Of a DNA stretch of 64,000 nt, positions 1 through 64,000 are shown piece after piece. The stretch is from Psilocybe cubensis. Lineage: Eukaryota. Position numbers and translations under genes: made by a program. The notes beneath the pieces were generated by a model. It was not told where the DNA came from, did not search any database, and saw only the letters and a list, made by a program, of their open reading frames with translations. The DNA lies in the NCBI GenBank assembly GCA_017499595.2, contig CM039006.1, positions 310,001 to 374,000 on the forward strand, read 5' to 3'. The first letter of the stretch is position 1, and each line of letters begins with the position of its first letter.

Positions 1-25
1 CGTAATTCAATGTTTTGTTGCATAG

Positions 26-996
26 CCATCTGCGCATTGTCTCCCTCAGCGGATAGTTCGTATCTCGCATACCCATCTCCTGTGCCATCACCTGCATCGG
101 CCAGTACCAGTACCACCCCTGCTGCGCCTGCCCCCGCACCATCCAGCTCCCCATCACAGTCCGGCGACGTGCTCCTTTTCTCCACACGCTCGCTCACCGT
201 CGCCAACGTTATCCAGGCGCACAAATCGCCACTCTCCTCGCTCGCCATAAATTCATCCGGCACGCTGCTCGCCACCGCGTCCGAAAAGGGGACCGTCATC
301 AGGGTATGGAGCGTGCCAGGCGCCGAGAAGTTGTATCAGTTCAGGAGGGGTACGCGGGAGGCGCGGATATACTCGATGAATTTTAATGTGGTTGGGACGT
401 TACTGGCAGTGAGCTCGGCACATGACACGGTGCATGTGTTCAAGCTTGGCAAACCGGGGGGAACAGGGGGTGGAGGGGCCGTGTCAGCGACGGCGAGCAC
501 CTCCAGCACGTTGGATGGTGCGGTGAGTCCACCCGAATCGGTGGATGGCGCGACGCAGGGACTGGATGGCGGCTATGAGGCATTTATCGAGAAAAAGAAA
601 GGCAACAGCGTCAGCTCGAGTCTCCGACGCAAATCCCTTCAACTCTCGAAGCACCTCACACACTCCATGGGCGGCTATCTTCCATCAACACTCACTGAGA
701 TGTGGGAGCCATCGCGCGACTTTGCCTTCCTGCGTTTGCCCACTTCCGGCGCACGCAGTATCGTTGCCCTGTCTGGGACAATGCCACATGTCATGGTACT
801 GTCTGCGGAAGGATATTTTTATTTGTATAGTATTGATCTGGAAAAGGGAGGAGAATGTGTTTTAATGAAGCAGTACAAGTGAGTATTTCGTTGTCTTCCG
901 GTTTCGTTCTTTTTCGTGTTACGTGGTTCTTACCCTTTTTGTCTCAATTTTAGCCTTTTGGATTCAGGAGATGAAGCAGGTGGAATGACAGATTAA
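26..996 (+). CDS. ATG18: Autophagy-related WD40/PROPPIN protein Atg18 (3' part; gene begins before the window)
   Basis: Translation has the PROPPIN motifs AHKSPLS..LATASEKGTVIRVW and the phosphoinositide-binding FRRG (LYQFRRGT), plus RDFAF near the C-terminus. Acceptor AG at 24-25; intron 879-953; last exon reads NLLDSGDEAGGMTD* (TAA 994-996). Confidence 0.92.
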
Positions 997-2146
997 CGCA
1001 ATCTGTCTGATTGAGCGCCGTGTATCTGGGATTTTTGATATGATTTGTTAGTTTTGTTCATTAAGTAGTATACCTTTCCCCCTTTTTTCAAGCTTTAGTC
1101 TGTTTATCTTCCTTTTACTGGCTTCAGCCACCTTTCAACTGCGCTGCTACACACCCACGCGTTGTTTAATGCGAGACTGGATGATGTCCAACCTGATGTC
1201 GTAGGTTTATCGACATTACCGTAGTAAGTAAACTATGTAGTACATGTCCATTGTCAGTCGACGCAGCGTTACTTACACTCTCCACCATCGCATGTCTTTC
1301 GGAGATTGCATCGCCTTCGACGGGCCAAGTACGCCCTCGTGCCAACGCGACTCAACTCGAGTCAGACTCAGAATTTATTTTGAGTTAATAGTAACACCAA
1401 GTAACACGGTTGTTAGTGGTGTAGAGATACCGCTTTACTATACAATTCCGCGCCATATATTCCGTTGCTAAATGAGAAGGGAAGAAGGACTTGTAAGCGC
1501 TCAGAACGAGTCATAATCCGTGAAAAGCTGTGGATATTTCAATCTCAGAACGTATAATTGGCGCGTTGGCGCGCTGACGACTCTTGCGGAGTCACATTTG
1601 TATCCCCGTTCAACCCTTTCCTGAAACCAAGTTCCACCTGAAGGTCTCGCCTTCCCAGTACCTAGTCACTACCATTTTCCATAAAAGGGGTCCGGGTACA
1701 GGACCTCGTTTACGCCGACAATATACCTCCGCCTTTGACTCTATTTCCTAGGGCGTTTGCCCTTCGCCTTCGTTGTTGTACAATTTCGACTCCATTTGGA
1801 CGGAATTACCCATTACAGACTATTCTTAACTCGTGTGTCTCTAGGACATTCTCGAATACGCGTGTTTGTGAAGGCAAGAAAAGGAAGACAGGAAAGAAAC
1901 AGAAACGGTTGACTTTGAACGTGTTCAAGGAGCTCAAGCCTACTGCTCAGAAGGAAACATTGGGACCGGAGTCTGTTGAGGTTTGTTCTTGGTTCATCAT
2001 CGAGTATACCCTTTCTAATCATCGATGTTAACATTAACATCGATATCGACCATAATCAGAACAAAAATCAGGATCAGTCGCGGACATCTCTGTCTCCATC
2101 TCCAACCACCACCACTACTGTTCCACACAGTCACAACTATACCCTA

Positions 2147-4831
2147 ATGCCACCTGCATTCAACCAAGCCGATTCGGACCTCATCACCCAACTCCATGGC
2201 CTCAACGTGAAGCTCGTACGGTCTTCACTGTACAACGTGCCGATGGACGATGGTACCAGCATCGGTGTGCGGAGCTGGAAGATGAACGAATTCAAGTACT
2301 ATGACATCCCTTCGCCGTTCCCGACCCTTGCAAGAGGATTGTTTACCCGGGAATTGGATGAGGAGGTTGTTGAGGGAGAGAAGAAAAAGAAGAAACATCA
2401 GATCGTGATTCGTGGATACGACAAATTTTTTAACATTGGAGAGGTGCCTTGGACTACAGTACGCCGTGATCCATTTTATCTGATCTAACAATGCTAATCT
2501 CAGATTTCAGTGGGCCTCGCTCGAGTCGCACACAGCGGCGCCCTACACGCTCTCGCTCAAGTCTAACGGCTGCATTATTTTCTTCTCTGCGCTAACGCCG
2601 AACAAGTTGCTTGTAACGTCGAAACACTCGTTGGGCGCCGTCGAGGGCGCGCCGATGTCCCATGCACAAGCCGGTGAAGGGTGGTTGAGGAAATATCTCG
2701 AGAAACTGGGGAAGACAGAGGCCGATCTCGCAGGAGAACTATGGGAGAAGAATTGGACGGCGATCGCTGAGGTATTTTGTCAGGCTAGTTATCACTGTAT
2801 CCCTTGACTTATGTTTCTTCTCTCCCAGCTTTGCGACGATTCGTTCGAAGAACACGTTCTTGGATACCCACCCGAGAAGACTGGGCTGCACCTTCACGGG
2901 CTAAATGTGCGCACCAAGGACTTCATCACTATGCCCGCGGACGTCGTCGACGCGTTCGCAGATGCATGGGGGTTCATCAAGACGCCTACTATCACCCTGA
3001 ACAGCATCAAGGAGGTCAAGGACTTCACCACCGCATGTGCGGAAACAGGTGAGTGGAACGGGGAGCAAGTCGAAGGATTCGTGGTCCGGACACACGTTAC
3101 GGAGCCGCCCGCGGGTGGCAAGGACGGTGCGCCAAAACCCACGAGCAATAATCAGTCGCCGTACAAGCCTGGCTCGTCGTTCTTCTTCAAAGTCAAGTTT
3201 GACGAGCCGTATATGATGTACCGTGACTGGCGAGAGGTGACGAAGATGCTGCTCAGCTCTAAATCTGGCCTTGACGCCAAAAGCCTGCCAAAGTCGAAAA
3301 TGAAGCGCCCGGAGACAAAGCTGTATGTGCGTTGGGTGATCAGGGAGATCAAGCACAATCCCGGGGCATTCAAGGAGTATACGAAGGGTAAGGGCATTAT
3401 TGCGACCCGAGAAAGGTTTTTGGAATGGATGAAATCAGAGAATGCGGGAGAGGAGCTGAAGGAGCTCGAAAAAGAGGAGGGGACGGAGGAAGTGAAAGAG
3501 AACAAGAAAAAGTTTGAGAAGACGATTATTGTCCCAGTTGCGATTCCTGGTAGCGGTGCGTGTGTTTTTTGGTCTATCTCCTTTTTTTACTCATAATACA
3601 TATTGGACGGCAATATAGGGAAAACTGCTGTGTCAATTGCACTCTCACATCTTTTCGGATTTGCACACACACAAAGCGATGATATCCAAGTCAAAAAAGC
3701 GGGACCTGCCTTCATCAGAAACGTACGCTCACTCTTGGACCAACACGATGTCGTCATCGCGGACAAGTACGGTTTTTAATGATTTATTTACACATACATT
3801 TATTAAACTAATTTCGCAGGAACAACCACCTTACCCAACACCGCGATGCACTACGCGAACTCGTCGCAAAGTACCGAATGCCTGTACGCCTCTTAGCACT
3901 TAACTGGCCGGTAGACGATAAGCCGCCAGCAATGGTGCATCGCATTTGTTGCGACCGCGTTCTTGACCGCGGGGCCAACCACCAGACACTGCGTGCGGAT
4001 CCATCTGCTGCGCGCGCACACGAAGAGGTCGTGTGGTCGTTCATTCGCGAGGCGCAGCCACTTGCTCCCGTAGAGGCCGATGAGATTGTAGACATGAGCT
4101 TGGATGACACATTGGAGGAAGCCGTTGAACGAGCAATGGAGGGTGTCGTCCGGGTGCTTGGGGTGGAGAAACCCAGCAAGGAGAAAGTTAGTGAGGCGTT
4201 GGAGAAGGTGAAAGCGTATGAGCCTGCGGTGAAGAAAGCAGATGGCCAGGACGCGGTGGGCAAGGCAAGCAAGGCGGCCGCGGACCCTCGCTACTTTGGC
4301 CTGTTGCCCGAGATTGACATCGTGACGCTGCTTGACGAATGCTTGGCTGAGGGCAAGGATGGCGTCGACCCCGCCGTACGTGCGTTTTGGGAGCAGTTGA
4401 AGGCAGACGCGCGTGTCGCGCGCCGCCCTCATATCACGATTGTACACCGGAACGGCAAAGAAAAGGAGGCGGAGCTGTGGGCGCGTTGCTCTGTGCTACA
4501 CACAATGAGCATCACACCTCCTACATTCAAGGGCAAGCTGACTAACGTCTTGTGCAACGAAAGAGTTATGGCGCTCACAATGGAAGAACTGGAGGTCGCA
4601 GATCCAGGGCTGGGTGAGGGACAGGAAGGCGCCGAGTTCGTTTCAAAGCTGCCTGAAGAAGTGCGGAATCGACTACATATTACGGTGGGGACAAAAGCGG
4701 CAGACATTCCGCCCGTTGAGGCGATGTCAATGGTGATGGAGTGGAGAGAGAAGGGTAAGGTCGGTGGGACAAATATCGTACCACTGGAAGCTGTCTCTGT
4801 CCGGGGAAGGGTGAAGGGCCTTAATAGCTGA
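2147..4831 (+). CDS. TRL1: Fungal trifunctional tRNA ligase (adenylyltransferase, polynucleotide kinase and 2H cyclic phosphodiesterase domains), multi-exon
   Basis: Motifs SWKMNEFKYY, TLARGLF, RGYDKFFNIGE, ligase motif I LKSNG, AELCDDSFEEH, EGFVVR, FFFKVKFDEPY, kinase P-loop VAIPGSG|KT, and two 2H motifs (PHITI, LHITV). First ATG at 2147; a possible upstream extension is under findings. Confidence 0.93.
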
Positions 4832-7602
4832 GTGGGTTGGAGTAGACTTTGAAGACGAAGGAAGTAGGTGCTGTATATTATTCTGGTTATTTATTCCACA
4901 TCATCATTCGCCCCCGCTCTCACTTTTGCATCTTGTTGTCCCCCATTTCCCCGCATTCTCCTTCGTTGTCGCATTTTTTTCAACAATCTCCTCTCATTGC
5001 TACTCATATGGAACACAGGATAATCCGCTGTCGTAAACATGTATTTTTAGTACTTTATAGCAAATTGTTGAACCCCCGCACCATAGTTATGCAACATCGA
5101 CATGCCCTTTTTGAAGGTGTATACCGCAGAGAATTCATACGTTCCCATAAACTAAGATGGGATAGCACTGGAAATCAGCACGATCTGCTTGTGATAACTC
5201 AGTGGGTGCACAGCGCGTCGCGCCCCTAACATTATTCCTCTGCAACGCGTCAGTCACATGATCATATTGTCCTCATCGCGCCAGCTCCGATCGGTTCCGA
5301 ATGGCACTCTCTTTTCTCCTACACTCACAAGGTTGCCTGCTTTCCACTCAACTTGACCTATGCACCTATGGAAATCGGCAACTTAAAAAACTGAACAACT
5401 TGTAGGAAAATACGTGGCTTAGATTGAAAGGCGAGGATTTCTTGTTCTCACTACGCGGCAGTCTCTATGATCTGCGAAGGAACGGACTCAGATCTGAATA
5501 TGTAGCTGATGGATACTATAAAACCTTGCTTCGAAAGACTCGGGGATGTATGCATGGCATCTGGATTGGCATCGTAATGTCGGTCGAAAACACGTTGTGT
5601 GGACGTTGTATGAGCGAGGTTTGAGAACGTGCTGATACGCAGTGCAGCTCGCTAACCACGAAAATGGCGCGCGCACAAGTCCACTTTCCCACGCTTCACA
5701 TGACCGCGGAACATCAATACACCACCGACATTGCCCACCGACACCGAAATTCCTCGCTCCCGGTACCATTACTCATCGAATTCTAATCATCATTCTATTT
5801 CATATACGTCTTGGTAATACTTTGACAATTTTTCTTCATTTTATAATCGGACTTTCGTATACAAACACAGCTTTCATTTTACCCACACATCCCAAGTAAA
5901 TGCATTAGGCGCCCGGCTTCGCACCCTCGCCGTTTCCTCCCCATTCAAGAAATTTTTACATTTTAATTAATCTCCTTCTTCTGTAGACTTACTCATATTG
6001 TCTTGGCCTCCATATTTAGTTTTCGCTTCGCTTAGCTCTTTACAAATTTTGTTTTACACACACACACCAGCTCAGTAGTATAAAAACTAGCTAGAAAATT
6101 ATCTACAAAATAACACATCGTTCACCTTTCGTGCCAATCTCGTTCCCATCGTTCCAGCTGGTTAAGAAGACCAGGGAAACCCTCTCGCACCCTCAGACGC
6201 CTCTCATAGCGGTTCTCCAGTTGTTTCTACTTGTTTATTCATTTTTGTTTGCTCGACGCACCTAGGACGCCGCTGGCACATCAGTGCCTTTGTTGCCACA
6301 TCGTCTGGTACACACAACAACTTACTCGGATGACTCGATCGCTCAAAATTCCTTAATATCCGGTTTCTTCTTCGTTCAACTTGTCCTGCTTTTTTGCTTG
6401 CTCTTGCCTTCAATTTACGTGTGAAATTTACGCACTTCATTTTGAGCATCACACTCTTGTTCAAGTGTGGCGTCGGATGATCATGATCTAGAAGAAGACC
6501 CCTTTTATCAGGCTCTCTATGCTACGTCTGGTAGGACTACCTGGAATACGGTTAACAAGGCTATCTTTCAAACCTGAGATCCACAAGGCGTTATCTTATA
6601 TAGTGTCGATGAGTGGCCGCGACCCAGGAACCACAACATATGCTGAAATGGACTCAGCGGATCCTATCTTTGAATGTGTTTATGTGTGCTAGCCCTCACA
6701 AAGGTCGTTTAGTAATGAGGTGGACAGTGGCGGTGAGGCATTTTTCGTTCATCGAACGCCGCGTTCGGGATGCTCATCCTTTTTATCTTGCCATTCCATT
6801 AAGGCGGTACATGGACATCAACATGACACACGCACATTTGGGCAAAATACTCCAAAGAAATTGGAGTTACTCAATGAACAAGAATCTAAGGCTATGAGGC
6901 CTCGCCTCGACGAGAATGAGGCATGCGCGCGTGCACATGAGCGCTACAAAGGAATGATCTGTACTTACTGATATTGAAGAGAAGTACGCATTTGTATTCC
7001 CTTTCTCCTACCATCTGACTATCGACTTTGAGAACGCATGAAGGAAAAACCTCCCAGACGATGACTCAGATATTATCCCTGAAATAGATATGCCCAGTGT
7101 TCAAAATACGTTTCAGATGTGGCCTCCACGCAGATGTTTGCACTCAAATTCACACATTTCATCCACAACCTGATTCTCCCCCAAAGTACGCGCACCCTCC
7201 CTGACTATGGGAGATATACAAGTTTACGAAAATAGAGTGTGTTATACATGGCGCACCTTTAGGAATTGCATTTTCCTATTCCAATTGCAACTGTGTTGCT
7301 GGATAGAAGTGCGAGCCTTTGTCGCATTGAACGTGTCTGTCGAAATTTCTGGGGAAAAACCGGCCCTATACACACCGCGACATGCATCACATGATCGTGG
7401 GGTAAACGCCATTTTTCGCTCACAATCCGAGGCCGCGTCTATCTTTTCTTTGTTCTTCTTTTCGGACTATAGCACCTTCCACCTGCCTTCCACTAGTTCA
7501 ATGTTCTTAAACGATAAATATTTCAATTCTTTTGACATAAAAAGATAATATATTGCTAAGTGTTAACTATTTGCTTCTGAATGCGTTCCTGCTGAAGTGT
7601 AT

Positions 7603-8566
7603 TTAATACTCGAAAACCAAAGTCTCATCGCCATTCAAGTTATTGGGAGGCCTGACAATGGTGATTCCGTCGGCTGTATCTTGCCCGAATTGCCACGGGA
7701 TTGGGAAAATTCCGTTTGAATTGGCATCCAGAATGAAAATTTGGTTAAGGTCTGTCGGTTCATTGGGCAAGTTTCCAATATCATTTCCTCCAGTGATCTC
7801 GAGTGCCACAACGGCCGTGTTGAAATTCTCCAGTGTCTGGACGTTCAGACCTGCTGCCTGGAATCCTGAGAAGCCACAGAACCAGGCATGTGCTGGAGGT
7901 GTGGCCAAGAACTCGTCCTCGTTCACTACGAATGAATCGATGGGGACCGTGCCTGCTCCGAGTTGAGTGAGGTTGGAATGCGCGACTTGATCTCCAGAGA
8001 TAAACCACGACACGAGACTCCAGAATGTCCCGCCACCAGCGGCAGAAACCCCATATTGCAGAGTAGGTATGATGAGAGCGTCGATATTGGATGGAGCAAT
8101 ACCGGCAAAATACATGAGGAGCTGGCCGCTCTGGACTTGAGGCAATGGTGGTTGTACCCAATTTCCTTCGAACCCTCCTATACTGTTTACAGCTGCGAAC
8201 GCTGCGACTGTTGCATCCTCGAGGTTTCGACGATGGGCGGTGCGATTTTGGGGGGTTGGGAAGTTCAAACGAGCATTTTTATTCAACGGCGCGGTGTGGA
8301 AGAGCGAGCCATCAGCATTGAGCAGACGTATTTCCGTATCCGAATGGATGATCTTGCCACCTTCGGGGACCATATGAACGTTTGACTTCGGGACCAGGCC
8401 CACAGGAGTCCTCACTAATTCCTCGGTGGTGCTCTACATATGGAAAAAGTTAGGTACGAACTATTTCTGCAGAACGGTGAATACTTACAGTACCAACAGG
8501 ACTTGCGATTCCACTGAGCGCGTAAAATGCGAGCAGAATGCAGGACGATACAATTTTGAAAGACAT
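7603..8566 (-). CDS. Secreted protein with signal peptide and propeptide, tentatively peptidase G1 (eqolisin)/ConA-like fold; copy A
   Basis: Exon 1 MSFKIVSSCILLAFYALSGIASPVGT (signal peptide), a GTAAGT intron, then the 7603-8415 ORF with PTLQYGVSAAGGGTFWSLVSWF. Clear paralog of 33456-34418. The family assignment is inference from motif spacing. Confidence 0.8.
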
Positions 8567-10115
8567 AGGTGTAGTCGTCGTAATCGAGTCTTTCTTGTCA
8601 TCGTAGCGTCAGAGCGTCGTTGAAAACTTGCAGAGAATACTACTTCACCTGCTCAGCAAACAAGTTCCACAAAACTTGCTGTAGAATTGGGATCCATTGG
8701 CCCTCTTTTAAAGTGCTGGCGGGTACATTATCTTCCATTCTTTTCGCAGACTGGACATGCATTCCCTATTCAAACTGACGGCAACTGTGTCCTGTGACTT
8801 CGTATGTCCTTGGACATGAGAATGAGTATATTTTACGAGCTCTGTTCGAACAACCCGAGCAGCGGAAATGCTTAAAATACTAACTGTTTAGAACGGCACG
8901 GAAGAAAAGTTGGTCTCATGTAGGGTAACAATTCTCATGCTGCCTCCTGTTCCTGATATGAGGCCGGAATATCTGTTTACTGCATGGAAGAAAATAGATA
9001 ACTTAATAATTACAACCTTCCCCCGGTCAATGATCTCGTACACAAATTTCTGCATAATTCCATCGACTTCGATCATATATTTGGTGCACCCAGTCCTTCG
9101 AATGTCACTCAAAGTCAGCAAACAACGACAAGGTACTGTAGACATGAGTCTGTGGAATACAAATCTTCCGTAGGATTGTGGCATGTCCATTTATAATGGA
9201 GAAATGAATATGCTCGTTTGCAAGCTTCGGAGGAAAGATCCGACGTATACAATAATTCAATAGTATACTAAATAAAGCAGAAGTGGTTTCCCTCGCTTTC
9301 ATTATCCCTTATTTCACTGGGTTATTTTCTAGGAAAGATCATTTCATCGATGGATGCAGCGGTATTGTTAATAACATCCACGCGGAAGCGAGGTGTCAAC
9401 GGAGTGAAAATCATCGGTCGCATTTTTCGTTCCGTACTGCTTTGTCAGTCTTAACAACGAGGAGTCGATGATAGCATCTAAGCCCCAAAGCTTGTCTGAC
9501 ATTTTCTCCCTAGGTCGATCCGAATGCATTTTTCAAGCCGCCTTTGGGGCCGTTGTTAGTTCAATAAAACAGGAATACTAGAACAATTGATCTTAAACGA
9601 TCTTGAATATGACTCCACATATGATATAGTACGGTGCTTAACACCTTAAGACAGAGCAGAATCGGGCATCCATAGCTCTCGTTCGTGCACTTGGATGTTC
9701 TGAGTATCACAAACGACTGTAGGAGACACAAATAGAGCATCATTTTCAAGGAAAGATATAGTACTTTTTACCCAGACTACCCTCTCTCCCTATTTTATTT
9801 CTGTTTACAAAATAGTGAACTATCGTTTTACCGAAGGTGTACCACAAGTGTACCAGAACTTGAAACACACCTGAACAGAAGTCTGAAGCCAACTTGGACC
9901 CCTAGGATTTCCTTGTCTCCTCCGCGTACATCGCTTTCATGCTGTCTATTAACGCCATCTTCCCCACTTCATTGATAGACCCATAGATGTGAGTGAAATC
10001 ACCAAATAAGTAGACATTCAGCTTCCTCTCAGCGGATTACCTGTATCATGAACACTATGTTTGTTTCGCGCCTTCCCGCAACCCCTGAGTTGCAAATTGT
10101 CCCACCTTTCACAAG

Positions 10116-10193
10116 TCGGGTATGGTGTAACGGCTAACATTGCCGCCTCTCATGCGATCGCGGCAGCTCGGGGTTCGATTCCCCGTACCCGAA
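10116..10193 (+). tRNA. tRNA-Glu (anticodon CTC) with an apparent 6-nt intron at 10153-10158
   Basis: Acceptor stem TCGGGTA/TACCCGA, D arm GTGT-AACGGCTA-ACAT, anticodon stem GCCGC/GCGGC with CT-CTC-A, T arm CGGGG-TTCGATT-CCCCG, followed by a T7 Pol III terminator. Confidence 0.88.
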
Positions 10194-10194
10194 A

Positions 10195-10201
10195 TTTTTT
10201 T
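10195..10201 (+). terminator. RNA polymerase III oligo-dT terminator of the tRNA-Glu gene
   Basis: Run of 7 T starting 2 nt after the discriminator base. Confidence 0.75.
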
Positions 10202-10258
10202 GACTGCAAGTCTATCATACAACTTTTTATGTATTGAGATTCGGGACAATGAAAAGTG

Positions 10259-12667
10259 CTATAGAGGATGAGCAAGCGTCAGGTTGTTCAAAAAGGCAAT
10301 CTGGCTCTGTCTGAAATCATCTGTGGTCAAGGTTGTTGGGATTGTGCCGTCCAGGAACGTTAGCATCTGAGGTGATTTTGTTGTGTATTGTGGCCAAAGA
10401 ACGTTTCCAAACCCGTTTGGATTCAAAGTGGTGACAAAGCGTACGAGGTAGTTGGTGAGCTCTTCTCCACCGTAAACATTTAGGAGATCGGTGACATGCA
10501 TCTGTTGAAAAGTTGTCAACGACTGTTCACAAATATATCACCAGAATGACTTACTGCACCGAGAATTGGGAGAGTTTTGAATCGCTTGCTGACTGTTCAA
10601 CAAAATTAGATTAGTAAAAGGAACAAGAGCTAGCTGGTCATACGGAATGCGAATATCGTTTGTTTAGCTGCCCTATTCTGGAGTAAAAACCTTCGAGGTG
10701 CCTGGAATGTGAGATCCCCTTGAAGAGATGCCAGCCGCTTGTACTGAGGAGAGAGTGCATCTGTCACTCCAGTATCGTAAGGCGATCCCTGAGTCAAGTC
10801 CGATGGGTAGAGAGTGGCTAGTTGAGCAATTTCGGCATCCGTCACACCTATTCCTCTAAGGAGGGTGTTTTGGACGTAATCCTGGAACTCGGCTTCCGTC
10901 CTATTCCGTTTCCTGTTAGAACGCTCTATCCTCCATGCGGAAATGCGGCGCGCTTACGTGACATTAAGTGTCGAGAGTGAGAACAGGGTCCCTTCATCAT
11001 CACAGTCACCTAAAGATATCCATTTAGTAAATTAGCGCCTATTATATTCCCATGTTACTGACCTGATATGAATGGAACGTTTGAAATAATACCCTGTTGA
11101 ACCAGCCTCTGAGGGTTGTCAGTAAGAAAAATTCCATCGGCTCTTGGAGGCCAGGCCAGGTTCAAAGACTAGACAACCGTCAGATATATCGAAAATATTC
11201 ACTCGCTCAGCTCCTACCTGGAAGTCAAATATTCCGGGAGACTTGTCAATTGCAGCTTTGAACACATCAAACGGAAGTTCACGCAAGCATTGTAGAGTAT
11301 CCGCTGAGCCAGTGCATCCTGTTTCAGCAACTATTGTGTCATATAGGTCCTGTCCTTCAGTAATATCACCGACAGCCAGGAAGGATCCCGATTCCATAAC
11401 CGCGGCTCGGAATAGCCCCTCGTTGTTTCCATTGTTTGCGAGTAAATGAAGACCAACAGAAATGGCTCCTGCAGACTCTCCCCATCTAGTAGACGCAGTA
11501 AGAGAACGAATTATTATTATAAGCACGCCTTCTTCTGCGCTTACATGGTTACCTTGGTTGGATCACCACCAAATGCCCCAATGTATTTTTGAAGCCATCG
11601 CATAGCTTGACGCTCTAATACAATGTAAGTCCCAGTTTTGATCAGCAAGAAACCCCTTACGATCTTGAAGGCCGAGGTTCCCAACACCAGCAGCCTTTAC
11701 TTCCTTGCTGGCCAAGAATCCGAAGCCTGTGACAAGTACTGAGTAGACTGCCCGGGAGCGCCAAATAGTTTGAGTACGAACCTGTCAGCCTGCCAAACAA
11801 AGTATGGTTAGATTCAATACACTGAAAGCTATGACGACTTGCCTGTAATTAATGCTTGCGTAAACGACAGGCATCCCAAGCAGTATAGAGCGTTCTACGA
11901 TGACACTTCCGTCATACCTGAGATGTTAAATGCTCTGTCAGGTAGGCATATTTTATGTAGAGCGTATAAGTATACATACAGAGGGAACGAAGATGTCCCT
12001 TTCTCGAAACCACCTAACAATTATTCAATCTACGCAGATTGAATGTATGCAGAAATTGAGAACAAACCTCCATAAATCCACTGGAATCATCGTTAACTCA
12101 GAACGCAAGTAAGGAGTCAAGAAAAAAATTACGCACAAGGACAACAGGTAACTTTGATCTTGAGGTCGCAGTGGCTGGCGTTACCACATTTATCGTTAAG
12201 CCTGAAAATACACAATTTAGTTGCCATTGGCAATATGGATACAGTAAAAATGAAGCACAATCTTCAGAGAATGGGAAAATGGCATTGATTCCCAAATTGG
12301 TGATCATGTCAATAGCCTCAGATGGAAGACCGGCAGGGAGAGGCAATCCAATGTTTTGTTGTGGACATGCGGGTCCGAAGGCTGTCGCAAGGTGTGTGCC
12401 ATTATAGGGCAGGTTTTCAACTGGGAGCCTTAGGCGAAGGTCTCCTACCCTTCGGAAACATATAAGTAGTTAAACGCGATATTGAAACATACCAACGTAC
12501 GGGGGCTGAGCATAGGGAATGCCCAAAAACTGTGAAACAGTACCAAGCGAAGTTCCCGTGAACGTTCCGGAATCAAGCTTGACTGAGGGCCCAGCTAAAG
12601 CTGCACCAAAGGCAACACTTTTGGCTAACGCCGTAAGAGAAAACACGAAAAAATGCTTGATCTTCAT
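10259..12667 (-). CDS. Secreted type-B carboxylesterase/lipase (COesterase family), many short exons
   Basis: Signal peptide MKIKHFFVFSLTALAKS; FLGIPYAQPP; SEDCL; WIYGGGF across micro-exons; GNLGLQDQ; FGGDPTKVT; nucleophile elbow WGESAGA; GDLTFQAPRR. Confidence 0.9.
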
Positions 12668-13580
12668 GGGAGTCCGATAGTCGAGTAACAGCTACTCTGT
12701 GAAGACGTTAAATAGCTTGGGGCTAAAATAACGATACTTGATCATGACGACAGACATGTTGATAAATTCATCGTAAGTATCTAAGGCCAGCCCATCACAG
12801 GGTCATTGACCACAAGGTGCTGGTGTTGCTCATCCGTACGCAGCCTGTCAAAACAATGTTGGGCGTGTGCAGTTGGGTTATTGTTGTGACTAGATATTCG
12901 TCTGGAAGATATGTTTTAAGTATCAAACTCCCATGAAGAAGCTTTGAAAAACACCACACAGGTGATCGATGATCGATGCGAGGTCATTTAGGTGTCAAGA
13001 AAGACAAATTCATGCAGAAATCTCACGATCGGAACCATTCCTGGAAGAACACCCTATAGCACCCTATGGTGTTGGCAGTAGACATAAAACAAGAACCATC
13101 CCTCCCTCGGACATTTGGGTAGTCATAATTGCAATGGATTGGAGATGTTTTCAGTGCTAGATGGGAGTCCAGTTCAATCAACTCAGTTGTGCCGAGTGTA
13201 ACAATCTCGTACGTTTAATGATACCACCTTCAATATGCCACTGTTGGATGTTTAAATTATGTGCGGGATTACTCTTGCAAGCCAGAACAATATAGACAAG
13301 AATTATTGAGTGTGCAGTGGTCGAGAAAGAGTTTGGATGGTGGATGGTGCGTGGTGATAGTAGCACTTCTGCAGGACGATGCGGAGACTCGGAGACGCTG
13401 CAATCGGAACTTTAAAAAGTTGTAACTCCTATCATCGATCCCTCCTCAGCAAAAAATTAATTCAATGATTCAAATCAAAGTCTGATAAATTATTGAATTT
13501 GTAGAGACGTCTACATGATACAAACTGCAAAGAAAAAAAACCTGATGCAATAAACTATAGTAATGGCTCTATTCAACCGC

Positions 13581-16269
13581 TTAGCAGCCTGCAGGGACTG
13601 TGGTGTCGTCATTATGGTTAGCGGCATTAACACCGAGGCCACGGCTGGCAAAGGCGTTCCAAAGAATGCACTTGTTGGCACCTCCGAACCTGTTTACATC
13701 AGCCTGGATCCAAGCATTGCGAGCAGTCAAAACTGGTAGGCAAATGGTCAATATAAGTGCGTTGATAATCAATGATATAAATATACATACATGTTGGGTT
13801 GCAAGGCTGGAGTGGGAGGGAGTCAATGAAAAGGTGCATGAAGACGATGTTGCCTTCTGTTCCATCCGGGTTGGTGCGGGAAGTTGCTGACCATCCGTGG
13901 GCACCAACGAGGGCAGCATAGACTTGGTAGAGAAGGTTTGCCCAGACTTCACCAATATCTGAAATTTTTTGTAAGGCTATAATGTTACCTAGAAAATCTT
14001 CTGCGCAACTAACCGTGGACCTCTGTGAGCGTCTTGAGACTGGAGTAGCGAAGCGGGTTGACAGTGCTAAAAATAGATAAATTAGAAACGATACGCAATT
14101 CAACATGCACTAATTTCACTTACGCGGAGGTCGAGTATGGGTGGGAGCGAATTCCAGCTGGATCGTTAGTCACATATTGTCCCATCACGTAGTCAGGAAC
14201 TGCAGCGGAGGTCTTCTCAAGCCAGCTGAGGCGGGCATTAGGTTGATTCGGAAAATATATAATAAAAACGCGGGAACTTACTTAGCCATGGTGTCCGACC
14301 ATCCTGTAGCGATCCACCCAATTGAATACATTGAAAGCTATGAGCAAGAAAGAATCATACCTTCACCCATACCACCAGCTTCAGTGGTCTGCAAGCAGCG
14401 TCCAGTTCCTCCTCCGGTCATTCTGTTAGTAACACCGTGTGTCATCTCGTGGCTAACAATGTCATTCTCAAGAGCTCCGTCTCTCTCAGGCTACAGGGAA
14501 ATGTATAAAAATATTGACCATGACCAACTTAAAAAAGCACGTACAGAGGTAAGATCCCAAAGGAACATCCCTGTCAAAAGCAGTGAGTTGAGACGAACTC
14601 TCGGTACTCTCATCTCTCGAAATTACTTACTCATGGCACCAGATGTTCCACTAATGGATATCGTTTCAGTGAGCCTCCGAAGGTCTGAATAACAGTCAGT
14701 ACTTACTCAGCAGGGGTCGAGAAATCGGCATTGTCTGTTCCAGCTGAATCCTGGACGGAAATGGTCACTCGATCGTTACCCTTTCCACCCTTTCCGTTGT
14801 TGTTGGTCTGGAAGTTGAAAGCAGCTTCTGTAAATCCGTATCTAATAAAGTAAATGTGAGTTAAAAAAATCAATGGCTCGAAGAACGATCTTACCGGTAG
14901 GTTACGTCATGAACGGTGTTTACGACGTAGAACGCGTTTGTTCGAGCAGCATCAAGGTTGGCCTGTGTGGTTGGGGCGTTGGCGGGGTTCTGAGTGAAGA
15001 TGAAATTCTGTGGGGAGGAAGACTGTGTGGTAACGGAGCTTTGAGAGCCCTTGAAGGCCACAGCATTGTTTCCACTGAGCGCAATCAGCCAAATGGTTAA
15101 GTAATGCAAGAGACAGAAACTTACGAAGTGGTCCTGAAAGAGGATGTCAGTATTAAAAAAATAGAAAGGCATGATAAGCCAAACATACGTAGAGTTAGCT
15201 CCACCAGCGGCTGTGGCATGCCATCCAAAAGGAGAAGCCAAAGGATCAGCGGGATCAGTCAAGACAGAAAATCCCTGTGTAAGAATTTCATCCTGAATGG
15301 GAAGCACACGGTACTGCGATGAAGGAGTAGAAATGAGGAGAATGCTCATATGATGCAAAAGCATATCTGTCAACTCACGGATGCCTTGGTGACAAAGTCA
15401 ACAATCGACACAAGCTCGTTGGCATGGGCGTCAACAAAGGCTTCAACCCAAACACCAGCATCCACGTTCCTAATTTGGACGACGTGTGTAAGAACAACAC
15501 TATTATCGGGCTTGACAAAGAATTCCAAAGAGGGTGGGAAGTCGTTAAATTTCCCATTGAGTGCTTTCTCAGCAGTGGCAATGGCATCTTCGACGGTGAT
15601 TGACGGCGTCGTCGAGGCAATCGATGCTGAAAATATGTCATCAATAGTCTATCCATGTTGAAAAATCTTGATCGACGAACTTGGTTTAACAAATGATGAC
15701 CCAACAGAGACAACCTGGTTGGCATGTTCAGTCGATCTCATAACTCAGAAGGAGGTAAAACAAGTTCAGGCTACCTTGTTGTCATTATTGAAAGCAACAT
15801 TTGCAACAGCGTTTGCGAAAGGAATCCCAGCCTGATAATATCTTCAGCTCTATTTTCAGAACTCTGAAGCAATTTTTCTTACATGTGTCTGCTTCAAGAA
15901 GGCATGGTGGGCAACGTCACCTGAGAATCCGGAGTGGAATTCAACAGTGCTTGGGTCCACCGATAGATGAGATCCAATAAAGGCTTTGGCAGAATCTTGA
16001 AGGTTGAATGCAGCACGCTTGGATAGAGGATGGTCTATGCCAGTCCCAAATGTCTGTATACTGGATGAGTTTGCTTAAAATTTAAAATGCTTGATACATG
16101 CCTCAAAGGTACTGGGTGGGTTGAAGACCTCCAGTTGAACATTGTTGGCCAATTCGCGCACTCTGTGGGTTGTGTGCTTCAGGCTAGAGAAAGATGGAAC
16201 AGCCCAAGAGCTGGATGCATAGGTTACAGCCAAGAAGACGGAGACGAAGAATTTGTTGAAGGACACCAT
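13581..16269 (-). CDS. Extracellular metalloproteinase, fungalysin family M36
   Basis: Signal [33 protein letters not shown] prodomain; [19 protein letters not shown]; zinc motif [16 protein letters not shown] followed by [20 protein letters not shown]-terminal [13 protein letters not shown]...VPAGC*. Confidence 0.93.
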
Positions 16270-18775
16270 TGTAATGAGCACGACTCGGACTTGGAAAGTC
16301 TTCAACTCTGGTTGGGTGACAACTATTGGAGGCTCGTTTTATACTTTTCATTATGTGCTGCCCGGGATCCTTGCTGAACCGATATAGCCTTTGATTACAA
16401 GTAAAAAGGACATAGCTTCATGCCAGCGACACAGTAGCGTATGGTCAATGATAAGAAAGAAGGCAGTTGAACCGTCGGGATGATACTCTGTTTCAGGATG
16501 GATGCTGTCAATATCCATTAGAGCACACTGTATCAACTCAAACGAGATACGCTGCCTCACGGCTTATTGAGTCGGAACGGCTTTCTGTGGGTGTTAGTTA
16601 ACACTACACGAGGTTATCATGTTTGAAGATCGTACCTTTCCCAGCAGCACAAGCATCATCCCATGTGGCCAAAAGAAGTCGCCAGATAACAAGAGCACGA
16701 GTAAATGCAACGCTAGCAAAGCAATATCATGATGCATCCTCGATTAGATATTTTTATACTATTTTCCCTATGCCCTCCGGACCACAATACGGTTATAGGA
16801 GGCTTCTTCGTTCCAATTTTGAGACTAACGGGGCCATTCCCCAGGAGATTGACCATGTGCCTGCGATCTGAGAATGAGAATTCAGTGGATTAGGTTAGTG
16901 TGGTCAAGGTTTAAATTAGTATAGGATAGAGTAAGTTGTGAAAACAAAGTTCCGGTTCTGTCCGAGATCTTTGAGGCTCCGATGATGGTCAACCTTCAGT
17001 ATTGGTTTCAATATAATGTCAGATACAATTTACAATTTCAGTCATAGCACAATGAATATCTGAATCCAAAGGAGGTGAGTTAAAATATGATTGCAATGCG
17101 ATCAAAAAGAGAAATTTGTATAGCATATGGTTTTCGGCGTCCTGCTACGTTTTTATTAGACCATCTCTGATAGATACCTTCGTGACAATCACTGCGCTGC
17201 CACAGGCGACTGCACCGCAACAGCTCAGCGTGCCAACTTTGAGCTACCATGTCTTCCGCTGACCATACCTCTAGTCACAAGTTTTCCTAGTTGAGCATCT
17301 GGCTGGGATTCAGATCAAATCCAAGTAGTGCTAGACGTGCAGCCTTATGGACATACTTTTGAACGGCAAAGAATTGCCACAAATACGCAAGGGGCGCAGG
17401 AGTTCCGCCTAAGACTTCAATATGTATCATCAGTTTTGTCTCGAGGATATGACTTCTAAAGGTTTGAGAAGCTTGCAATTCGTTATCATCAAGTTATCCA
17501 CACACCTTCATGAGGATTGTTTCAAAAATAGAATCTTGGGTCTATATTTAGGAGGCGAAGATCTTGGCGACTTGGCACTGTGCGGGGTATGCGAGGGCAT
17601 CTCGTTTACTGGGAGAAAAGTGCGCGAACTATCCGGCAGAGTGTCCACCGGATAGTATTCCAGACTCTGGGGCATCCGAAACTTTTCCAAGACGAATAAA
17701 TTGACATTTGGGTGACTGCGCTCACTGCTCTGTGGCCGTGCTCGTCATGGCGCACATGAGATTGGTCGTGACGTTGGTAAGTCAACCTTTTATGTTGATT
17801 TAAAAAAAATGAAATCATGTTCTTGCTAGGAAAATCCCAGAGTGACAATAAAAAAGTTCTGTAGTTGGATTGTTGTAGCCATTTGACATGTCTTTATACT
17901 TGCATCACGCTTGTTAAGTTACACTGTACCATGACAATGTCCCATGAATTTCTGACGTCAAACGGGTCACAGATGGGCACTAATACCTACGATTAACCCA
18001 GAGTCCGCCGAACGGTCTGCCAGAGAGTCCGGGAACAATCTCATAAACGAGATGTTCTGGCATCTGAGAGGCCTGTATCGCTTCGCACTTGGTAATGAAT
18101 TGATAACGGTAACGTGTAATATTTTTCAAGCCGGAACACCATGCTAAGGATTTTGGGCTTTTGTACCACCGTAGATGTCCGCATGCAGTTACAGTGAGAT
18201 TCCATATACACGTAAAGCAATCGTACAACCCATCATTGGTCCAGATGTTAAAAGAGGTGCACTATGCCTCCCGCGAAGTATTTCACGCTCTGACCACGAG
18301 ACGATGGACAGCGAGGCACATGTCTATGAATAGTGAGCATACATCAGAATAAACGCGGGGTCGAACAGAAAGCCGCAAATTGCGCGTTCTTTGATCCTCT
18401 TGATTCAGACAGCAGCATCGTATTGGAAGATTTTGGGATTTGGTAGGGTGATCGAGTCCGAGTAGGTCTTGAGGAGCTTATCGAAATGCATCGGGACATG
18501 TCAAATGAAGCATGTGTATGCTGTTCGGGTAGGCATTGCAAAGAAAGAAAGTCCTATAAATAACTGTCGAGCACAAGACTCGGATTACCCATAATGACGA
18601 CGGAAATCATAAGCCAGCGATGTTGCGCAGTCGAACATGTGGAGAGAATACAATCAATATCTTCCAGTAAGGTCCTATAAATATATAGCTTAACGTATAC
18701 AAGAATAAGTGGGTGACCAGGGTATAAAAAATGTAAGGTGACGAGACGACGAGTGCTTGAAAAAATTTGCTGTTG

Positions 18776-21133
18776 TTACCGAGAAAAAAGGTTTCGGAGC
18801 TGCGCTTCTACATCCTCTGTCGATCTTTTGATATCTGTAGGGGAACGGAGAAATCTAAGTCATCCGCGCAGAGTCAACAACTAAGCGTACGTACATTTCT
18901 GAGGATCTGAGACAAACAGAAAGAACATCAACAATCAGTAAGAAAAGAGGCGAGATATCATGAATGTCACTTACTTTTACTAAACTCCTTGTCCTTCTGC
19001 TTCTGCGTGAACCTCTGGAACGATGGCACGACAAGCATGATAACCTCATCACCAATCTCGGCTCTAGCCTGCGGATCCTCCTCCAACACCCCGGCAAATT
19101 TGTGTCTCTCCAACAGCTCGTCAAAAAGATCAAAGAATCGCGTGAACTTCTCCTTTGCCACGCCCTTGTTCGACTTGTCCTTGGGATCGTCAGTGAGGGT
19201 TTGCATGAGCGGCGAGAAGTTGAGGTCAAAGTAGCCTGCTTTCGCTGTACGGAACGCAGAGTTCAACGCCTCGGTTGTCGATGGCGAGAGCAGACTGATG
19301 ACACTAGCATCTTTGGGTTGAAGCAGAAGGTGTTGCCGGAGGTATGAGATGTTATTAAGCAGGAATACAGAGCTGAAAGGCGGACGCCGAGCTCCACGCG
19401 AAACGGTGTTCAAGCTGCTGATGGCCGTGGTGACAATATCATCTGGTCGTGGATATGAGGATGTGTGCTCGAAAGCGATTAAATGGAGACATACGAATAA
19501 AGTGCTCCACAATTGTCCCGTCGTCGTCTTTACTACCCTTGCCCACTTGAACACCCTCGCCCATCTTCCAATTCCCGTCACCTAGAGCATACAGTGCCGA
19601 TTCAACTGCACTTAGAACTTGGGGAATTCTTTCGATATAAGAAATGGTCTGAAAAAAGTCAGCTGTGATTTGGGACCAAGTGTAGGATGGACTTGCCGAT
19701 GTTGTGAAGTCCATCAATTTCGTATTGGTATCTGCACCCCTTGACATGGCGCCCATCTTGATATCGGCCAAAAACTCCGGGAAGCTGCGCAAGCACAAAG
19801 CTCTCAAACTTTGCAAGCCATCCTTCAGCTCATTCTTGTCGGAAGCGGATCCGCGACGTGAAAGAACCTCTTCCCAATGTGGCTGAAGAGAGAGCAATCC
19901 CTCGTATGCCGACAGGGCGAGAAAGTTATATTTGTGCAAAGATTTCTTGACGAGGTTTATCAATTGCGTTAAAACTGAGCTGAAAAGTTTCAGGATTGGG
20001 ACCATGAGTGTGCCGAATGCCGATGACACCATTGGAGGATTCGATAGAGGGCAGAGTTCTATCAAGAGTTTGTATTCTTCCTATCCAATCGCTCAAGTCA
20101 AGTTCATGCAATTTCAATCCAACACTCACTTCTGCAGTTCCCAGCATTAACTCGACCCAGTCGCGGAACTCTCGCCCAGTTAGCAAGGGGTCAACCGTCT
20201 CCGCCCGCACGACTAAACGCTTCCCTTGACCCTCCAAACATTTGACACTCCAATTTCCCCTCATCTCCGCATAACCTTGCTGGGCTTCCTTCAAAGTTGC
20301 TAAGATCGTCTGGGCAGCAGGATGTGATGGATGTGTGGATGGTAGGGGAAGTGTCCTGAGAAACTTGACAACGGGCGATAGCGTAGGTAGCAAAGAAGAC
20401 GGAAACGATGTCATCATTAACTCTGTGCCAGGAGCGGGGGTTATCCCTGAGGAGCCTTCAGCAACGACTTTGGTGTAGAGTTGGGTTAGCTTTTGCGCTC
20501 CAGTCTGGACGAGACGTGCCTGTAAAAGAAAGAATTGAGTCAAAGGACAGAGCAGATAGATCAGACGCACCGTGTGGGCTAAATCAAGATCTGCAGCATT
20601 AAATGCGATGCTTGTATTAAGACGCTCAAGTGCTTCCTTATAAACAGCGATTTGACCAGGCTGTGGCCTATACAAATGTCAGGTTGCATTGAACTTTCTA
20701 GGGGAACTGATATACCCTCGTAGGATGAGTGATTCATCGGCAGCCAAATCTTGCTGGTTACTTGACAGGTCCTCAATTCTAGCCAGTGTCTGGTCAATAT
20801 CTAACACAAATCAATCCAAGTTCGGTACAAAGGGTTTCCAAAACGCACTGTTTCGTCTTCGATTAAGAATCTGTGTTGCTGTATACAATGGCAGGATAGA
20901 CTTTTCGAGCTTCGCCAACCGTGTATCAAAGCTGTCGAGGATAGCTAGTAAGCTAATCAGGTAAGAGTCGTGTGTCGTCAAATACCGATTTATGCATACT
21001 TGTCATTCGTTTCGATATCTGACGTGTTTTGTTTAGATTCTGCTGAAGCTACAGTAGTACAGTTCAGTAAACAACGGCAACAAGAAGAACAGTGAGACCT
21101 CACCAGTTCGATTTCTGCCGTTTCGTCGTCCAT
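18776..21133 (-). CDS. EXO70: Exocyst complex subunit Exo70
   Basis: N-terminus MDDETAEIEL..QNLNKTRQIS; C-terminal motifs VFLLNNISY, KEKFTRFFDLFDEL..RHK and FSK..QKYIK; final exon ends QLRNLFSR* (18776). Confidence 0.9.
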
Positions 21134-21460
21134 AATTATACTGATACGCTAGAGACTGGGCGGTACAACATTGAACAACGTCGATACGTCGTTCGGAGTT
21201 TATAATTTCGGCATCTCGGCAAACCTTTTTTCAAACTTTTTTCAATTTTCAACATAAGTTTCCTCCTTTTCCTTGCTTCGTTTATTGACATTTCAAATGG
21301 TTTTCAATGGTGTGTTCAGCGCTACTAAATACTAGTCGAAACTTGATTTTTTCTTGTCAATTCAAATAACAGACCCTGGTGTATACAGTAAATCTGGAGT
21401 TGGTGCTCGTCAATCCACAATCGTCAATCTGTAATCCAAATGTTCAACAATCTTGTATTT

Positions 21461-22100
21461 CTAAAGCTTTGCCAACCCCATAACTACTGTAACGCGTTCT
21501 TCCAGGTACTTGACTCCTTTTCCAAACACCCGATATTTGATATTCAACTCGTGCAACAATGCCTCAAAGATCTCCCCACATTCTTGCTGGTTTTCCAAGC
21601 TCCGGACACCATCATCGTGTATCCATTCTGATACTGGCTTCAGTAAGATGACGAGAGACGTGTCGGAGCGATATCTAGCCAAAACCTTGCGGAATTTGTC
21701 GCTGTTCAGGAGAAATTCCTTCCTTGCCCGTCTGTCGTCGGCGTCAGTAGAGGTGAGGATAGCATAAACAACAGGATCAAGCGCCGATCTGTCGAACAGA
21801 CGAACACAACATCCAAGCTCATCCAACATCTTTTCTTGCTCAAAATATGCCTCCATGATGTCCTGTTGCATTTGCAATGAACCGATGGTGTCGCGCGAGT
21901 AACCTTTGTCACGCATGACCTTGCGAGCAATTTCAGTAACATAGGCAGGCTTTTGAAGCCCTAGACGCTGGGCCAAGGCATTGCAAAGTGTCGTCTTTCC
22001 TGTAGACTGTTTGGGTGCGCGTTAGTTTTTTATGACGTGTCTTGATATCATTACACACCGAGGGGCCTACGACGTAGATGGACAGCGTTTTTTCGGGCAT
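21461..22100 (-). CDS. Small P-loop NTPase/nucleotide kinase, NadR/Ttd14-like AAA_28 family (about 195 aa, 1 intron)
   Basis: MPEKTLSIYVVGPS|STGKTTLCNAL (Walker A split by an intron at about 22008-22058), EIAR, Walker-B-region FDRSALDPVVY and lid motif DDGVRS, all typical of AAA_28 kinases. Confidence 0.82.
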
Positions 22101-22224
22101 TTCTTGAATCGTCGCGATGGGTATGGGCAAGAGCAAGAGTTTCGAGTCTCTTTTTGAAAAGTTTCTCACAGCATGCCGATTATTCTCAGACGGGCGCCTA
22201 ACTTCTTGATCACCATCGATCACC
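22101..22224. promoter_or_regulatory. Putative bidirectional promoter between the AAA_28 kinase and the RdRP-helicase gene
   Basis: Only 124 bp separates two divergent ATGs (22100 on -, 22225 on +). Confidence 0.55.
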
Positions 22225-25200
22225 ATGCCTGGCCCAATTCTCCTTCGACAAAACCCACAGCCAGACGACGAAACATGGGAGTTTACTTTCGATCCTAAAT
22301 CTCTGTCCGTCCTGCAAAGACAGGGAATCAGCTACGGAAAACTCGTCACGCTGCGTCCGAATGGAATCTTCCTCCAGATGGAGCAGTTTCCTTCGAACAG
22401 AGTTCTCAACTTGGACGAAGGAGGTCCTAGCAAATTTGTCCTCCTTTCCATCGACCGTTTGTTCAGATTCGAGGAGCAACCAATGAAAGTCGTTGTTCAA
22501 TATATCATTCGCCTATTTAAGAGGGGTTTGTGGTTGAATGGTGTTCAGTACAGGTTCTACGGGCACAGCAACAGTCAACTGGTACGCAAACACGGCTGGG
22601 TCCAATTCATTGTGCTTACATCACCGCAGAGAGGGCGATCTTGCTTTCTTCGAGAAGCAAACTCTGACAAAGAGTTGGACGACAGGATTTACCAAATGGG
22701 CGACTTTGCGCGAATTATGAACGTTGCAAAACGTTGGTTGATCTGTTTATCACCGTCTTCAATGCTCATCGTATGACGTTTAAACCAGGTGCCAAACGGA
22801 TAGGCCTCATGTTCTCGTCTGCAGACATTGACTACAGCCTTGACCCTCGACGTGTTGGCGACATTCCCGATATCACAGATGGAGATGAAGTCTTCTCTGA
22901 CGGTTGTGGGCTCATCTCAAAATGGCTCGCCGTTCAGCTCAGCAAGAGGAAGAAAATTATTTTTCGAGGAGTAAGGTACACGCCTACGGTATTTCAAATT
23001 AGGTGAGTATTCACCTTCACGTTTCGTTGATTACCCCACTTATTCCGAGACGTTTAGGTATCTGGGATACAAAGGTGTGCTGATGCTCCACCCTGACCTT
23101 GACAAAAATGGTCTGGAACACGTCGCGCAATTTCGAAAGAGCATGAAAAAGTTTACTACCACGGTCGACCACACATTTTCCGTTGTAGGACATTCCAAGC
23201 CATACTCCTTTGGTCGACTCAACAACGACATTATAGTCCTGTTATCCAGCCTTGGTGTACCTGATTCCGCTTTCCTCCAAAAGCAACAGGAATATTTTGA
23301 CTGGATCATGTCTGTTTCCGGATCCGAGGACAAGGAGCCGGATCCAGTCAGCGCAGTAGACTTTCTATGTTGTCTATCCGAATACTCGCTCGCTGAACGA
23401 CTCCTTCTCGAGGGCATTGACAGCGAGCCGGTGAAGCGTGAGATACGCAGGTTGCAGAACTCAGAGGTCGCGAGTTCCCGCCAAGAAGGCACCAACAAGT
23501 TCAAATCGAGGATAATGGTACATAAATCGCGTCGATTGTATGGAGTGTGTGACCCCTATCAAGTTTTGGAAGAAGGCCAAGTTCACATTCGTATCTCTGT
23601 TGGGAGGAGAGGAGCCACGACACCTATACACGGGGATGTAATCGTGGTGCGAAATCCTTGTCTGCATCCAGGTATGGACTGCGTCCTTACGATTATGTAT
23701 CCCCAATACTTACCATTCTATGGCAATCCAGGCGACATTCTCAAGTTGCGTGCCGTAGATCACCCCAAGCTTTCCCATCTTTTGGATTGTTTGGTGTTCG
23801 CTAGTGTGGCTCGACCAGGGCACAAGGCTGCCCCATCAATGAGTAGCGGTGGAGACCTAGATGGTGGGCCTCACATTCTAAATCATATATAACGCTTGTA
23901 CTTATTTCATATGAAATCCATAGGTGACGAATTCTTTGTTTGTTGGGACAAAGACATCATACCTACCACGATCGCAGAGGCAAGTATTCGATTAAACTCT
24001 GTAAGAATGCATCTTAATGGATCAAACCACACTCTCAGTCTTATGATTATCCCGGGAACCGCGAACTTACCAAAAAGGATATCACTCGAGCAGACCTCGG
24101 CACTCATTTTGCATCCTATACATCGTCAGTCATGATTCCATTAAACTTAAAACCGCGAGTCCCTGAATCAGCTTTCTAGGTCGGGAGTAGCAAAGGTGTC
24201 TTCCCTACATGCTAAGTGGGCTCGCAGTAGCCCCAAAGGAGCACTTTGTGTCGAATGTCAAGAACTCAATGCCCTACACTCTCAGTCCGTAGATGGAGCT
24301 AACATTAGAATTCCAGAAAAGCTCTCCACGCCGCCTCCGCCACCACCAGGGATGGTATATGTTCTCGATGTATTGGAGGAAGCCTCTGAGAAATTCGCCA
24401 CCAAATTCTCTGAAGCGACGTCCCGTAGAACGGAAATCACGACATTGACTTCCAGAGATGATGGGGAACAGCTCCTGAAACGATTGCTACAAAGCGAACA
24501 GAACTCTTTGTCCGAGTTTGAACTCTTCAATCTGGCATATAGATTATCACAGAAGCATAACATCAACATACGGCCTTATCTCTCGCAGCTCGACTTCTCA
24601 GCATTGACGACTGAGCAGAAGCATATCATCAGCTCCGTTCTATCGCTTTCTGACATCGAGTACCCAGAGCTATGGAATTCTCTAGCAAGATCAGATATTC
24701 TTACGCCACAAGATTTATATCAACGCAACTTGGGTCGACCGTTCGCAATAAGTCGTCTTTACTCGTCGCGCAACAGTGGTTTAGTGACCTTTTTTGGGTA
24801 CCTAAAAAGGGCTACTCAAGAGTATACCAGAAAACTTCTTATTATCCAGGTAGGCATATAGCAGTGGAAAATTACCTGCTTCAAGTACGGCTGCTGATTA
24901 CATATGTAGACGGACCCAAGGTTTTCCATAGGAATATTTATGCGTGGTAAAATTCCTTGGGATGAGGATCTTGAAGTAAAAGAATCGAATAAAGATGGGG
25001 ACGCAATGAATGTGGTCGTATGTTCGTTCATGCCTAAAACGGCGTCTAATATCGCCACTCTTCGCACTTGCCAGACGGGCTACAGACTTCACTGCAGTGA
25101 TTATCGTTTCCAACTTTATGAAAGGAGTATCGGGAACACGTTTGTCTATATCAACAAATCCCCAGCCGAATTGCAGGCCCAAGTATCCACGAGTATAGCA

Positions 25201-28184
25201 CTGGATAAAATTTCACGAACGGTTCAAAAAGTAAGTTTTTAATACCTTCTTGACACTCGTAATTTGAAGAGAGGTCTGACCTTTCTAGCAACTCGGGCGC
25301 GTCAATAAAGCTCCTGCATTAAACATCGAACTTCATGTGGTGTCCAACCGCGATCGCGTCGCCCATCAGCTTTTTGACTTGTGGTTTGAACAGTAAGCTT
25401 TGTCTCTTTGATGCGTGATACCCTAACAAGCCTTCCCTTCCAACAGTGTCCCTACCGAAGAGTATGAGCGGCGCTTCCAGCGCGATCCAGCTCCTTACCG
25501 ACAAAATGATCTCAAAGACGTTGACTGGAGCTCGGAGGAAGTATCGAACATGAAAGATGTATTTTTTCGCAACATACCTGGTATCCCACTAGCTTCAAAC
25601 AGGCTGAAACACAATAAGGAGAGCATGGAGGAACAACTTTCACGGCGCATGATGCCAGAAATTGACAAGATTATGGAGTTTGCGATAAATCACCATGCGG
25701 AAGACGAGATATTCCTTGTGTTCGGATCGGTCATTGCACGTCAGCCCATTCCCCTTGACTTCATCGAACAGTGGATGGGCAGATACCCGACCTTGGCATT
25801 TACACTCCTGCAAATCTACCCTCCGAACGACAACGGTGAACTCCTCCCAGAGCTTGAGGAAATATCGTACCTCATTGTACGGAATGTTATCAGGTCCGCA
25901 AATGAGACAAAAATAGCTGCTCTGGTTGCGCTAGAGAAACTTGCAAAATCTATAGGCTCCATGCCCCTTCGCCATTACATGGACTTACTTATGCTCGCTG
26001 CGTTATCCGTTCGTGGAAAAACCCTGGTTCAAGAAGTATTTTTCCTTCTGAACGACGGGCGAAAAGCACATTGCCCCCCATCACCTAGAGATGAATACGG
26101 ACAGAAACATGCCCTGGGTGTGGCTTTTGATAGAGCAGATGAAGCAGCGGAGGAGTGTCCATGCAACGAGGATGGTCGGCCGCAAAGAAAGATGCGCGTA
26201 CCCCCCTCACACGCCAAGTTAAAATTCGATCCAGATTATGCCAACAAGGGAGAGGTCACGGCTACAATCAGAATTGACGCCAAAACTGCTGTCCGCCTTC
26301 ACTCCCATGTTCGACTGCAAGCCGCCTCTCGAGCAGAGAATCGTTGGATTGATGCACCAATTATGGATGGTGTTGTCGTGCAAGCCATAAAAGGCGAATT
26401 AAAGATAAAGTTATTTCATCCTGCGCCTCCTGAAATGGAAGTTATGGATTGGAATTTATATGATGCAGGGACTACAGGTACGCCTACACTAACAAGTCAA
26501 TTGCGATCGCAACAGGTTAACCTGGGATAATTAGCCACTAGCAATGCGATGATGGATGCTATTCAGCGCCTCCTTCACGATGACGAATGTTGTCTGTTCT
26601 ACGGTCTCATTATTGGTTCTGGTTCTATTGTTAGTGATGCTGCCGAGTTCAGAGACTTCGATGAATCCCAGCTCAGTCCAACATCAGGGCTGAATGAAAG
26701 TCAGATAAGAGCCATCGAATCATGGAGAAATCCCCTGTCACTGATCTGGGGACCACCCGGTGAGTAGACAGATAACTGCTTGCTCCATTCTGTCAAGTTT
26801 GAACTCGATTGACTCAGGAACCGGAAAGACCACCGTCATGGTACAAATACTCTGTGACATTATCAAGAGCTACGAAGAAACACCAAAAATTCTAATGACG
26901 GCATCAACTCACAATGGTAATGAGGTTCAAAATATCGCAGACAATCGACACTGATCGCTCTATTGTAATAGCTGTGGACAATGTTTTAGAACGATTTATT
27001 GCCATAAATGATTCGGAACATCTACTGAATGAAGAGCAGATCCTCCGAGTTGCGACCGACCAATCTAAAGTGAATCCTTCGCTTCATCATTATACAGTTA
27101 ATGATCGTGTTGGAGGAGATATGAATGAAAATAGCAAACTGTTCAAACAAGCTCAAAATCGAGTCGAAAACGCAGTTCTTATTTTTTCAACCTGTGCAGG
27201 CACGTAATAATTTCTGGATTCATCTAACATGTTTGTTGACATTGATATTTAGGCGCCGGCCTTGGAATTCTCCGAAAGCCAGACTTTGATATTGCATTGA
27301 TTGACGAGGCATCACAGATAACCGAGCCGTGTGCTCTCATACCCCTTGTAAAAGGAACAAAACGTGCTGTTATTGTAGGAGATCAGTGCGTCACCAAGAT
27401 GTACGGCTGTAATTGGTACTGAACTCTTGCAAAACATAGCGTACAGCTCCGCCCAACTGTCAAGGGCATGGGGAAGCCGCTGCAATACGACATTTCGCTT
27501 TTGGAACGGTTGTATACAAACAAGGAAGACACGCCCGATGGGCTTTCAAAGACGATGTTAGACGTCCAATATCGTTCACCAAGAATTCTGAATATATTCC
27601 CATCCAACGAATTCTACGAAGGCCAGCTAAAAACCCACGAATCAAACGCCGAGGTCTCAACTTTCATGTCCTTGTCTCAATTCCCATGGCCAACTGAAAA
27701 CGGTACGATCATTCCGACCGTGTTTATTCAATGCTCAGAGCAAGAAGACGAGGATGGTGGTCGTTCTAAGAGCAACAAGGGCCAAATAGAAGTTATCAGT
27801 CGTGTCCATCCTCTCATCACCTCTCAGCGACCAGACACCCCCATTGAACCGAAATTGGCGGAGCTAAAAATTGCGGTACTCTCGCCATACACGAAGCAAA
27901 TAGATGCTCTGAAGAGAAAGCTCCCTTCATCCATTAGATGTTCAACTATTGACTCTTTCCAAGGACGCGAAAGCGACATTGTCATCTTCTCCACTGTCAG
28001 ATGCAATGTGAGCGGAGAAGTTGGTTTTTTGGATGATCCCCGAAGGTTGAACGTCATGTGGACTCGTGCTCGCCTGGCTTTGATTATAGTTGGAGACAGG
28101 GGCACGATGAGTACCAACCAGCAATGGAAGCGAGCTTTGGATGCCTGCACCGAAGTAGTTTTGCCTACTGTCTCAAATGCGTAG
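22225..28184 (+). CDS. RNA-dependent RNA polymerase (cellular RNAi type) fused to a Upf1/Sen1-like SF1 helicase; 16 exons, about 1,705 aa
   Basis: RdRP motifs YRFYGHSNSQLR, AKRIGLMFS, FSDGCGLIS, FQIRYLGYKGVL, RLYGVCD, VRNPCLHPGD, catalytic SGGDLDGDEFFVCWD. Helicase motifs LNESQ, WGPPGTGKTT, STHNAVDN, LIDEASQ, VGDHVQLRP, SLLERL, LDVQYRS, SPYTKQ, TIDSFQGRESD, RRLNVMWTRAR. Fifteen introns traced by hand (22582-22629, 22733-22788, 23003-23057, 23672-23731, 23864-23923, 23980-24038 GC-AG, 24125-24179, 24850-24909, 25231-25288, 25393-25446, 26478-26534, 26760-26817, 26917-26971, 27200-27252 GC-AG, 27386-27439) give one uninterrupted 5,118-nt frame. Confidence 0.88.
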
Positions 28185-28248
28185 TTTCGAATGATATGAA
28201 TAATGGATTATCCTACATACTTGGCACAGTCTTTGCCTTCTGATTTAG

Positions 28249-28521
28249 CACTTTGGAGTCCCGAAATTGCGGATAAACATCCAGACTGCGGATAACTTCA
28301 ACGTCGTACTTGTTGTACTCAAGATTGACCAAGTCACCAATTTTGCAAACTTTTCCATCAGCCTGACAGACGGTGAACAAATTGTCATCATGGATGCGAA
28401 TTCAAACTTTCTTATCCCATGGCAATTTCTGCAGGACACCACAGATAGGGTCACTATCAATAGAAGCCCAAATACGATAAAGAGCAATGAGGTGTTATTT
28501 TTCCAGTACTCAACGGACTGA
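28249..28521 (+). pseudogene. 5'-truncated remnant of the secreted G1-like gene family (C-terminal ~85 aa only)
   Basis: RINIQTADNFNVVLVVLKI...EQIVIMDANSNFLIPWQFLQDTTDRVTINRSPNTIKSNEVLFFQY aligns with the C-terminus of the 33456-34418 protein (QLNIQTVENFNVAIVALEI...EQIFILDANSNSIFPIPWQFSEDTADGITINRIPNTISGDETLFFQY). There is no room for the 5' two-thirds because the helicase stop lies about 65 bp upstream. Confidence 0.85.
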
Positions 28522-29459
28522 AATACGACCGAGAGCTGACAGGGGTGAAGAAGTGGTTTAAATGAAGATCTTTCATCTCTTCAACCGAAATGTCATTGAA
28601 GTTTGGCATTTCGGTTCCGGGCTTTGGGCTAAAATCAAAATATAAGACTGATTTCCAACTAAATCGGGTAGGTAGTTATGCAACATTACCTGACTAGAAA
28701 CCTTGCAGCATGTTTTCCAGTTTAACTGGAAGAATGTTTTCTATTTTGTCTTCCAGTTAACATACAAGCATTTTTTACAGTTTGATTTCCACTCAAACTG
28801 GAGTACATTCTGACACCTTGATCTGGTACTTAATGTATAAGACAGCTTCAAGGTCCATCTTATATTCAAAATGTAAGAGAAATTTCTACGTTGAGTTTAC
28901 TTGGACTATCTGTGCAAGATACGGAGTCCGTAGAAGTTAGTCTTGTATTCGGAAAATCCCGGGGTGATACATCAATGCCATCAAAACGAAGCTTAGGACG
29001 GCATATCGGCTCACAGACATCGACACATGTCGGAGTCCAAAATATTCCTGATGATCATTGATCAACATACATATATACTAATATAGTAATAAGTATTAGT
29101 AAGCGGTCATGAAAACGGACTCAGAGTCAAAGTCTTCGCACGTTCCGGGACTGCAGCTTTGGCTTCATTAATAATTGCAATCTACATTCGGTGTCATATA
29201 GCGTCAAATCCACGTTGCGCAGCTAGATGAGTCAATATTTGTAGGCGTTGGAAGGTACAAAGAGGTACAGAGATCCGAGGTTACCTTTTTCTTGGGGATT
29301 GGATTTCACGGGAAAAAGATATCAGGTGCTTTTGATTCTTGGCAGGACACCACCATCGTTACAACTTTGCAGCAGCACAAATATTGGTTTCACGAATTTC
29401 TCAACTCTACCCAGCTCTACCCACATCTTTCTTCTGTAATTTTACCCCCTGTCGCCACG

Positions 29460-31034
29460 ATGGCGACTCCATTCTCGTGGTCGGATACCCTAAAAATCAC
29501 CATCGGTACATGTTTGCCATGTATCAAGCCCAAGGTTGGGGCGGGAGACTCTGGGGACGACGAACCTAATAACCAGAACAACAATGGCACCATAAGCCGG
29601 ATACCCCGTGCCCGCCCCGACGAGCTACAAGGCCTGCTCGCAGACCCCGAAACAGACCCTGAAGCGGAGACGATGTCGCTGCACTCGAACCCTGGACGAA
29701 GCAAGCGGAAGAAGAAACGCTCGTCCAAAAACAACCATTCACGTACATCGCTCAAGTTGTTTGGGTACAATTTGTTCGGTTCGCAGCCTATCCAGCTCCC
29801 TGACGACGGCGAAGATGCATTGTATCAGGATGACTGGCGGAGAAGGAGGAGAGAGCGGAACGAGAGTTTGTCTGCTCCCAGCATTGCCACCGCCCACTCT
29901 ACGGCGAGTACATTCGACTTGGATGCAGCACCGTTGGACGCAGAGACCATCAACGCCCTTTCTTCTCCATCAGCAGTAGAGGCCGCTGCTCAGGCAGCAG
30001 CGGAAGCTGAAGCCCAGCGCTTGCGGGAGAAGGAGGAACGCCGACGAAAGCGACGGGAGAAGAAAGAGTTGAGGAGGCTTGCTGAGGCTTTGACTGCACA
30101 GAATGTTGATGGAGATGATTTCGAAGGATTTCAAGGAAGCGGCAGCGGGGTGCCATCTCTGCCCAAGGCATCCCCTGGGCATCCACGCATCCCTAATGCA
30201 ATGTACCCAGGCGGACCAACCTCAGACTCCGGATCTGGGTCTGGTTTCTCAGGCTCAGTGACAGACGGATTTGGTAGATTTATATCGGCTCCAAATGGTG
30301 CCCCTCTGCACCTTCCACATAACGATGAGGACGAGGAGGCAGCGGACCTGGACGGAGGCGTGTACTCGCGCAACCAAGCGCGAGACGCGGTGGCTTTGGG
30401 TTCGGATTCACGGAGCAGGACGTCTGCATCCGCAAGTGATAGACCACATGCTCACCAGTATCCCGGTGACCAACCGCCTCGCAACAACGTGCTCGCCAAT
30501 CTTCGCTCCCGCTCCCGATCCCATTCTCACTCACATGCCTCGTCGTCCCGCGTGAGCTCGCCTCTGCAAGCCCACTTTGAACAAGCTCCAGAGACCGAGG
30601 CTACATCCTCGCCGTCTGGCTCCACCGTTGCCATTAAGAAGCGCAGAAAGAACAGGACATCTACAACTGCATCGTCCCGCACACCACAGTCAAGGTCGTC
30701 TGCCACGACATCTCAGTCACACTCGCCCTCCATTTCGTCACCCATCTCACCCAACTTTACAAAAGAAATTGTGAGCCCGAGTACGATTGAACAAGGTCAA
30801 GGCTTTTTTGATCTCGAAGACGAAGATGTGTCTCCTCAACCTCAACCACCACCAGAGGTGGATGTTGATAAACCTGGATCTGGTTTCCCTAGTACACGTA
30901 TAGGTGGGGGAGGAGGGTTCCCAATGACCGGTTTTGGCTCCGCAACCGCTGGCCAGAGACGCACAGCGAAGGATTTTGGCGCATTCTTGGCTAGACGAGG
31001 TGAAGATGACGCCGACGCCGACGTGGGACTATAA
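29460..31034 (+). CDS. Intronless hypothetical protein, low-complexity Ser/Arg-rich with a charged coiled-coil
   Basis: Long ORF; ATG at 29460 in good context (gccacgATGg). MATPFSWSDTLKITIGTCLPC start, basic clusters (KRKKKR, RRRKRREKKE), DFEGFQGSG. Confidence 0.75.
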   Translation: MATPFSWSDTLKITIGTCLPCIKPKVGAGDSGDDEPNNQNNNGTISRIPRARPDELQGLLADPETDPEAETMSLHSNPGRSKRKKKRSSKNNHSRTSLKLFGYNLFGSQPIQLPDDGEDALYQDDWRRRRRERNESLSAPSIATAHSTASTFDLDAAPLDAETINALSSPSAVEAAAQAAAEAEAQRLREKEERRRKRREKKELRRLAEALTAQNVDGDDFEGFQGSGSGVPSLPKASPGHPRIPNAMYPGGPTSDSGSGSGFSGSVTDGFGRFISAPNGAPLHLPHNDEDEEAADLDGGVYSRNQARDAVALGSDSRSRTSASASDRPHAHQYPGDQPPRNNVLANLRSRSRSHSHSHASSSRVSSPLQAHFEQAPETEATSSPSGSTVAIKKRRKNRTSTTASSRTPQSRSSATTSQSHSPSISSPISPNFTKEIVSPSTIEQGQGFFDLEDEDVSPQPQPPPEVDVDKPGSGFPSTRIGGGGGFPMTGFGSATAGQRRTAKDFGAFLARRGEDDADADVGL

Positions 31035-33455
31035 AAATGAACCGGGGACGATACCCTCATTCATACTTCTGGGATTTATATTTGGTTGAATATGACGATT
31101 TAATGTTGGTCACGCTGAAGGGCAGTTTGACTTTGGCCTCGTCTGTGGGCCTTGTTCTTATGCTGTGTCGTGCACTTCTACTCCCGCCTTTTCCCGCTGG
31201 ATTCTTTGCTTCTCTTACCACCATGGTTCTCTGTTTGCATTGTGCTGCGGCGTTATACCTAATTCGGATTTCGACACTCTTTCGACACATCGCCCTGATA
31301 AAAAAATTTCATATTCTCGTCCATTTTATCATCATTTCGTCCGAGTCACCAACCCCTCCTTCACGTCCACCTTTAGGCAATACCCCTCTTTCTCAACTAC
31401 CTTTTATTCTTACCGTGTTCAATACCGCATTTTTTATCCACCTCAAGATATCTCTACATATCGGGCCTATTTTCCCTTCGTTTCACTATGCCTGTTTCCG
31501 TCGCTTTTCTCTGTTTCTTTCTTTCGTCTTTTTTCTCCTCATCTGTGGATCATAATGACTAGCTTTAGCAGGAACGAACCTTACGATTATAATGATAATG
31601 CACCAGAGCTTACGCGATATCAATCACTTTGTCTTTTCATGAGAGCATTAATCTCACACTTCAGGCCAAAACATTGCGTGTACTTTGCACTGATGGTTAT
31701 CCCCTCCTAAATTTTCTAGCATTGGTAAGTTCACGATTCCGAAAGTGAGTTGACAGAGCCATATGTCTTGGGAGGTTTATTTTTGGATTGCTTCACAATT
31801 AATAATCTGCAAAACTGTTTTTATTTTTAGGTCATGTCCCACGACCCGCAACCCATGACACCAGCTTGACACCGACACAATGACAGAGAAAATTTCTGTT
31901 TTTCAGTCTACTGATAAATTCCGGAAGGATAGGAGATGTTAAGTCAATGTTGTTAGGTCTTGGCGCTCTATTTTTGAAGCATCGATTCAATGATGAACAT
32001 AATTTTAGCTTGTAGGGCATCATGCAGTATAGCGCGATGGGCGACCCAAGAAACAGTCCAATGAAGAACATTAGACCCACTTCTCTTGTACGCTATGGTT
32101 ATAAATATGACTGGTTCTGCGATATATTTACAGGTTTAACTGTTTTTCTTATGTTATATTTACATACATTGCACAGCCCAAATAATTCCACTTGGAATAT
32201 ATTGTTTCTCGCTAGCTAGGTGCCCATCTACTCATCTCACCTTTACAGTCGGTTAGCTAAATACCCTGGAAATTGAACTTTCTTGGTGGGGAAATGTTTT
32301 CTCATTATTATTCAAACGGATTGGCCACGTACCCGCGGTATTCCGGTCAACATTGACGCTTGTCAAAGTAGAAATATGTCAGAAGAGAACTCCTTATTGA
32401 CAATCTTCTAGAGGAACCATGAGCAAAATACTGGTGTTTATCACAACAAAATCGATCTTAGCTTTCTCGCTCAAACCTCTTTTCTGTCTTGAATATGGGC
32501 AAAATAAATTGGTTGAACGAAGATCCTGCAAACCGAGTGTCAAAATTTTGTGCAATGTATCATCTCATTGCAAATAGCAAGTGCGTACATGTGAATGTTC
32601 AGGCCCAGGCTCAGTACATTTCCGTACGCGGTCCGGGACACATTAGCTTTGTCAATGTTTATTTTTAGAATCATGCGTAGGTCGATCAGTTCCCGCCAGC
32701 ATCCCAAGAGAACACAGAAAAGGCGGTTTATAGCGGCGGAATAGATCGCTGTCAATATATTTGTAAGTGTATTGCTTCGGATCTTCCTTCGGTCGAAAAT
32801 TGTAAACATCCCGTCGCGACTAATTTTGGAAAATGAAACTACTTATCAGTCATGATTGTGAGTATCTCCCCCGGAATAGCTTGGGTTCATGCATCTGGGG
32901 AAATTTTGGATAGCAGATCAGAAAATAAGCATTCAAGTATCTATCAATATGTGAACCTGGTCTAAGTGGAAAAGAATCAGGCTCCTAGGCGGTGTTAGGA
33001 TAGATCAATTATAAAATTAAAGCATGCTCGGTGAAGTAAGTATTCCACCCATGCATGATCAATCTATAATATTATGCACCTTACTCCGACATCCAGCCAG
33101 GAACACAACCATGTGCAAAGCGGACTTCTCTTCCATTTCCATACTTTAAATGTTCTTAATATAACTCTAGTCGACTCTGAACAACGTCGGAAAACGATTT
33201 CCAAAACTTTTCAATTCCCATGGCTAAAGTCACAGGGCGAGTTCGAGATCAACTTCGACAGGCGGCTGTACGTGAAGATCGCGAAAAGCATGGATGATTA
33301 TGCATTTCTTTGGTTTAAAAGACCAGGTTAGAGATGCAAGTTTTTCACCACTCTCCTTGAGCTTGGTTCGCACTCCTGAGGTGAATCTGAATTCCTGGAT
33401 TAAATTATTTACATCACACTTACCTTCTAACCACAGAATATACTCAATTTTGCCA

Positions 33456-34418
33456 ATGTCTTTCAGGCTTGTAGCTTCTTGCATACTCCTTGCTTGTTAT
33501 GCGCTCCGTGGTATTGCAAGCCCCATCACAGTAAGTTCACCTTTGTTAGGACCGTGTTTCTATATCTGAGGACATCCATAGAGTGATGCCGACGAATTGG
33601 TCTTGACCCCCGTGGGCATGGTCCCCAAATCAAACGTTCATATTGTCCCCCAAGGCGGCAAAATACTGCACTCCGCATCTGAAGTCCGCCTTCTCGACGC
33701 TGATGGAAAGGTTCTGCATGCCTCGGCTTTAAAAAAGTCGTCGAAGCCTTTCTTCACCGCCCACAACAAAACAGAACCTGCTGTCGGTCCCCGTAACCTC
33801 CAGTCGGCGACTGTTCTGGCCTTGGCTCAAGTGAGCAGCGTATCGGGATTCCAATCCAGATGGGTTCTCCCCCCGCTTCCTCAAGTAAACAGCGGCCAGC
33901 TCCTCATGTACTTCTCCGGCCTTGCCCCACCTAGCATCGATGCTCTCATTCAACCAACATTGCAATACGGTGTTTCTGCCGCCGGTGGAGGCAACTTCTG
34001 GAGCGTTGCCTCGTGGTTCATTACATCAACCCAGATATTTGTCACCAACGTCACCCAGCTGCCAACAGGAAACCAGATTCTCGACTCATTTGTAGTCAAT
34101 GAAGATCAATTCCTAGGTACTCCGACGACTCATGCTTGGTTCACCGGCTTCTCCTTCTTCCAAGCATCGCAGCTCAATATCCAGACGGTGGAGAATTTCA
34201 ATGTCGCCATTGTAGCGCTCGAAATATCTAATGCTATCACCCTTGGTAACTTGCCGACAGGGCCCACTGACGTTGAGCAAATCTTCATTTTGGACGCTAA
34301 TTCGAACAGCATTTTCCCAATCCCGTGGCAATTCTCGGAGGATACAGCTGATGGTATCACAATTAACAGAATTCCAAATACAATCAGTGGCGACGAGACC
34401 TTGTTCTTCCAGTATTAA
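33456..34418 (+). CDS. Secreted protein, tentatively peptidase G1/ConA-like fold; copy B
   Basis: Exon 1 MSFRLVASCILLACYALRGIASPIT, GTAAGT intron (33531-33581), then ...LIQPTLQYGVSAAGGGNFWSVASWF...VALEI. Same exon structure as the 7603-8566 copy. Confidence 0.82.
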
Positions 34419-34885
34419 CAATCAGAATCGTCAGGAACTCGTGAAGGCGAGGGTATTAATAAATCGGCTAAATAGCAGATAAACACGATATATTGAACAC
34501 TTTCCTACGTTCGGGTAGCCAAATATAGAGCTTTACAGTACCAATTTCCTTCAAGTATCAACGAACTTGCTGAATCTTCTGAGAAAATCGCCTAATTCTC
34601 CGGACAAGGGTAACCTTGAGTTTTAAATGCTAAGTCCCAGATCACGTGGATTAGCTCATTAGGGTAGGTCCATTGATTTGATCCCATTCATCTGTCGGAA
34701 AGGGTTGCCCCTTGGCAGATGTTGTAAAACTTGAAAGGAGTTGACGTCCCGCCTGTCGAGATAAAATAGCACTCTGACAAATTATACTTACATTATACTA
34801 TGCAGATAACACGATGTGCGATGTGAGATCACGATGGCTGGATTTTTAGTAAATTATACGCAGTTGTCATTTTGCGCTAATGTTT

Positions 34886-36390
34886 TTAATCGAGAAAAAC
34901 TCTATAGATACTGTAGATATATGATCTAATAGTGGGAATAATGTAGGCGAGGTATGGTAGTTTATAGAGTTGGCGAAGAATTATTATATGACATGGTAAA
35001 GTTGGAGTTTTATGCACACTCCATCGCTGCACTGATTGAAGTGGTAGTCCTTGCCATCGATCGTATTCATCGTAAGGTTGAATTCTGTGGTTTTCAAATA
35101 TTGGAATTGTGAATTGATCTTTGGTGACCCCGGATAACGCTTCTTCAAAGAAATGAAGGGCGTCTTGTGCAGTGAATCTGCGATCAAGATCCCATGTGGT
35201 CATTCTATCCAGAAGAGGAGCCAGCAGTGGTAGATGCCGTGATAGATGCTTGGAAAATATTAGTGAGCCTTTATAAAATTATAAAATAATAAATATTCAT
35301 CACTGACTTGAAAATCCGAGCACATTAGTGCACCCATTACGCCTACATCATACACAAAAGGATCAATGTCGAATCTGCCGGTGTGCATATCTTTAATTGG
35401 CGAGCGGTTCCCAGCCAATTTACTATAGTGGAGGCGGATCCCTTTTCTTCGTTGTTCGGGAGAGACCATGACAGCGAAGTCAAAATCAATAATTGAGTAC
35501 AGAAGACGATTCATGGAGCGCAGGTCTCTGCGCATTTCATTTTGGGAGATCAATCCGCCAGAGAAATGGTTCACCAGAAAATTTTGATGTGAAATATCCT
35601 ATGATGGTAATGTGAGAGGGTTCCAGAGGAAACATGAGGAGGGGGAGATATTAACACCGTGCGCAATGTTGTGCCCATGTAAATAGGCTAAGCCCTGTTA
35701 ATATCAATCGTATAATATTTAGAGTGCGTCGTAGATGGTCGTAGCGCACCTTCAGTAATGAATGGATCATGATGATAACTTCTTGAATATCCTGCATATA
35801 TGGTACATCAATCGAATAACCCCACCTACCGGAATCCTTCAATTCAACAAAAACAAAGAGGTTTATATCCGAGAAACCAACCGCGGCATTATTGCAAAAT
35901 AGTATCCCTCTATGGGCAAAAGATCCAACACAGGCATTACACAGTTTTCTTTCAGATCCTCTAGCGTTTGGGACTTTAGAAACTCTAAGACACGATATTC
36001 TTCCGTCCCATTGGGAACGATTTTAATAACAACGTGTCGATTTGCACTATCTTGCGCATAAGCGACCTTGCCCTGTCAGCAATACCCATCAGTGAAGAGG
36101 TGATGGAATAGAGTCAGAACTTCGGCGCTCACCCAACGTTCATATACTTCAAGGGGATCTGAGCTTGGTCGGCTTTTACTACTATCAAAGTAACCGTATG
36201 GGTATTCAGCATCGTCACAATGAGACTCCGATGGCAAAGCAGGGCGTAGCACAGCAGACTCTTTGACACGTTTATACAATGTGTAACCGTGGTCTTTAAA
36301 CCATTGGGCAGTATCAGACGAGTCCCAGAACTTGAAGCGCGCCAATATATCCCCTTCTTTTCCTGGCTCAATTTCAAAATTTATCTGCAT
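34886..36390 (-). CDS. Agaricomycete-type protein kinase-like protein (AgaK1-like)
   Basis: Spliced reading: GKVAYAQDSANRHVVIKIV..EEYRVLEFL..CVMPVLDLL..FAIMPRWG..GLAYLHGHNIAHG|DISHQNFLVNHF..YSIIDFDFAV..DPFVYDVGVMG..LAPLLDRMTTWDLDRRFTAQDAL. The 5' end is uncertain. Confidence 0.8.
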
Positions 36391-36656
36391 ACCAATGATC
36401 GCCTTTGAAGTAAGACCAAGATTTAGTAGATTGAGTTATTAGGTATAATTGGCAAGACACGACATTACCTCTACCGGGGGTTTGATTCGCTAAATCGATC
36501 GGTGTGAGAACAAAAGGTAAACAGAGAAGGCAAGTAAAGTCTGGTGTTTAATGCGACGGCTTTCTGTAAGAAGAAAGTCAAGTTTAGGCGCAAAGCTGAG
36601 GCTCCAGGTGCAAGTCCAGGTTACGGTTCCGGCTAAGTCCGGACATCGAGAGCGGA

Positions 36657-37611
36657 CATCAACCCCTGTCAGAAAGTCCCGTCCGCAGACTTGCCAGTTC
36701 GCCAAACCTTGGACCGCGAACCGTGAACCGCGAACCTTGGACCGCGAACATGGAATGGCGAACCGCGAACCGCGAACTTGTTTGTCAATCACTGCGGGCA
36801 TTGGCTTCAATAACCACATGATTAAATGTTGAAATGTAGTTCATTATTTTCAATAATTATTCAAAATGTATCGCGGCTCGTTAAAGTTTGAAAATATTCA
36901 ACATTTACTTAATTTTTTTTCAAAATGTATTCAGCATCCTAAACAAGAAATTTTGGTCCTGATTAAAGCTTGAATACATGTTGAGAGACCAACAACGTTG
37001 ATTATTTATATTTTTGGATATTTCTAGCCATCAACTGCGTATTATAGTAATCTAAATCTAGTATCCGCCACAATGAACCGCCTATCACTACCCGTCATAC
37101 ACCTCAACATGACTGGCCATGGGCTCAACGACCCGTCACGCCCCCCACCACCACCTTATAACACCAACTTCAACCACACACACCCACACATGTACATGCA
37201 TACGTACCGGCCAGGTCACAGTATATAATATGCTCCACAAATGAGCTTAACCCACCTTGTCTCGCTCATGATCACTAATTAGCACTAGTACTGGTAGAAA
37301 GGGCAGATTTGAAAGGGCTCTTTATATTACAAAAGAACATGTGTACGTTTCGGTCAAACATGTTTTTGGTAAAAAATAGTATACCAAGTATAGTAGATGT
37401 TAGTTCAAACAATATTCAACCTTTGTTCAGTTGTGTAAATTCAATATTTATCCCTCTGTACATGTTGAACAAAGGCTGAAAAATTTTTCTACAATTACTA
37501 GGGGTTATATCTTGAGTACATGTTGAAAAATAAAATTACTCAGAATATCATTTATTCAAAATATACTCAGTAGTTATTAAAGCCAATGCCCGCAGTGAAT
37601 GGTGCTTGATG
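36657..37611. mobile_element. Short non-autonomous element with CCGCGAA heptamer repeats (CATCAA...TTGATG ends), interrupted by the CACTG MITE
   Basis: 36680-36785 (GCAGACTTGCCAGTTCGCC...ACCGCGAACCGCGAAC.TGTTTG) matches the reverse complement of 39063-39130. Removing the MITE rejoins GAACTTGTTTGTCAAT|GGTGCTTGATG, which resembles the end of the second copy. Confidence 0.6.
36790..37597. mobile_element. Non-autonomous CACTA/CMC-like DNA transposon (MITE), 808 bp
   Basis: 25-bp terminal inverted repeats CACTGCGGGCATTGGCTTCAATAAC (36790-36814) and GTTATTAAAGCCAATGCCCGCAGTG (37573-37597), one mismatch; 3-bp target-site duplication AAT (36787-36789 and 37598-37600); AT-rich non-coding interior. 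Confidence 0.88.
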
Positions 37612-39046
37612 AACAATAATAACCAAACAAAACGCAAACATCCACCCAGGTCCATCCCGGCATCGCCACTGTTTGTTTCAGCAGCACGCATTGACACACG
37701 CATTGACACCATCTCCCTTTGTCAAGGAGCAATGCGCGCTAGGGTCAATGTGTGCTGCTGTGCGGCTTGCTTATGACACAATTTTCCGTTGAAAAAGCGA
37801 ACATTGAGAAATAGAGTTGTACTCACTAGTTTTGGGCCTTTCTTTATGTTGTAGTGCTTACATTCTGAGTGTGCGAACAGCCTATTGGATGACATTCTGA
37901 TAAAATTAGCACAGACCGTGGTAAATTTAAACTCGTGTCGTGGTAAAGCTGTGGTCAAGTCGTGGTTTCATCAAAACCAATGGTGTACGTGTTGGTATTA
38001 TCCTAGGGTGGTCTCTCTAAAGATGGTCTTCCGTAAAGCAGTTATTTCAACAGATGGTCAAGGGCGCAATTCTTCCAGATAATCTGAAATTTAACTGAGT
38101 TTATATCGGCCTATCACGGCAAAGCATATTTTGTCTTGCTGTGGGTGTTTCCGGCACCTTTACTTAGATTATTTTGATGCAGAAGGAGCCGAGATAAGTT
38201 GGAAACAAAAAAATCTGAGAAAAAATGACAAAAGTTGTTTGAAAGTGAACAGGACTTGGTATAGGTTCATATAAACCGGGTATTACTGTATCATTGATAA
38301 GAAAACCATTTGATACAGCAATGTATACCTAGGTCACAGTACGACCACACCAAAGTACGTTGTTCAACCAAGGGTGTATGTACTAATGACTAAGTACTTC
38401 ATTATGAAACCTGACATAAATGTACGTATCAAAGTTCTAGTCTTGCTATTTTTGTAGCGACCAAATCGTGAAGCCGGACACTTCGCATTTTCAACGGAAA
38501 ATCGTGTCATACTTGCTCAACATAACTGGGGTTAATTCAAGGTATATAAAGGTGCGATTTTGATTCTACGTTGTGCCCTTCAAAACATACCTCTTAATCT
38601 CTCAATGCCTGATCCCATCGTCACTCTCCAGACTCAAGGGACAGGGCCAAAATCATGAGTAAAATAGAAGTTAAGATGGTCATTGGTCGTCCCAGTTTGT
38701 GTTCTTCAATAAAATTGCTAGCACCACGAATTGAATACGGGTTACATCCAGAAATGCAGTTAGTTCTTCTAAAGTTAAACTGTTTCCAAGTATTGGAAAC
38801 TTAACCAGGAGGATAGCTAGGTCGAGGAGATCCATGAGCTTGTAGATTTATTTTGCTATTCATCTCACTACTTATACAATTTATTTAAGTGGTGTACACA
38901 GGTAATTTGCTGCTGGAATATGGCGTTGTCACGATAATACTGTATGTTGACCAGTGCCCACACCACAACGGTCCATTGTGACTACAGTGTGTTGACCACC
39001 GACGGTAGTGTTGACCGATGCTGAGTGGCTCCCCGGGTCCTATTTG

Positions 39047-39153
39047 CATCACAGGCCCTTGTGCAAACAGGTTCGCGGTTCGCGGTTCGCGGTTCGGCAA
39101 ACGGTTCGGCGAACCGACAAGTCTGCCGACGAGATGCCCTCACCCCTGTGATG
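39047..39153. mobile_element. About 107-bp mini-element with 9-bp TIRs (CATCACAGG/CCTGTGATG) and internal GGTTCGC heptamer repeats
   Basis: Inverted ends flanked by TTG on both sides (39044-39046 and 39154-39156). An alternative reading is CACAGG ends with an AT duplication. Inverted homolog of 36657-36789. Confidence 0.65.
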
Positions 39154-39549
39154 TTGAGACCTGGGGGGCCTGAGGCCTGAAGCTTGAAGTTCTGGTGCCG
39201 CACAGCACTTTGGGCTGAAAGTCGTTGATCTGACGCGGTTTAAAAGGGCATCAGACAACAATAAGCAGAGGGCTCCGGAGTCTGATTATGATGTGCATCA
39301 TTTCGCGAACTAAAGTGCTACTGAATTGTCTTTTTTGCACAGTGGTTATACGTCGATAGCTGGTCAATATTCAATTCTTGCCCAATATACATTGCTAAAC
39401 TTGTGACAACCTGAACCGAGGAATTCTACCTACTATAATTCCTGATGGATTCAATGTGAAGACGCATGATCCCGTAAACGCCTCCTCATGCAGTCAGATC
39501 CTTATAAACTTATGAAAGGCCTCGCCGTTGTGATGTAGAACCTCGATGT

Positions 39550-41044
39550 CTACGTGACGCCGACAACAACGTCAGCAAGATGTGACTGAGAATTAGAGTA
39601 ACGCCTGTCTCCTTCGTCTGCTGGAACGGAGGGATGTTGGAGATTTGGCGGGCGGTTGGCGGGTGGATGTGAAATAATCCTATGATTTGGATCTTCGTGG
39701 TCGTTGTTATTTCCCCGTTGGAGTGATTGAGGCAACTGGAGGTCATTAATTTCCGACGTTGTGTTACCAAACCGAGTGCCGGTATGTAATTGGTTTCTGC
39801 TGTACGCCAATGAACTCACTCGATTTCTCCACGCCCGATCCATAGTATGACCATAGCGTCTGAAGGTCATTAGACTTAGCCAGCCACTGATAAAACCAAG
39901 GGTTAATACCAGGGTAATCAGGATTCGTACAAGAAGAAGGGCGTGGGGAGAAAGGGGTGCCGGTGTTGAAGTGCCTGAGGTATCCGTTCGCCAGACAAAT
40001 GCCATGATGGCAACGATGTAGAAAATGGTTGACCTAGAACGAAGTTGCGTTAGTGTAATGTGCTCGCTTGATTTTAAGTCAAATTAATATACCAGGCGAG
40101 CCAAATCGCAGGCATGGCAAGAAGAACCCATATATTCCACCAGATATTAATTTTGAATTTTTGAGCCTCCTGTATATATGTAATAAATGATGTTTATTGG
40201 TAAGGACATGGAATTTGATTAAGGAAATGAATACTCGACATCGGCCCATTCAGCTGCCTTGTATGTTTTTCTCATGCTGCTATCAAATCTGATACTATAC
40301 AAGCACCCAAGAAGGAGACTTGTGATGGCACAGACCTGCGAGAAGAGAAGGGTGTACCGAATAAGAGGGTCCTTTGCCGCTGTATCGATTTGGAGAATCG
40401 TGAGGATGGCACTGTGTTGATAATAAATGGATCTCAATGCCAAATAGACTTTTTATGAAGTGCTGAACATGTACTGACGATAGAATAAGCGCCGAGACAA
40501 TGTTGTAGGTGTTCCAATCTCTTAGGAGACTGTCCACAAAGGAATTCCAAGTGTAGTCTAATTTTTCGAAGCGATGAGAAATGTTGAAAGCCTGAAATTG
40601 TGGAGCTTGCTGTAAGCCTTGATTGCCAAAGCTTGACTGAAGTGTCATTTGTTTGATTTCAGGAAGTGTCAGTGCGGATTCTTCAAAAATCGCCGCCACC
40701 CTGGAGAAATACACTGCGGGGAGACGCAGGAGCAGATATAAGTAGATCTTCCGCGGGATAAAGTCCAGTAACAGCTCAACTGCCATATCAATGGCAGCGC
40801 GAATCTTTAAGTTTCCTAGGGAGGGTCCATAGACGGATTCTGGCCGTCGTTCGGCGCTTAATGGGATTTGATGATTGCTGGAATCAGTATAGATATTTTG
40901 GCTTGCAAGGTTAGGGATGTAGGTTGGAGATACAGTAGCAGGGAAGGCTGAGAAGCTAGTTCGTAATGTTGCTGCATCTAGGCCCCGATTCGTCATTGGT
41001 CCATCAGGTATGTCTGTTTGAGTCCCAGAGTCGGCAGCGTCCAT
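39550..41044 (-). CDS. Hypothetical multi-pass membrane protein of a basidiomycete family
   Basis: Spliced reading MDAADSG...IPRKIYLYLLLRLPAVYFSRVAAIFEES...WNSFVDSLLRDWNTYNIVSALILS|AILTILQI..DPLIRYTLLFS..WNIWVLLAMPAIWLAW|STIFYIVAIMAFVWR..LMTFRRYG; several hydrophobic segments. Confidence 0.75.
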
Positions 41045-41332
41045 GATGGTGCGTTGAAAGGTTATGGTTGGGTTCAAGAAGGATTCCCCATATTCTCCAC
41101 AAGTTCTAAATACATGCGCATTCCGATTGTTCCGGACATATTTTCTAGAAGGACTGTCAAGATTTACGGGAACAAATTGAACCTTGAACGTGGTGGTAGG
41201 CCAGGGGTTCTGATCAAGGGGTATTATTGTGATCACGTGCTCAATGTTTAGGGCCGGGTTTTTGATGTTCGACGTGTCATCGTAGGTGGCGATAGGTCCA
41301 CGACGCGCTCGACATATTCTCTTACATATACC

Positions 41333-44300
41333 ATGAAGCTCAAGGAAATCCACAGAACATCGACATTTGCCTGGTCGCCGTCGGCGTCGCTTCCGTTGCT
41401 GGCCACTGGAACTGTAGCGGGCGCTCTTGATGAATCATTCAGCAACGAGAGCCAACTGGAAATATGGGCTCCGGATTTCCTGGACAGAGATGAGTTCGAT
41501 CTTGGGAGGGAAGGTGGTCATGGGCCAAAAGGTCGTGTCACAGACACAGCCAGGTTAGTACTACAGGTGTTGAACGCTAAACTTGCTCATTAATGGTGAT
41601 CGTGCAGATTCAATCGTCTAGCATGGGGACACGTTGACGCGGCTCGCCCTCAAGGTGTCATCGCTGCCGGCTTGGAGAACGGCGAGTTGGCTTTATGGGA
41701 TCCGGCAAAGATACTTTCAGGAGCAAGGTACGACATAGGTCGTATATTCCAACAGTGGTCTGACTGAAGATGTGCAGTGCTTCTGAATCTCTCATTCTGC
41801 GAAATACTACACATACAGGTCCTGTGCGCGGTCTCGATTTCAATCCACTGCAAACAAGCCTGCTCGCGTCAGGAGGCGTTAGTGGCGAGGTAATGAGCAC
41901 CCTATGATCTCATTAGGTCTACTGATATGTTGCTAGGTGTACATCTGGGATCTCAAAGACCCCAGCAAGCCGTACTCGCCTACTCCCGGGCAAAGGAGTA
42001 CGAAACTAGACGAGATCACCTCCGTGGCGTGGAATCAACAGGTCCAGTATGTGCTTGCTGGCGCAAGCAGCACAGGTTTCACTGTCGTGTGGGATCTACG
42101 AGGCAAACGTGAAGTGGTTGCGCTGACGTACGGCGGTGGTGCTGGCACCTTGGCTGGACAGTCTGGAACGGGAATGGGAATGGCTGTTGGAGGTAGACGG
42201 GGGATGAGCGACATTGCATGGCACCCCGATAACGTCAGTATAATCGCATCTTTATGCTTCTCATCCTCACTGTATACTGTAGGCTACAAGGCTTGTGACA
42301 GCGTCGGAGGATGATTCGTCTCCCATCCTCATGGTCTGGGACCTGCGTAATGCACGCGCTCCTGAGAAAGTAAGTGTACGTTTGTTGTTTCGGAAACAGG
42401 TTACTGATAGACATTTAGATTCTCACCGGGCACGAGAAAGGTGTCCTTTCTCTGTCATGGTGTAAACAAGATGCAGACTTGCTCTTGTCATGTGGTAAGG
42501 ATAACCGCGCTCTGTGCTGGAATCCTCAGACATATGAAGTTATCGGCGAGGTTTGTCTACGTTCGCCATAATCCCTCAATTTTTTCTAACCAATGCTTTC
42601 TAGCTTCCTTCTGCTGATAACTGGGCATTCCAAGTTGACTGGTGTCCTCGAAACCCCGATATGCTCGCGACTGCCTTCTTCGATGGCACCATCGGAATCC
42701 ACTCTATCCAATCCACAAATGAACCTTTGACCGACGCTCAAAAACCAACACCTAGGGCTGATGGTGCTGACATCTTTGACGCCCCCGGTTTCTCTCGGTC
42801 CGGTCAACAGGCCACACTATCACTCAAACAGCCACCCAAATGGCTTAGACGCCCAGTGTCAGCTTCGTTCGGGTTTGGCGGCAACCTCGTTACAGTGTCT
42901 AATTTGTCTTCGGCTCAGGGCAAGACTCAGAGCAGTGTCGTGCACATAAGAAAGGTTGTGACAGAGTCAGACCTTGTGGAAAGGGCGACCAAGTTGCAAG
43001 CGGCCATCGAAGGCGACAGTCTGCAGACATTTGCAGAAGAGAAAACCACGGCGACAGAGGAGACCACAACTGTCGGCAGCGAGGGATGGAAGGCTCTACT
43101 GAGCTTGTTTAAGGCTAACTCGAGGAACGAGCTGGTAACACTGCTCGGATTCTCCAAGGCTGAAATTGCCGCCCGCGTTGCAGAGGCTGTCGAAAATCTC
43201 AAGGCTGCTGCAGAGGCTGACGCCGCCAAATCTCCTTACGACGGCGACGCGACATCAACTCTCGCTGACAAGCCTCACGAATCTGTTGTCTCGTTTGCTG
43301 AGCCGGAAAGCGAGGAGGTGCCTTCGGATCGCAGCGAGGTGGGAGATGACTCAGAAGCTGCCACGCCATTCGGTGCGGACGAACAGACGCTCTCGGAGGC
43401 CAAAGATGAAGAGGAATCTGCCACAACGGCCCCGAGCCTCTTTGGTGATGACATCCCTGGAACACCCCAACACGACTTTTTCAACACCGTTGGCGTTGCA
43501 CAAGACAACGGCGAATCACATCCTGTTCTCGTCCCTCACACCAACTACGGTATTGATTCTTCAGTTGCTGCTACTACCGGATCTGGTCCTTCGTCGGTCA
43601 CCTCGGAAGTTCTTACCAAAGCCAGTGGTGCAAGTGGGTTCAGAATTTACCCCTCGGAGGAGTCCGACAACGACCGCCTCGTTACAAAGGCGCTTGTTCT
43701 AGGAGACTTTGAAAGCGCGGTTTCCCTCTGCCTATCTTCAGATCGCTATGCGGATGCCATCCTCCTTGCTGTGCGAGGCGGCCCTGAGCTTTTGCAGCGC
43801 ACTCAGAAAGCGTACTTTGAGCGCAGAACCACACAACAACCATATCTCCGTCTCTTGCAGTCCATCGTGTCGAACGACCTTAGCGACATCGTTCAGAACG
43901 CCGATTTACAGGAATGGAGAGAAATCTTCGTCGTCATCTGCACGTTCGCGGGTCAAGAGGAATTCCCCACTTTGGCTGAGCAGCTGGGTAGCAGGTTAGA
44001 GTATCAGTTCACAGTGTCGCAGGGATCAGATGATCCGGAGGTCGTGGAGGAGGCCTACGCGTTCAGGAAGAACGCCACGCTTACATATCTTGCGTCGGCT
44101 CGCCTGGAAAGGCTAATCAACATTTGGGCTGATGAATTGCTCCAAGAAGAAAAGGCGTTGGTTGCTGATGAGAGTAATGATACTGGCTCGTATTACTCGG
44201 CCCATGCCCACGCTTTGCAGACCTTCATCGAGAAAGTCACCGTATTCCGTGCCGCCACCAACTACAAAGATGAAGCATTGACGTCGTCCTCTGCTGAACC

Positions 44301-46193
44301 TGCTCAAGCTTACAAGCTCGCGTCGCTCTATGATCGTTACTTTGAATACGCCGAGCTGCTCAGCACACAGGGTCTGTTGAAAGAAGCGGTCAGCTTCTTG
44401 AAGCTGACACCTGCTGGGTACAAAGGTGCAACCCCTGGCGCAGATTTGGAGTCTGAGAGAAAGAGATTGGTAGCTGCTACCACTGCGGGTCCTGTGGCGA
44501 GTACCTCCACAGCTGTACCTGCTCCTGTTACGTCGACAGCAGCGCCGACTAGAGGACCATACGCGCCTTCGGTGGCTCAGACTCAAGCTCCATCTCAACC
44601 TTATGCTACACGATATGGCCCTACTGGAGGCGAACCCAAGCCGCCAGTTCCTCAGCAACAATCTGCCTATGCTCCCCCTACGCAGTCTGCATACGCTCCT
44701 CCTGCAGCTCAGCAGTCAGCTTATGCTCCGCCAGCCACACAGACTGGCTATGCACCTCCGGCAAACAACTACCAAAATCCTTACAACCGATCCACCTCAC
44801 TCACGCAACCCCCACACCTCCGCCAACCTCCTCCGCAGCCTGACTCGTTTGGACCACCGCCGCCTAGGGCCCAAAATGGTACGCCCTCCAATAGCAACAT
44901 TCCGCCAGCGCCTCCACCGAAACGCGATACCAGCATTGGTTGGAATGACCCTGTGAACGTCCCCTCCTCGCGTCCTCCAGCGGCACTCAACCTGAACAAG
45001 CCGGCTGCAATCACCTCGCCCTTCCCAAATGCTCCCGCAACGCCAGGATACTCTCCCCAGGGATCTCCTTATATTGGACATGGACAGGCATCCGCGACGC
45101 TCCCTCCCCCACCGCGTCCTGGAAGCGTGGGCCTGAACCGCGGTGGGTCTGTTCCTCCTCCGGCGGGCGGACCTCCTCCCCCAGGCGGCCCCGGCATTCG
45201 TGGGCCGCCTTCCGCAGGTGTGTACCCCGGCCCGCCTGGTCCCGGTGTTAGGCCGCCCTCGCGGTTGATGTCACCATCTCAAGGCCAGAATTTGCCGCCA
45301 CCACCGCAAAGGCAACCGACCCCTAGCCAGTACGCCCCCCCGCCGTCGAGGGGACCTGCTCCTGGACATACACCCCCACCACCGGGTCAGTACGGTCGTC
45401 CGCCTGCTCCAGGACAGGGGCTGCAGCAACAGCAGCATCAACAAGCTCCTCCCCCACCAGGGCCTTACGGACCAGGACCAGGCCATGTAGCTCAGCCTCC
45501 TCCTCCTGGGCCATATGGACCCCCGCCTCAGCAACACCCTGGGCCTTCACAGCAACAGCAACCCTCACCTCCTCAGCAAGCCGGTGGCCCACCCCCTCCT
45601 CCAGGAGGTCCTGGTGCACCACCTCGCACAGTCTCTAGAAGTGCTGCTCCTGCTCGCGCGGCACCTGCTGCTCCAAAATACCGTATGTTTTCTTTCAGAA
45701 GTTAGTAACTAAGATGAGACTGATGGTACTTCCAGCTGTTGGTGATAGAAGCCATATCCCTGAATACGCGCAGCCTGCTTTCGTCAGCATCTCTAACCAT
45801 CTTACGAGGATGAAGCAGACTGTTCCTGTAATTAACATATGTTATTTGAGCGATTTGACGGATATTAATATTTTTCTTCCTCTCACAGGCTAACCAAAAG
45901 CGACTTATTGACGACCTTGAAAGGAGGATCAACCCATTGTTCGACGCACTCAACTGCGAGACTATCTCAAGGCCTGTGGTCGACCAACTGATCGTCTTGA
46001 CAAGAGGTAGGGATGCTCGTATCTAACGTTTGCTCATCCCTCTAACACTTTCTTTTACTTTTTCGTAGCAATGGATGCCCGTGATCGTGCTGCAGCTCTG
46101 TCAATTCATGTCGAGCTGTTGACTCGTGGATCGCAAACGGATGACATCGGATTATGGATGTCAGGCATCAAGCAATTGATTATGAGTCTGTGA
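41333..46193 (+). CDS. SEC31: COPII outer coat protein Sec31
   Basis: [18 protein letters not shown]40 repeats ([46 protein letters not shown]); [17 protein letters not shown]; alpha-solenoid; Pro/Gln-rich region; C-terminal [28 protein letters not shown]. Confidence 0.95.
44650..44770 (+). repeat. Coding tandem repeat (QQSAYAPP-like, 4 units) in the Sec31 proline-rich region
   Basis: [36 protein letters not shown]. Confidence 0.7.
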
Positions 46194-46357
46194 ATAAGCA
46201 CCCAGTCGGTCTACTAGAAATACTCTCTTCTTAACGTACCAATAAAACATCGGATTTCTCTTTTGATTTTTAATTTGATTGCCTCGGCGAAGTCATACTA
46301 ACAGATATTTCATCCTTCTGATGCGACGAGGTACGTATTTTAGGTCGAATGATTTGC

Positions 46358-48344
46358 TTAAAGTGTCACTATTTCTTGCATCAAGTCATGGGGCCATACT
46401 GGTTGATCAACCCCGTTCCCCCTAGCTCCAACGTTATATCCAGGTTTCACGATGCCGTCTGGGAAATTCAAGATTGGTTTAACCGTTTTGACAGGAACGC
46501 CAATGGCTTTGTTGTCGCGAATCTCGAAGAATTCTGGATTCAGAATAGGTGATTGTTGAGCCATCAACGTACGGAGAATCGGAGGAAATGTGATGAACAT
46601 ATTGTCTGTATGCCGAAAAATCGGTCGTCCACCATTGGTCCATAATGCTTCCCACACATTAGTAGGATATGTTGAGCATTTGTTGATGAGCCATTGAGAA
46701 TAGTAATTCAATGCGATCTGTGCAAGAATAAATGACATCAGTTTTACATCTACGATTCAGAATGCTCCTAGTCACTTACGTCGACAACATATGATCCGCC
46801 TTTCTCCGACTGTTGGATAAGCGCCTGTAATACCCCCACGGCGCCAATTATGCCAGTGCTTCCAAAAAGTTATTACTCATAACATTGTGAAGATCCAAGT
46901 CGAACCTACCAGTAGTCAGTCGCTGGAAGTGGCGGTGTTACAGGCTCGTCGTTTCCCATTGCTCGTCCATACTCCATAGAAACCCCACAGCACTACACCG
47001 CTTCTTAGCGTCAGCGGACATTAGGAAAAGGGCTACTTACTGCATCACTAATCTGCTGCCATCCGGATCGATGGGACCAAGGACCATTCCACGCATAACA
47101 ATTCTCATGTACATAAATTATGCCACGTTCCTTTTCCTTGAAAAAACCCAGAATGTCATCTTTCCCAAATCCCCATTTCTCCATGATCCCTGGGCGATAC
47201 CCGTCAACTACAACATCACACTCTTCAATGAGGCTCCTCAGTCTGGCTCTATCTTCGGACTTGGTAAGATCTAGATGCGCGTTCCATTTCCCCCAACCTA
47301 AGTCGCAGAGGAGGACCGTCATATCGGTGATGTTTGGAGATGTGATGCGCATGACGCTAGCGCCTAGTTCTGCCAGCTCGCGCGTGATAGTTGGTGAGGC
47401 TATCACCCGCGTAAGATCGACGACCTTCAGTCCAAACAGAGGGCGTTTGCCACTGGTATATTGATCAACCGAGGTCCACCAGCCAGGTGCCTGTTTAGGG
47501 ATCGGCAAATGATGGATCTCATATAGCCCTACGTGAGCGTTTGCCTGTCCTTGCTCAGTCGCCTTGTATTCGTCAATGGAGTAGCAGATTGTGCCTGCTT
47601 GACGATAGTGATCATTCATCAGGCTGTCCAGATCTGTAGCGACAAGTTGGCCAATCTTTGCTTGGTAAACGGCGCAGGCGCCCGTATAATCCATAACTTT
47701 ATCATTTGGGTCAATCCCTAAAGCCATTTCAACGGGTGTGGCATTCATGCTTCCTAAAATCCATAAATGACCGAAATGAGTTGTAAACACCATCATAAAA
47801 TCAATTACCAACCATGTATATGATAAAAACGCTCATCCTTGGTTTTGTAGATATTAGTGGCAGCCTCTGTCAGTGGGCTCCCCAGCATCCCTTGAAATTT
47901 ATCACCGTTTGGAAAAAATTTAGTACAACCTGGATCGTTAAAGCGAAGCTTTCCTTCCAAAGGGTCTATTATCGTCAAAAGTATTGACATGATAAACAAT
48001 TGAGCGTGATCGCTGGAGAAAATGTAGTCAATCAGCTTGTGTGGGTGTGGTATATGTAAAGATAGGAAATTGATTGTGTACGTGTTAATTATGACTTTCT
48101 GGTATTCCAGTCCATACTTCTTCTTCAGAAGAACGTTGAGCATAGAAGCCTGGAACCCTTTGAGTGCAGAGATGCTTTCTGTCCAGCGCCAGTTAACTGG
48201 GATGCTAGGCATTCCACTACCGGTATATTCGACGCTCTTCGCAGCGTCTTCGATGTCCGAGGGTAGTGAAGTGTGAAGAGGATTCTTTAGGATTCCGTCG
48301 ACCAGCAGTTTTCGGCTTTCAGATATTACTGAATATGAATCCAT
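46358..48344 (-). CDS. CoA-transferase family III (CaiB/BaiF-like) protein
   Basis: GLKVVDLTRVIASPTITRELAELGASVMRI, WGKWNAHLDL, CDVVVDGYRPG, WSHRSGWQQISDA, PVTPPLPATDY, GGSYVVD. Confidence 0.88.
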
Positions 48345-48889
48345 GTCTTCTAATACAGCTTGAAGAGGATTACAGATGAGAGAAGAAAAGCAAAAAACAA
48401 CCTTTCATACAGCACGTAGGAACCTCAACTTACGTTAGGCAAAGATACGGAAGATTAATTCTCACCACGGTAATGAATCATATGACACAGGGTTGAGAGA
48501 AAATATGACCTGTTTGAATTGGGCATCGGTGGCAGATACTTCCCGACGACTGGCTTGGAATATTCAGGATCAGTTCAGGACCGTTCAATGTGCACTGATA
48601 ACCGTCGAACAAATATTTAGGGCTTTGAAACTTATTGTACGAGTGCTATAACTCTGAGCTTGACACAAAGTTCCTGAAGTACAACACAAGAGGGAAACAA
48701 GGACGTAATTCCTAAAGAATGAGATATATGGATTAAGTCAAGTCAATCAATTCTCAAAGTAAAAGTCCCTGCTTACAACCAACTCATCATGTGTGGAACG
48801 TTGTACTGCCAAATCGTACAATGGCGGCACCTTTGTGATCTGAGTTGAGTCCCAACCCCAAGATACGCGATATAGTAAATCAATATCAA

Positions 48890-50124
48890 CTATAGTTGCA
48901 TAGCGTTTGAGTTATTTGAACCGGGCTTGGACGGCGTCTTCCTTTCTCTTATCTTGCTTGCTCGCGCTGCTTGATCCCGCACCAATTCTCCTTCTTTTCT
49001 CCACTCCTTCCTTTCAAACGCGTCATATTCCTCCTTCGCATCGATCCATCGTTCCTGAATGTCGCGTATATTGCTTCCAGGACCTTGTAATGGAGCGACG
49101 GCGCTAGTGAATAGTGCGTAGGTGTTTGGGCGGGCAGCGGGTCCCAAATTGTGTTCTTCAATTGTACCAGGCGGTTGATTGGATTCAGCCGGTGGCACAA
49201 AGATGTAACCTGTTGCGCGGTCGATGACGCGGGTTAAGTTGAGCATGAGGTTTTTGTCCTACAATGCATTAGGTTTAGCCTTATAGCTATCCAAGGTAAA
49301 AACTTGCCTCAACAGCTAGAGTTTCAAATCCAACAAGCCCGTAATCTTCTATTAGAGATATCATGGCCATGTTTAACGCGCTAAAGCGTGGTGGAAGCGA
49401 CGCGGACAGCGTGTTTTCAAGGTAAGACAAGTCTTGCACCTCCGTGTAAAAGTCGAGATTGAAATCTGTGCCTAAATTTAATAGATAATAACGATTTTGA
49501 GAAGCTCTTGCTCACCCAAATCTCCGTATTGCGATAAAAGGTCGATTTTGGATAGAACATTGATATGAGGTAGTTCAAGCTGGAGCATCGCTCGCAGGGA
49601 CAGCAAGAGAACCGATATATATTTCGACGCATCCGTGATGTAATGAGCGTCACAAAGGTGGACAGCAGCCAGCTGACTTAGATAGCATTGGTTTGGGTTC
49701 TGAGACCTGGAGAAGTAGCAAAGAGACGCACCCGGAATGAGTTTTTTGTCAGTTTCTCGACTATATTTTTGACGCTTTCATGGTTCGTACTCAGCTCGAC
49801 TTGTCCTGGAAGGTCAAACAGAACATAAGCATCTTCTCCAAGTTCCTTCAGACGCTCTTCTAGCCAATCAAAGTTGGCTTCCAAATATTCCATACAATAC
49901 AACATTCCTCCATTAGGTCCTAGTCCATGTTCTTCCATCACATCTCCAAGCGTGATTAAGGAAGATATGTCGATCGCGCATGGGTAAGGAAGGGTGTCGT
50001 TGGCAGGATCCAGATTCACAATGGATATTGGTCGCTGTAACGCTGTGAAAAGTTGGTGTTTCCCATAACAATATGTCGACTTCCCGCTCCCCGGAGATCC
50101 ACAAACAATCTCTCCAAAAGGCAT
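48890..50124 (-). CDS. GPN2: GPN-loop GTPase 2
   Basis: [72 protein letters not shown]. Confidence 0.92.
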
Positions 50125-50285
50125 TTATGTCTGGAAAGGAAAGTAGGCTGTAAAACTAAGCTTCAGAGAACTAAAGATGGCTTTATAGCATCAGTTGAGA
50201 TATGGCTCGGCTCAGCAAGATCTCTGTCTGCCTAGTCATCAAGGCTTTTTCAAGCGGCGACTCAATGTGCCATTGATGATTGAGG

Positions 50286-50313
50286 GTCACCGGTCACCAG
50301 TCACCAGTCACCA
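50286..50313. repeat. Heptamer tandem repeat (GTCACCR, about 4 units) in the divergent GPN2/RecQ promoter
   Basis: GGTCACCGGTCACCAGTCACCAGTCACCACAG. Confidence 0.6.
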
Positions 50314-50384
50314 CAGGGTAATTCAAACCTGAACGCGTCTTGATATCATCATTTTGCGCGTCTTCATGTTGAGGAAGCACTACT

Positions 50385-53930
<3,546 letters not shown>

Positions 53931-54195
53931 AAAATTGGTTATATATGTATGTAGGTACGTACAAGACATTATTGACTATGTAATACAATGTGATAGCGAA
54001 AACACATGGGCATGGAGCAAGGGCCTCTTTGTTTATAAAGCATATTATAATTGATACAGGGACATAGATAGAGGGGACATACATTGCGAGAGTGAACACA
54101 AATAATGATAGTACGAAGCTTCAGAAAACCAGAAGTCGTAGAGCCGCCAGATAAATAAGCCAGACAATATAGAGCGACGAACACATTCAGAGATG

Positions 54196-56631
54196 CTACG
54201 CCTTAGGTTGTTTGAGAGCAGAACGAAGAGGTGGTTTCGGAATCAGACGGTGCCCCAGGTCGATTCGGGTGCCTTCCTCGTTCATCCAGCCTTCGCCATG
54301 TTCAGGGTAATCATCAAGATCAGGTGGATACTCTTGCCCAGGCGCAGCGGCTTTGTACGCCCCATCATTCGTCCAAAGTTGGTCCCTGTTGAAAAGTGGA
54401 GAAAAAAAGGTTGGAGTGTCAGTATAACATAATTCAAAAATATAGAAACAGGAATTTTACCCCCTGCGGTTGAACCACCCTTTGCGGCGTTGGTTGGCGA
54501 ATAAAGGAGAAGGGCAAATCAAGTTCTCGTTCCAGCGAACAGATCGCAGAGCAGGCGCAGAGTTTCTACCAGAGAGCTGCGGCCTCAATGGAATATTCTG
54601 GTCGCCATCCGAATAACGCCTTTGCTGCTGCGGCTCGGAGCTAGCTTGACCAGGCATGACTGTCGTTCGAACGTTGCCTGCCGCGTCGATGTACTTCACA
54701 GTCGCCTGAGGAGGTATGGGACCACGAGGCACTAGGCCGTTGGTCGCAAATCTAGATGGATCGGGTGCCTGTAAATAGTTGGGATCTGCTGCGTATGGAG
54801 GCTGCGAGCGAGAGCTAGGAGGCTCTTGAGTGAGGACGCGGGCATGAGAGCTGCCGACATTTTGAGAGGTAACACGATCCATGGCTCTTGAAGGTGGAAG
54901 AGAAGATGGCTGGGGTTGGGCCGGCCGGCTGTCGTAGGCCGAAGTGGGTGGCAAAGGGCCGGGTTGAGGGTAATAAGGATTTTTAGATCCGTATTCAGGC
55001 CCACGCCTCGAGTCGGAGGGCGAGATCTGTAATGGCAGATTTTGGCGCATAGGTGCCGAAAACGAATTGGAACGTGTCCTCACTCGATCGTGTGGCAATA
55101 CTGCGCTATTCTGGGCAGCCGCTTGTCGTTGAGCGGCCTCAAGCTCAATTGGACTGGCGCGCATTTGGGTGGGAGACGTGCTCAATGGGCCTACTTTGTA
55201 TACTCCATCACGAGAATCGTACGGCCTGCCGTCTTTAGGAGAGCGAGGAGAGTCATCTGGATATGCCTGAGAACTGCGACGAGACGGGGGAATAGGTCGA
55301 TGGTCGGACGAATCCCGAGGTACAGACGCGCTGTTGGGCGCCAAAAAATTGTCTCGCCGGGCATGTTCTCTTGAACCTGACCCGCTCGAATCTGAGCTCG
55401 GTCTGGAAGAAGGACCAGTAGGTGGCCTATAGTCAACAGTGGTGTAAGAGGAGCCGTACTCGCGGTACTCCGAGGTCGGGCGCTGGCCAACAATGTCTGG
55501 GCGAGGTCCGACGACTGAAGGCCTGCGAGCTCGGTCTTGGGTGTAGTCCTGCGGACGAGAGGGTCCTGGATCAGAGGAACTTGGAGAGGTCCTGCGAGAG
55601 GGTTCGGGTCGATAACCAGCATCGCGACTCCGACTAGGAGAAATAGCTGCAGGATATGACTGTGACAAGGGACCGAGGAGTTCAGGAGGAAGCTCAGAAG
55701 GGATTCGCTCGACACTAGGGGGGCTGTCAAGCCTTACCGAGCTATGCAAGAGGGTGGGTGGATCCGACTTGCTGGGAAAGTGGAGACTTGGGTGTAGTGG
55801 TTGCGAGGAAACGACTCTATTAACATTGGATGGGACTGAACGTCCGTCGCTGGAGGATGCAGTACTTGAAGTATAGAAAGAACCTGTGGAGGCCGAGTTG
55901 ATTCCTGCATTGATTTTGGCGATTCTATCGCGTTCCTCCACCTCCATCTCCGAAAATGTGCTCGGTTCGTACTCCGGGATCTCTATAAAACCTCTTCCAG
56001 TGGATGGAACTCGTGACATGCCTGTAGTTGGAGGGGCAGGAGCACGAAAAGGTGTGGTGGAGCGACCAGCCAGACTTGCTAATCTACGGTGTTCTTCAAC
56101 TGATTCCGCCGTCAACGCAGCCTCATGGGCACGATTGCTGGAAGACGCTGTCCTGCTCATTGCAGTGCTCTGAGGAGCGGAAAGAGTCTGGGGGTATCCC
56201 CCACGAACAGCAGGAGTTTGGGGGCGAACAATTCGTTGATCTTCCATCGGATTGCCCTGAAGAGTGACTGTACTGTCTGTAGAAAGCGCAGGCGAGAATG
56301 CAGATGATGGGGAAAAGGTAGTGGTTGAAGCATTATCCAGCTCGGAGGTCGAGAAAATATCTGACTTGGAGCACATCGATTGCTCATAGATAAACGTGTC
56401 ATTCGTTGCACTGGGATAAATAGCGTAATTTGGCGTAGTTCGTGGTCGTTGGTCGTAGGCATTATACGAGCTATGTGGAGGAGCATAGGTAGGTTTCATG
56501 TTTTTGACTGTTGTGTAGCGCTTCCAGATGAATGAGACGTACCTAGAGGGATACCAGCTCGCGTTTTGTTGCTGTGGTTGAGTCGGAGGTGGCGGCGGCA
56601 GCGTTTGCGGCGCACGATAATTATTATCCAT
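54196..56631 (-). CDS. Hypothetical Ser/Pro/Arg-rich protein with a compact C-terminal domain
   Basis: Long ORF 54457-56790 splices to a last exon: ...VRWNENLICPSP..RRKGWFNRRG|DQLWTNDGAYKAAAPGQEYPPDLDDYPEHGEGWMNEEGTRIDLGHRLIPKPPLRSALKQPKA* (stop 54196). Start taken as MDNNYRAPQ. Confidence 0.72.
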
Positions 56632-57960
56632 TTTGGGGTTTAGAGGATACGCAAAAGGTACACTCGTTGAGGTCTTAAATACTCGAACCGAGAACCGGTT
56701 TGTGGGCTTTGAGGTGTGAAAACATGGGTATGAGATAGAACATGGAAGGCGGGGTGAAAAGACGTACCTTGGCCGGCCCATTTTGTCCAAACTTCATGCC
56801 TGAAGATACGTTGGGGAGGAGAGAGGAGAACATATTGGAGAAGCGGTAGGGCTCAGCATCATAGGGTACGACAAACCAGGACGTGTGAAATATAAGTAGG
56901 GATGAATTCGGACATCACGCTATCCACACGAGTGAAGCTTGAGGCAACACATGCGGCCAATTATGATCGAGAATTCTATGCAGCCGTTTCGGTGCGAGGG
57001 CAAATGACACTGCAACAAGTTGCGAATAGCAGAATCTTCTGACATCCGTGCCACTGTTGATGAGCATTAGCAACTGCAGCACTGGAACGCGAAAGAAGCC
57101 GAATCTCACATGTGAGTGAGTAGAGTAAGCTCCACCGAAGATGCACCTCCTTGACAATTTGTTTCACCATCCGTGTTATTAATAACAGGGCGCAAAGTCC
57201 CTGGCATTCGCCTGCGCCTTCGTTCCATGAAAAGCAGGCCGAAAAAGGAAGAAAGCGTCGTTCCTGATCGTTGTACACTTATGGTAGCCATGAAGAAAAT
57301 CACTTTAATGGCTGACGCTCCCCGATGGACAAGGAGTTCGGCCTGCTGCTGTGTGGCTGAGGTTATAGCTGCTTTACATGAGCGTTCCACGAGCGTCAAA
57401 ACACTGAACGGGGTTTGTCGGATTGAAAGAAGGTGCAATAGGTCAAAGTTCCGGAATATTCTAACCTATTGACTATGATGAGTTAATTGTGAGTGACACA
57501 AATGCCTCTAGGACTCCATGCTACGCTGCACGCACCTCCTTCCTCGGCATTCGGCTCATAATATCTTCTGAAATAGCATCAACTGAGATCGTATTTGGAT
57601 CGTAGCCAAATTGTAATCCATTCAAGCTTTAAGGTATATTAGCTGGATCGTTATTGACAGTCTTCCCAGTCAGTAAGAGTAACATAAAATGAGAGCAACA
57701 GCAGCAGCCTGACAATAGTAGTAACATAGGAACTAGGAATTGACTAGTAGGAATGTCATTCTCGTCAAGAGTCGAAAGTTGATGCGGACAATAGACTTAG
57801 CTGATAAATTATATAATCAATTCCTTCAAAAATCATTCAGTCAAGAACAAATACCGGTACTGGTTTAACGTTTACCTTGACACTCAACTTGAACGACATT
57901 TTGTTTTATCCAAGGGCAAGTAATTCTTGGGCTTTGCGGAGGTGAATGTTATAAAACGAT

Positions 57961-60900
57961 ATGCATGCTCTTCGCCAAGAAATTATTCCGGCCAGCGGTG
58001 TTGAATTCGCTGCAAGTCTCCATTTGACGCCGTCATCAAGAAAACCAACTTCAACGAACGTTTCAACGCGTCACGAATTCGTATCGCGCGTTCTCTGCAA
58101 CCTGGTTGTCGCTCGGTCTAACTTACTGCGTATATTTGAAGTGCGGGAGGAGGCTGCGCCTATACAAACACAAGCAGAAGATGACCGGGACAGGCGGGCA
58201 AGTATGAGGCGAGGGACGGAGCCAGTCGAGGGCGAAGTTGTGATGGACGAAGCAGGAGATGGGTATATCAACATAGCCAAGGTGATTTACATCTTTCATG
58301 TACTTTTGAGAGCAAATGCATATCATTTAATCATAAACCACATCGTTTATGCGAGCGAGTTTGGCTAATTCATACCCTTGCTCCAGTCTGTGCCCCAGAA
58401 GGAACCAGTGCATATTTCGACAGTCACTCGTTTCTACCTTATAAGAGAACATCGTCTTCATGGAATTGTAACCGGGATAAAAGGACTCAAAATCGTTACA
58501 TCTTTAGAGGATAATCTGGACAGACTGCTCGTTTCTTTTAAAGATGCGAAGGTGAGTGTCGTACGTTCTTGTAACGCAAAATCAGGGCTTAATGTATGTT
58601 CAGATTGCTCTTCTAGAATGGTCTGATATAATCCACGATCTTGTCACTGTTTCGATCCATACTTATGAAAGGGCCCCCCAGATGGTATGCGTTCACTTTT
58701 CTTCTGCTTGACTTTACTACTTCTTATATTTCACATAGCTTGCTTTAGATTCTCCTTTATTCAGGGCGGAGTTGCAAGTAGACCCCCTCTCCCGCTGTGC
58801 TGCGCTTTCGCTACCGAAACATGCCCTCGCTATTCTTCCATTTTACCAAACGCAGGCCGAGCTCGAGGTTATGGACCAAGACCAGCCTCAACAGGACCAA
58901 ACTCAATTCAAGTGAGGGTACATCTTCTTTCTTGCAGCAATGTTCTCATCTTCTTCAGGGATGTACCCTACTCTCCGAGTTTTATACTCGACCTGCCAGG
59001 TCAGGTCGAGCCAAATCTCCGTAACATCATCGACTTTGTGTTCTTGCCAGGATTCCACAACCCAACACTTGCAGTTCTATTCCAAACGCAACAAACATGG
59101 ACTGGGTATGCCACTACTTCTATCTGCTTCAACATCCAAATCGCTAATAACTGAAAAGTCGATTGAAGGAATTCAAAGATACCGTCAAACTTACCATCTT
59201 CACCCTCGATACCTCATCCCAAAAGTATTCGTTGATAACTTCCGTTGAAGGTCTACCCCATGACTGTTTATATCTCATGCCTTGCTCGGAGACATTGGGA
59301 GGAGTAGTTGTGGTCTCGAGTAACGCAGTGATATATGTCGATCAATCTTCGCGGCGCGTTGCCCTTCCGGTCAACGGATGGACCTCTCGAATCAGTGATA
59401 TCCAACTCTTACCGGTACCAACTTCCGATCAAAGTCGACACCTAATCCTGGAAGGCTCTCGCACTCTTTTTGTTGACGATAAAACCTTTTTCGTATTCTT
59501 GAAAGACGGCACAGTATACCCAATCGAGATCGAGGCGGAAGGAAAGATAGTCTCAAAGCTTATTTTGGGACCACCGCTTGCCCAAACATCTTCGCCGTCT
59601 GTGGTGAGAAGCCTTGGCGAAGATCATATCTTCATCGGAAGCACTGTCGGCCCATCCGTACTGCTTAAAGCCGCACACGTTGAAGAGGAGGTGCACGACG
59701 ACGCACAGGATTCTGCGCCATCTGCAATAGTTAAAGATGACGATCAGATGGATTATGATGACGACGACGAAGGTCAAGACATTTACACGTTTACTGGTTA
59801 TCTAAAGTTTATTCATTTTTTGTGTCAGACATCTACGGCGTCTCATCTAAACCTACAGCAGTGTCAGCCGTCAATGGCCTTTCCAATGGTCACTCCGTAG
59901 CAAAGAAAACACGGACAGTCATTCATTTATCTTTACGCGATTCTTTGCCTGCCCATGGTACTATTACTAGCATGGCGTTCTCTTTGGCCAAAAACGGAGT
60001 AAGGTTGACTTTTTTAACATTTTGTGTTTCCCAACTTAACTTTTGTCCTCTTTAGGATCGTCCAGTCCCTGAACTTGTCACTGCAACTGGATCTGGCTTG
60101 ACGGGCGGGTTTACGCTATTTCAGGTGCGTTGTTGATTTTTCTGCATAATAAGTACAAAACACTAAAAGCCACGGTAGCGCGACCTTCCAGTCATCGCTA
60201 AGCGGAAGCTTCATGTAATAGGTGGTGCTCGCGGGCTTTGGTCTCTCCCCATTCGCCAGCCTGTTAGAGCAAGCGGCATTTCATATGAAAAACCAATGAA
60301 TCCATATCACGCAGAAAATGATACCTTAATTTTAAGCACGGATATCAATCCTTCTCCAGGTTTATCAAGAGTAAGCGTTAATGAGTTCTGCCTTTCACAT
60401 TGACAAGCTTCACTCATATTGCTAAATAGATCGCCACGAGGACCACTAAGAATGACATATCTATTACTACCCGTATACCTGGTACTACCATCGGCGCAGC
60501 ACCCTTTTTCCAACGAACAGCAATACTTCATGTGATGACCAATGCTATCCGGGTCCTTGAACCTGGTGAGTAGCTGAAACATCTGATGTTTTCATACTAC
60601 TCCATTTTGATGCATAACGTTTGCCTTTAGATGGAACAGAACGCCAAATAATCAAGGATATGGATAACAATATGCCTCGCCCCAAAATTCGCTCCTGCAG
60701 CATCTCCGACCCTTTTGTGTTAATCATCCGAGAGGATGATTCCATTGGGCTCTTCATCGGCGAAACTGAGAGGGGAAAGATTCGACGGAAGGACATGTCG
60801 CCCATGGGAGACAAGGTACTCACATCGCCAAAAATGTTACTTCTTTAACTGAACCTCGTATTTCAAAGACTTCACGCTATTTGACCGGGTGTTTCTTTTC

Positions 60901-63601
60901 CGACACTAATGGGATTTTTGGAGAACAGTACGAGAACACTGTTTCTCCAAACGGTACAGCAACAACCACCCTTCAAGCTGCAGTCAACGCCGGAAACAAA
61001 GGTCAATGGCTAATCCTGATGCGTCCTCAAGGCATCATGGAGGTATGAACTTTTCGTTTGCGGACAATCTGACCCGTACTAATTGAATTGCAATCGAAAG
61101 ATATGGACGTTGCCCAAATTGACGTTGGCTTTCTCCACTGATGGTCTCTCGACATTGCAAAATGTTCTAACAGACTCGCATGACCCCCCTGCGCTTTCGC
61201 TTCCCCAAGATCCGCCGCGAAAACCGCAAGACCTTGATGTAGAACAGTTACTTATTGCTCCTATAGGAGAAACCTCTCCTCGCCCTCATTTATGTGTATG
61301 GACACATTACTTCCTGTTGTTCAAAGTGTATTGCTAAATGGATCTTTATTCAGGTATTCCTACGCTCAGGTCAACTAACGATATTTGAGGTAGTGGCCGC
61401 AAGCGATAACTTGGAACCAGTGGCGAAACCTAGACAGTCACATCTAAAGATCATGTTCGTCAAAATTGCCTCGATGGCTTTCGAAATCCAGCGTCAAGAA
61501 GAAAATGAAAAAAGCATAATCGCAGAACAAAAGCGAATTTCACGGAACTTCATACCGTTCGTAACTAGCCCTGCACCTGGCGTCACATATTCCGGGGTGT
61601 TTTTCACAGGCGATCGCCCTAATTGGATTCTTGGGGGCAACAAAAGCGGGGTGCAAATTTACCCATCAGGGCATAGTGTTGTGCATGCATTTACCGCCTG
61701 TTCTCTGTGGGAGGCCAAGGGTGATTTCTTGCTTTATACAGAAGAGGTATGTGTTTTGCTGCGCCAACGGAATGTCTCTGCGGAATGTGAACTGAGGTAT
61801 TATGCCGACAGGGTCCCTGTTTGCTTGAATGGGCCCCCAATTTCCAGCTTGATGGACCATTACCCTCTCGTTCAATTCCAAGAGGACGGTCTTATTCAAA
61901 TGTTCTGTTTGACCCTTCTACCTCTTTAATCGTTGCAGCTTCTTCTCTTCAAGCGAAATTCACATCATATGACGAAGACGGCAACAGGATTTGGGAACCT
62001 GACGGTAAGTAACCAATTATGCTCCATTGGCTTCGGAGCTTCTGGCGAGCTTACCTTGCGTCGTGTAGCTCCTAACATTGCCGACCCCCTATGTGACTGC
62101 TCGACCCTTGAGCTCATATCACCTGACCTGTGGATAACGTTAGACGGGTAGGAGGAACAGCTACACAGCTTGACCCGCATTTCTGATGTGTTTCGGTTTT
62201 GTAGGTATGAGTTTGCAACGAACGAGTACATCAATGACCTAGCATGCGTCAACCTTGAAACGTCAAGCACTGAAAATGGAAGCAAGGATTTCATTGTCGT
62301 CGGCACTACAATCGATCGCGGAGAGGATCTTGCTGCCAAAGGCGCCGTAAGCTCGTCATTACGTCGTACCCCAAGAGGCACCGCAACTAAATTCTCTTCT
62401 TTCCCCAGACTTACATTTTCGAGATCGTTGAGGTCGTTGCTGATCCCGCTGTCGCGCCTAAGCGATGGTTTAAGCTTCGCCTCCGATGCCGTGACGATGC
62501 GAAAGGTCCGGTCAGTGCTGTGTGTGGCTTTTCCGGATACCTTGTTTCATCCATGGGTCAAAAGGTGCAGGCCAAATCGGCGTTTTTTTTTTCTCTCTCT
62601 TTCTATCCGTAATTAACATTATTTAGGTCTTTGTGAGGGCATTTGATTCGGACGAACGCCTCGTGGGTGTAGCGTTTATGGATGTGGGCGTCTACGTGAC
62701 CTCGCTTCGGACACTGAAAAATCTCCTCCTCATCGGCGATGCTGTGAAAAGCGTCATGTTCGTGGCCTTCCAGGTACGTTGACTTAATCCCACGTTAGAA
62801 CACGCGTCTTCATATATGCGCATTGCCCCACAGGAAGATCCGTACAAACTTACACTTCTAGCTAAAGACACGCACCATATATGCGTGACGAGTGCCGACT
62901 TCTTCTTCACCGATGGCGAGCTTTCAATAGTCACCAGCGACGAGGAAGGTATTGTGCGTGTGTATGAGTATAACCCACAAGGTATGTGCGCTTTCGTTTC
63001 GAGCGAAACGCGTGGTGCGTCCCTCTGACACGTACACATCGTTTCAGATATTGAATCCAACGATGGGCGATCTCTCATACTGCGCACTGAGTTCCATGGA
63101 CAAAGCGAATACCGAACTACTGCCATCATTGCTCGTCGAACTAAGGACCAACCAGACATTCCACAATCCAAACTATTGATGGGTGAGGGCTACCCCAAGC
63201 TCATTTTTATCGAGACTGTTGACTAATGAGGGGCTAGGCTCTCCGGACGGCTCATTGACTTCACTCACTTCCGTGGATGAGCACGCCTTTAAACGGCTGC
63301 AACTGCTTCAGGGTCAACTTACCCGTAATATTCAGCATACTGCTGGACTTAATCCCAAAGCTTTCCGGTATGATTTCCCGAGAACTTGTCTGTTTTGTTC
63401 AACTCGCTTATGCTTTTTCATTTCAGTATTGTACGCAATGACTACGTCTCTAAGCCATTGTCAAAGGGCATCCTTGACGGAAACCTTTTGGCCCACTACG
63501 AAACTCTTCCAATTACCAGGCAAAACGAAATGACCAGACAAATTGGAACGGAGAGGCTGACCGTTTTGCGGGATTGGATTTCTTTGTCCGGTCCTTGGTG
63601 A
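57961..63601 (+). CDS. CFT1: Cleavage and polyadenylation specificity factor subunit 1 (CPSF160/Cft1)
   Basis: NLVVARSNLLRIFEV, LLVSFKDAK|IALLEW, SIHTYE, IIDFVFLPGFHNPTLAVL, GVFFTGDRP, IVVGTTIDRGEDLAAKG, LLIGDAVKS, AGLNPKAFR, GILDGNLL; many GT-AG introns. Confidence 0.93.
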
Positions 63602-64000
63602 GGCTATGTATTTTAACACTTAACATTTGTATCTCTCAGGCCATTCCTGGTGTAATTCCCATTTAATTCATCTTTAATGCTTTCAGTCTGTACTTAGTGG
63701 GGGGAACAGAGCCATGTTTATATATTACTAATCTCCGGGTATGACCGGCTACCATTCCCCCGAAGCTGTTTTCGCCAACTTGAAGACCTTCAATTATGGC
63801 TTCTCGACCGACGACATTCGGATATAAATTCTCACATATGAGAACTCGATGGAGCCTGGCAGCTGAGTAATCCCGCTGGAGCTAGTTTGGGCTGAAAGCC
63901 GCTCATACTGAACCTCACTGCAACCGCCGCTTACACTGATACACCCATCAACATCACAGTTCAATCATCTTAGGCAGACCTACATTAACAATGACAGAAC

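What the first reader, a model, noticed from the sequence alone, without database searches (positions are those of the whole stretch)
21461..28184. Head-to-head pair of an AAA_28/NadR-like kinase and the RdRP-helicase: candidate two-gene defence module
Seen: the small P-loop kinase gene (GPSSTGKT, DRSALD, DDGVR) starts 124 bp from the RdRP-helicase ATG on the opposite strand, so a shared promoter is likely. Established: AAA_28/NadR-type domains are P-loop nucleoside/nucleotide kinase-like enzymes, common in bacteria and phages. Inference: the kinase could phosphorylate RNA ends or nucleotides for the polymerase, or process a nucleotide signal, making this a co-regulated RNA-surveillance cassette that may be gained or lost as a unit beside the conserved EXO70 gene.
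Basis: partly seen in the sequence, partly recalled or inferred. Interest (0 to 1): 0.8.

Follow-up and report, generated by a model that had tools for sequence, protein, structure and literature searches.

The report
Ancient fungal RdRP-helicase and kinase pair
A small NadR-like kinase gene and a large RNA-polymerase-plus-helicase gene of the RNA-silencing type sit head to head in this mushroom genome, and the same arrangement recurs across very distant fungi, which points to a possible unrecognised partner of fungal RNA silencing.

Summary
In this Psilocybe cubensis window a 195-aa AAA_28/NadR-like kinase gene (minus strand, 22100..21461, one intron) starts 124 bp from the ATG (22225) of a 16-exon, 1705-aa gene. 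That gene fuses a eukaryotic RdRP to a UPF1-like helicase. The public model (1313 aa) is truncated in an unspliced intron.

- Of 32 metagenomic fungal contig clusters with enough upstream sequence, 31 carry the RdRP gene divergently next to the kinase. Estimated start-to-start gaps have a median of 164 bp.
- The outer neighbours are shared in only 14 of 171 and 3 of 55 comparisons.
- Five of five named Agaricomycete pairs have consecutive GenBank accessions.
- The pair also occurs in Ascomycota: a Pleosporales-like contig, and Apiospora tags PG993_014204/014205.

So this is an old, vertically inherited gene pair, not a mobile cassette tied to EXO70.

The RdRP-helicase belongs to the published Fgrdrp5 family (sRNA biogenesis, sexual development). 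The kinase keeps every NadR ribosylnicotinamide-kinase motif.

Functional coupling is inferred, not shown. No fusion was found. In one contig an intact kinase lies beside a decayed RdRP, and in another it has no RdRP neighbour. I found no paper describing the pairing.

The parts
22059..22100 (-). Kinase exon 1 (ATG at 22100; MPEKTLSIYVVGPS, the first half of Walker A)
   Evidence: Sequence read. Matches deposited protein P0001.
22007..22058 (-). Kinase intron (52 nt, GT..AG, CTAAC branch site); it splits the Walker A motif
   Evidence: A contig of run X1 joins 22006 to 22059; runs X2 and X3 do not.
21461..22006 (-). Kinase exon 2 (181 codons plus stop). AAA_28/NadR-RNK-like P-loop kinase with TEIAR, DRSALD and WIHDDGVR motifs
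   Evidence: Pfam AAA_28 E 8e-18. Profile against PDB: NadR 6gye, E 3e-8. Model pLDDT 91.8. Foldseek: NadR 6gyf, TMq 0.72.
22101..22224 (.). 124-bp region between the two start codons; the presumed shared bidirectional promoter and 5' UTRs. Contains TTAGGCGCCCG.
   Evidence: Comparable estimated gaps in related loci, median 164 bp. Recurrent GGCGCC-type and GATAAG words (confounded by relatedness).
22225..28184 (+). RdRP-helicase gene, 16 exons, 1705 aa. Exons: 22225-22581, 22630-22732, 22789-23002, 23058-23671, 23732-23863, 23924-23979, 24039-24124, 24180-24849, 24910-25230, 25289-25392, 25447-26477, 26535-26759, 26818-26916, 26972-27199, 27253-27385, 27440-28184
   Evidence: Open frame and splice sites. 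75% identical to Galerina P0122 over the full length. 11 of 15 introns are skipped in X1 contigs. Collinear with 35 fungal homologues.
22225..24300 (+). RdRP catalytic region (Pfam PF05183). The DLDGD motif (aa 471) is reconstituted across intron 23864-23923. The end coordinate is approximate: aa 560 by exon mapping.
   Evidence: Pfam. Motif position.
25447..26477 (+). Exon 11 (aa 886-1230). Family-specific middle region: a helical domain followed by a beta-barrel
   Evidence: Model pLDDT 93.0. No Pfam hit. No Foldseek match at E <= 0.001; the barrel aligns weakly to UPF1 chains (E 0.025-0.035, 88-94 columns).
26535..28184 (+). UPF1-like SF1 helicase core (AAA_11/AAA_12). Walker A GPPGTGKT (aa 1302) is split by intron 26760-26817. 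DEASQ is at aa 1431.
   Evidence: Pfam. Motifs. The homologous piece P0243 against PDB: NAM7/UPF1, E 5e-42.
26760..26817 (+). Intron that the deposited 1313-aa model reads through to an in-frame stop, cutting off the helicase
   Evidence: P0121 maps up to 26764. An X1 contig joins 26757 to 26817. Galerina P0122 continues across it.
23980..24038 (+). GC-AG intron (GCAAGT..CAG, 59 nt)
   Evidence: X1 joint 23977 to 24037, with 2 letters that fit either side.
27200..27252 (+). GC-AG intron (GCACGT..TAG, 53 nt)
   Evidence: X1 joint 27197 to 27251, with 4 letters that fit either side.

Best explanation
This is an ancient, vertically inherited, divergently transcribed gene pair that predates the Ascomycota-Basidiomycota split.

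One partner is an Fgrdrp5-type protein: a cellular RdRP, a family-specific helical-plus-barrel region and a UPF1-like helicase in one 1705-aa chain. The other is a stand-alone 195-aa P-loop kinase of the NadR ribosylnicotinamide-kinase (AAA_28) type.

Shown: the anatomy of both genes, the intact catalytic motifs of both, the presence of both in spliced-RNA-like contigs, and conservation of the head-to-head arrangement while both outer neighbours turn over.

Inferred: the short shared region (about 120-250 bp in most lineages) acts as a bidirectional promoter that co-regulates the two genes. Selection keeps them together because the kinase serves the RdRP-helicase small-RNA pathway.

The mechanism I commit to is that the kinase phosphorylates a ribose 5'-hydroxyl. 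This is the chemistry of its NadR relatives. The target would be RNA ends, or a nucleoside or nucleotide used by the polymerase, so that templates or products carry the 5' phosphate state needed downstream. The substrate is the weakest step.
For: Anatomy and motifs.

Linkage in metagenome contigs.
- 50 metagenome loci were found with the kinase.
- 37 of them (32 clusters at 95% nt identity) have at least 500 bp upstream.
- 36 of those 37 loci, and 31 of the 32 clusters, carry an RdRP hit on the opposite strand just upstream.
- In all 12 clusters whose contig reaches far enough, the upstream gene includes the helicase.
- The 23 clusters analysed fall into 12 groups below 60% kinase identity.

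Controls.
- The gene downstream of the kinase is shared in 14 of 171 pairs.
- The gene beyond the RdRP-helicase is shared in 3 of 55 pairs.

Named genomes.
- Five of five pairs have consecutive accessions: Galerina, Serpula, Jaapia, Artomyces and Gyrodon.
- Locus tags are consecutive in Ephemerocybe, Amanita phalloides and Coprinellus.
- In 18 of the 23 species listed in both tables, both genes have the same longest-contig length (compared by hand).

Ascomycota.
- In L044-46 the RdRP is 72% identical to those of Setomelanomma and Parastagonospora, and the gap is 244 bp.
- In Apiospora rasikravindrae the tags are PG993_014204 (RdRP-helicase) and PG993_014205 (kinase).

The kinase is under purifying selection as an enzyme. 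Walker A, ExAR, DRSxxDxxxY and WxxDDGxR are invariant or nearly so in 27 Asco- and Basidiomycete sequences. These align to the Walker A, Walker B and lid of NadR (residue ranges from PMC7221760, passages read).

The RdRP-helicase family is tied to sRNA biogenesis. Deleting Fgrdrp5 lowers 21-25-nt 5'-U exonic siRNA reads by about 32% and lowers ascospore discharge to 47.6% (PMC11237814, passages read).

Both genes are covered by intron-less contigs of run X1.
Against: No experiment or expression series links the two genes. Contigs cannot rank or correlate expression.

The kinase survives where the neighbour does not.
- In L019 an intact kinase ORF lies next to a decayed RdRP with in-frame stops, frameshifts and no helicase.
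- In L024 a Zn2Cys6-like gene sits upstream instead.
- In Hydnomerulius, Scleroderma, Agrocybe and two Lentinula species the listed kinase and RdRP have different contig lengths. Different assemblies or paralogues could explain this.

No fusion of the two was seen: 0 of 120, 0 of 120 and 0 of 150. The longer kinase forms carry P450 or ricin-lectin domains and look like merged gene models.

The kinase's closest relatives act on small molecules: NR, deoxynucleosides and dTMP. That fits ordinary metabolism as well as an RNA role.

The passages read of the Fgrdrp5 paper do not mention a neighbouring kinase.

Among named Ascomycota, adjacency is shown for one species only.
Confidence: 0.5

Rival explanations
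1. Promoter hitch-hiking. The kinase is an ordinary metabolic nucleoside kinase (nicotinamide-riboside-like) with no role in RNA silencing. The pair persists only because the start codons are so close that any break would damage the promoter of one or both genes.
For: - Closest sequence and fold relatives are small-molecule kinases: NadR RNK, deoxyadenosine kinase and thymidylate kinase.
- JGI's automatic name for relatives is 'nicotinamide riboside kinase'.
- Intact kinases lie next to a decayed RdRP in L019 and next to another gene in L024.
- No fusion was seen.
- Estimated gaps are short, median 164 bp.
Against: Both outer neighbours are lost quickly (14 of 171 and 3 of 55 pairs shared), so the region is not generally rearrangement-proof. 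Retention from Agaricomycetes to Pleosporales-like and Apiospora lineages is far deeper than the flank turnover. The estimated gap varies up to 451-682 bp in some lineages without the pair breaking.
Confidence: 0.33
2. A two-gene accessory defence cassette that is gained and lost as a unit next to a stable EXO70 gene.
For: The two genes do travel together. The helicase piece resembles helicases of bacterial defence systems (PADLOC MkoA, E 3e-60), although this reflects the shared SF1 helicase fold.
Against: - The pair is present in every major Agaricomycete order sampled and in many Pezizomycotina classes.
- Kinase and RdRP divergences track each other, as in vertical descent (r 0.73; 0 of 999 permutations reach it).
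- EXO70 adjacency is seen only in the window and in L001.
- The calls examined no repeats or mobile-element genes at the pair's borders in the window.
- The RdRP piece and the middle region have no PADLOC hit.
Confidence: 0.05
3. Regulatory overlap. The conserved feature is head-to-head transcription itself. Overlapping 5' transcripts of the two genes would form a natural double-stranded RNA that feeds back on the RdRP-helicase or the kinase. On this view the kinase's enzymatic identity is incidental.
For: Start codons are only 124 bp apart in the window and 123-250 bp apart in most lineages. That leaves little room for two separate 5' UTRs and promoters.
Against: No transcript start was mapped. 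The X1 contigs end inside the coding regions, and bins 22248-22721 have no cover. The kinase's catalytic motifs are invariant, which incidental identity would not predict.
Confidence: 0.07

Closest known systems
Fgrdrp5 (FGSG_09076) of Fusarium graminearum, an RdRP with DEXDc and AAA_12 domains
   Same: Same domain order and length (1721 against 1705 aa). Collinear over aa 14-1697 at 34% identity. It was listed among relatives of the Pleosporales-like locus (P0344). It is described as a separate RdRP branch that contributes to exonic siRNA accumulation and ascospore maturation and discharge (PMC11237814, passages read).
   Different: The passages read do not mention the neighbouring kinase. 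The function in Agaricomycetes is untested. Whether the Fusarium gene has the kinase next to it was not tested here; searches for FGSG_09075 and FGSG_09077 found no paper.
NadR ribosylnicotinamide kinase (RNK) domain (Lactococcus lactis 6gye/6gyf; Haemophilus influenzae 1lw7)
   Same: Best sequence-profile match in the PDB (E 3e-8) and best fold match (TMq 0.72-0.73). Walker A, Walker B and the lid DDGxR align (ranges from PMC7221760, passages read).
   Different: The fungal protein stands alone: no NMN adenylyltransferase or DNA-binding domain. Identity is only about 20%. The substrate is unknown.
RDRC of Schizosaccharomyces pombe (Rdp1 RdRP, Hrr1 helicase, Cid12 nucleotidyltransferase) and Neurospora SAD-1/SAD-3 (recalled; Hrr1 and SAD-3 are also named in the discussion of PMC11237814)
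   Same: An RdRP working with an RNA helicase and an accessory nucleotide-handling enzyme. Here the polymerase and helicase are one chain, and the conserved neighbour is a nucleotide-type kinase.
   Different: Orthology of the helicase part to Hrr1/SAD-3 was not tested. The accessory enzyme here is a kinase, not a nucleotidyltransferase. No Cid12-like gene is conserved beside the pair (3 of 55 far-side matches). Physical association is not shown.
Polynucleotide 5'-kinases acting in RNA silencing and repair (human Clp1 on siRNA, T4 Pnk, fungal Trl1 kinase domain; recalled)
   Same: P-loop kinases with a lid that phosphorylate a ribose 5'-OH. This is the activity proposed here.
   Different: These are different P-loop kinase families. 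No sequence or fold match to them stood out among the top Foldseek rows. This is a functional analogy only.
Conserved divergent gene pairs with bidirectional promoters (the histone pairs are recalled; general background from the search listing)
   Same: Opposite strands, starts within a few hundred bases, and an arrangement conserved across large distances.
   Different: The partners here have no known common pathway, and the shared promoter has not been tested.

Membership tests
Pfam AAA_28 (PF13521) | Profile score above the curated cut-off | tested here: met
   65.6 bits against a cut-off of 27, E 8e-18, profile positions 9-157 of 164.
NadR-type ribosylnicotinamide kinase | Walker A, Walker B aspartate and lid DDGxR in register with NadR | tested here: met
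   The profile alignment to 6gye covers chain residues 181-331. The paper gives Walker A at 187-195, Walker B at 254-260 and the lid at 304-318 (PMC7221760, passages read). The motifs are invariant or nearly so in 27 fungal sequences.
NadR-type ribosylnicotinamide kinase | Fusion to an NMN adenylyltransferase domain (bifunctional NadR) | tested here: not met
   The protein is 195 aa with AAA_28 as the only domain. Relatives are 150-280 aa.
NadR-type ribosylnicotinamide kinase | Phosphorylates nicotinamide riboside | not testable with these tools
   Needs an enzyme assay. The JGI label 'nicotinamide riboside kinase' is automatic.
Eukaryotic cellular RdRP (PF05183) | Profile match and the catalytic DxDGD motif | tested here: met
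   E 2e-47 on one exon. E 2e-102 for the Galerina orthologue. DLDGD at aa 471 after splicing.
UPF1-like SF1 helicase (AAA_11/AAA_12) | Both helicase halves with Walker A and DEAxQ | tested here: met
   AAA_12 E 2e-46. AAA_11 E 2e-33 in the orthologue. GPPGTGKT at aa 1302 and DEASQ at aa 1431. Nearest solved relative is NAM7/UPF1, E 5e-42.
Fgrdrp5-type RdRP-helicase fusion | One chain with the RdRP at the N terminus and the helicase at the C terminus, collinear with FGSG_09076 | tested here: met
   34% identity over aa 14-1697 against 21-1703. A 36-sequence alignment is collinear, and the window's protein has 8 near-unique insertion columns and 3 missing conserved columns. An X1 contig joins the last exon of the deposited RdRP model to the helicase exons.
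Bidirectional (divergent) gene pair | Opposite strands with 5' ends less than 1 kb apart | tested here: met
   124 bp between the ATGs.
Bidirectional (divergent) gene pair | Shared promoter and correlated expression | not testable with these tools
   Only contigs were available. Both genes are covered in run X1, but depth cannot be compared.
Physical RdRP complex with an accessory enzyme (RDRC-like) | The kinase binds the RdRP-helicase | not tested
   No complex prediction or binding experiment was obtained.
Prokaryote-type defence system (PADLOC) | Members match models of one known system | tested here: not met
   The kinase gives only weak hits (mad8 E 1e-5, Csx3 E 6e-4). The helicase piece hits MkoA at E 3e-60 through the shared helicase fold. 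The RdRP piece and the middle region have no hit.

The most novel reading that the evidence does not exclude
The NadR-like kinase is a dedicated enzymatic partner of the Fgrdrp5-type RdRP-helicase. It would be a third activity of a fungal RDRC-like machine, kept beside it for several hundred million years. It would set the 5'-phosphate state of template or product RNAs, or supply an unusual initiating nucleotide such as an NMN/NAD-type one. That would add a kinase step to fungal small-RNA biogenesis that no model organism has revealed.
Probability: 0.3. Interest if true: 0.8.

Novelty: new variant of a known kind. Interest (0 to 1): 0.6.

Why it matters
Fungal RNA silencing has been worked out mainly in Neurospora and fission yeast. 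Neither is among the RdRP-helicase fusion proteins listed, although those lists are capped at the best 120.

The Fgrdrp5-type RdRP-helicase is widespread in mushrooms and filamentous ascomycetes, yet it has a single functional study. A neighbour that stays head to head with it from Psilocybe to Pleosporales-like fungi, while everything around it changes, is the kind of signal that has often pointed to functional partners.

It gives a concrete, cheap hypothesis: delete or assay a 195-aa kinase. This would test a missing step in sRNA biogenesis, namely 5'-end chemistry.

If the link is only a shared promoter, the pair is still a rare example of a divergent pair conserved across Dikarya.

A practical by-product is that the deposited P. 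cubensis model, and several others, split or truncate the fusion gene.

Tried and rejected
- Own genome: none is held for this window. Paralogue counts and genome-wide synteny could not be done.
- Sequencing runs: no RNA holder is listed. Run X1 is only guessed to be RNA. I used what its contigs bridge, not its depth. X1 has no cover over 22248-22721 or at the window edges. Four introns were not bridged: 22582-22629, 22733-22788, 25231-25288 and 26478-26534. X5 covers only three bins.
It gives no verdict.
- Earlier findings of this scan: nothing found by place, sequence or words. One search failed on word format.
- Fold search of the middle region: no match at E <= 0.001. There are only weak partial alignments of the barrel to UPF1 chains.
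- Longer kinase forms as possible informative fusions: P0494 carries a P450 domain and P0432 a ricin lectin domain. The others have no second domain. They look like merged or extended gene models.
- Literature: the searches found nothing on a fungal RdRP paired with an AAA_28 kinase. One search (FGSG_09075, FGSG_09077) found no paper. All 10 searches are used. Supplements of PMC11237814 were not seen and could hold neighbour or expression data.
- The last two name look-ups of ascomycete kinases gave one species (Apiospora rasikravindrae) that also appears in the RdRP list. Fusarium equiseti and F. flagelliforme have the kinase, but adjacency there was not testable.
- 'Putative restrictase' (Paxillus P0243) raised the idea of a nuclease domain. 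It is simply the helicase C-terminal half of a split gene model.


Full report
WHAT IS IN THE WINDOW. The window is Psilocybe cubensis. Exon 2 of the small gene is 100% identical to the deposited protein JR316_0009553.

The kinase gene lies on the minus strand.
- Exon 1 is 22100..22059, the intron is 22058..22007 (GT..AG with a CTAAC branch site), and exon 2 is 22006..21461.
DRSALD and DDGVR are also there.
- The large gene's ATG is at 22225 on the plus strand, so 124 bp separate the start codons.

THE LARGE GENE IS ONE GENE. I mapped the deposited 1313-aa model (P0121) and the 1721-aa Galerina protein (P0122) onto the window and read the splice sites.
- This gives 16 exons, 22225..28184, and an open frame of 1705 aa. 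The protein is 75% identical to P0122 over aa 5-1699.
- The deposited model stops because it reads through intron 26760-26817, which splits the helicase Walker A motif GPPG|TGKT.
- Contigs of run X1 (kind recorded only as 'RNA?', a guess) lack the kinase intron and 11 of the 15 introns of the large gene, including 26760-26817. Contigs of runs X2 and X3 keep all of them.
- One X1 contig runs from the last exon of the deposited RdRP model into the helicase exons.
- Two introns are GC-AG (23980-24038 and 27200-27252). The X1 joints fit them.
- DLDGD (aa 471), GPPGTGKT (aa 1302) and DEASQ (aa 1431) are intact.

WHAT THE PROTEINS ARE. Pfam finds RdRP (PF05183), AAA_11 and AAA_12 in the large protein and its orthologues.
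- The nearest solved helicase relative is NAM7/UPF1, E 5e-42.
[quoted passage not shown] It models with high confidence (pLDDT 93.0) as a helical domain followed by a beta-barrel.
- Foldseek finds no match at E <= 0.001. Only the barrel aligns weakly to UPF1 chains.
- The whole protein is collinear with fusions from both Basidiomycota and Ascomycota. It is 34% identical over its full length to Fusarium graminearum FGSG_09076.
- FGSG_09076 is published as Fgrdrp5: a separate RdRP branch with DEXDc and AAA domains. Its deletion lowers ascospore discharge to 47.6% and 21-25-nt 5'-U exonic siRNA reads by about 32% (PMC11237814, passages found by term search).

The small protein matches AAA_28 (E 8e-18).
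- Its profile's best match in the PDB is the ribosylnicotinamide-kinase domain of NadR (6gye, E 3e-8).
- Its model (pLDDT 91.8) is closest to NadR (TMq 0.72-0.73), then to deoxyadenosine and thymidylate kinases.
- The aligned stretches coincide with NadR's Walker A, Walker B and lid (ranges from PMC7221760, passages read).
- In 27 kinases from both phyla the invariant or near-invariant residues are exactly these motifs plus an ExAR motif.
- It is therefore an active-looking stand-alone nucleoside- or nucleotide-type kinase, not a degenerate NTPase.

IS THE PAIRING CONSERVED?

From the kinase side, a scan of metagenome contigs with a kinase alignment returned 50 loci.
- 37 loci have at least 500 bp upstream of the kinase, and 36 of them carry an RdRP match on the opposite strand directly upstream.
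- After merging near-identical loci, that is 31 of 32 clusters.
- Estimated start-to-start gaps are 123-682 bp with a median of 164. L019 is a negative outlier.
- In all 12 clusters where the contig extends far enough, the upstream gene runs through the helicase.
- The 23 clusters analysed fall into 12 groups below 60% kinase identity.

Controls show that the outer neighbours turn over.
- The gene downstream of the kinase shows any coding similarity in only 14 of 171 pairs. EXO70 follows the kinase only in the window and in L001. Pfam confirms Exo70_C in the window.
- The gene beyond the 3' end of the RdRP-helicase is shared in 3 of 55 pairs.

Named genomes agree.
- Five of five kinase/RdRP pairs looked up have consecutive GenBank accessions: Galerina KDR76561/62, Serpula EGN92536/35, Jaapia KDQ53777/76, Artomyces KAI0063599/600 and Gyrodon KAF9226165/66.
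- Locus tags are consecutive in Ephemerocybe angulata, Amanita phalloides and Coprinellus aureogranulatus. They are 5 and 8 apart in Amanita inopinata and Panaeolus cyanescens.
- Of the 23 species present in both tables, 18 show the same longest-contig length for both genes and 5 do not (compared by hand).

BEYOND MUSHROOMS. Loci L044-46 form one cluster with a kinase 33% identical to the window's.
- Their RdRP-helicase is 72% identical to those of Setomelanomma and Parastagonospora, which places them as Pleosporales-like ascomycetes. They keep the head-to-head arrangement with a 244-bp gap.
- The Atlas places this kinase in clusters that are commonest in Ascomycota.
- The fusion is listed for Dothideo-, Sordario-, Leotio-, Lecanoro-, Eurotio- and Pezizomycetes.
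- One named ascomycete gives adjacent tags: Apiospora rasikravindrae PG993_014204 (fusion) and PG993_014205 (kinase).
- Kinase and RdRP divergences are correlated (r 0.73; 0 of 999 permutations reach it), as expected for joint vertical descent.

RESULTS AGAINST A TIGHT FUNCTIONAL LINK.
- L019 has an intact kinase ORF beside an RdRP remnant that has in-frame stops and frameshifts, lacks its N terminus and has no helicase.
- L024 has a Zn2Cys6-like gene upstream instead.
- Five species show different contigs for the two genes.
- No RdRP+AAA_28 fusion appears among the 120 and 120 listed RdRP relatives. None of the 150 best kinase representatives is longer than 563 aa. The long forms look like merged gene models.
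- No expression comparison was possible, and no complex prediction was obtained.

HOW IT MOST LIKELY WORKS.
- Shown: the anatomy, the intact motifs, the presence of both genes in spliced-RNA-like contigs, and deep conservation of the pair alone.
- Inferred: a shared bidirectional promoter, and selection for keeping the two genes together because the kinase serves the RdRP-helicase sRNA pathway. I put functional coupling at about 0.5.
- Least certain is the substrate. The family's chemistry is phosphorylation of a ribose 5'-OH. I propose RNA 5' ends, or a nucleoside or nucleotide used by the polymerase.
- The main rival (0.33) is that a metabolic kinase is simply locked to its neighbour by an indivisible promoter.
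- The mobile-cassette reading is unlikely (0.05).

COMPARISON AND NOVELTY.
- The fusion protein is a member of a published family, Fgrdrp5.
- The kinase is a member of Pfam AAA_28 and works like the NadR RNK domain, but it lacks NadR's other domains.
- The new element is the pairing. None of my searches found it described, and the passages read of the Fgrdrp5 paper do not mention it. Its supplements were not available to me.
- Functionally it would resemble RdRP complexes that carry an accessory nucleotide-handling enzyme (S. pombe RDRC, recalled), with a kinase in that place. I therefore rate it a new variant of a known kind, interest 0.6.

Noticed in passing
window 26760-26817, and deposited model P0121: The deposited P. 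cubensis RdRP model (1313 aa) ends at a stop inside an unspliced intron that splits the helicase Walker A motif. The helicase half is therefore missing from that model. Similar splits or truncations appear in other species: Serpula S7.9 at 1246 aa against S7.3 at 1660 aa, and Paxillus ammoniavirescens split into an RdRP and a 370-aa 'putative restrictase'.
   Followed up: yes
window 23980-24038 and 27200-27252: Two of the 15 introns of the RdRP-helicase gene use GC-AG rather than GT-AG borders. The joints in X1 contigs are compatible with them.
   Followed up: partly
window 22101-22224 and the intergenic regions of 30 related loci: Words containing GGCGCC/AGGCGC (16 of 31 regions) and GATAAG (19 of 31) recur between the two start codons. 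In base shuffles the most frequent 6-mer reached at most 13 regions. Many of the loci are close relatives, so the excess may be inheritance rather than a shared cis element.
   Followed up: partly
L019 7368-9633: An intact kinase ORF lies beside a decayed RdRP remnant with in-frame stops, frameshifts, no N terminus and no helicase. Further upstream (5500-6261) is an unrelated ORF that by eye resembles VPS35; that resemblance is recalled and not tested.
   Followed up: partly
L024 1746-2087: Here the kinase's divergent neighbour is a gene with a cysteine pattern that looks like a Zn2Cys6 fungal transcription factor, not an RdRP. The resemblance was judged by eye and not tested.
   Followed up: no
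L044 10979-12604: A 541-aa intron-less ORF lies just downstream of the kinase in the Pleosporales-like contig. By eye it resembles a pogo/Tc5-type transposase (recalled, not tested).
   Followed up: no
window 2808-4831 (+): A fungal tRNA ligase gene: the tRNA_lig_kinase and tRNA_lig_CPD domains were found on ORF 3812-4828. It encodes a polynucleotide kinase about 17 kb from the pair, and no link between them is suggested.
   Followed up: no
window 42604-45705 (+) and 54457-56793 (-): Two long single-frame ORFs (1033 and 778 aa) lie in the G+C-richest parts of the window. They have no Pfam hit at E <= 0.001 and are Pro/Ala- or Ser/Pro-rich. The first has an N terminus that by eye resembles SEC31 (recalled).
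   Followed up: partly
literature, PMC6396948: A Branchiostoma RdRP candidate (BL02069) is reported to carry an AAA_12 domain as well. RdRP-plus-SF1-helicase fusions may therefore not be confined to fungi (passage read).
   Followed up: no
P0243 (helicase half) against PADLOC: The helicase half scores E 3e-60 against MkoA, a helicase of a bacterial defence system. This is probably shared SF1 helicase ancestry.
   Followed up: no

What the first reader, a model, noticed from the sequence alone, without database searches (positions are those of the whole stretch)
22225..28184. Single-gene fusion of an RNAi-type RNA-dependent RNA polymerase and a Upf1-like SF1 helicase
Seen: 15 introns can be placed so that an intact RdRP (DLDGD, itself split by intron 23864-23923) runs without a stop through about 700 aa of middle region into a helicase with all SF1 motifs (GPPGTGKT, DEASQ, GDHVQL, QYRS, DSFQGRE, RRLNV..TRAR). 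Established: RdRPs act with separately encoded SF1 helicases in S. pombe (Rdp1 with Hrr1 in the RDRC) and in Neurospora meiotic silencing (SAD-1 with SAD-3), and ZNFX1-type helicases partner RdRPs in animals. Inference: this gene may hard-wire an RDRC-like machine into one polypeptide and form an accessory silencing or antiviral system distinct from canonical QDE-1/SAD-1 genes. I recognise no N-terminal RRM, and the gene lies in an accessory-looking stretch beside a truncated pseudogene.
Basis: partly seen in the sequence, partly recalled or inferred. Interest (0 to 1): 0.88.

Follow-up and report, generated by a model that had tools for sequence, protein, structure and literature searches.

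The report
Fungal RdRP–helicase fusion gene, mis-annotated
This is one real, expressed mushroom gene that joins an RNA-copying polymerase of the RNA-silencing type to an Upf1-like RNA helicase, but the same fusion is conserved across most higher fungi and has already been described and knocked out in Fusarium graminearum, so it is a new member of a known kind.

Summary
Window 22225-28184 (+) is one gene of 16 exons and 15 introns. It encodes 1705 aa with no internal stop, an intact RdRP (DLDGD) and a complete Upf1-like SF1 helicase. Spliced contigs of run X1 support 13 of the 15 introns, including the one inside the helicase P-loop. No contig bridges 26438-26619.

The window matches Psilocybe cubensis. 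Its public protein model (P0001, 1313 aa) stops five bases into the P-loop intron and therefore lacks the helicase.

The fusion is neither lineage-specific nor accessory. Of 74 relatives of the middle region, 54 carry RdRP plus helicase families. The architecture recurs across Agaricomycetes and Pezizomycotina. The RdRP and helicase halves give the same Basidiomycota/Ascomycota split.

The protein aligns end to end with FGSG_09076, F. graminearum FgRdRp5. That protein's RdRP+helicase architecture was published in 2015. Its knockout in 2024 impaired ascospore discharge and altered exonic siRNAs.

The helicase is closest to Upf1/Nam7, not to ZNFX1. The RdRP is closer to plant RDR2 than to QDE-1.

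Verdict: real, correctly read, already-known architecture, biochemically unstudied.

The parts
22225..28184 (+). Whole CDS of the RdRP-helicase gene: 16 exons, 15 introns, 5118 nt, 1705 aa
   Evidence: Spliced alignment with 4 guides, 0 stops. Assembled model. 74.9% identity to Galerina P0002 and 34.4% end to end to FGSG_09076.
22225..24124 (+). Exons 1-7 encoding the RdRP core (about aa 1-520; the Pfam RdRP match starts near aa 52)
   Evidence: PF05183 on ORF pieces: 4.2e-05, 1.3e-11 and 1.9e-47. Orthologue P0002 gives RdRP 2e-102 over aa 53-554. Best PDB hits are plant RDR2-type enzymes.
23854..23928 (+). Catalytic DLDGD codons (aa 471-475), interrupted by intron 23864-23923
   Evidence: Motif located. 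The intron is skipped in an X1 contig. SGGDLDGD is in the family consensus.
24180..25392 (+). Exons 8-10 (aa 521-885): end of the RdRP region plus a family-specific beta-rich middle domain
   Evidence: No Pfam family on these pieces. The AF2 model of orthologue P0094 shows a beta-rich domain at its residues 45-200. Identity is 72-74% to Galerina and 24-25% to FgRdRp5. The fold was not searched on its own.
25447..26477 (+). Exon 11 (aa 886-1230): alpha-helical repeat domain followed by the stalk and 1B beta-barrel of the helicase
   Evidence: AF2 model: pLDDT 94.6, pTM 0.92. The barrel aligns to Upf1 domain 1B, chain residues 324-414 (Z 8.6, rmsd 2.6, 82 aligned). Stalk plus barrel aligns to SETX (Z 8.8), Sen1 (8.1), Dna2 (7.6), Ighmbp2 (7.3) and ZNFX1 (7.3). 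The helical part gives only generic repeat matches.
26535..28184 (+). Exons 12-16 (aa 1230-1705): RecA1 and RecA2 of the Upf1-like SF1 helicase, and the stop codon
   Evidence: AAA_12 2.4e-46; AAA_11 weak on a piece. All motifs present. PDB: Upf1 4.6e-24 for the RecA2 piece. Orthologue P0035: Nam7/Upf1 3e-49. Foldseek top hit is Upf1.
26750..26831 (+). Walker A / motif I GPPGTGKT, split by intron 26760-26817. The public model P0001 reads into this intron and stops.
   Evidence: P0001 ends ...WGPPGE. X1 record 6 splices across the intron.
22582..22629 (+). Intron 1 (48 nt, GT..AG)
   Evidence: 4 of 4 guides. X1 joint.
22733..22788 (+). Intron 2 (56 nt, GT..AG), supported by homology only
   Evidence: 4 of 4 guides. 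The junction gives VAKR|AKRIGL, as in the family consensus. The X1 contig here shows 37 nt of small gaps; unresolved.
23003..23057 (+). Intron 3 (55 nt)
   Evidence: joint.
23672..23731 (+). Intron 4 (60 nt)
   Evidence: joint, cut +6.
23864..23923 (+). Intron 5 (60 nt), inside DLDGD
   Evidence: joint.
23980..24038 (+). Intron 6 (59 nt, GC..AG donor)
   Evidence: X1 skips 59 nt. P0001 carries 7 extra residues at this point, which I take to be a different donor choice.
24125..24179 (+). Intron 7 (55 nt)
24850..24909 (+). Intron 8 (60 nt)
25231..25288 (+). Intron 9 (58 nt)
   Evidence: The X1 loose end after 25230 equals the sequence at 25289.
25393..25446 (+). Intron 10 (54 nt)
   Evidence: 3 of 4 guides. 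The X1 joint 25392>25447 settles it.
26478..26534 (+). Intron 11 (57 nt), supported by homology only
   Evidence: 4 of 4 guides. X1 has no cover here.
26760..26817 (+). Intron 12 (58 nt), inside the P-loop
   Evidence: X1 record 6 skips it.
26917..26971 (+). Intron 13 (55 nt)
   Evidence: 3 of 4 guides. X1 joint.
27200..27252 (+). Intron 14 (53 nt, GC..AG donor)
   Evidence: X1 skips 53 nt.
27386..27439 (+). Intron 15 (54 nt)
   Evidence: X1 joint; an X5 contig starts at 27440.

Best explanation
Window 22225-28184 is the Psilocybe cubensis orthologue of a Dikarya-wide family of single-chain RdRP-helicase enzymes. The studied member of that family is Fusarium graminearum FgRdRp5 (FGSG_09076).

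Shown here:
- It is one spliced ORF of 1705 aa.
- The N-terminal cellular RdRP (PF05183, DLDGD intact) is closer to plant RDR2-type enzymes than to QDE-1.
- A conserved middle region holds a beta-rich domain and an alpha-helical repeat domain.
- A complete Upf1-like SF1 helicase follows: stalk, 1B barrel, RecA1 and RecA2, with motifs I-VI intact.
- The gene is transcribed and spliced.
- The public annotation truncates it inside the P-loop.

Inferred, about 0.6: as in F. graminearum, it contributes to Dicer-dependent endogenous (exonic) siRNA production, probably during sporulation or sexual development.

Inferred, about 0.4: the helicase grips or translocates on single-stranded RNA 5'->3', as Upf1-like enzymes do. 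On this view it either strips proteins and structure from the selected template and hands it to the polymerase, or it peels the product off the template. This is the job done in trans by SDE3 with RDR6 in plants and by Hrr1 with Rdp1 in fission yeast (both recalled).
For: Gene model:
- Each of 4 guides gives 15 introns and 0 stops.
- The model is 1705 aa with all motifs.

Transcription:
- X1 contigs splice 13 of 15 introns. One 1320-nt contig runs from about 26620 to 28157 across the P-loop intron. Another covers 25289-26437.
- The uncovered stretch (aa 1217-1258) is 78% identical to Galerina and 33% to FgRdRp5, with 0.99 alignment occupancy.

Family:
- 54 of 74 middle-region relatives carry RdRP plus AAA_11/AAA_12.
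- In the helicase search, 9 named ascomycete rows carry the fusion.
- In the Podospora-seeded search, by my reading 119 of 120 listed rows are fused, including FGSG_09076.
- The model aligns to FGSG_09076 in one HSP: aa 14-1697 against 21-1703, 904 bits.
- Pfam places AAA_12 of FGSG_09076 at 1476-1677, matching the paper's 1475-1677.
- Trees of the RdRP half and the helicase half each separate Basidiomycota (37 rows) from Ascomycota (28 rows) on one branch, with support 98-100.

Helicase type:
- Nam7/Upf1 scores 3e-49, ahead of SETX, Sen1, Smubp2, Dna2 and ZNFX1.
- Foldseek's top hit is Upf1.
- The 1B barrel aligns to Upf1 at Z 8.6.

Function by homology:
- The FgRdRp5 knockout cut ascospore discharge to 47.6% of wild type and changed ex-siRNA accumulation (abstract and passages).
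- The RdRP+helicase architecture was noted in 2015 (passage).
Against: - No single RNA contig links the RdRP and helicase halves. X1 has no cover at 26438-26619, so continuity there rests on the open frame and on conservation.
- Introns 2 and 11 lack RNA support.
- X1 is labelled RNA only as a guess by the tool. I infer RNA from its spliced contigs.
- 16 of 74 relatives are annotated as RdRP only and 4 as helicase only. I read these as truncated models, but their DNA could not be fetched to check.
- The function is transferred from an ascomycete at 34% identity. No sRNA, knockout or biochemical data exist for any basidiomycete member in the papers I could search.
- A 5'->3' helicase moves opposite to a polymerase reading the same template 3'->5', so the coupling mechanism is open.
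Confidence: 0.85

Rival explanations
1. Two adjacent genes: an RdRP-only gene as in the public annotation (1313 aa), followed by a separately transcribed helicase gene.
For: - The public model P0001 ends at 26764.
- 16 of 74 relatives are annotated RdRP only and 4 helicase only.
- X1 contigs leave 26438-26619 uncovered.
Against: - P0001 ends ...WGPPGE, inside the Walker A motif and five bases into an intron that X1 splices out. A helicase gene starting after that point would lack half its P-loop, its stalk and its 1B barrel.
- 13 of the 16 RdRP-only models end at model aa 1305-1312, inside the same motif. That is the signature of a shared prediction error.
- The frame is open and conserved through the uncovered stretch.
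- The two halves co-diverge.
Confidence: 0.04
2. Both forms are made. Regulated retention of the P-loop intron (26760-26817) would give a helicase-less RdRP of 1306 aa alongside the 1705-aa fusion.
For: - A stop follows five bases into that intron.
- The intron position appears to be shared, because 13 of 16 truncated models end there.
Against: - The only RNA contig at this site is spliced.
- Contigs drop minor isoforms, so this is untested rather than excluded.
- Truncated gene models are the simpler explanation.
Confidence: 0.08
3. A lineage-specific accessory antiviral module that hard-wires an RDRC (Rdp1-Hrr1 type) complex.
For: - It joins an RdRP and an SF1 helicase on one chain.
- FgRdRp5 mRNA was predicted to be a target of hypovirus-derived siRNAs, and those authors suggested an antiviral role (passage).
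Against: - It is not lineage-specific. It is conserved across two phyla with congruent halves.
- The helicase is nearest Upf1/Nam7 (3e-49). The ZNFX1 core, the solved proxy for the Hrr1/SAD-3 group (grouping recalled), scores 2e-23.
- There is no Cid12-like nucleotidyltransferase domain. Pfam on P0002 and P0205 lists only RdRP and helicase/P-loop families.
Confidence: 0.08
4. A decaying or non-functional gene copy.
For: None beyond the truncated public model.
Against: - The ORF is intact at 1705 aa and all catalytic motifs are kept.
- It is 75% identical to Galerina over the full length.
- It is spliced and transcribed.
Confidence: 0.01

Closest known systems
Fusarium graminearum FgRdRp5 (FGSG_09076; P0205 here)
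   Same: - Same domain order: RdRP, long middle region, then SF1 helicase (AAA_11/AAA_12).
- Same length class: 1721 aa against 1705 aa.
- One colinear alignment over aa 14-1697.
- Same family in both half-trees.
- The architecture was published in 2015. Deletion, expression and sRNA data followed in 2024.
   Different: - Only 34% identical, and in a different phylum.
- The middle region is only 23-25% identical.
- The papers call the helicase a 'DEAD-like' domain. Here it is shown to be an Upf1-like SF1 helicase with a 1B barrel.
- There are no functional data for any basidiomycete member.
Upf1/Nam7 and other Upf1-like SF1B helicases (Sen1/SETX, Smubp2/Ighmbp2, Dna2, ZNFX1, Aquarius)
   Same: - Motifs I-VI are present.
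- The RecA1/RecA2 core, stalk and 1B barrel are present.
- Best sequence and fold matches are to this group.
   Different: - No Upf1 CH/zinc-knuckle domain appears among the Pfam hits on P0002 or P0205.
- It is fused behind an RdRP.
- It is not an orthologue of Upf1 itself.
Plant RDR2/RDR6-type (RDR-alpha) polymerases working with the SF1 helicase SDE3
   Same: - The RdRP half scores best against plant RDR structures.
- The Fusarium papers also place FgRdRp5 nearest to plant RdRPs.
- An RdRP teamed with an Upf1-like helicase is the same division of labour (the SDE3 partnership is recalled).
   Different: - In plants these are separate proteins.
- The plant enzymes carry an N-terminal RRM, and none is found here.
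S. pombe RDRC (Rdp1-Hrr1-Cid12) and Neurospora SAD-1/SAD-3
   Same: An RdRP that needs an SF1 helicase for siRNA production (reviewed passages).
   Different: - These are separate subunits.
- Their helicases belong with ZNFX1 (recalled), which ranks well below Upf1 here.
- There is no nucleotidyltransferase here.
Dictyostelium and Naegleria helicase-RdRP fusions
   Same: A helicase and a cellular RdRP on one chain (earlier findings e1-634287 and e1-673546; Dictyostelium recalled).
   Different: - There the helicase is an N-terminal Dicer-type DExH (SF2) domain.
- Here it is a C-terminal Upf1-like SF1 domain, so this is an independent fusion.
Nidovirus nsp13 helicase with the viral RdRp
   Same: An Upf1-like SF1 helicase working beside an RNA-copying polymerase. 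Foldseek matches nsp13 at about 1e-14.
   Different: - The viral RdRp has an unrelated fold.
- The two are separate polyprotein products.

Membership tests
Eukaryotic cellular RdRP (Pfam PF05183) | Profile match above the gathering score | tested here: met
   162.7 bits against a cut-off of 23.8 on ORF piece 22975-23892. Orthologue P0002 scores 344 bits.
Eukaryotic cellular RdRP (Pfam PF05183) | Catalytic DxDGD loop | tested here: met
   DLDGD at aa 471-475. It is conserved in the 53-sequence family alignment consensus.
Eukaryotic cellular RdRP (Pfam PF05183) | RNA-dependent RNA synthesis | not testable with these tools
   Needs an enzyme assay.
Upf1-like SF1B helicases | SF1 motifs I, II, III, IV, V and VI | tested here: met
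   GPPGTGKT, DEASQ, GDHVQL, QYR, DSFQGRE and RRLNVMWTRAR. The assignment of motif numbers is recalled.
Upf1-like SF1B helicases | AAA_11 plus AAA_12 Pfam pair above cut-off | tested here: met
   AAA_12 scores 158.2 bits (cut-off 27) on the window piece. AAA_11 scores only 20.5 bits on an intron-split piece, but 116.9 bits in the 75%-identical orthologue P0002.
Upf1-like SF1B helicases | Stalk and 1B beta-barrel ahead of RecA1 | tested here: met
   The window exon 11 model aligns to Upf1 residues 324-414 (Z 8.6, rmsd 2.6, 82 aligned) and to SETX (Z 8.8).
Upf1 proper (NMD factor) | N-terminal CH zinc-knuckle domain | tested here: not met
   Pfam on P0002 and P0205 lists only RdRP and helicase/P-loop families. 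The slot ahead of the helicase is taken by the RdRP and the middle domains.
FgRdRp5-type RdRP-helicase family | Colinear full-length homology to FGSG_09076 with the same domain order | tested here: met
   One HSP, aa 14-1697 against 21-1703, 34.4% identity, 904 bits.
FgRdRp5-type RdRP-helicase family | Both halves share one history | tested here: met
   FastTree on 617 RdRP columns and 495 helicase columns, 68 rows. Basidiomycota and Ascomycota each fall on one side of a branch in both trees (support 98-100). The trees are unrooted and used the quick method.
FgRdRp5-type RdRP-helicase family | Role in ex-siRNA accumulation and spore development | not testable with these tools
   Known only for F. 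graminearum.
RDRC-type machine (Rdp1 with Hrr1; SAD-1 with SAD-3) | Helicase of the Hrr1/SAD-3/ZNFX1 group | tested here: inconclusive
   The ZNFX1 helicase core scores 2e-23 against 3e-49 for Nam7/Upf1 with orthologue P0035. Hrr1 and SAD-3 themselves were not available to compare, and their grouping with ZNFX1 is recalled.
RDRC-type machine (Rdp1 with Hrr1; SAD-1 with SAD-3) | Associated Cid12-type nucleotidyltransferase | tested here: not met
   No such domain appears in the Pfam scans of P0002 or P0205. A separately encoded partner could not be sought because no genome is held.

The most novel reading that the evidence does not exclude
The family would be an ancestral, self-contained 'one-chain RDRC' of Dikarya. 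An Upf1-type helicase, working like an NMD sensor, would pick out aberrant or ribosome-stalled mRNAs and feed them directly to an RDR-alpha polymerase. Retention of the conserved P-loop intron would switch the enzyme between helicase-coupled and helicase-free modes. Nothing here excludes this. Neither the biochemistry of the coupling nor the isoform usage has been looked at in any member.
Probability: 0.12. Interest if true: 0.65.

Novelty: new member of a known kind. Interest (0 to 1): 0.3.

Why it matters
Practical value:
- The public Psilocybe cubensis model of this gene is wrong in two places. It has 7 extra residues at a GC-AG intron, and it is truncated inside the Walker A motif.
- The same truncation seems to affect 13 of the 16 'RdRP-only' models in related mushrooms. 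Domain censuses of fungal RNAi genes would therefore undercount this fusion.

Biological value:
- The fusion is old, present in both phyla of Dikarya, and keeps both catalytic sites.
- Only one member has been knocked out. Nobody has tested what the helicase does for the polymerase.
- It is a ready-made system for asking how SF1 helicases assist cellular RdRPs, because the two partners cannot be separated by stoichiometry or localisation.

It is not a new kind of system.

Tried and rejected
- Whole genome: none is held. I could make no census of paralogous RdRPs, of Hrr1/SAD-3-like helicases or of Cid12-like genes, and no synteny check.
- RNA runs: no listed holder is on record as RNA. X1 and X5 are guesses by the tool. 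I treat X1 as RNA only because its contigs skip introns. X5 gave two short contigs (27440-27657 and 27684-27842) and adds little.
- No X1 cover at 26438 to about 26619, so there is no bridge between the halves.
- Intron 2: the X1 contig shows 12+1+11+11+2 nt of gaps at 22725-22838. DNA run X3 shares 13 of them. I could not tell a strain indel from an alignment artefact.
- Searches failed because I set the frame wrongly. I corrected it.
- Foldseek 'pdb' on the exon 11 model gave no match at E <= 0.001. In pdb_via_wide the helical repeat part matched only generic alpha-solenoids at Z 6-7.7, below what the tool calls meaningful for helical proteins.
- The search of 1.84 billion representatives with exon 11 gave 102 hits at E <= 0.001. 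Most were exon-sized fragments of 300-450 aa, so it says little about architecture.
- Earlier findings of this scan: none for this sequence or genome.
- Papers on RNAi genes in basidiomycetes: the Sanghuangporus passages list four RdRPs of 807-1198 aa with only an RdRP domain. The passages found in the Lax et al. review do not mention the fusion. Searches found no description of the fusion in Basidiomycota. Subscription journals and supplements were not searchable. Fig. S1 of the 2015 paper, which shows the domains, was not seen.
- Naming the RdRP clade (alpha/beta/gamma) by my own tree was dropped, because no named SAD-1, RRP-3 or Rdp1 sequences could be fetched.

Full report
**What is in the sequence**

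A stop-to-stop ORF list of 21-29.5 kb shows a chain of + strand reading frames from 22210 to 28184.
- Pfam on the unspliced pieces finds the cellular RdRP family PF05183 in three consecutive pieces. The best is 162.7 bits against a cut-off of 23.8.
- It finds a weak AAA_11 match, and AAA_12 at 158.2 bits in the last piece.
- It finds no RRM.

The 367-aa middle ORF (25427-26530) was searched against longer proteins.
- It is 100% identical to a 1313-aa protein named 'putative RNA-dependent RNA polymerase 1 [Psilocybe cubensis]' (P0001, RdRP family only).
- It is 71% identical to a 1721-aa Galerina marginata protein carrying RdRP, AAA_11 and AAA_12 (P0002).

**Gene model**

I wrote a protein-to-genome spliced aligner and ran it with four full-length guides: P0002, P0003, P0008 and P0009.
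- Each guide gave 15 introns and no stop.
- 13 introns were identical in all four guides. The other two were agreed by three of four.
- Joined from the ATG at 22225 to the stop at 28184, the CDS is 5118 nt and the protein 1705 aa.
DLDGD is split by intron 23864-23923, and GPPGTGKT is split by intron 26760-26817.
- Two introns have GC donors.

**Transcript evidence**

One search for sequencing runs returned five runs, none on record as RNA. I laid four of them on the window.
- X2 and X3 (about 45 Mb of contigs each) run straight through the introns and behave as genomic DNA.
- Contigs of X1 skip 12 of the 15 predicted introns at the predicted places, including both GC-AG introns. X1 therefore holds spliced transcripts.
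- A 13th intron (25231-25288) is shown by a 10-letter loose end that equals the sequence at 25289.
- One X1 contig of 1320 nt runs from about 26620 to 28157 across four introns, including the one inside the P-loop. Another covers 25289-26437.

Limits of this evidence:
- Nothing in X1 covers 26438 to about 26619, which includes intron 26478-26534. No single contig joins the two halves.
- The alignment around intron 22733-22788 is broken into small gaps that I could not interpret.
- The uncovered stretch encodes aa 1217-1258. These are 78% identical to Galerina and 33% to the Fusarium protein, and they are filled in 99% of the aligned family.

**The public annotation is truncated**

P0001 equals my model from aa 1 to 1305, with two exceptions.
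- It has a 7-residue insertion at the GC-AG intron 23980-24038. X1 supports the 59-nt intron there.
- It ends ...WGPPGE, which means it reads five bases into intron 26760-26817 and meets a stop.

No P. cubensis protein of 434 aa or more covering the helicase exons turned up. Shorter models were not searched.

Of the 16 relatives annotated as RdRP only, 13 end at my model's aa 1305-1312, inside the same Walker A motif. This looks like a shared prediction error at a conserved intron. I could not fetch their DNA to prove it.

**Distribution**

- Of the 74 relatives of the middle region, I count 54 with RdRP plus AAA_11/AAA_12, 16 with RdRP only and 4 with helicase only.
- The helicase piece found 542 longer proteins at E <= 1e-10. 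The 120 listed are dominated by fused proteins of 1500-1800 aa from many orders of Agaricomycetes (order names recalled). They also include 9 named ascomycete rows.
- A search seeded with one of those (Podospora, P0145) found 1075 proteins at E <= 1e-20. By my reading, 119 of the 120 listed are fused. They span Sordario-, Leotio-, Dothideo-, Eurotio-, Lecanoro- and Pezizomycetes (class names recalled) and include FGSG_09076 of F. graminearum PH-1.
- My model aligns to FGSG_09076 in a single HSP over aa 14-1697 (34.4% identity, 904 bits).

I aligned 68 rows: the model plus 67 proteins hand-picked from the 262 held, chosen for full length and taxonomic spread. I then built quick trees of the RdRP half (617 columns) and the helicase half (495 columns).
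- In both trees Basidiomycota (37 rows) and Ascomycota (28 rows) each occupy one side of a branch, with support 98-100.
- The internal groupings are similar.
- These are FastTree trees without an outgroup. They fit one old fusion inherited vertically, but they do not root it.
- Three rows sit apart and are unexplained: a record labelled as the insect Bradysia odoriphaga, and two unnamed ENA proteins.

**Which polymerase, which helicase**

- The RdRP exon scores best against plant RDR2 (3.5e-09), with no QDE-1 hit at 1e-3.
- The Laccaria orthologue P0006 scores 7e-33 to 3e-30 against plant RDR structures and 1.5e-11 against QDE-1.
- The helicase RecA2 piece scores best against Upf1 (4.6e-24).
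- The orthologue P0035, which covers my aa 966-1700, gives this order: Nam7/Upf1 3e-49, SETX 6e-40, Sen1 3e-38, Smubp2 2e-35, Dna2 5e-33, ZNFX1 2e-23, Aquarius 7e-18.

**Domain anatomy**

An AlphaFold2 model of orthologue P0094 (my aa 639-1699; pLDDT 85.4) shows, in order, a beta-rich domain, an all-helical domain, a beta-barrel, stalk helices and two RecA domains. Foldseek ranks Upf1 first, followed by Dna2, Ighmbp2, SETX, Sen1, ZNFX1, Aquarius and coronavirus nsp13.

A model of the window's own exon 11 (pLDDT 94.6) gives more detail.
- Its barrel lies on Upf1 domain 1B (Z 8.6, rmsd 2.6, 82 residues).
- Its last helices plus the barrel lie on the SETX and Sen1 stalk-barrel unit (Z 8.8 and 8.1).
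- The helical repeat part has only generic matches.

The truly family-specific part is roughly aa 600-1060.

**What is already known**

- Chen et al. [quoted passage not shown] They made deletion mutants of all five RdRPs.
- A 2016 paper (PMC4870495, abstract and passages) predicts FgRdRp5 mRNA as a target of hypovirus-derived siRNAs.
- The 2024 mBio paper (PMC11237814, abstract and passages) gives the domain limits as 1277-1478 and 1475-1677. My Pfam scan of P0205 puts AAA_12 at 1476-1677. The paper places the protein on a branch of its own. It reports about 10-fold induction in sporulation and in sexual development, and ascospore discharge reduced to 47.6% in the deletion mutant. It also reports a shared role with FgRdRp1 and FgRdRp2 in exonic siRNA accumulation. 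The role of the helicase part is left open.
- A 2019 paper on animal RdRPs notes an amphioxus RdRP candidate with an AAA_12 domain.
- I found no paper describing the fusion in Basidiomycota. Supplements and subscription journals were out of reach.

**How it probably works**

Shown: both catalytic centres are intact and conserved, the two modules have stayed on one chain since before the two phyla split, and the gene is expressed.

Inferred from the Fusarium knockout: a role in Dicer-dependent endogenous siRNA production tied to spore development.

Inferred from the enzyme families: the Upf1-like module binds single-stranded RNA and moves 5'->3' at the cost of ATP. The polymerase reads its template 3'->5'. 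On one strand the two would move in opposite directions. The likelier jobs for the helicase are therefore:
- to clamp and clear the chosen template (mRNP remodelling) before or behind the polymerase, or
- to run along the nascent strand and release it.

I cannot tell these apart.

**Context**

- GC content is 0.45-0.47 here, as in most of the window.
- The gene upstream, on the minus strand, is an intact two-exon, 195-aa AAA_28 P-loop gene.
- Its 52-nt intron (22007-22058) is spliced in X1.
- Its ATG at 22100 lies 124 bp from the RdRP gene's ATG.

**Verdict**

The reading of the sequence was accurate, and the fusion is real with high probability. What remains open is the biochemistry of the polymerase-helicase coupling and any role in mushrooms.

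Noticed in passing
window 21461-22100 (-): An intact two-exon gene for a 195-aa AAA_28 P-loop NTPase (Pfam 3.5e-18) sits head to head with the RdRP gene, with 124 bp between the two ATGs. Its 52-nt GT..AG intron (22007-22058) is spliced in an X1 contig. It is not a pseudogene.
   Followed up: yes
window 23980-24038 and 26760-26770: The public P. cubensis protein P0001 differs from the RNA-supported model in two places. It has 7 extra residues at a GC-AG intron, and a premature end (...WGPPGE) five bases into the P-loop intron.
   Followed up: yes
relatives P0005, P0026, P0027, P0032, P0037, P0039, P0041, P0047, P0061, P0067, P0069, P0070 (and P0001): 13 of 16 'RdRP-only' gene models in other Agaricomycetes end at the position of model aa 1305-1312, inside the Walker A motif. 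This points to a conserved intron there and to a systematic truncation by gene predictors. Their DNA could not be fetched.
   Followed up: partly
window 22725-22840: Strain differences cluster around exon 2, intron 2 and exon 3. DNA run X3 and RNA run X1 both lack 12 nt at 22725 and 1 nt at 22745, next to a repeated AKR-AKR coding motif. X1 shows three further small gaps. It is not resolved whether these are alleles or alignment artefacts.
   Followed up: partly
proteins P0129, P0149, P0150: Three full-length RdRP-helicase proteins fall outside both fungal phyla in the trees. One is from a record labelled as the insect Bradysia odoriphaga (1732 aa), and two are unnamed ENA proteins. They could be contamination, another fungal lineage or gene transfer.
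   Followed up: no
window 29202-31034 (+): A long open frame (610 aa as listed) that is rich in Ser, Arg and Glu low-complexity runs and has no Pfam family at E <= 0.001.
   Followed up: partly
window 44001-46000 and 54001-56000: Two stretches stand out in composition. GC is 0.573 with GC skew -0.18 in the first, and GC is 0.533 with skew +0.17 in the second, against about 0.45 elsewhere.
   Followed up: no
paper PMC6396948: An amphioxus (Branchiostoma lanceolatum) RdRP candidate is reported with an AAA_12 domain. An RdRP plus SF1-helicase pairing on one chain may therefore also exist in animals.
   Followed up: no
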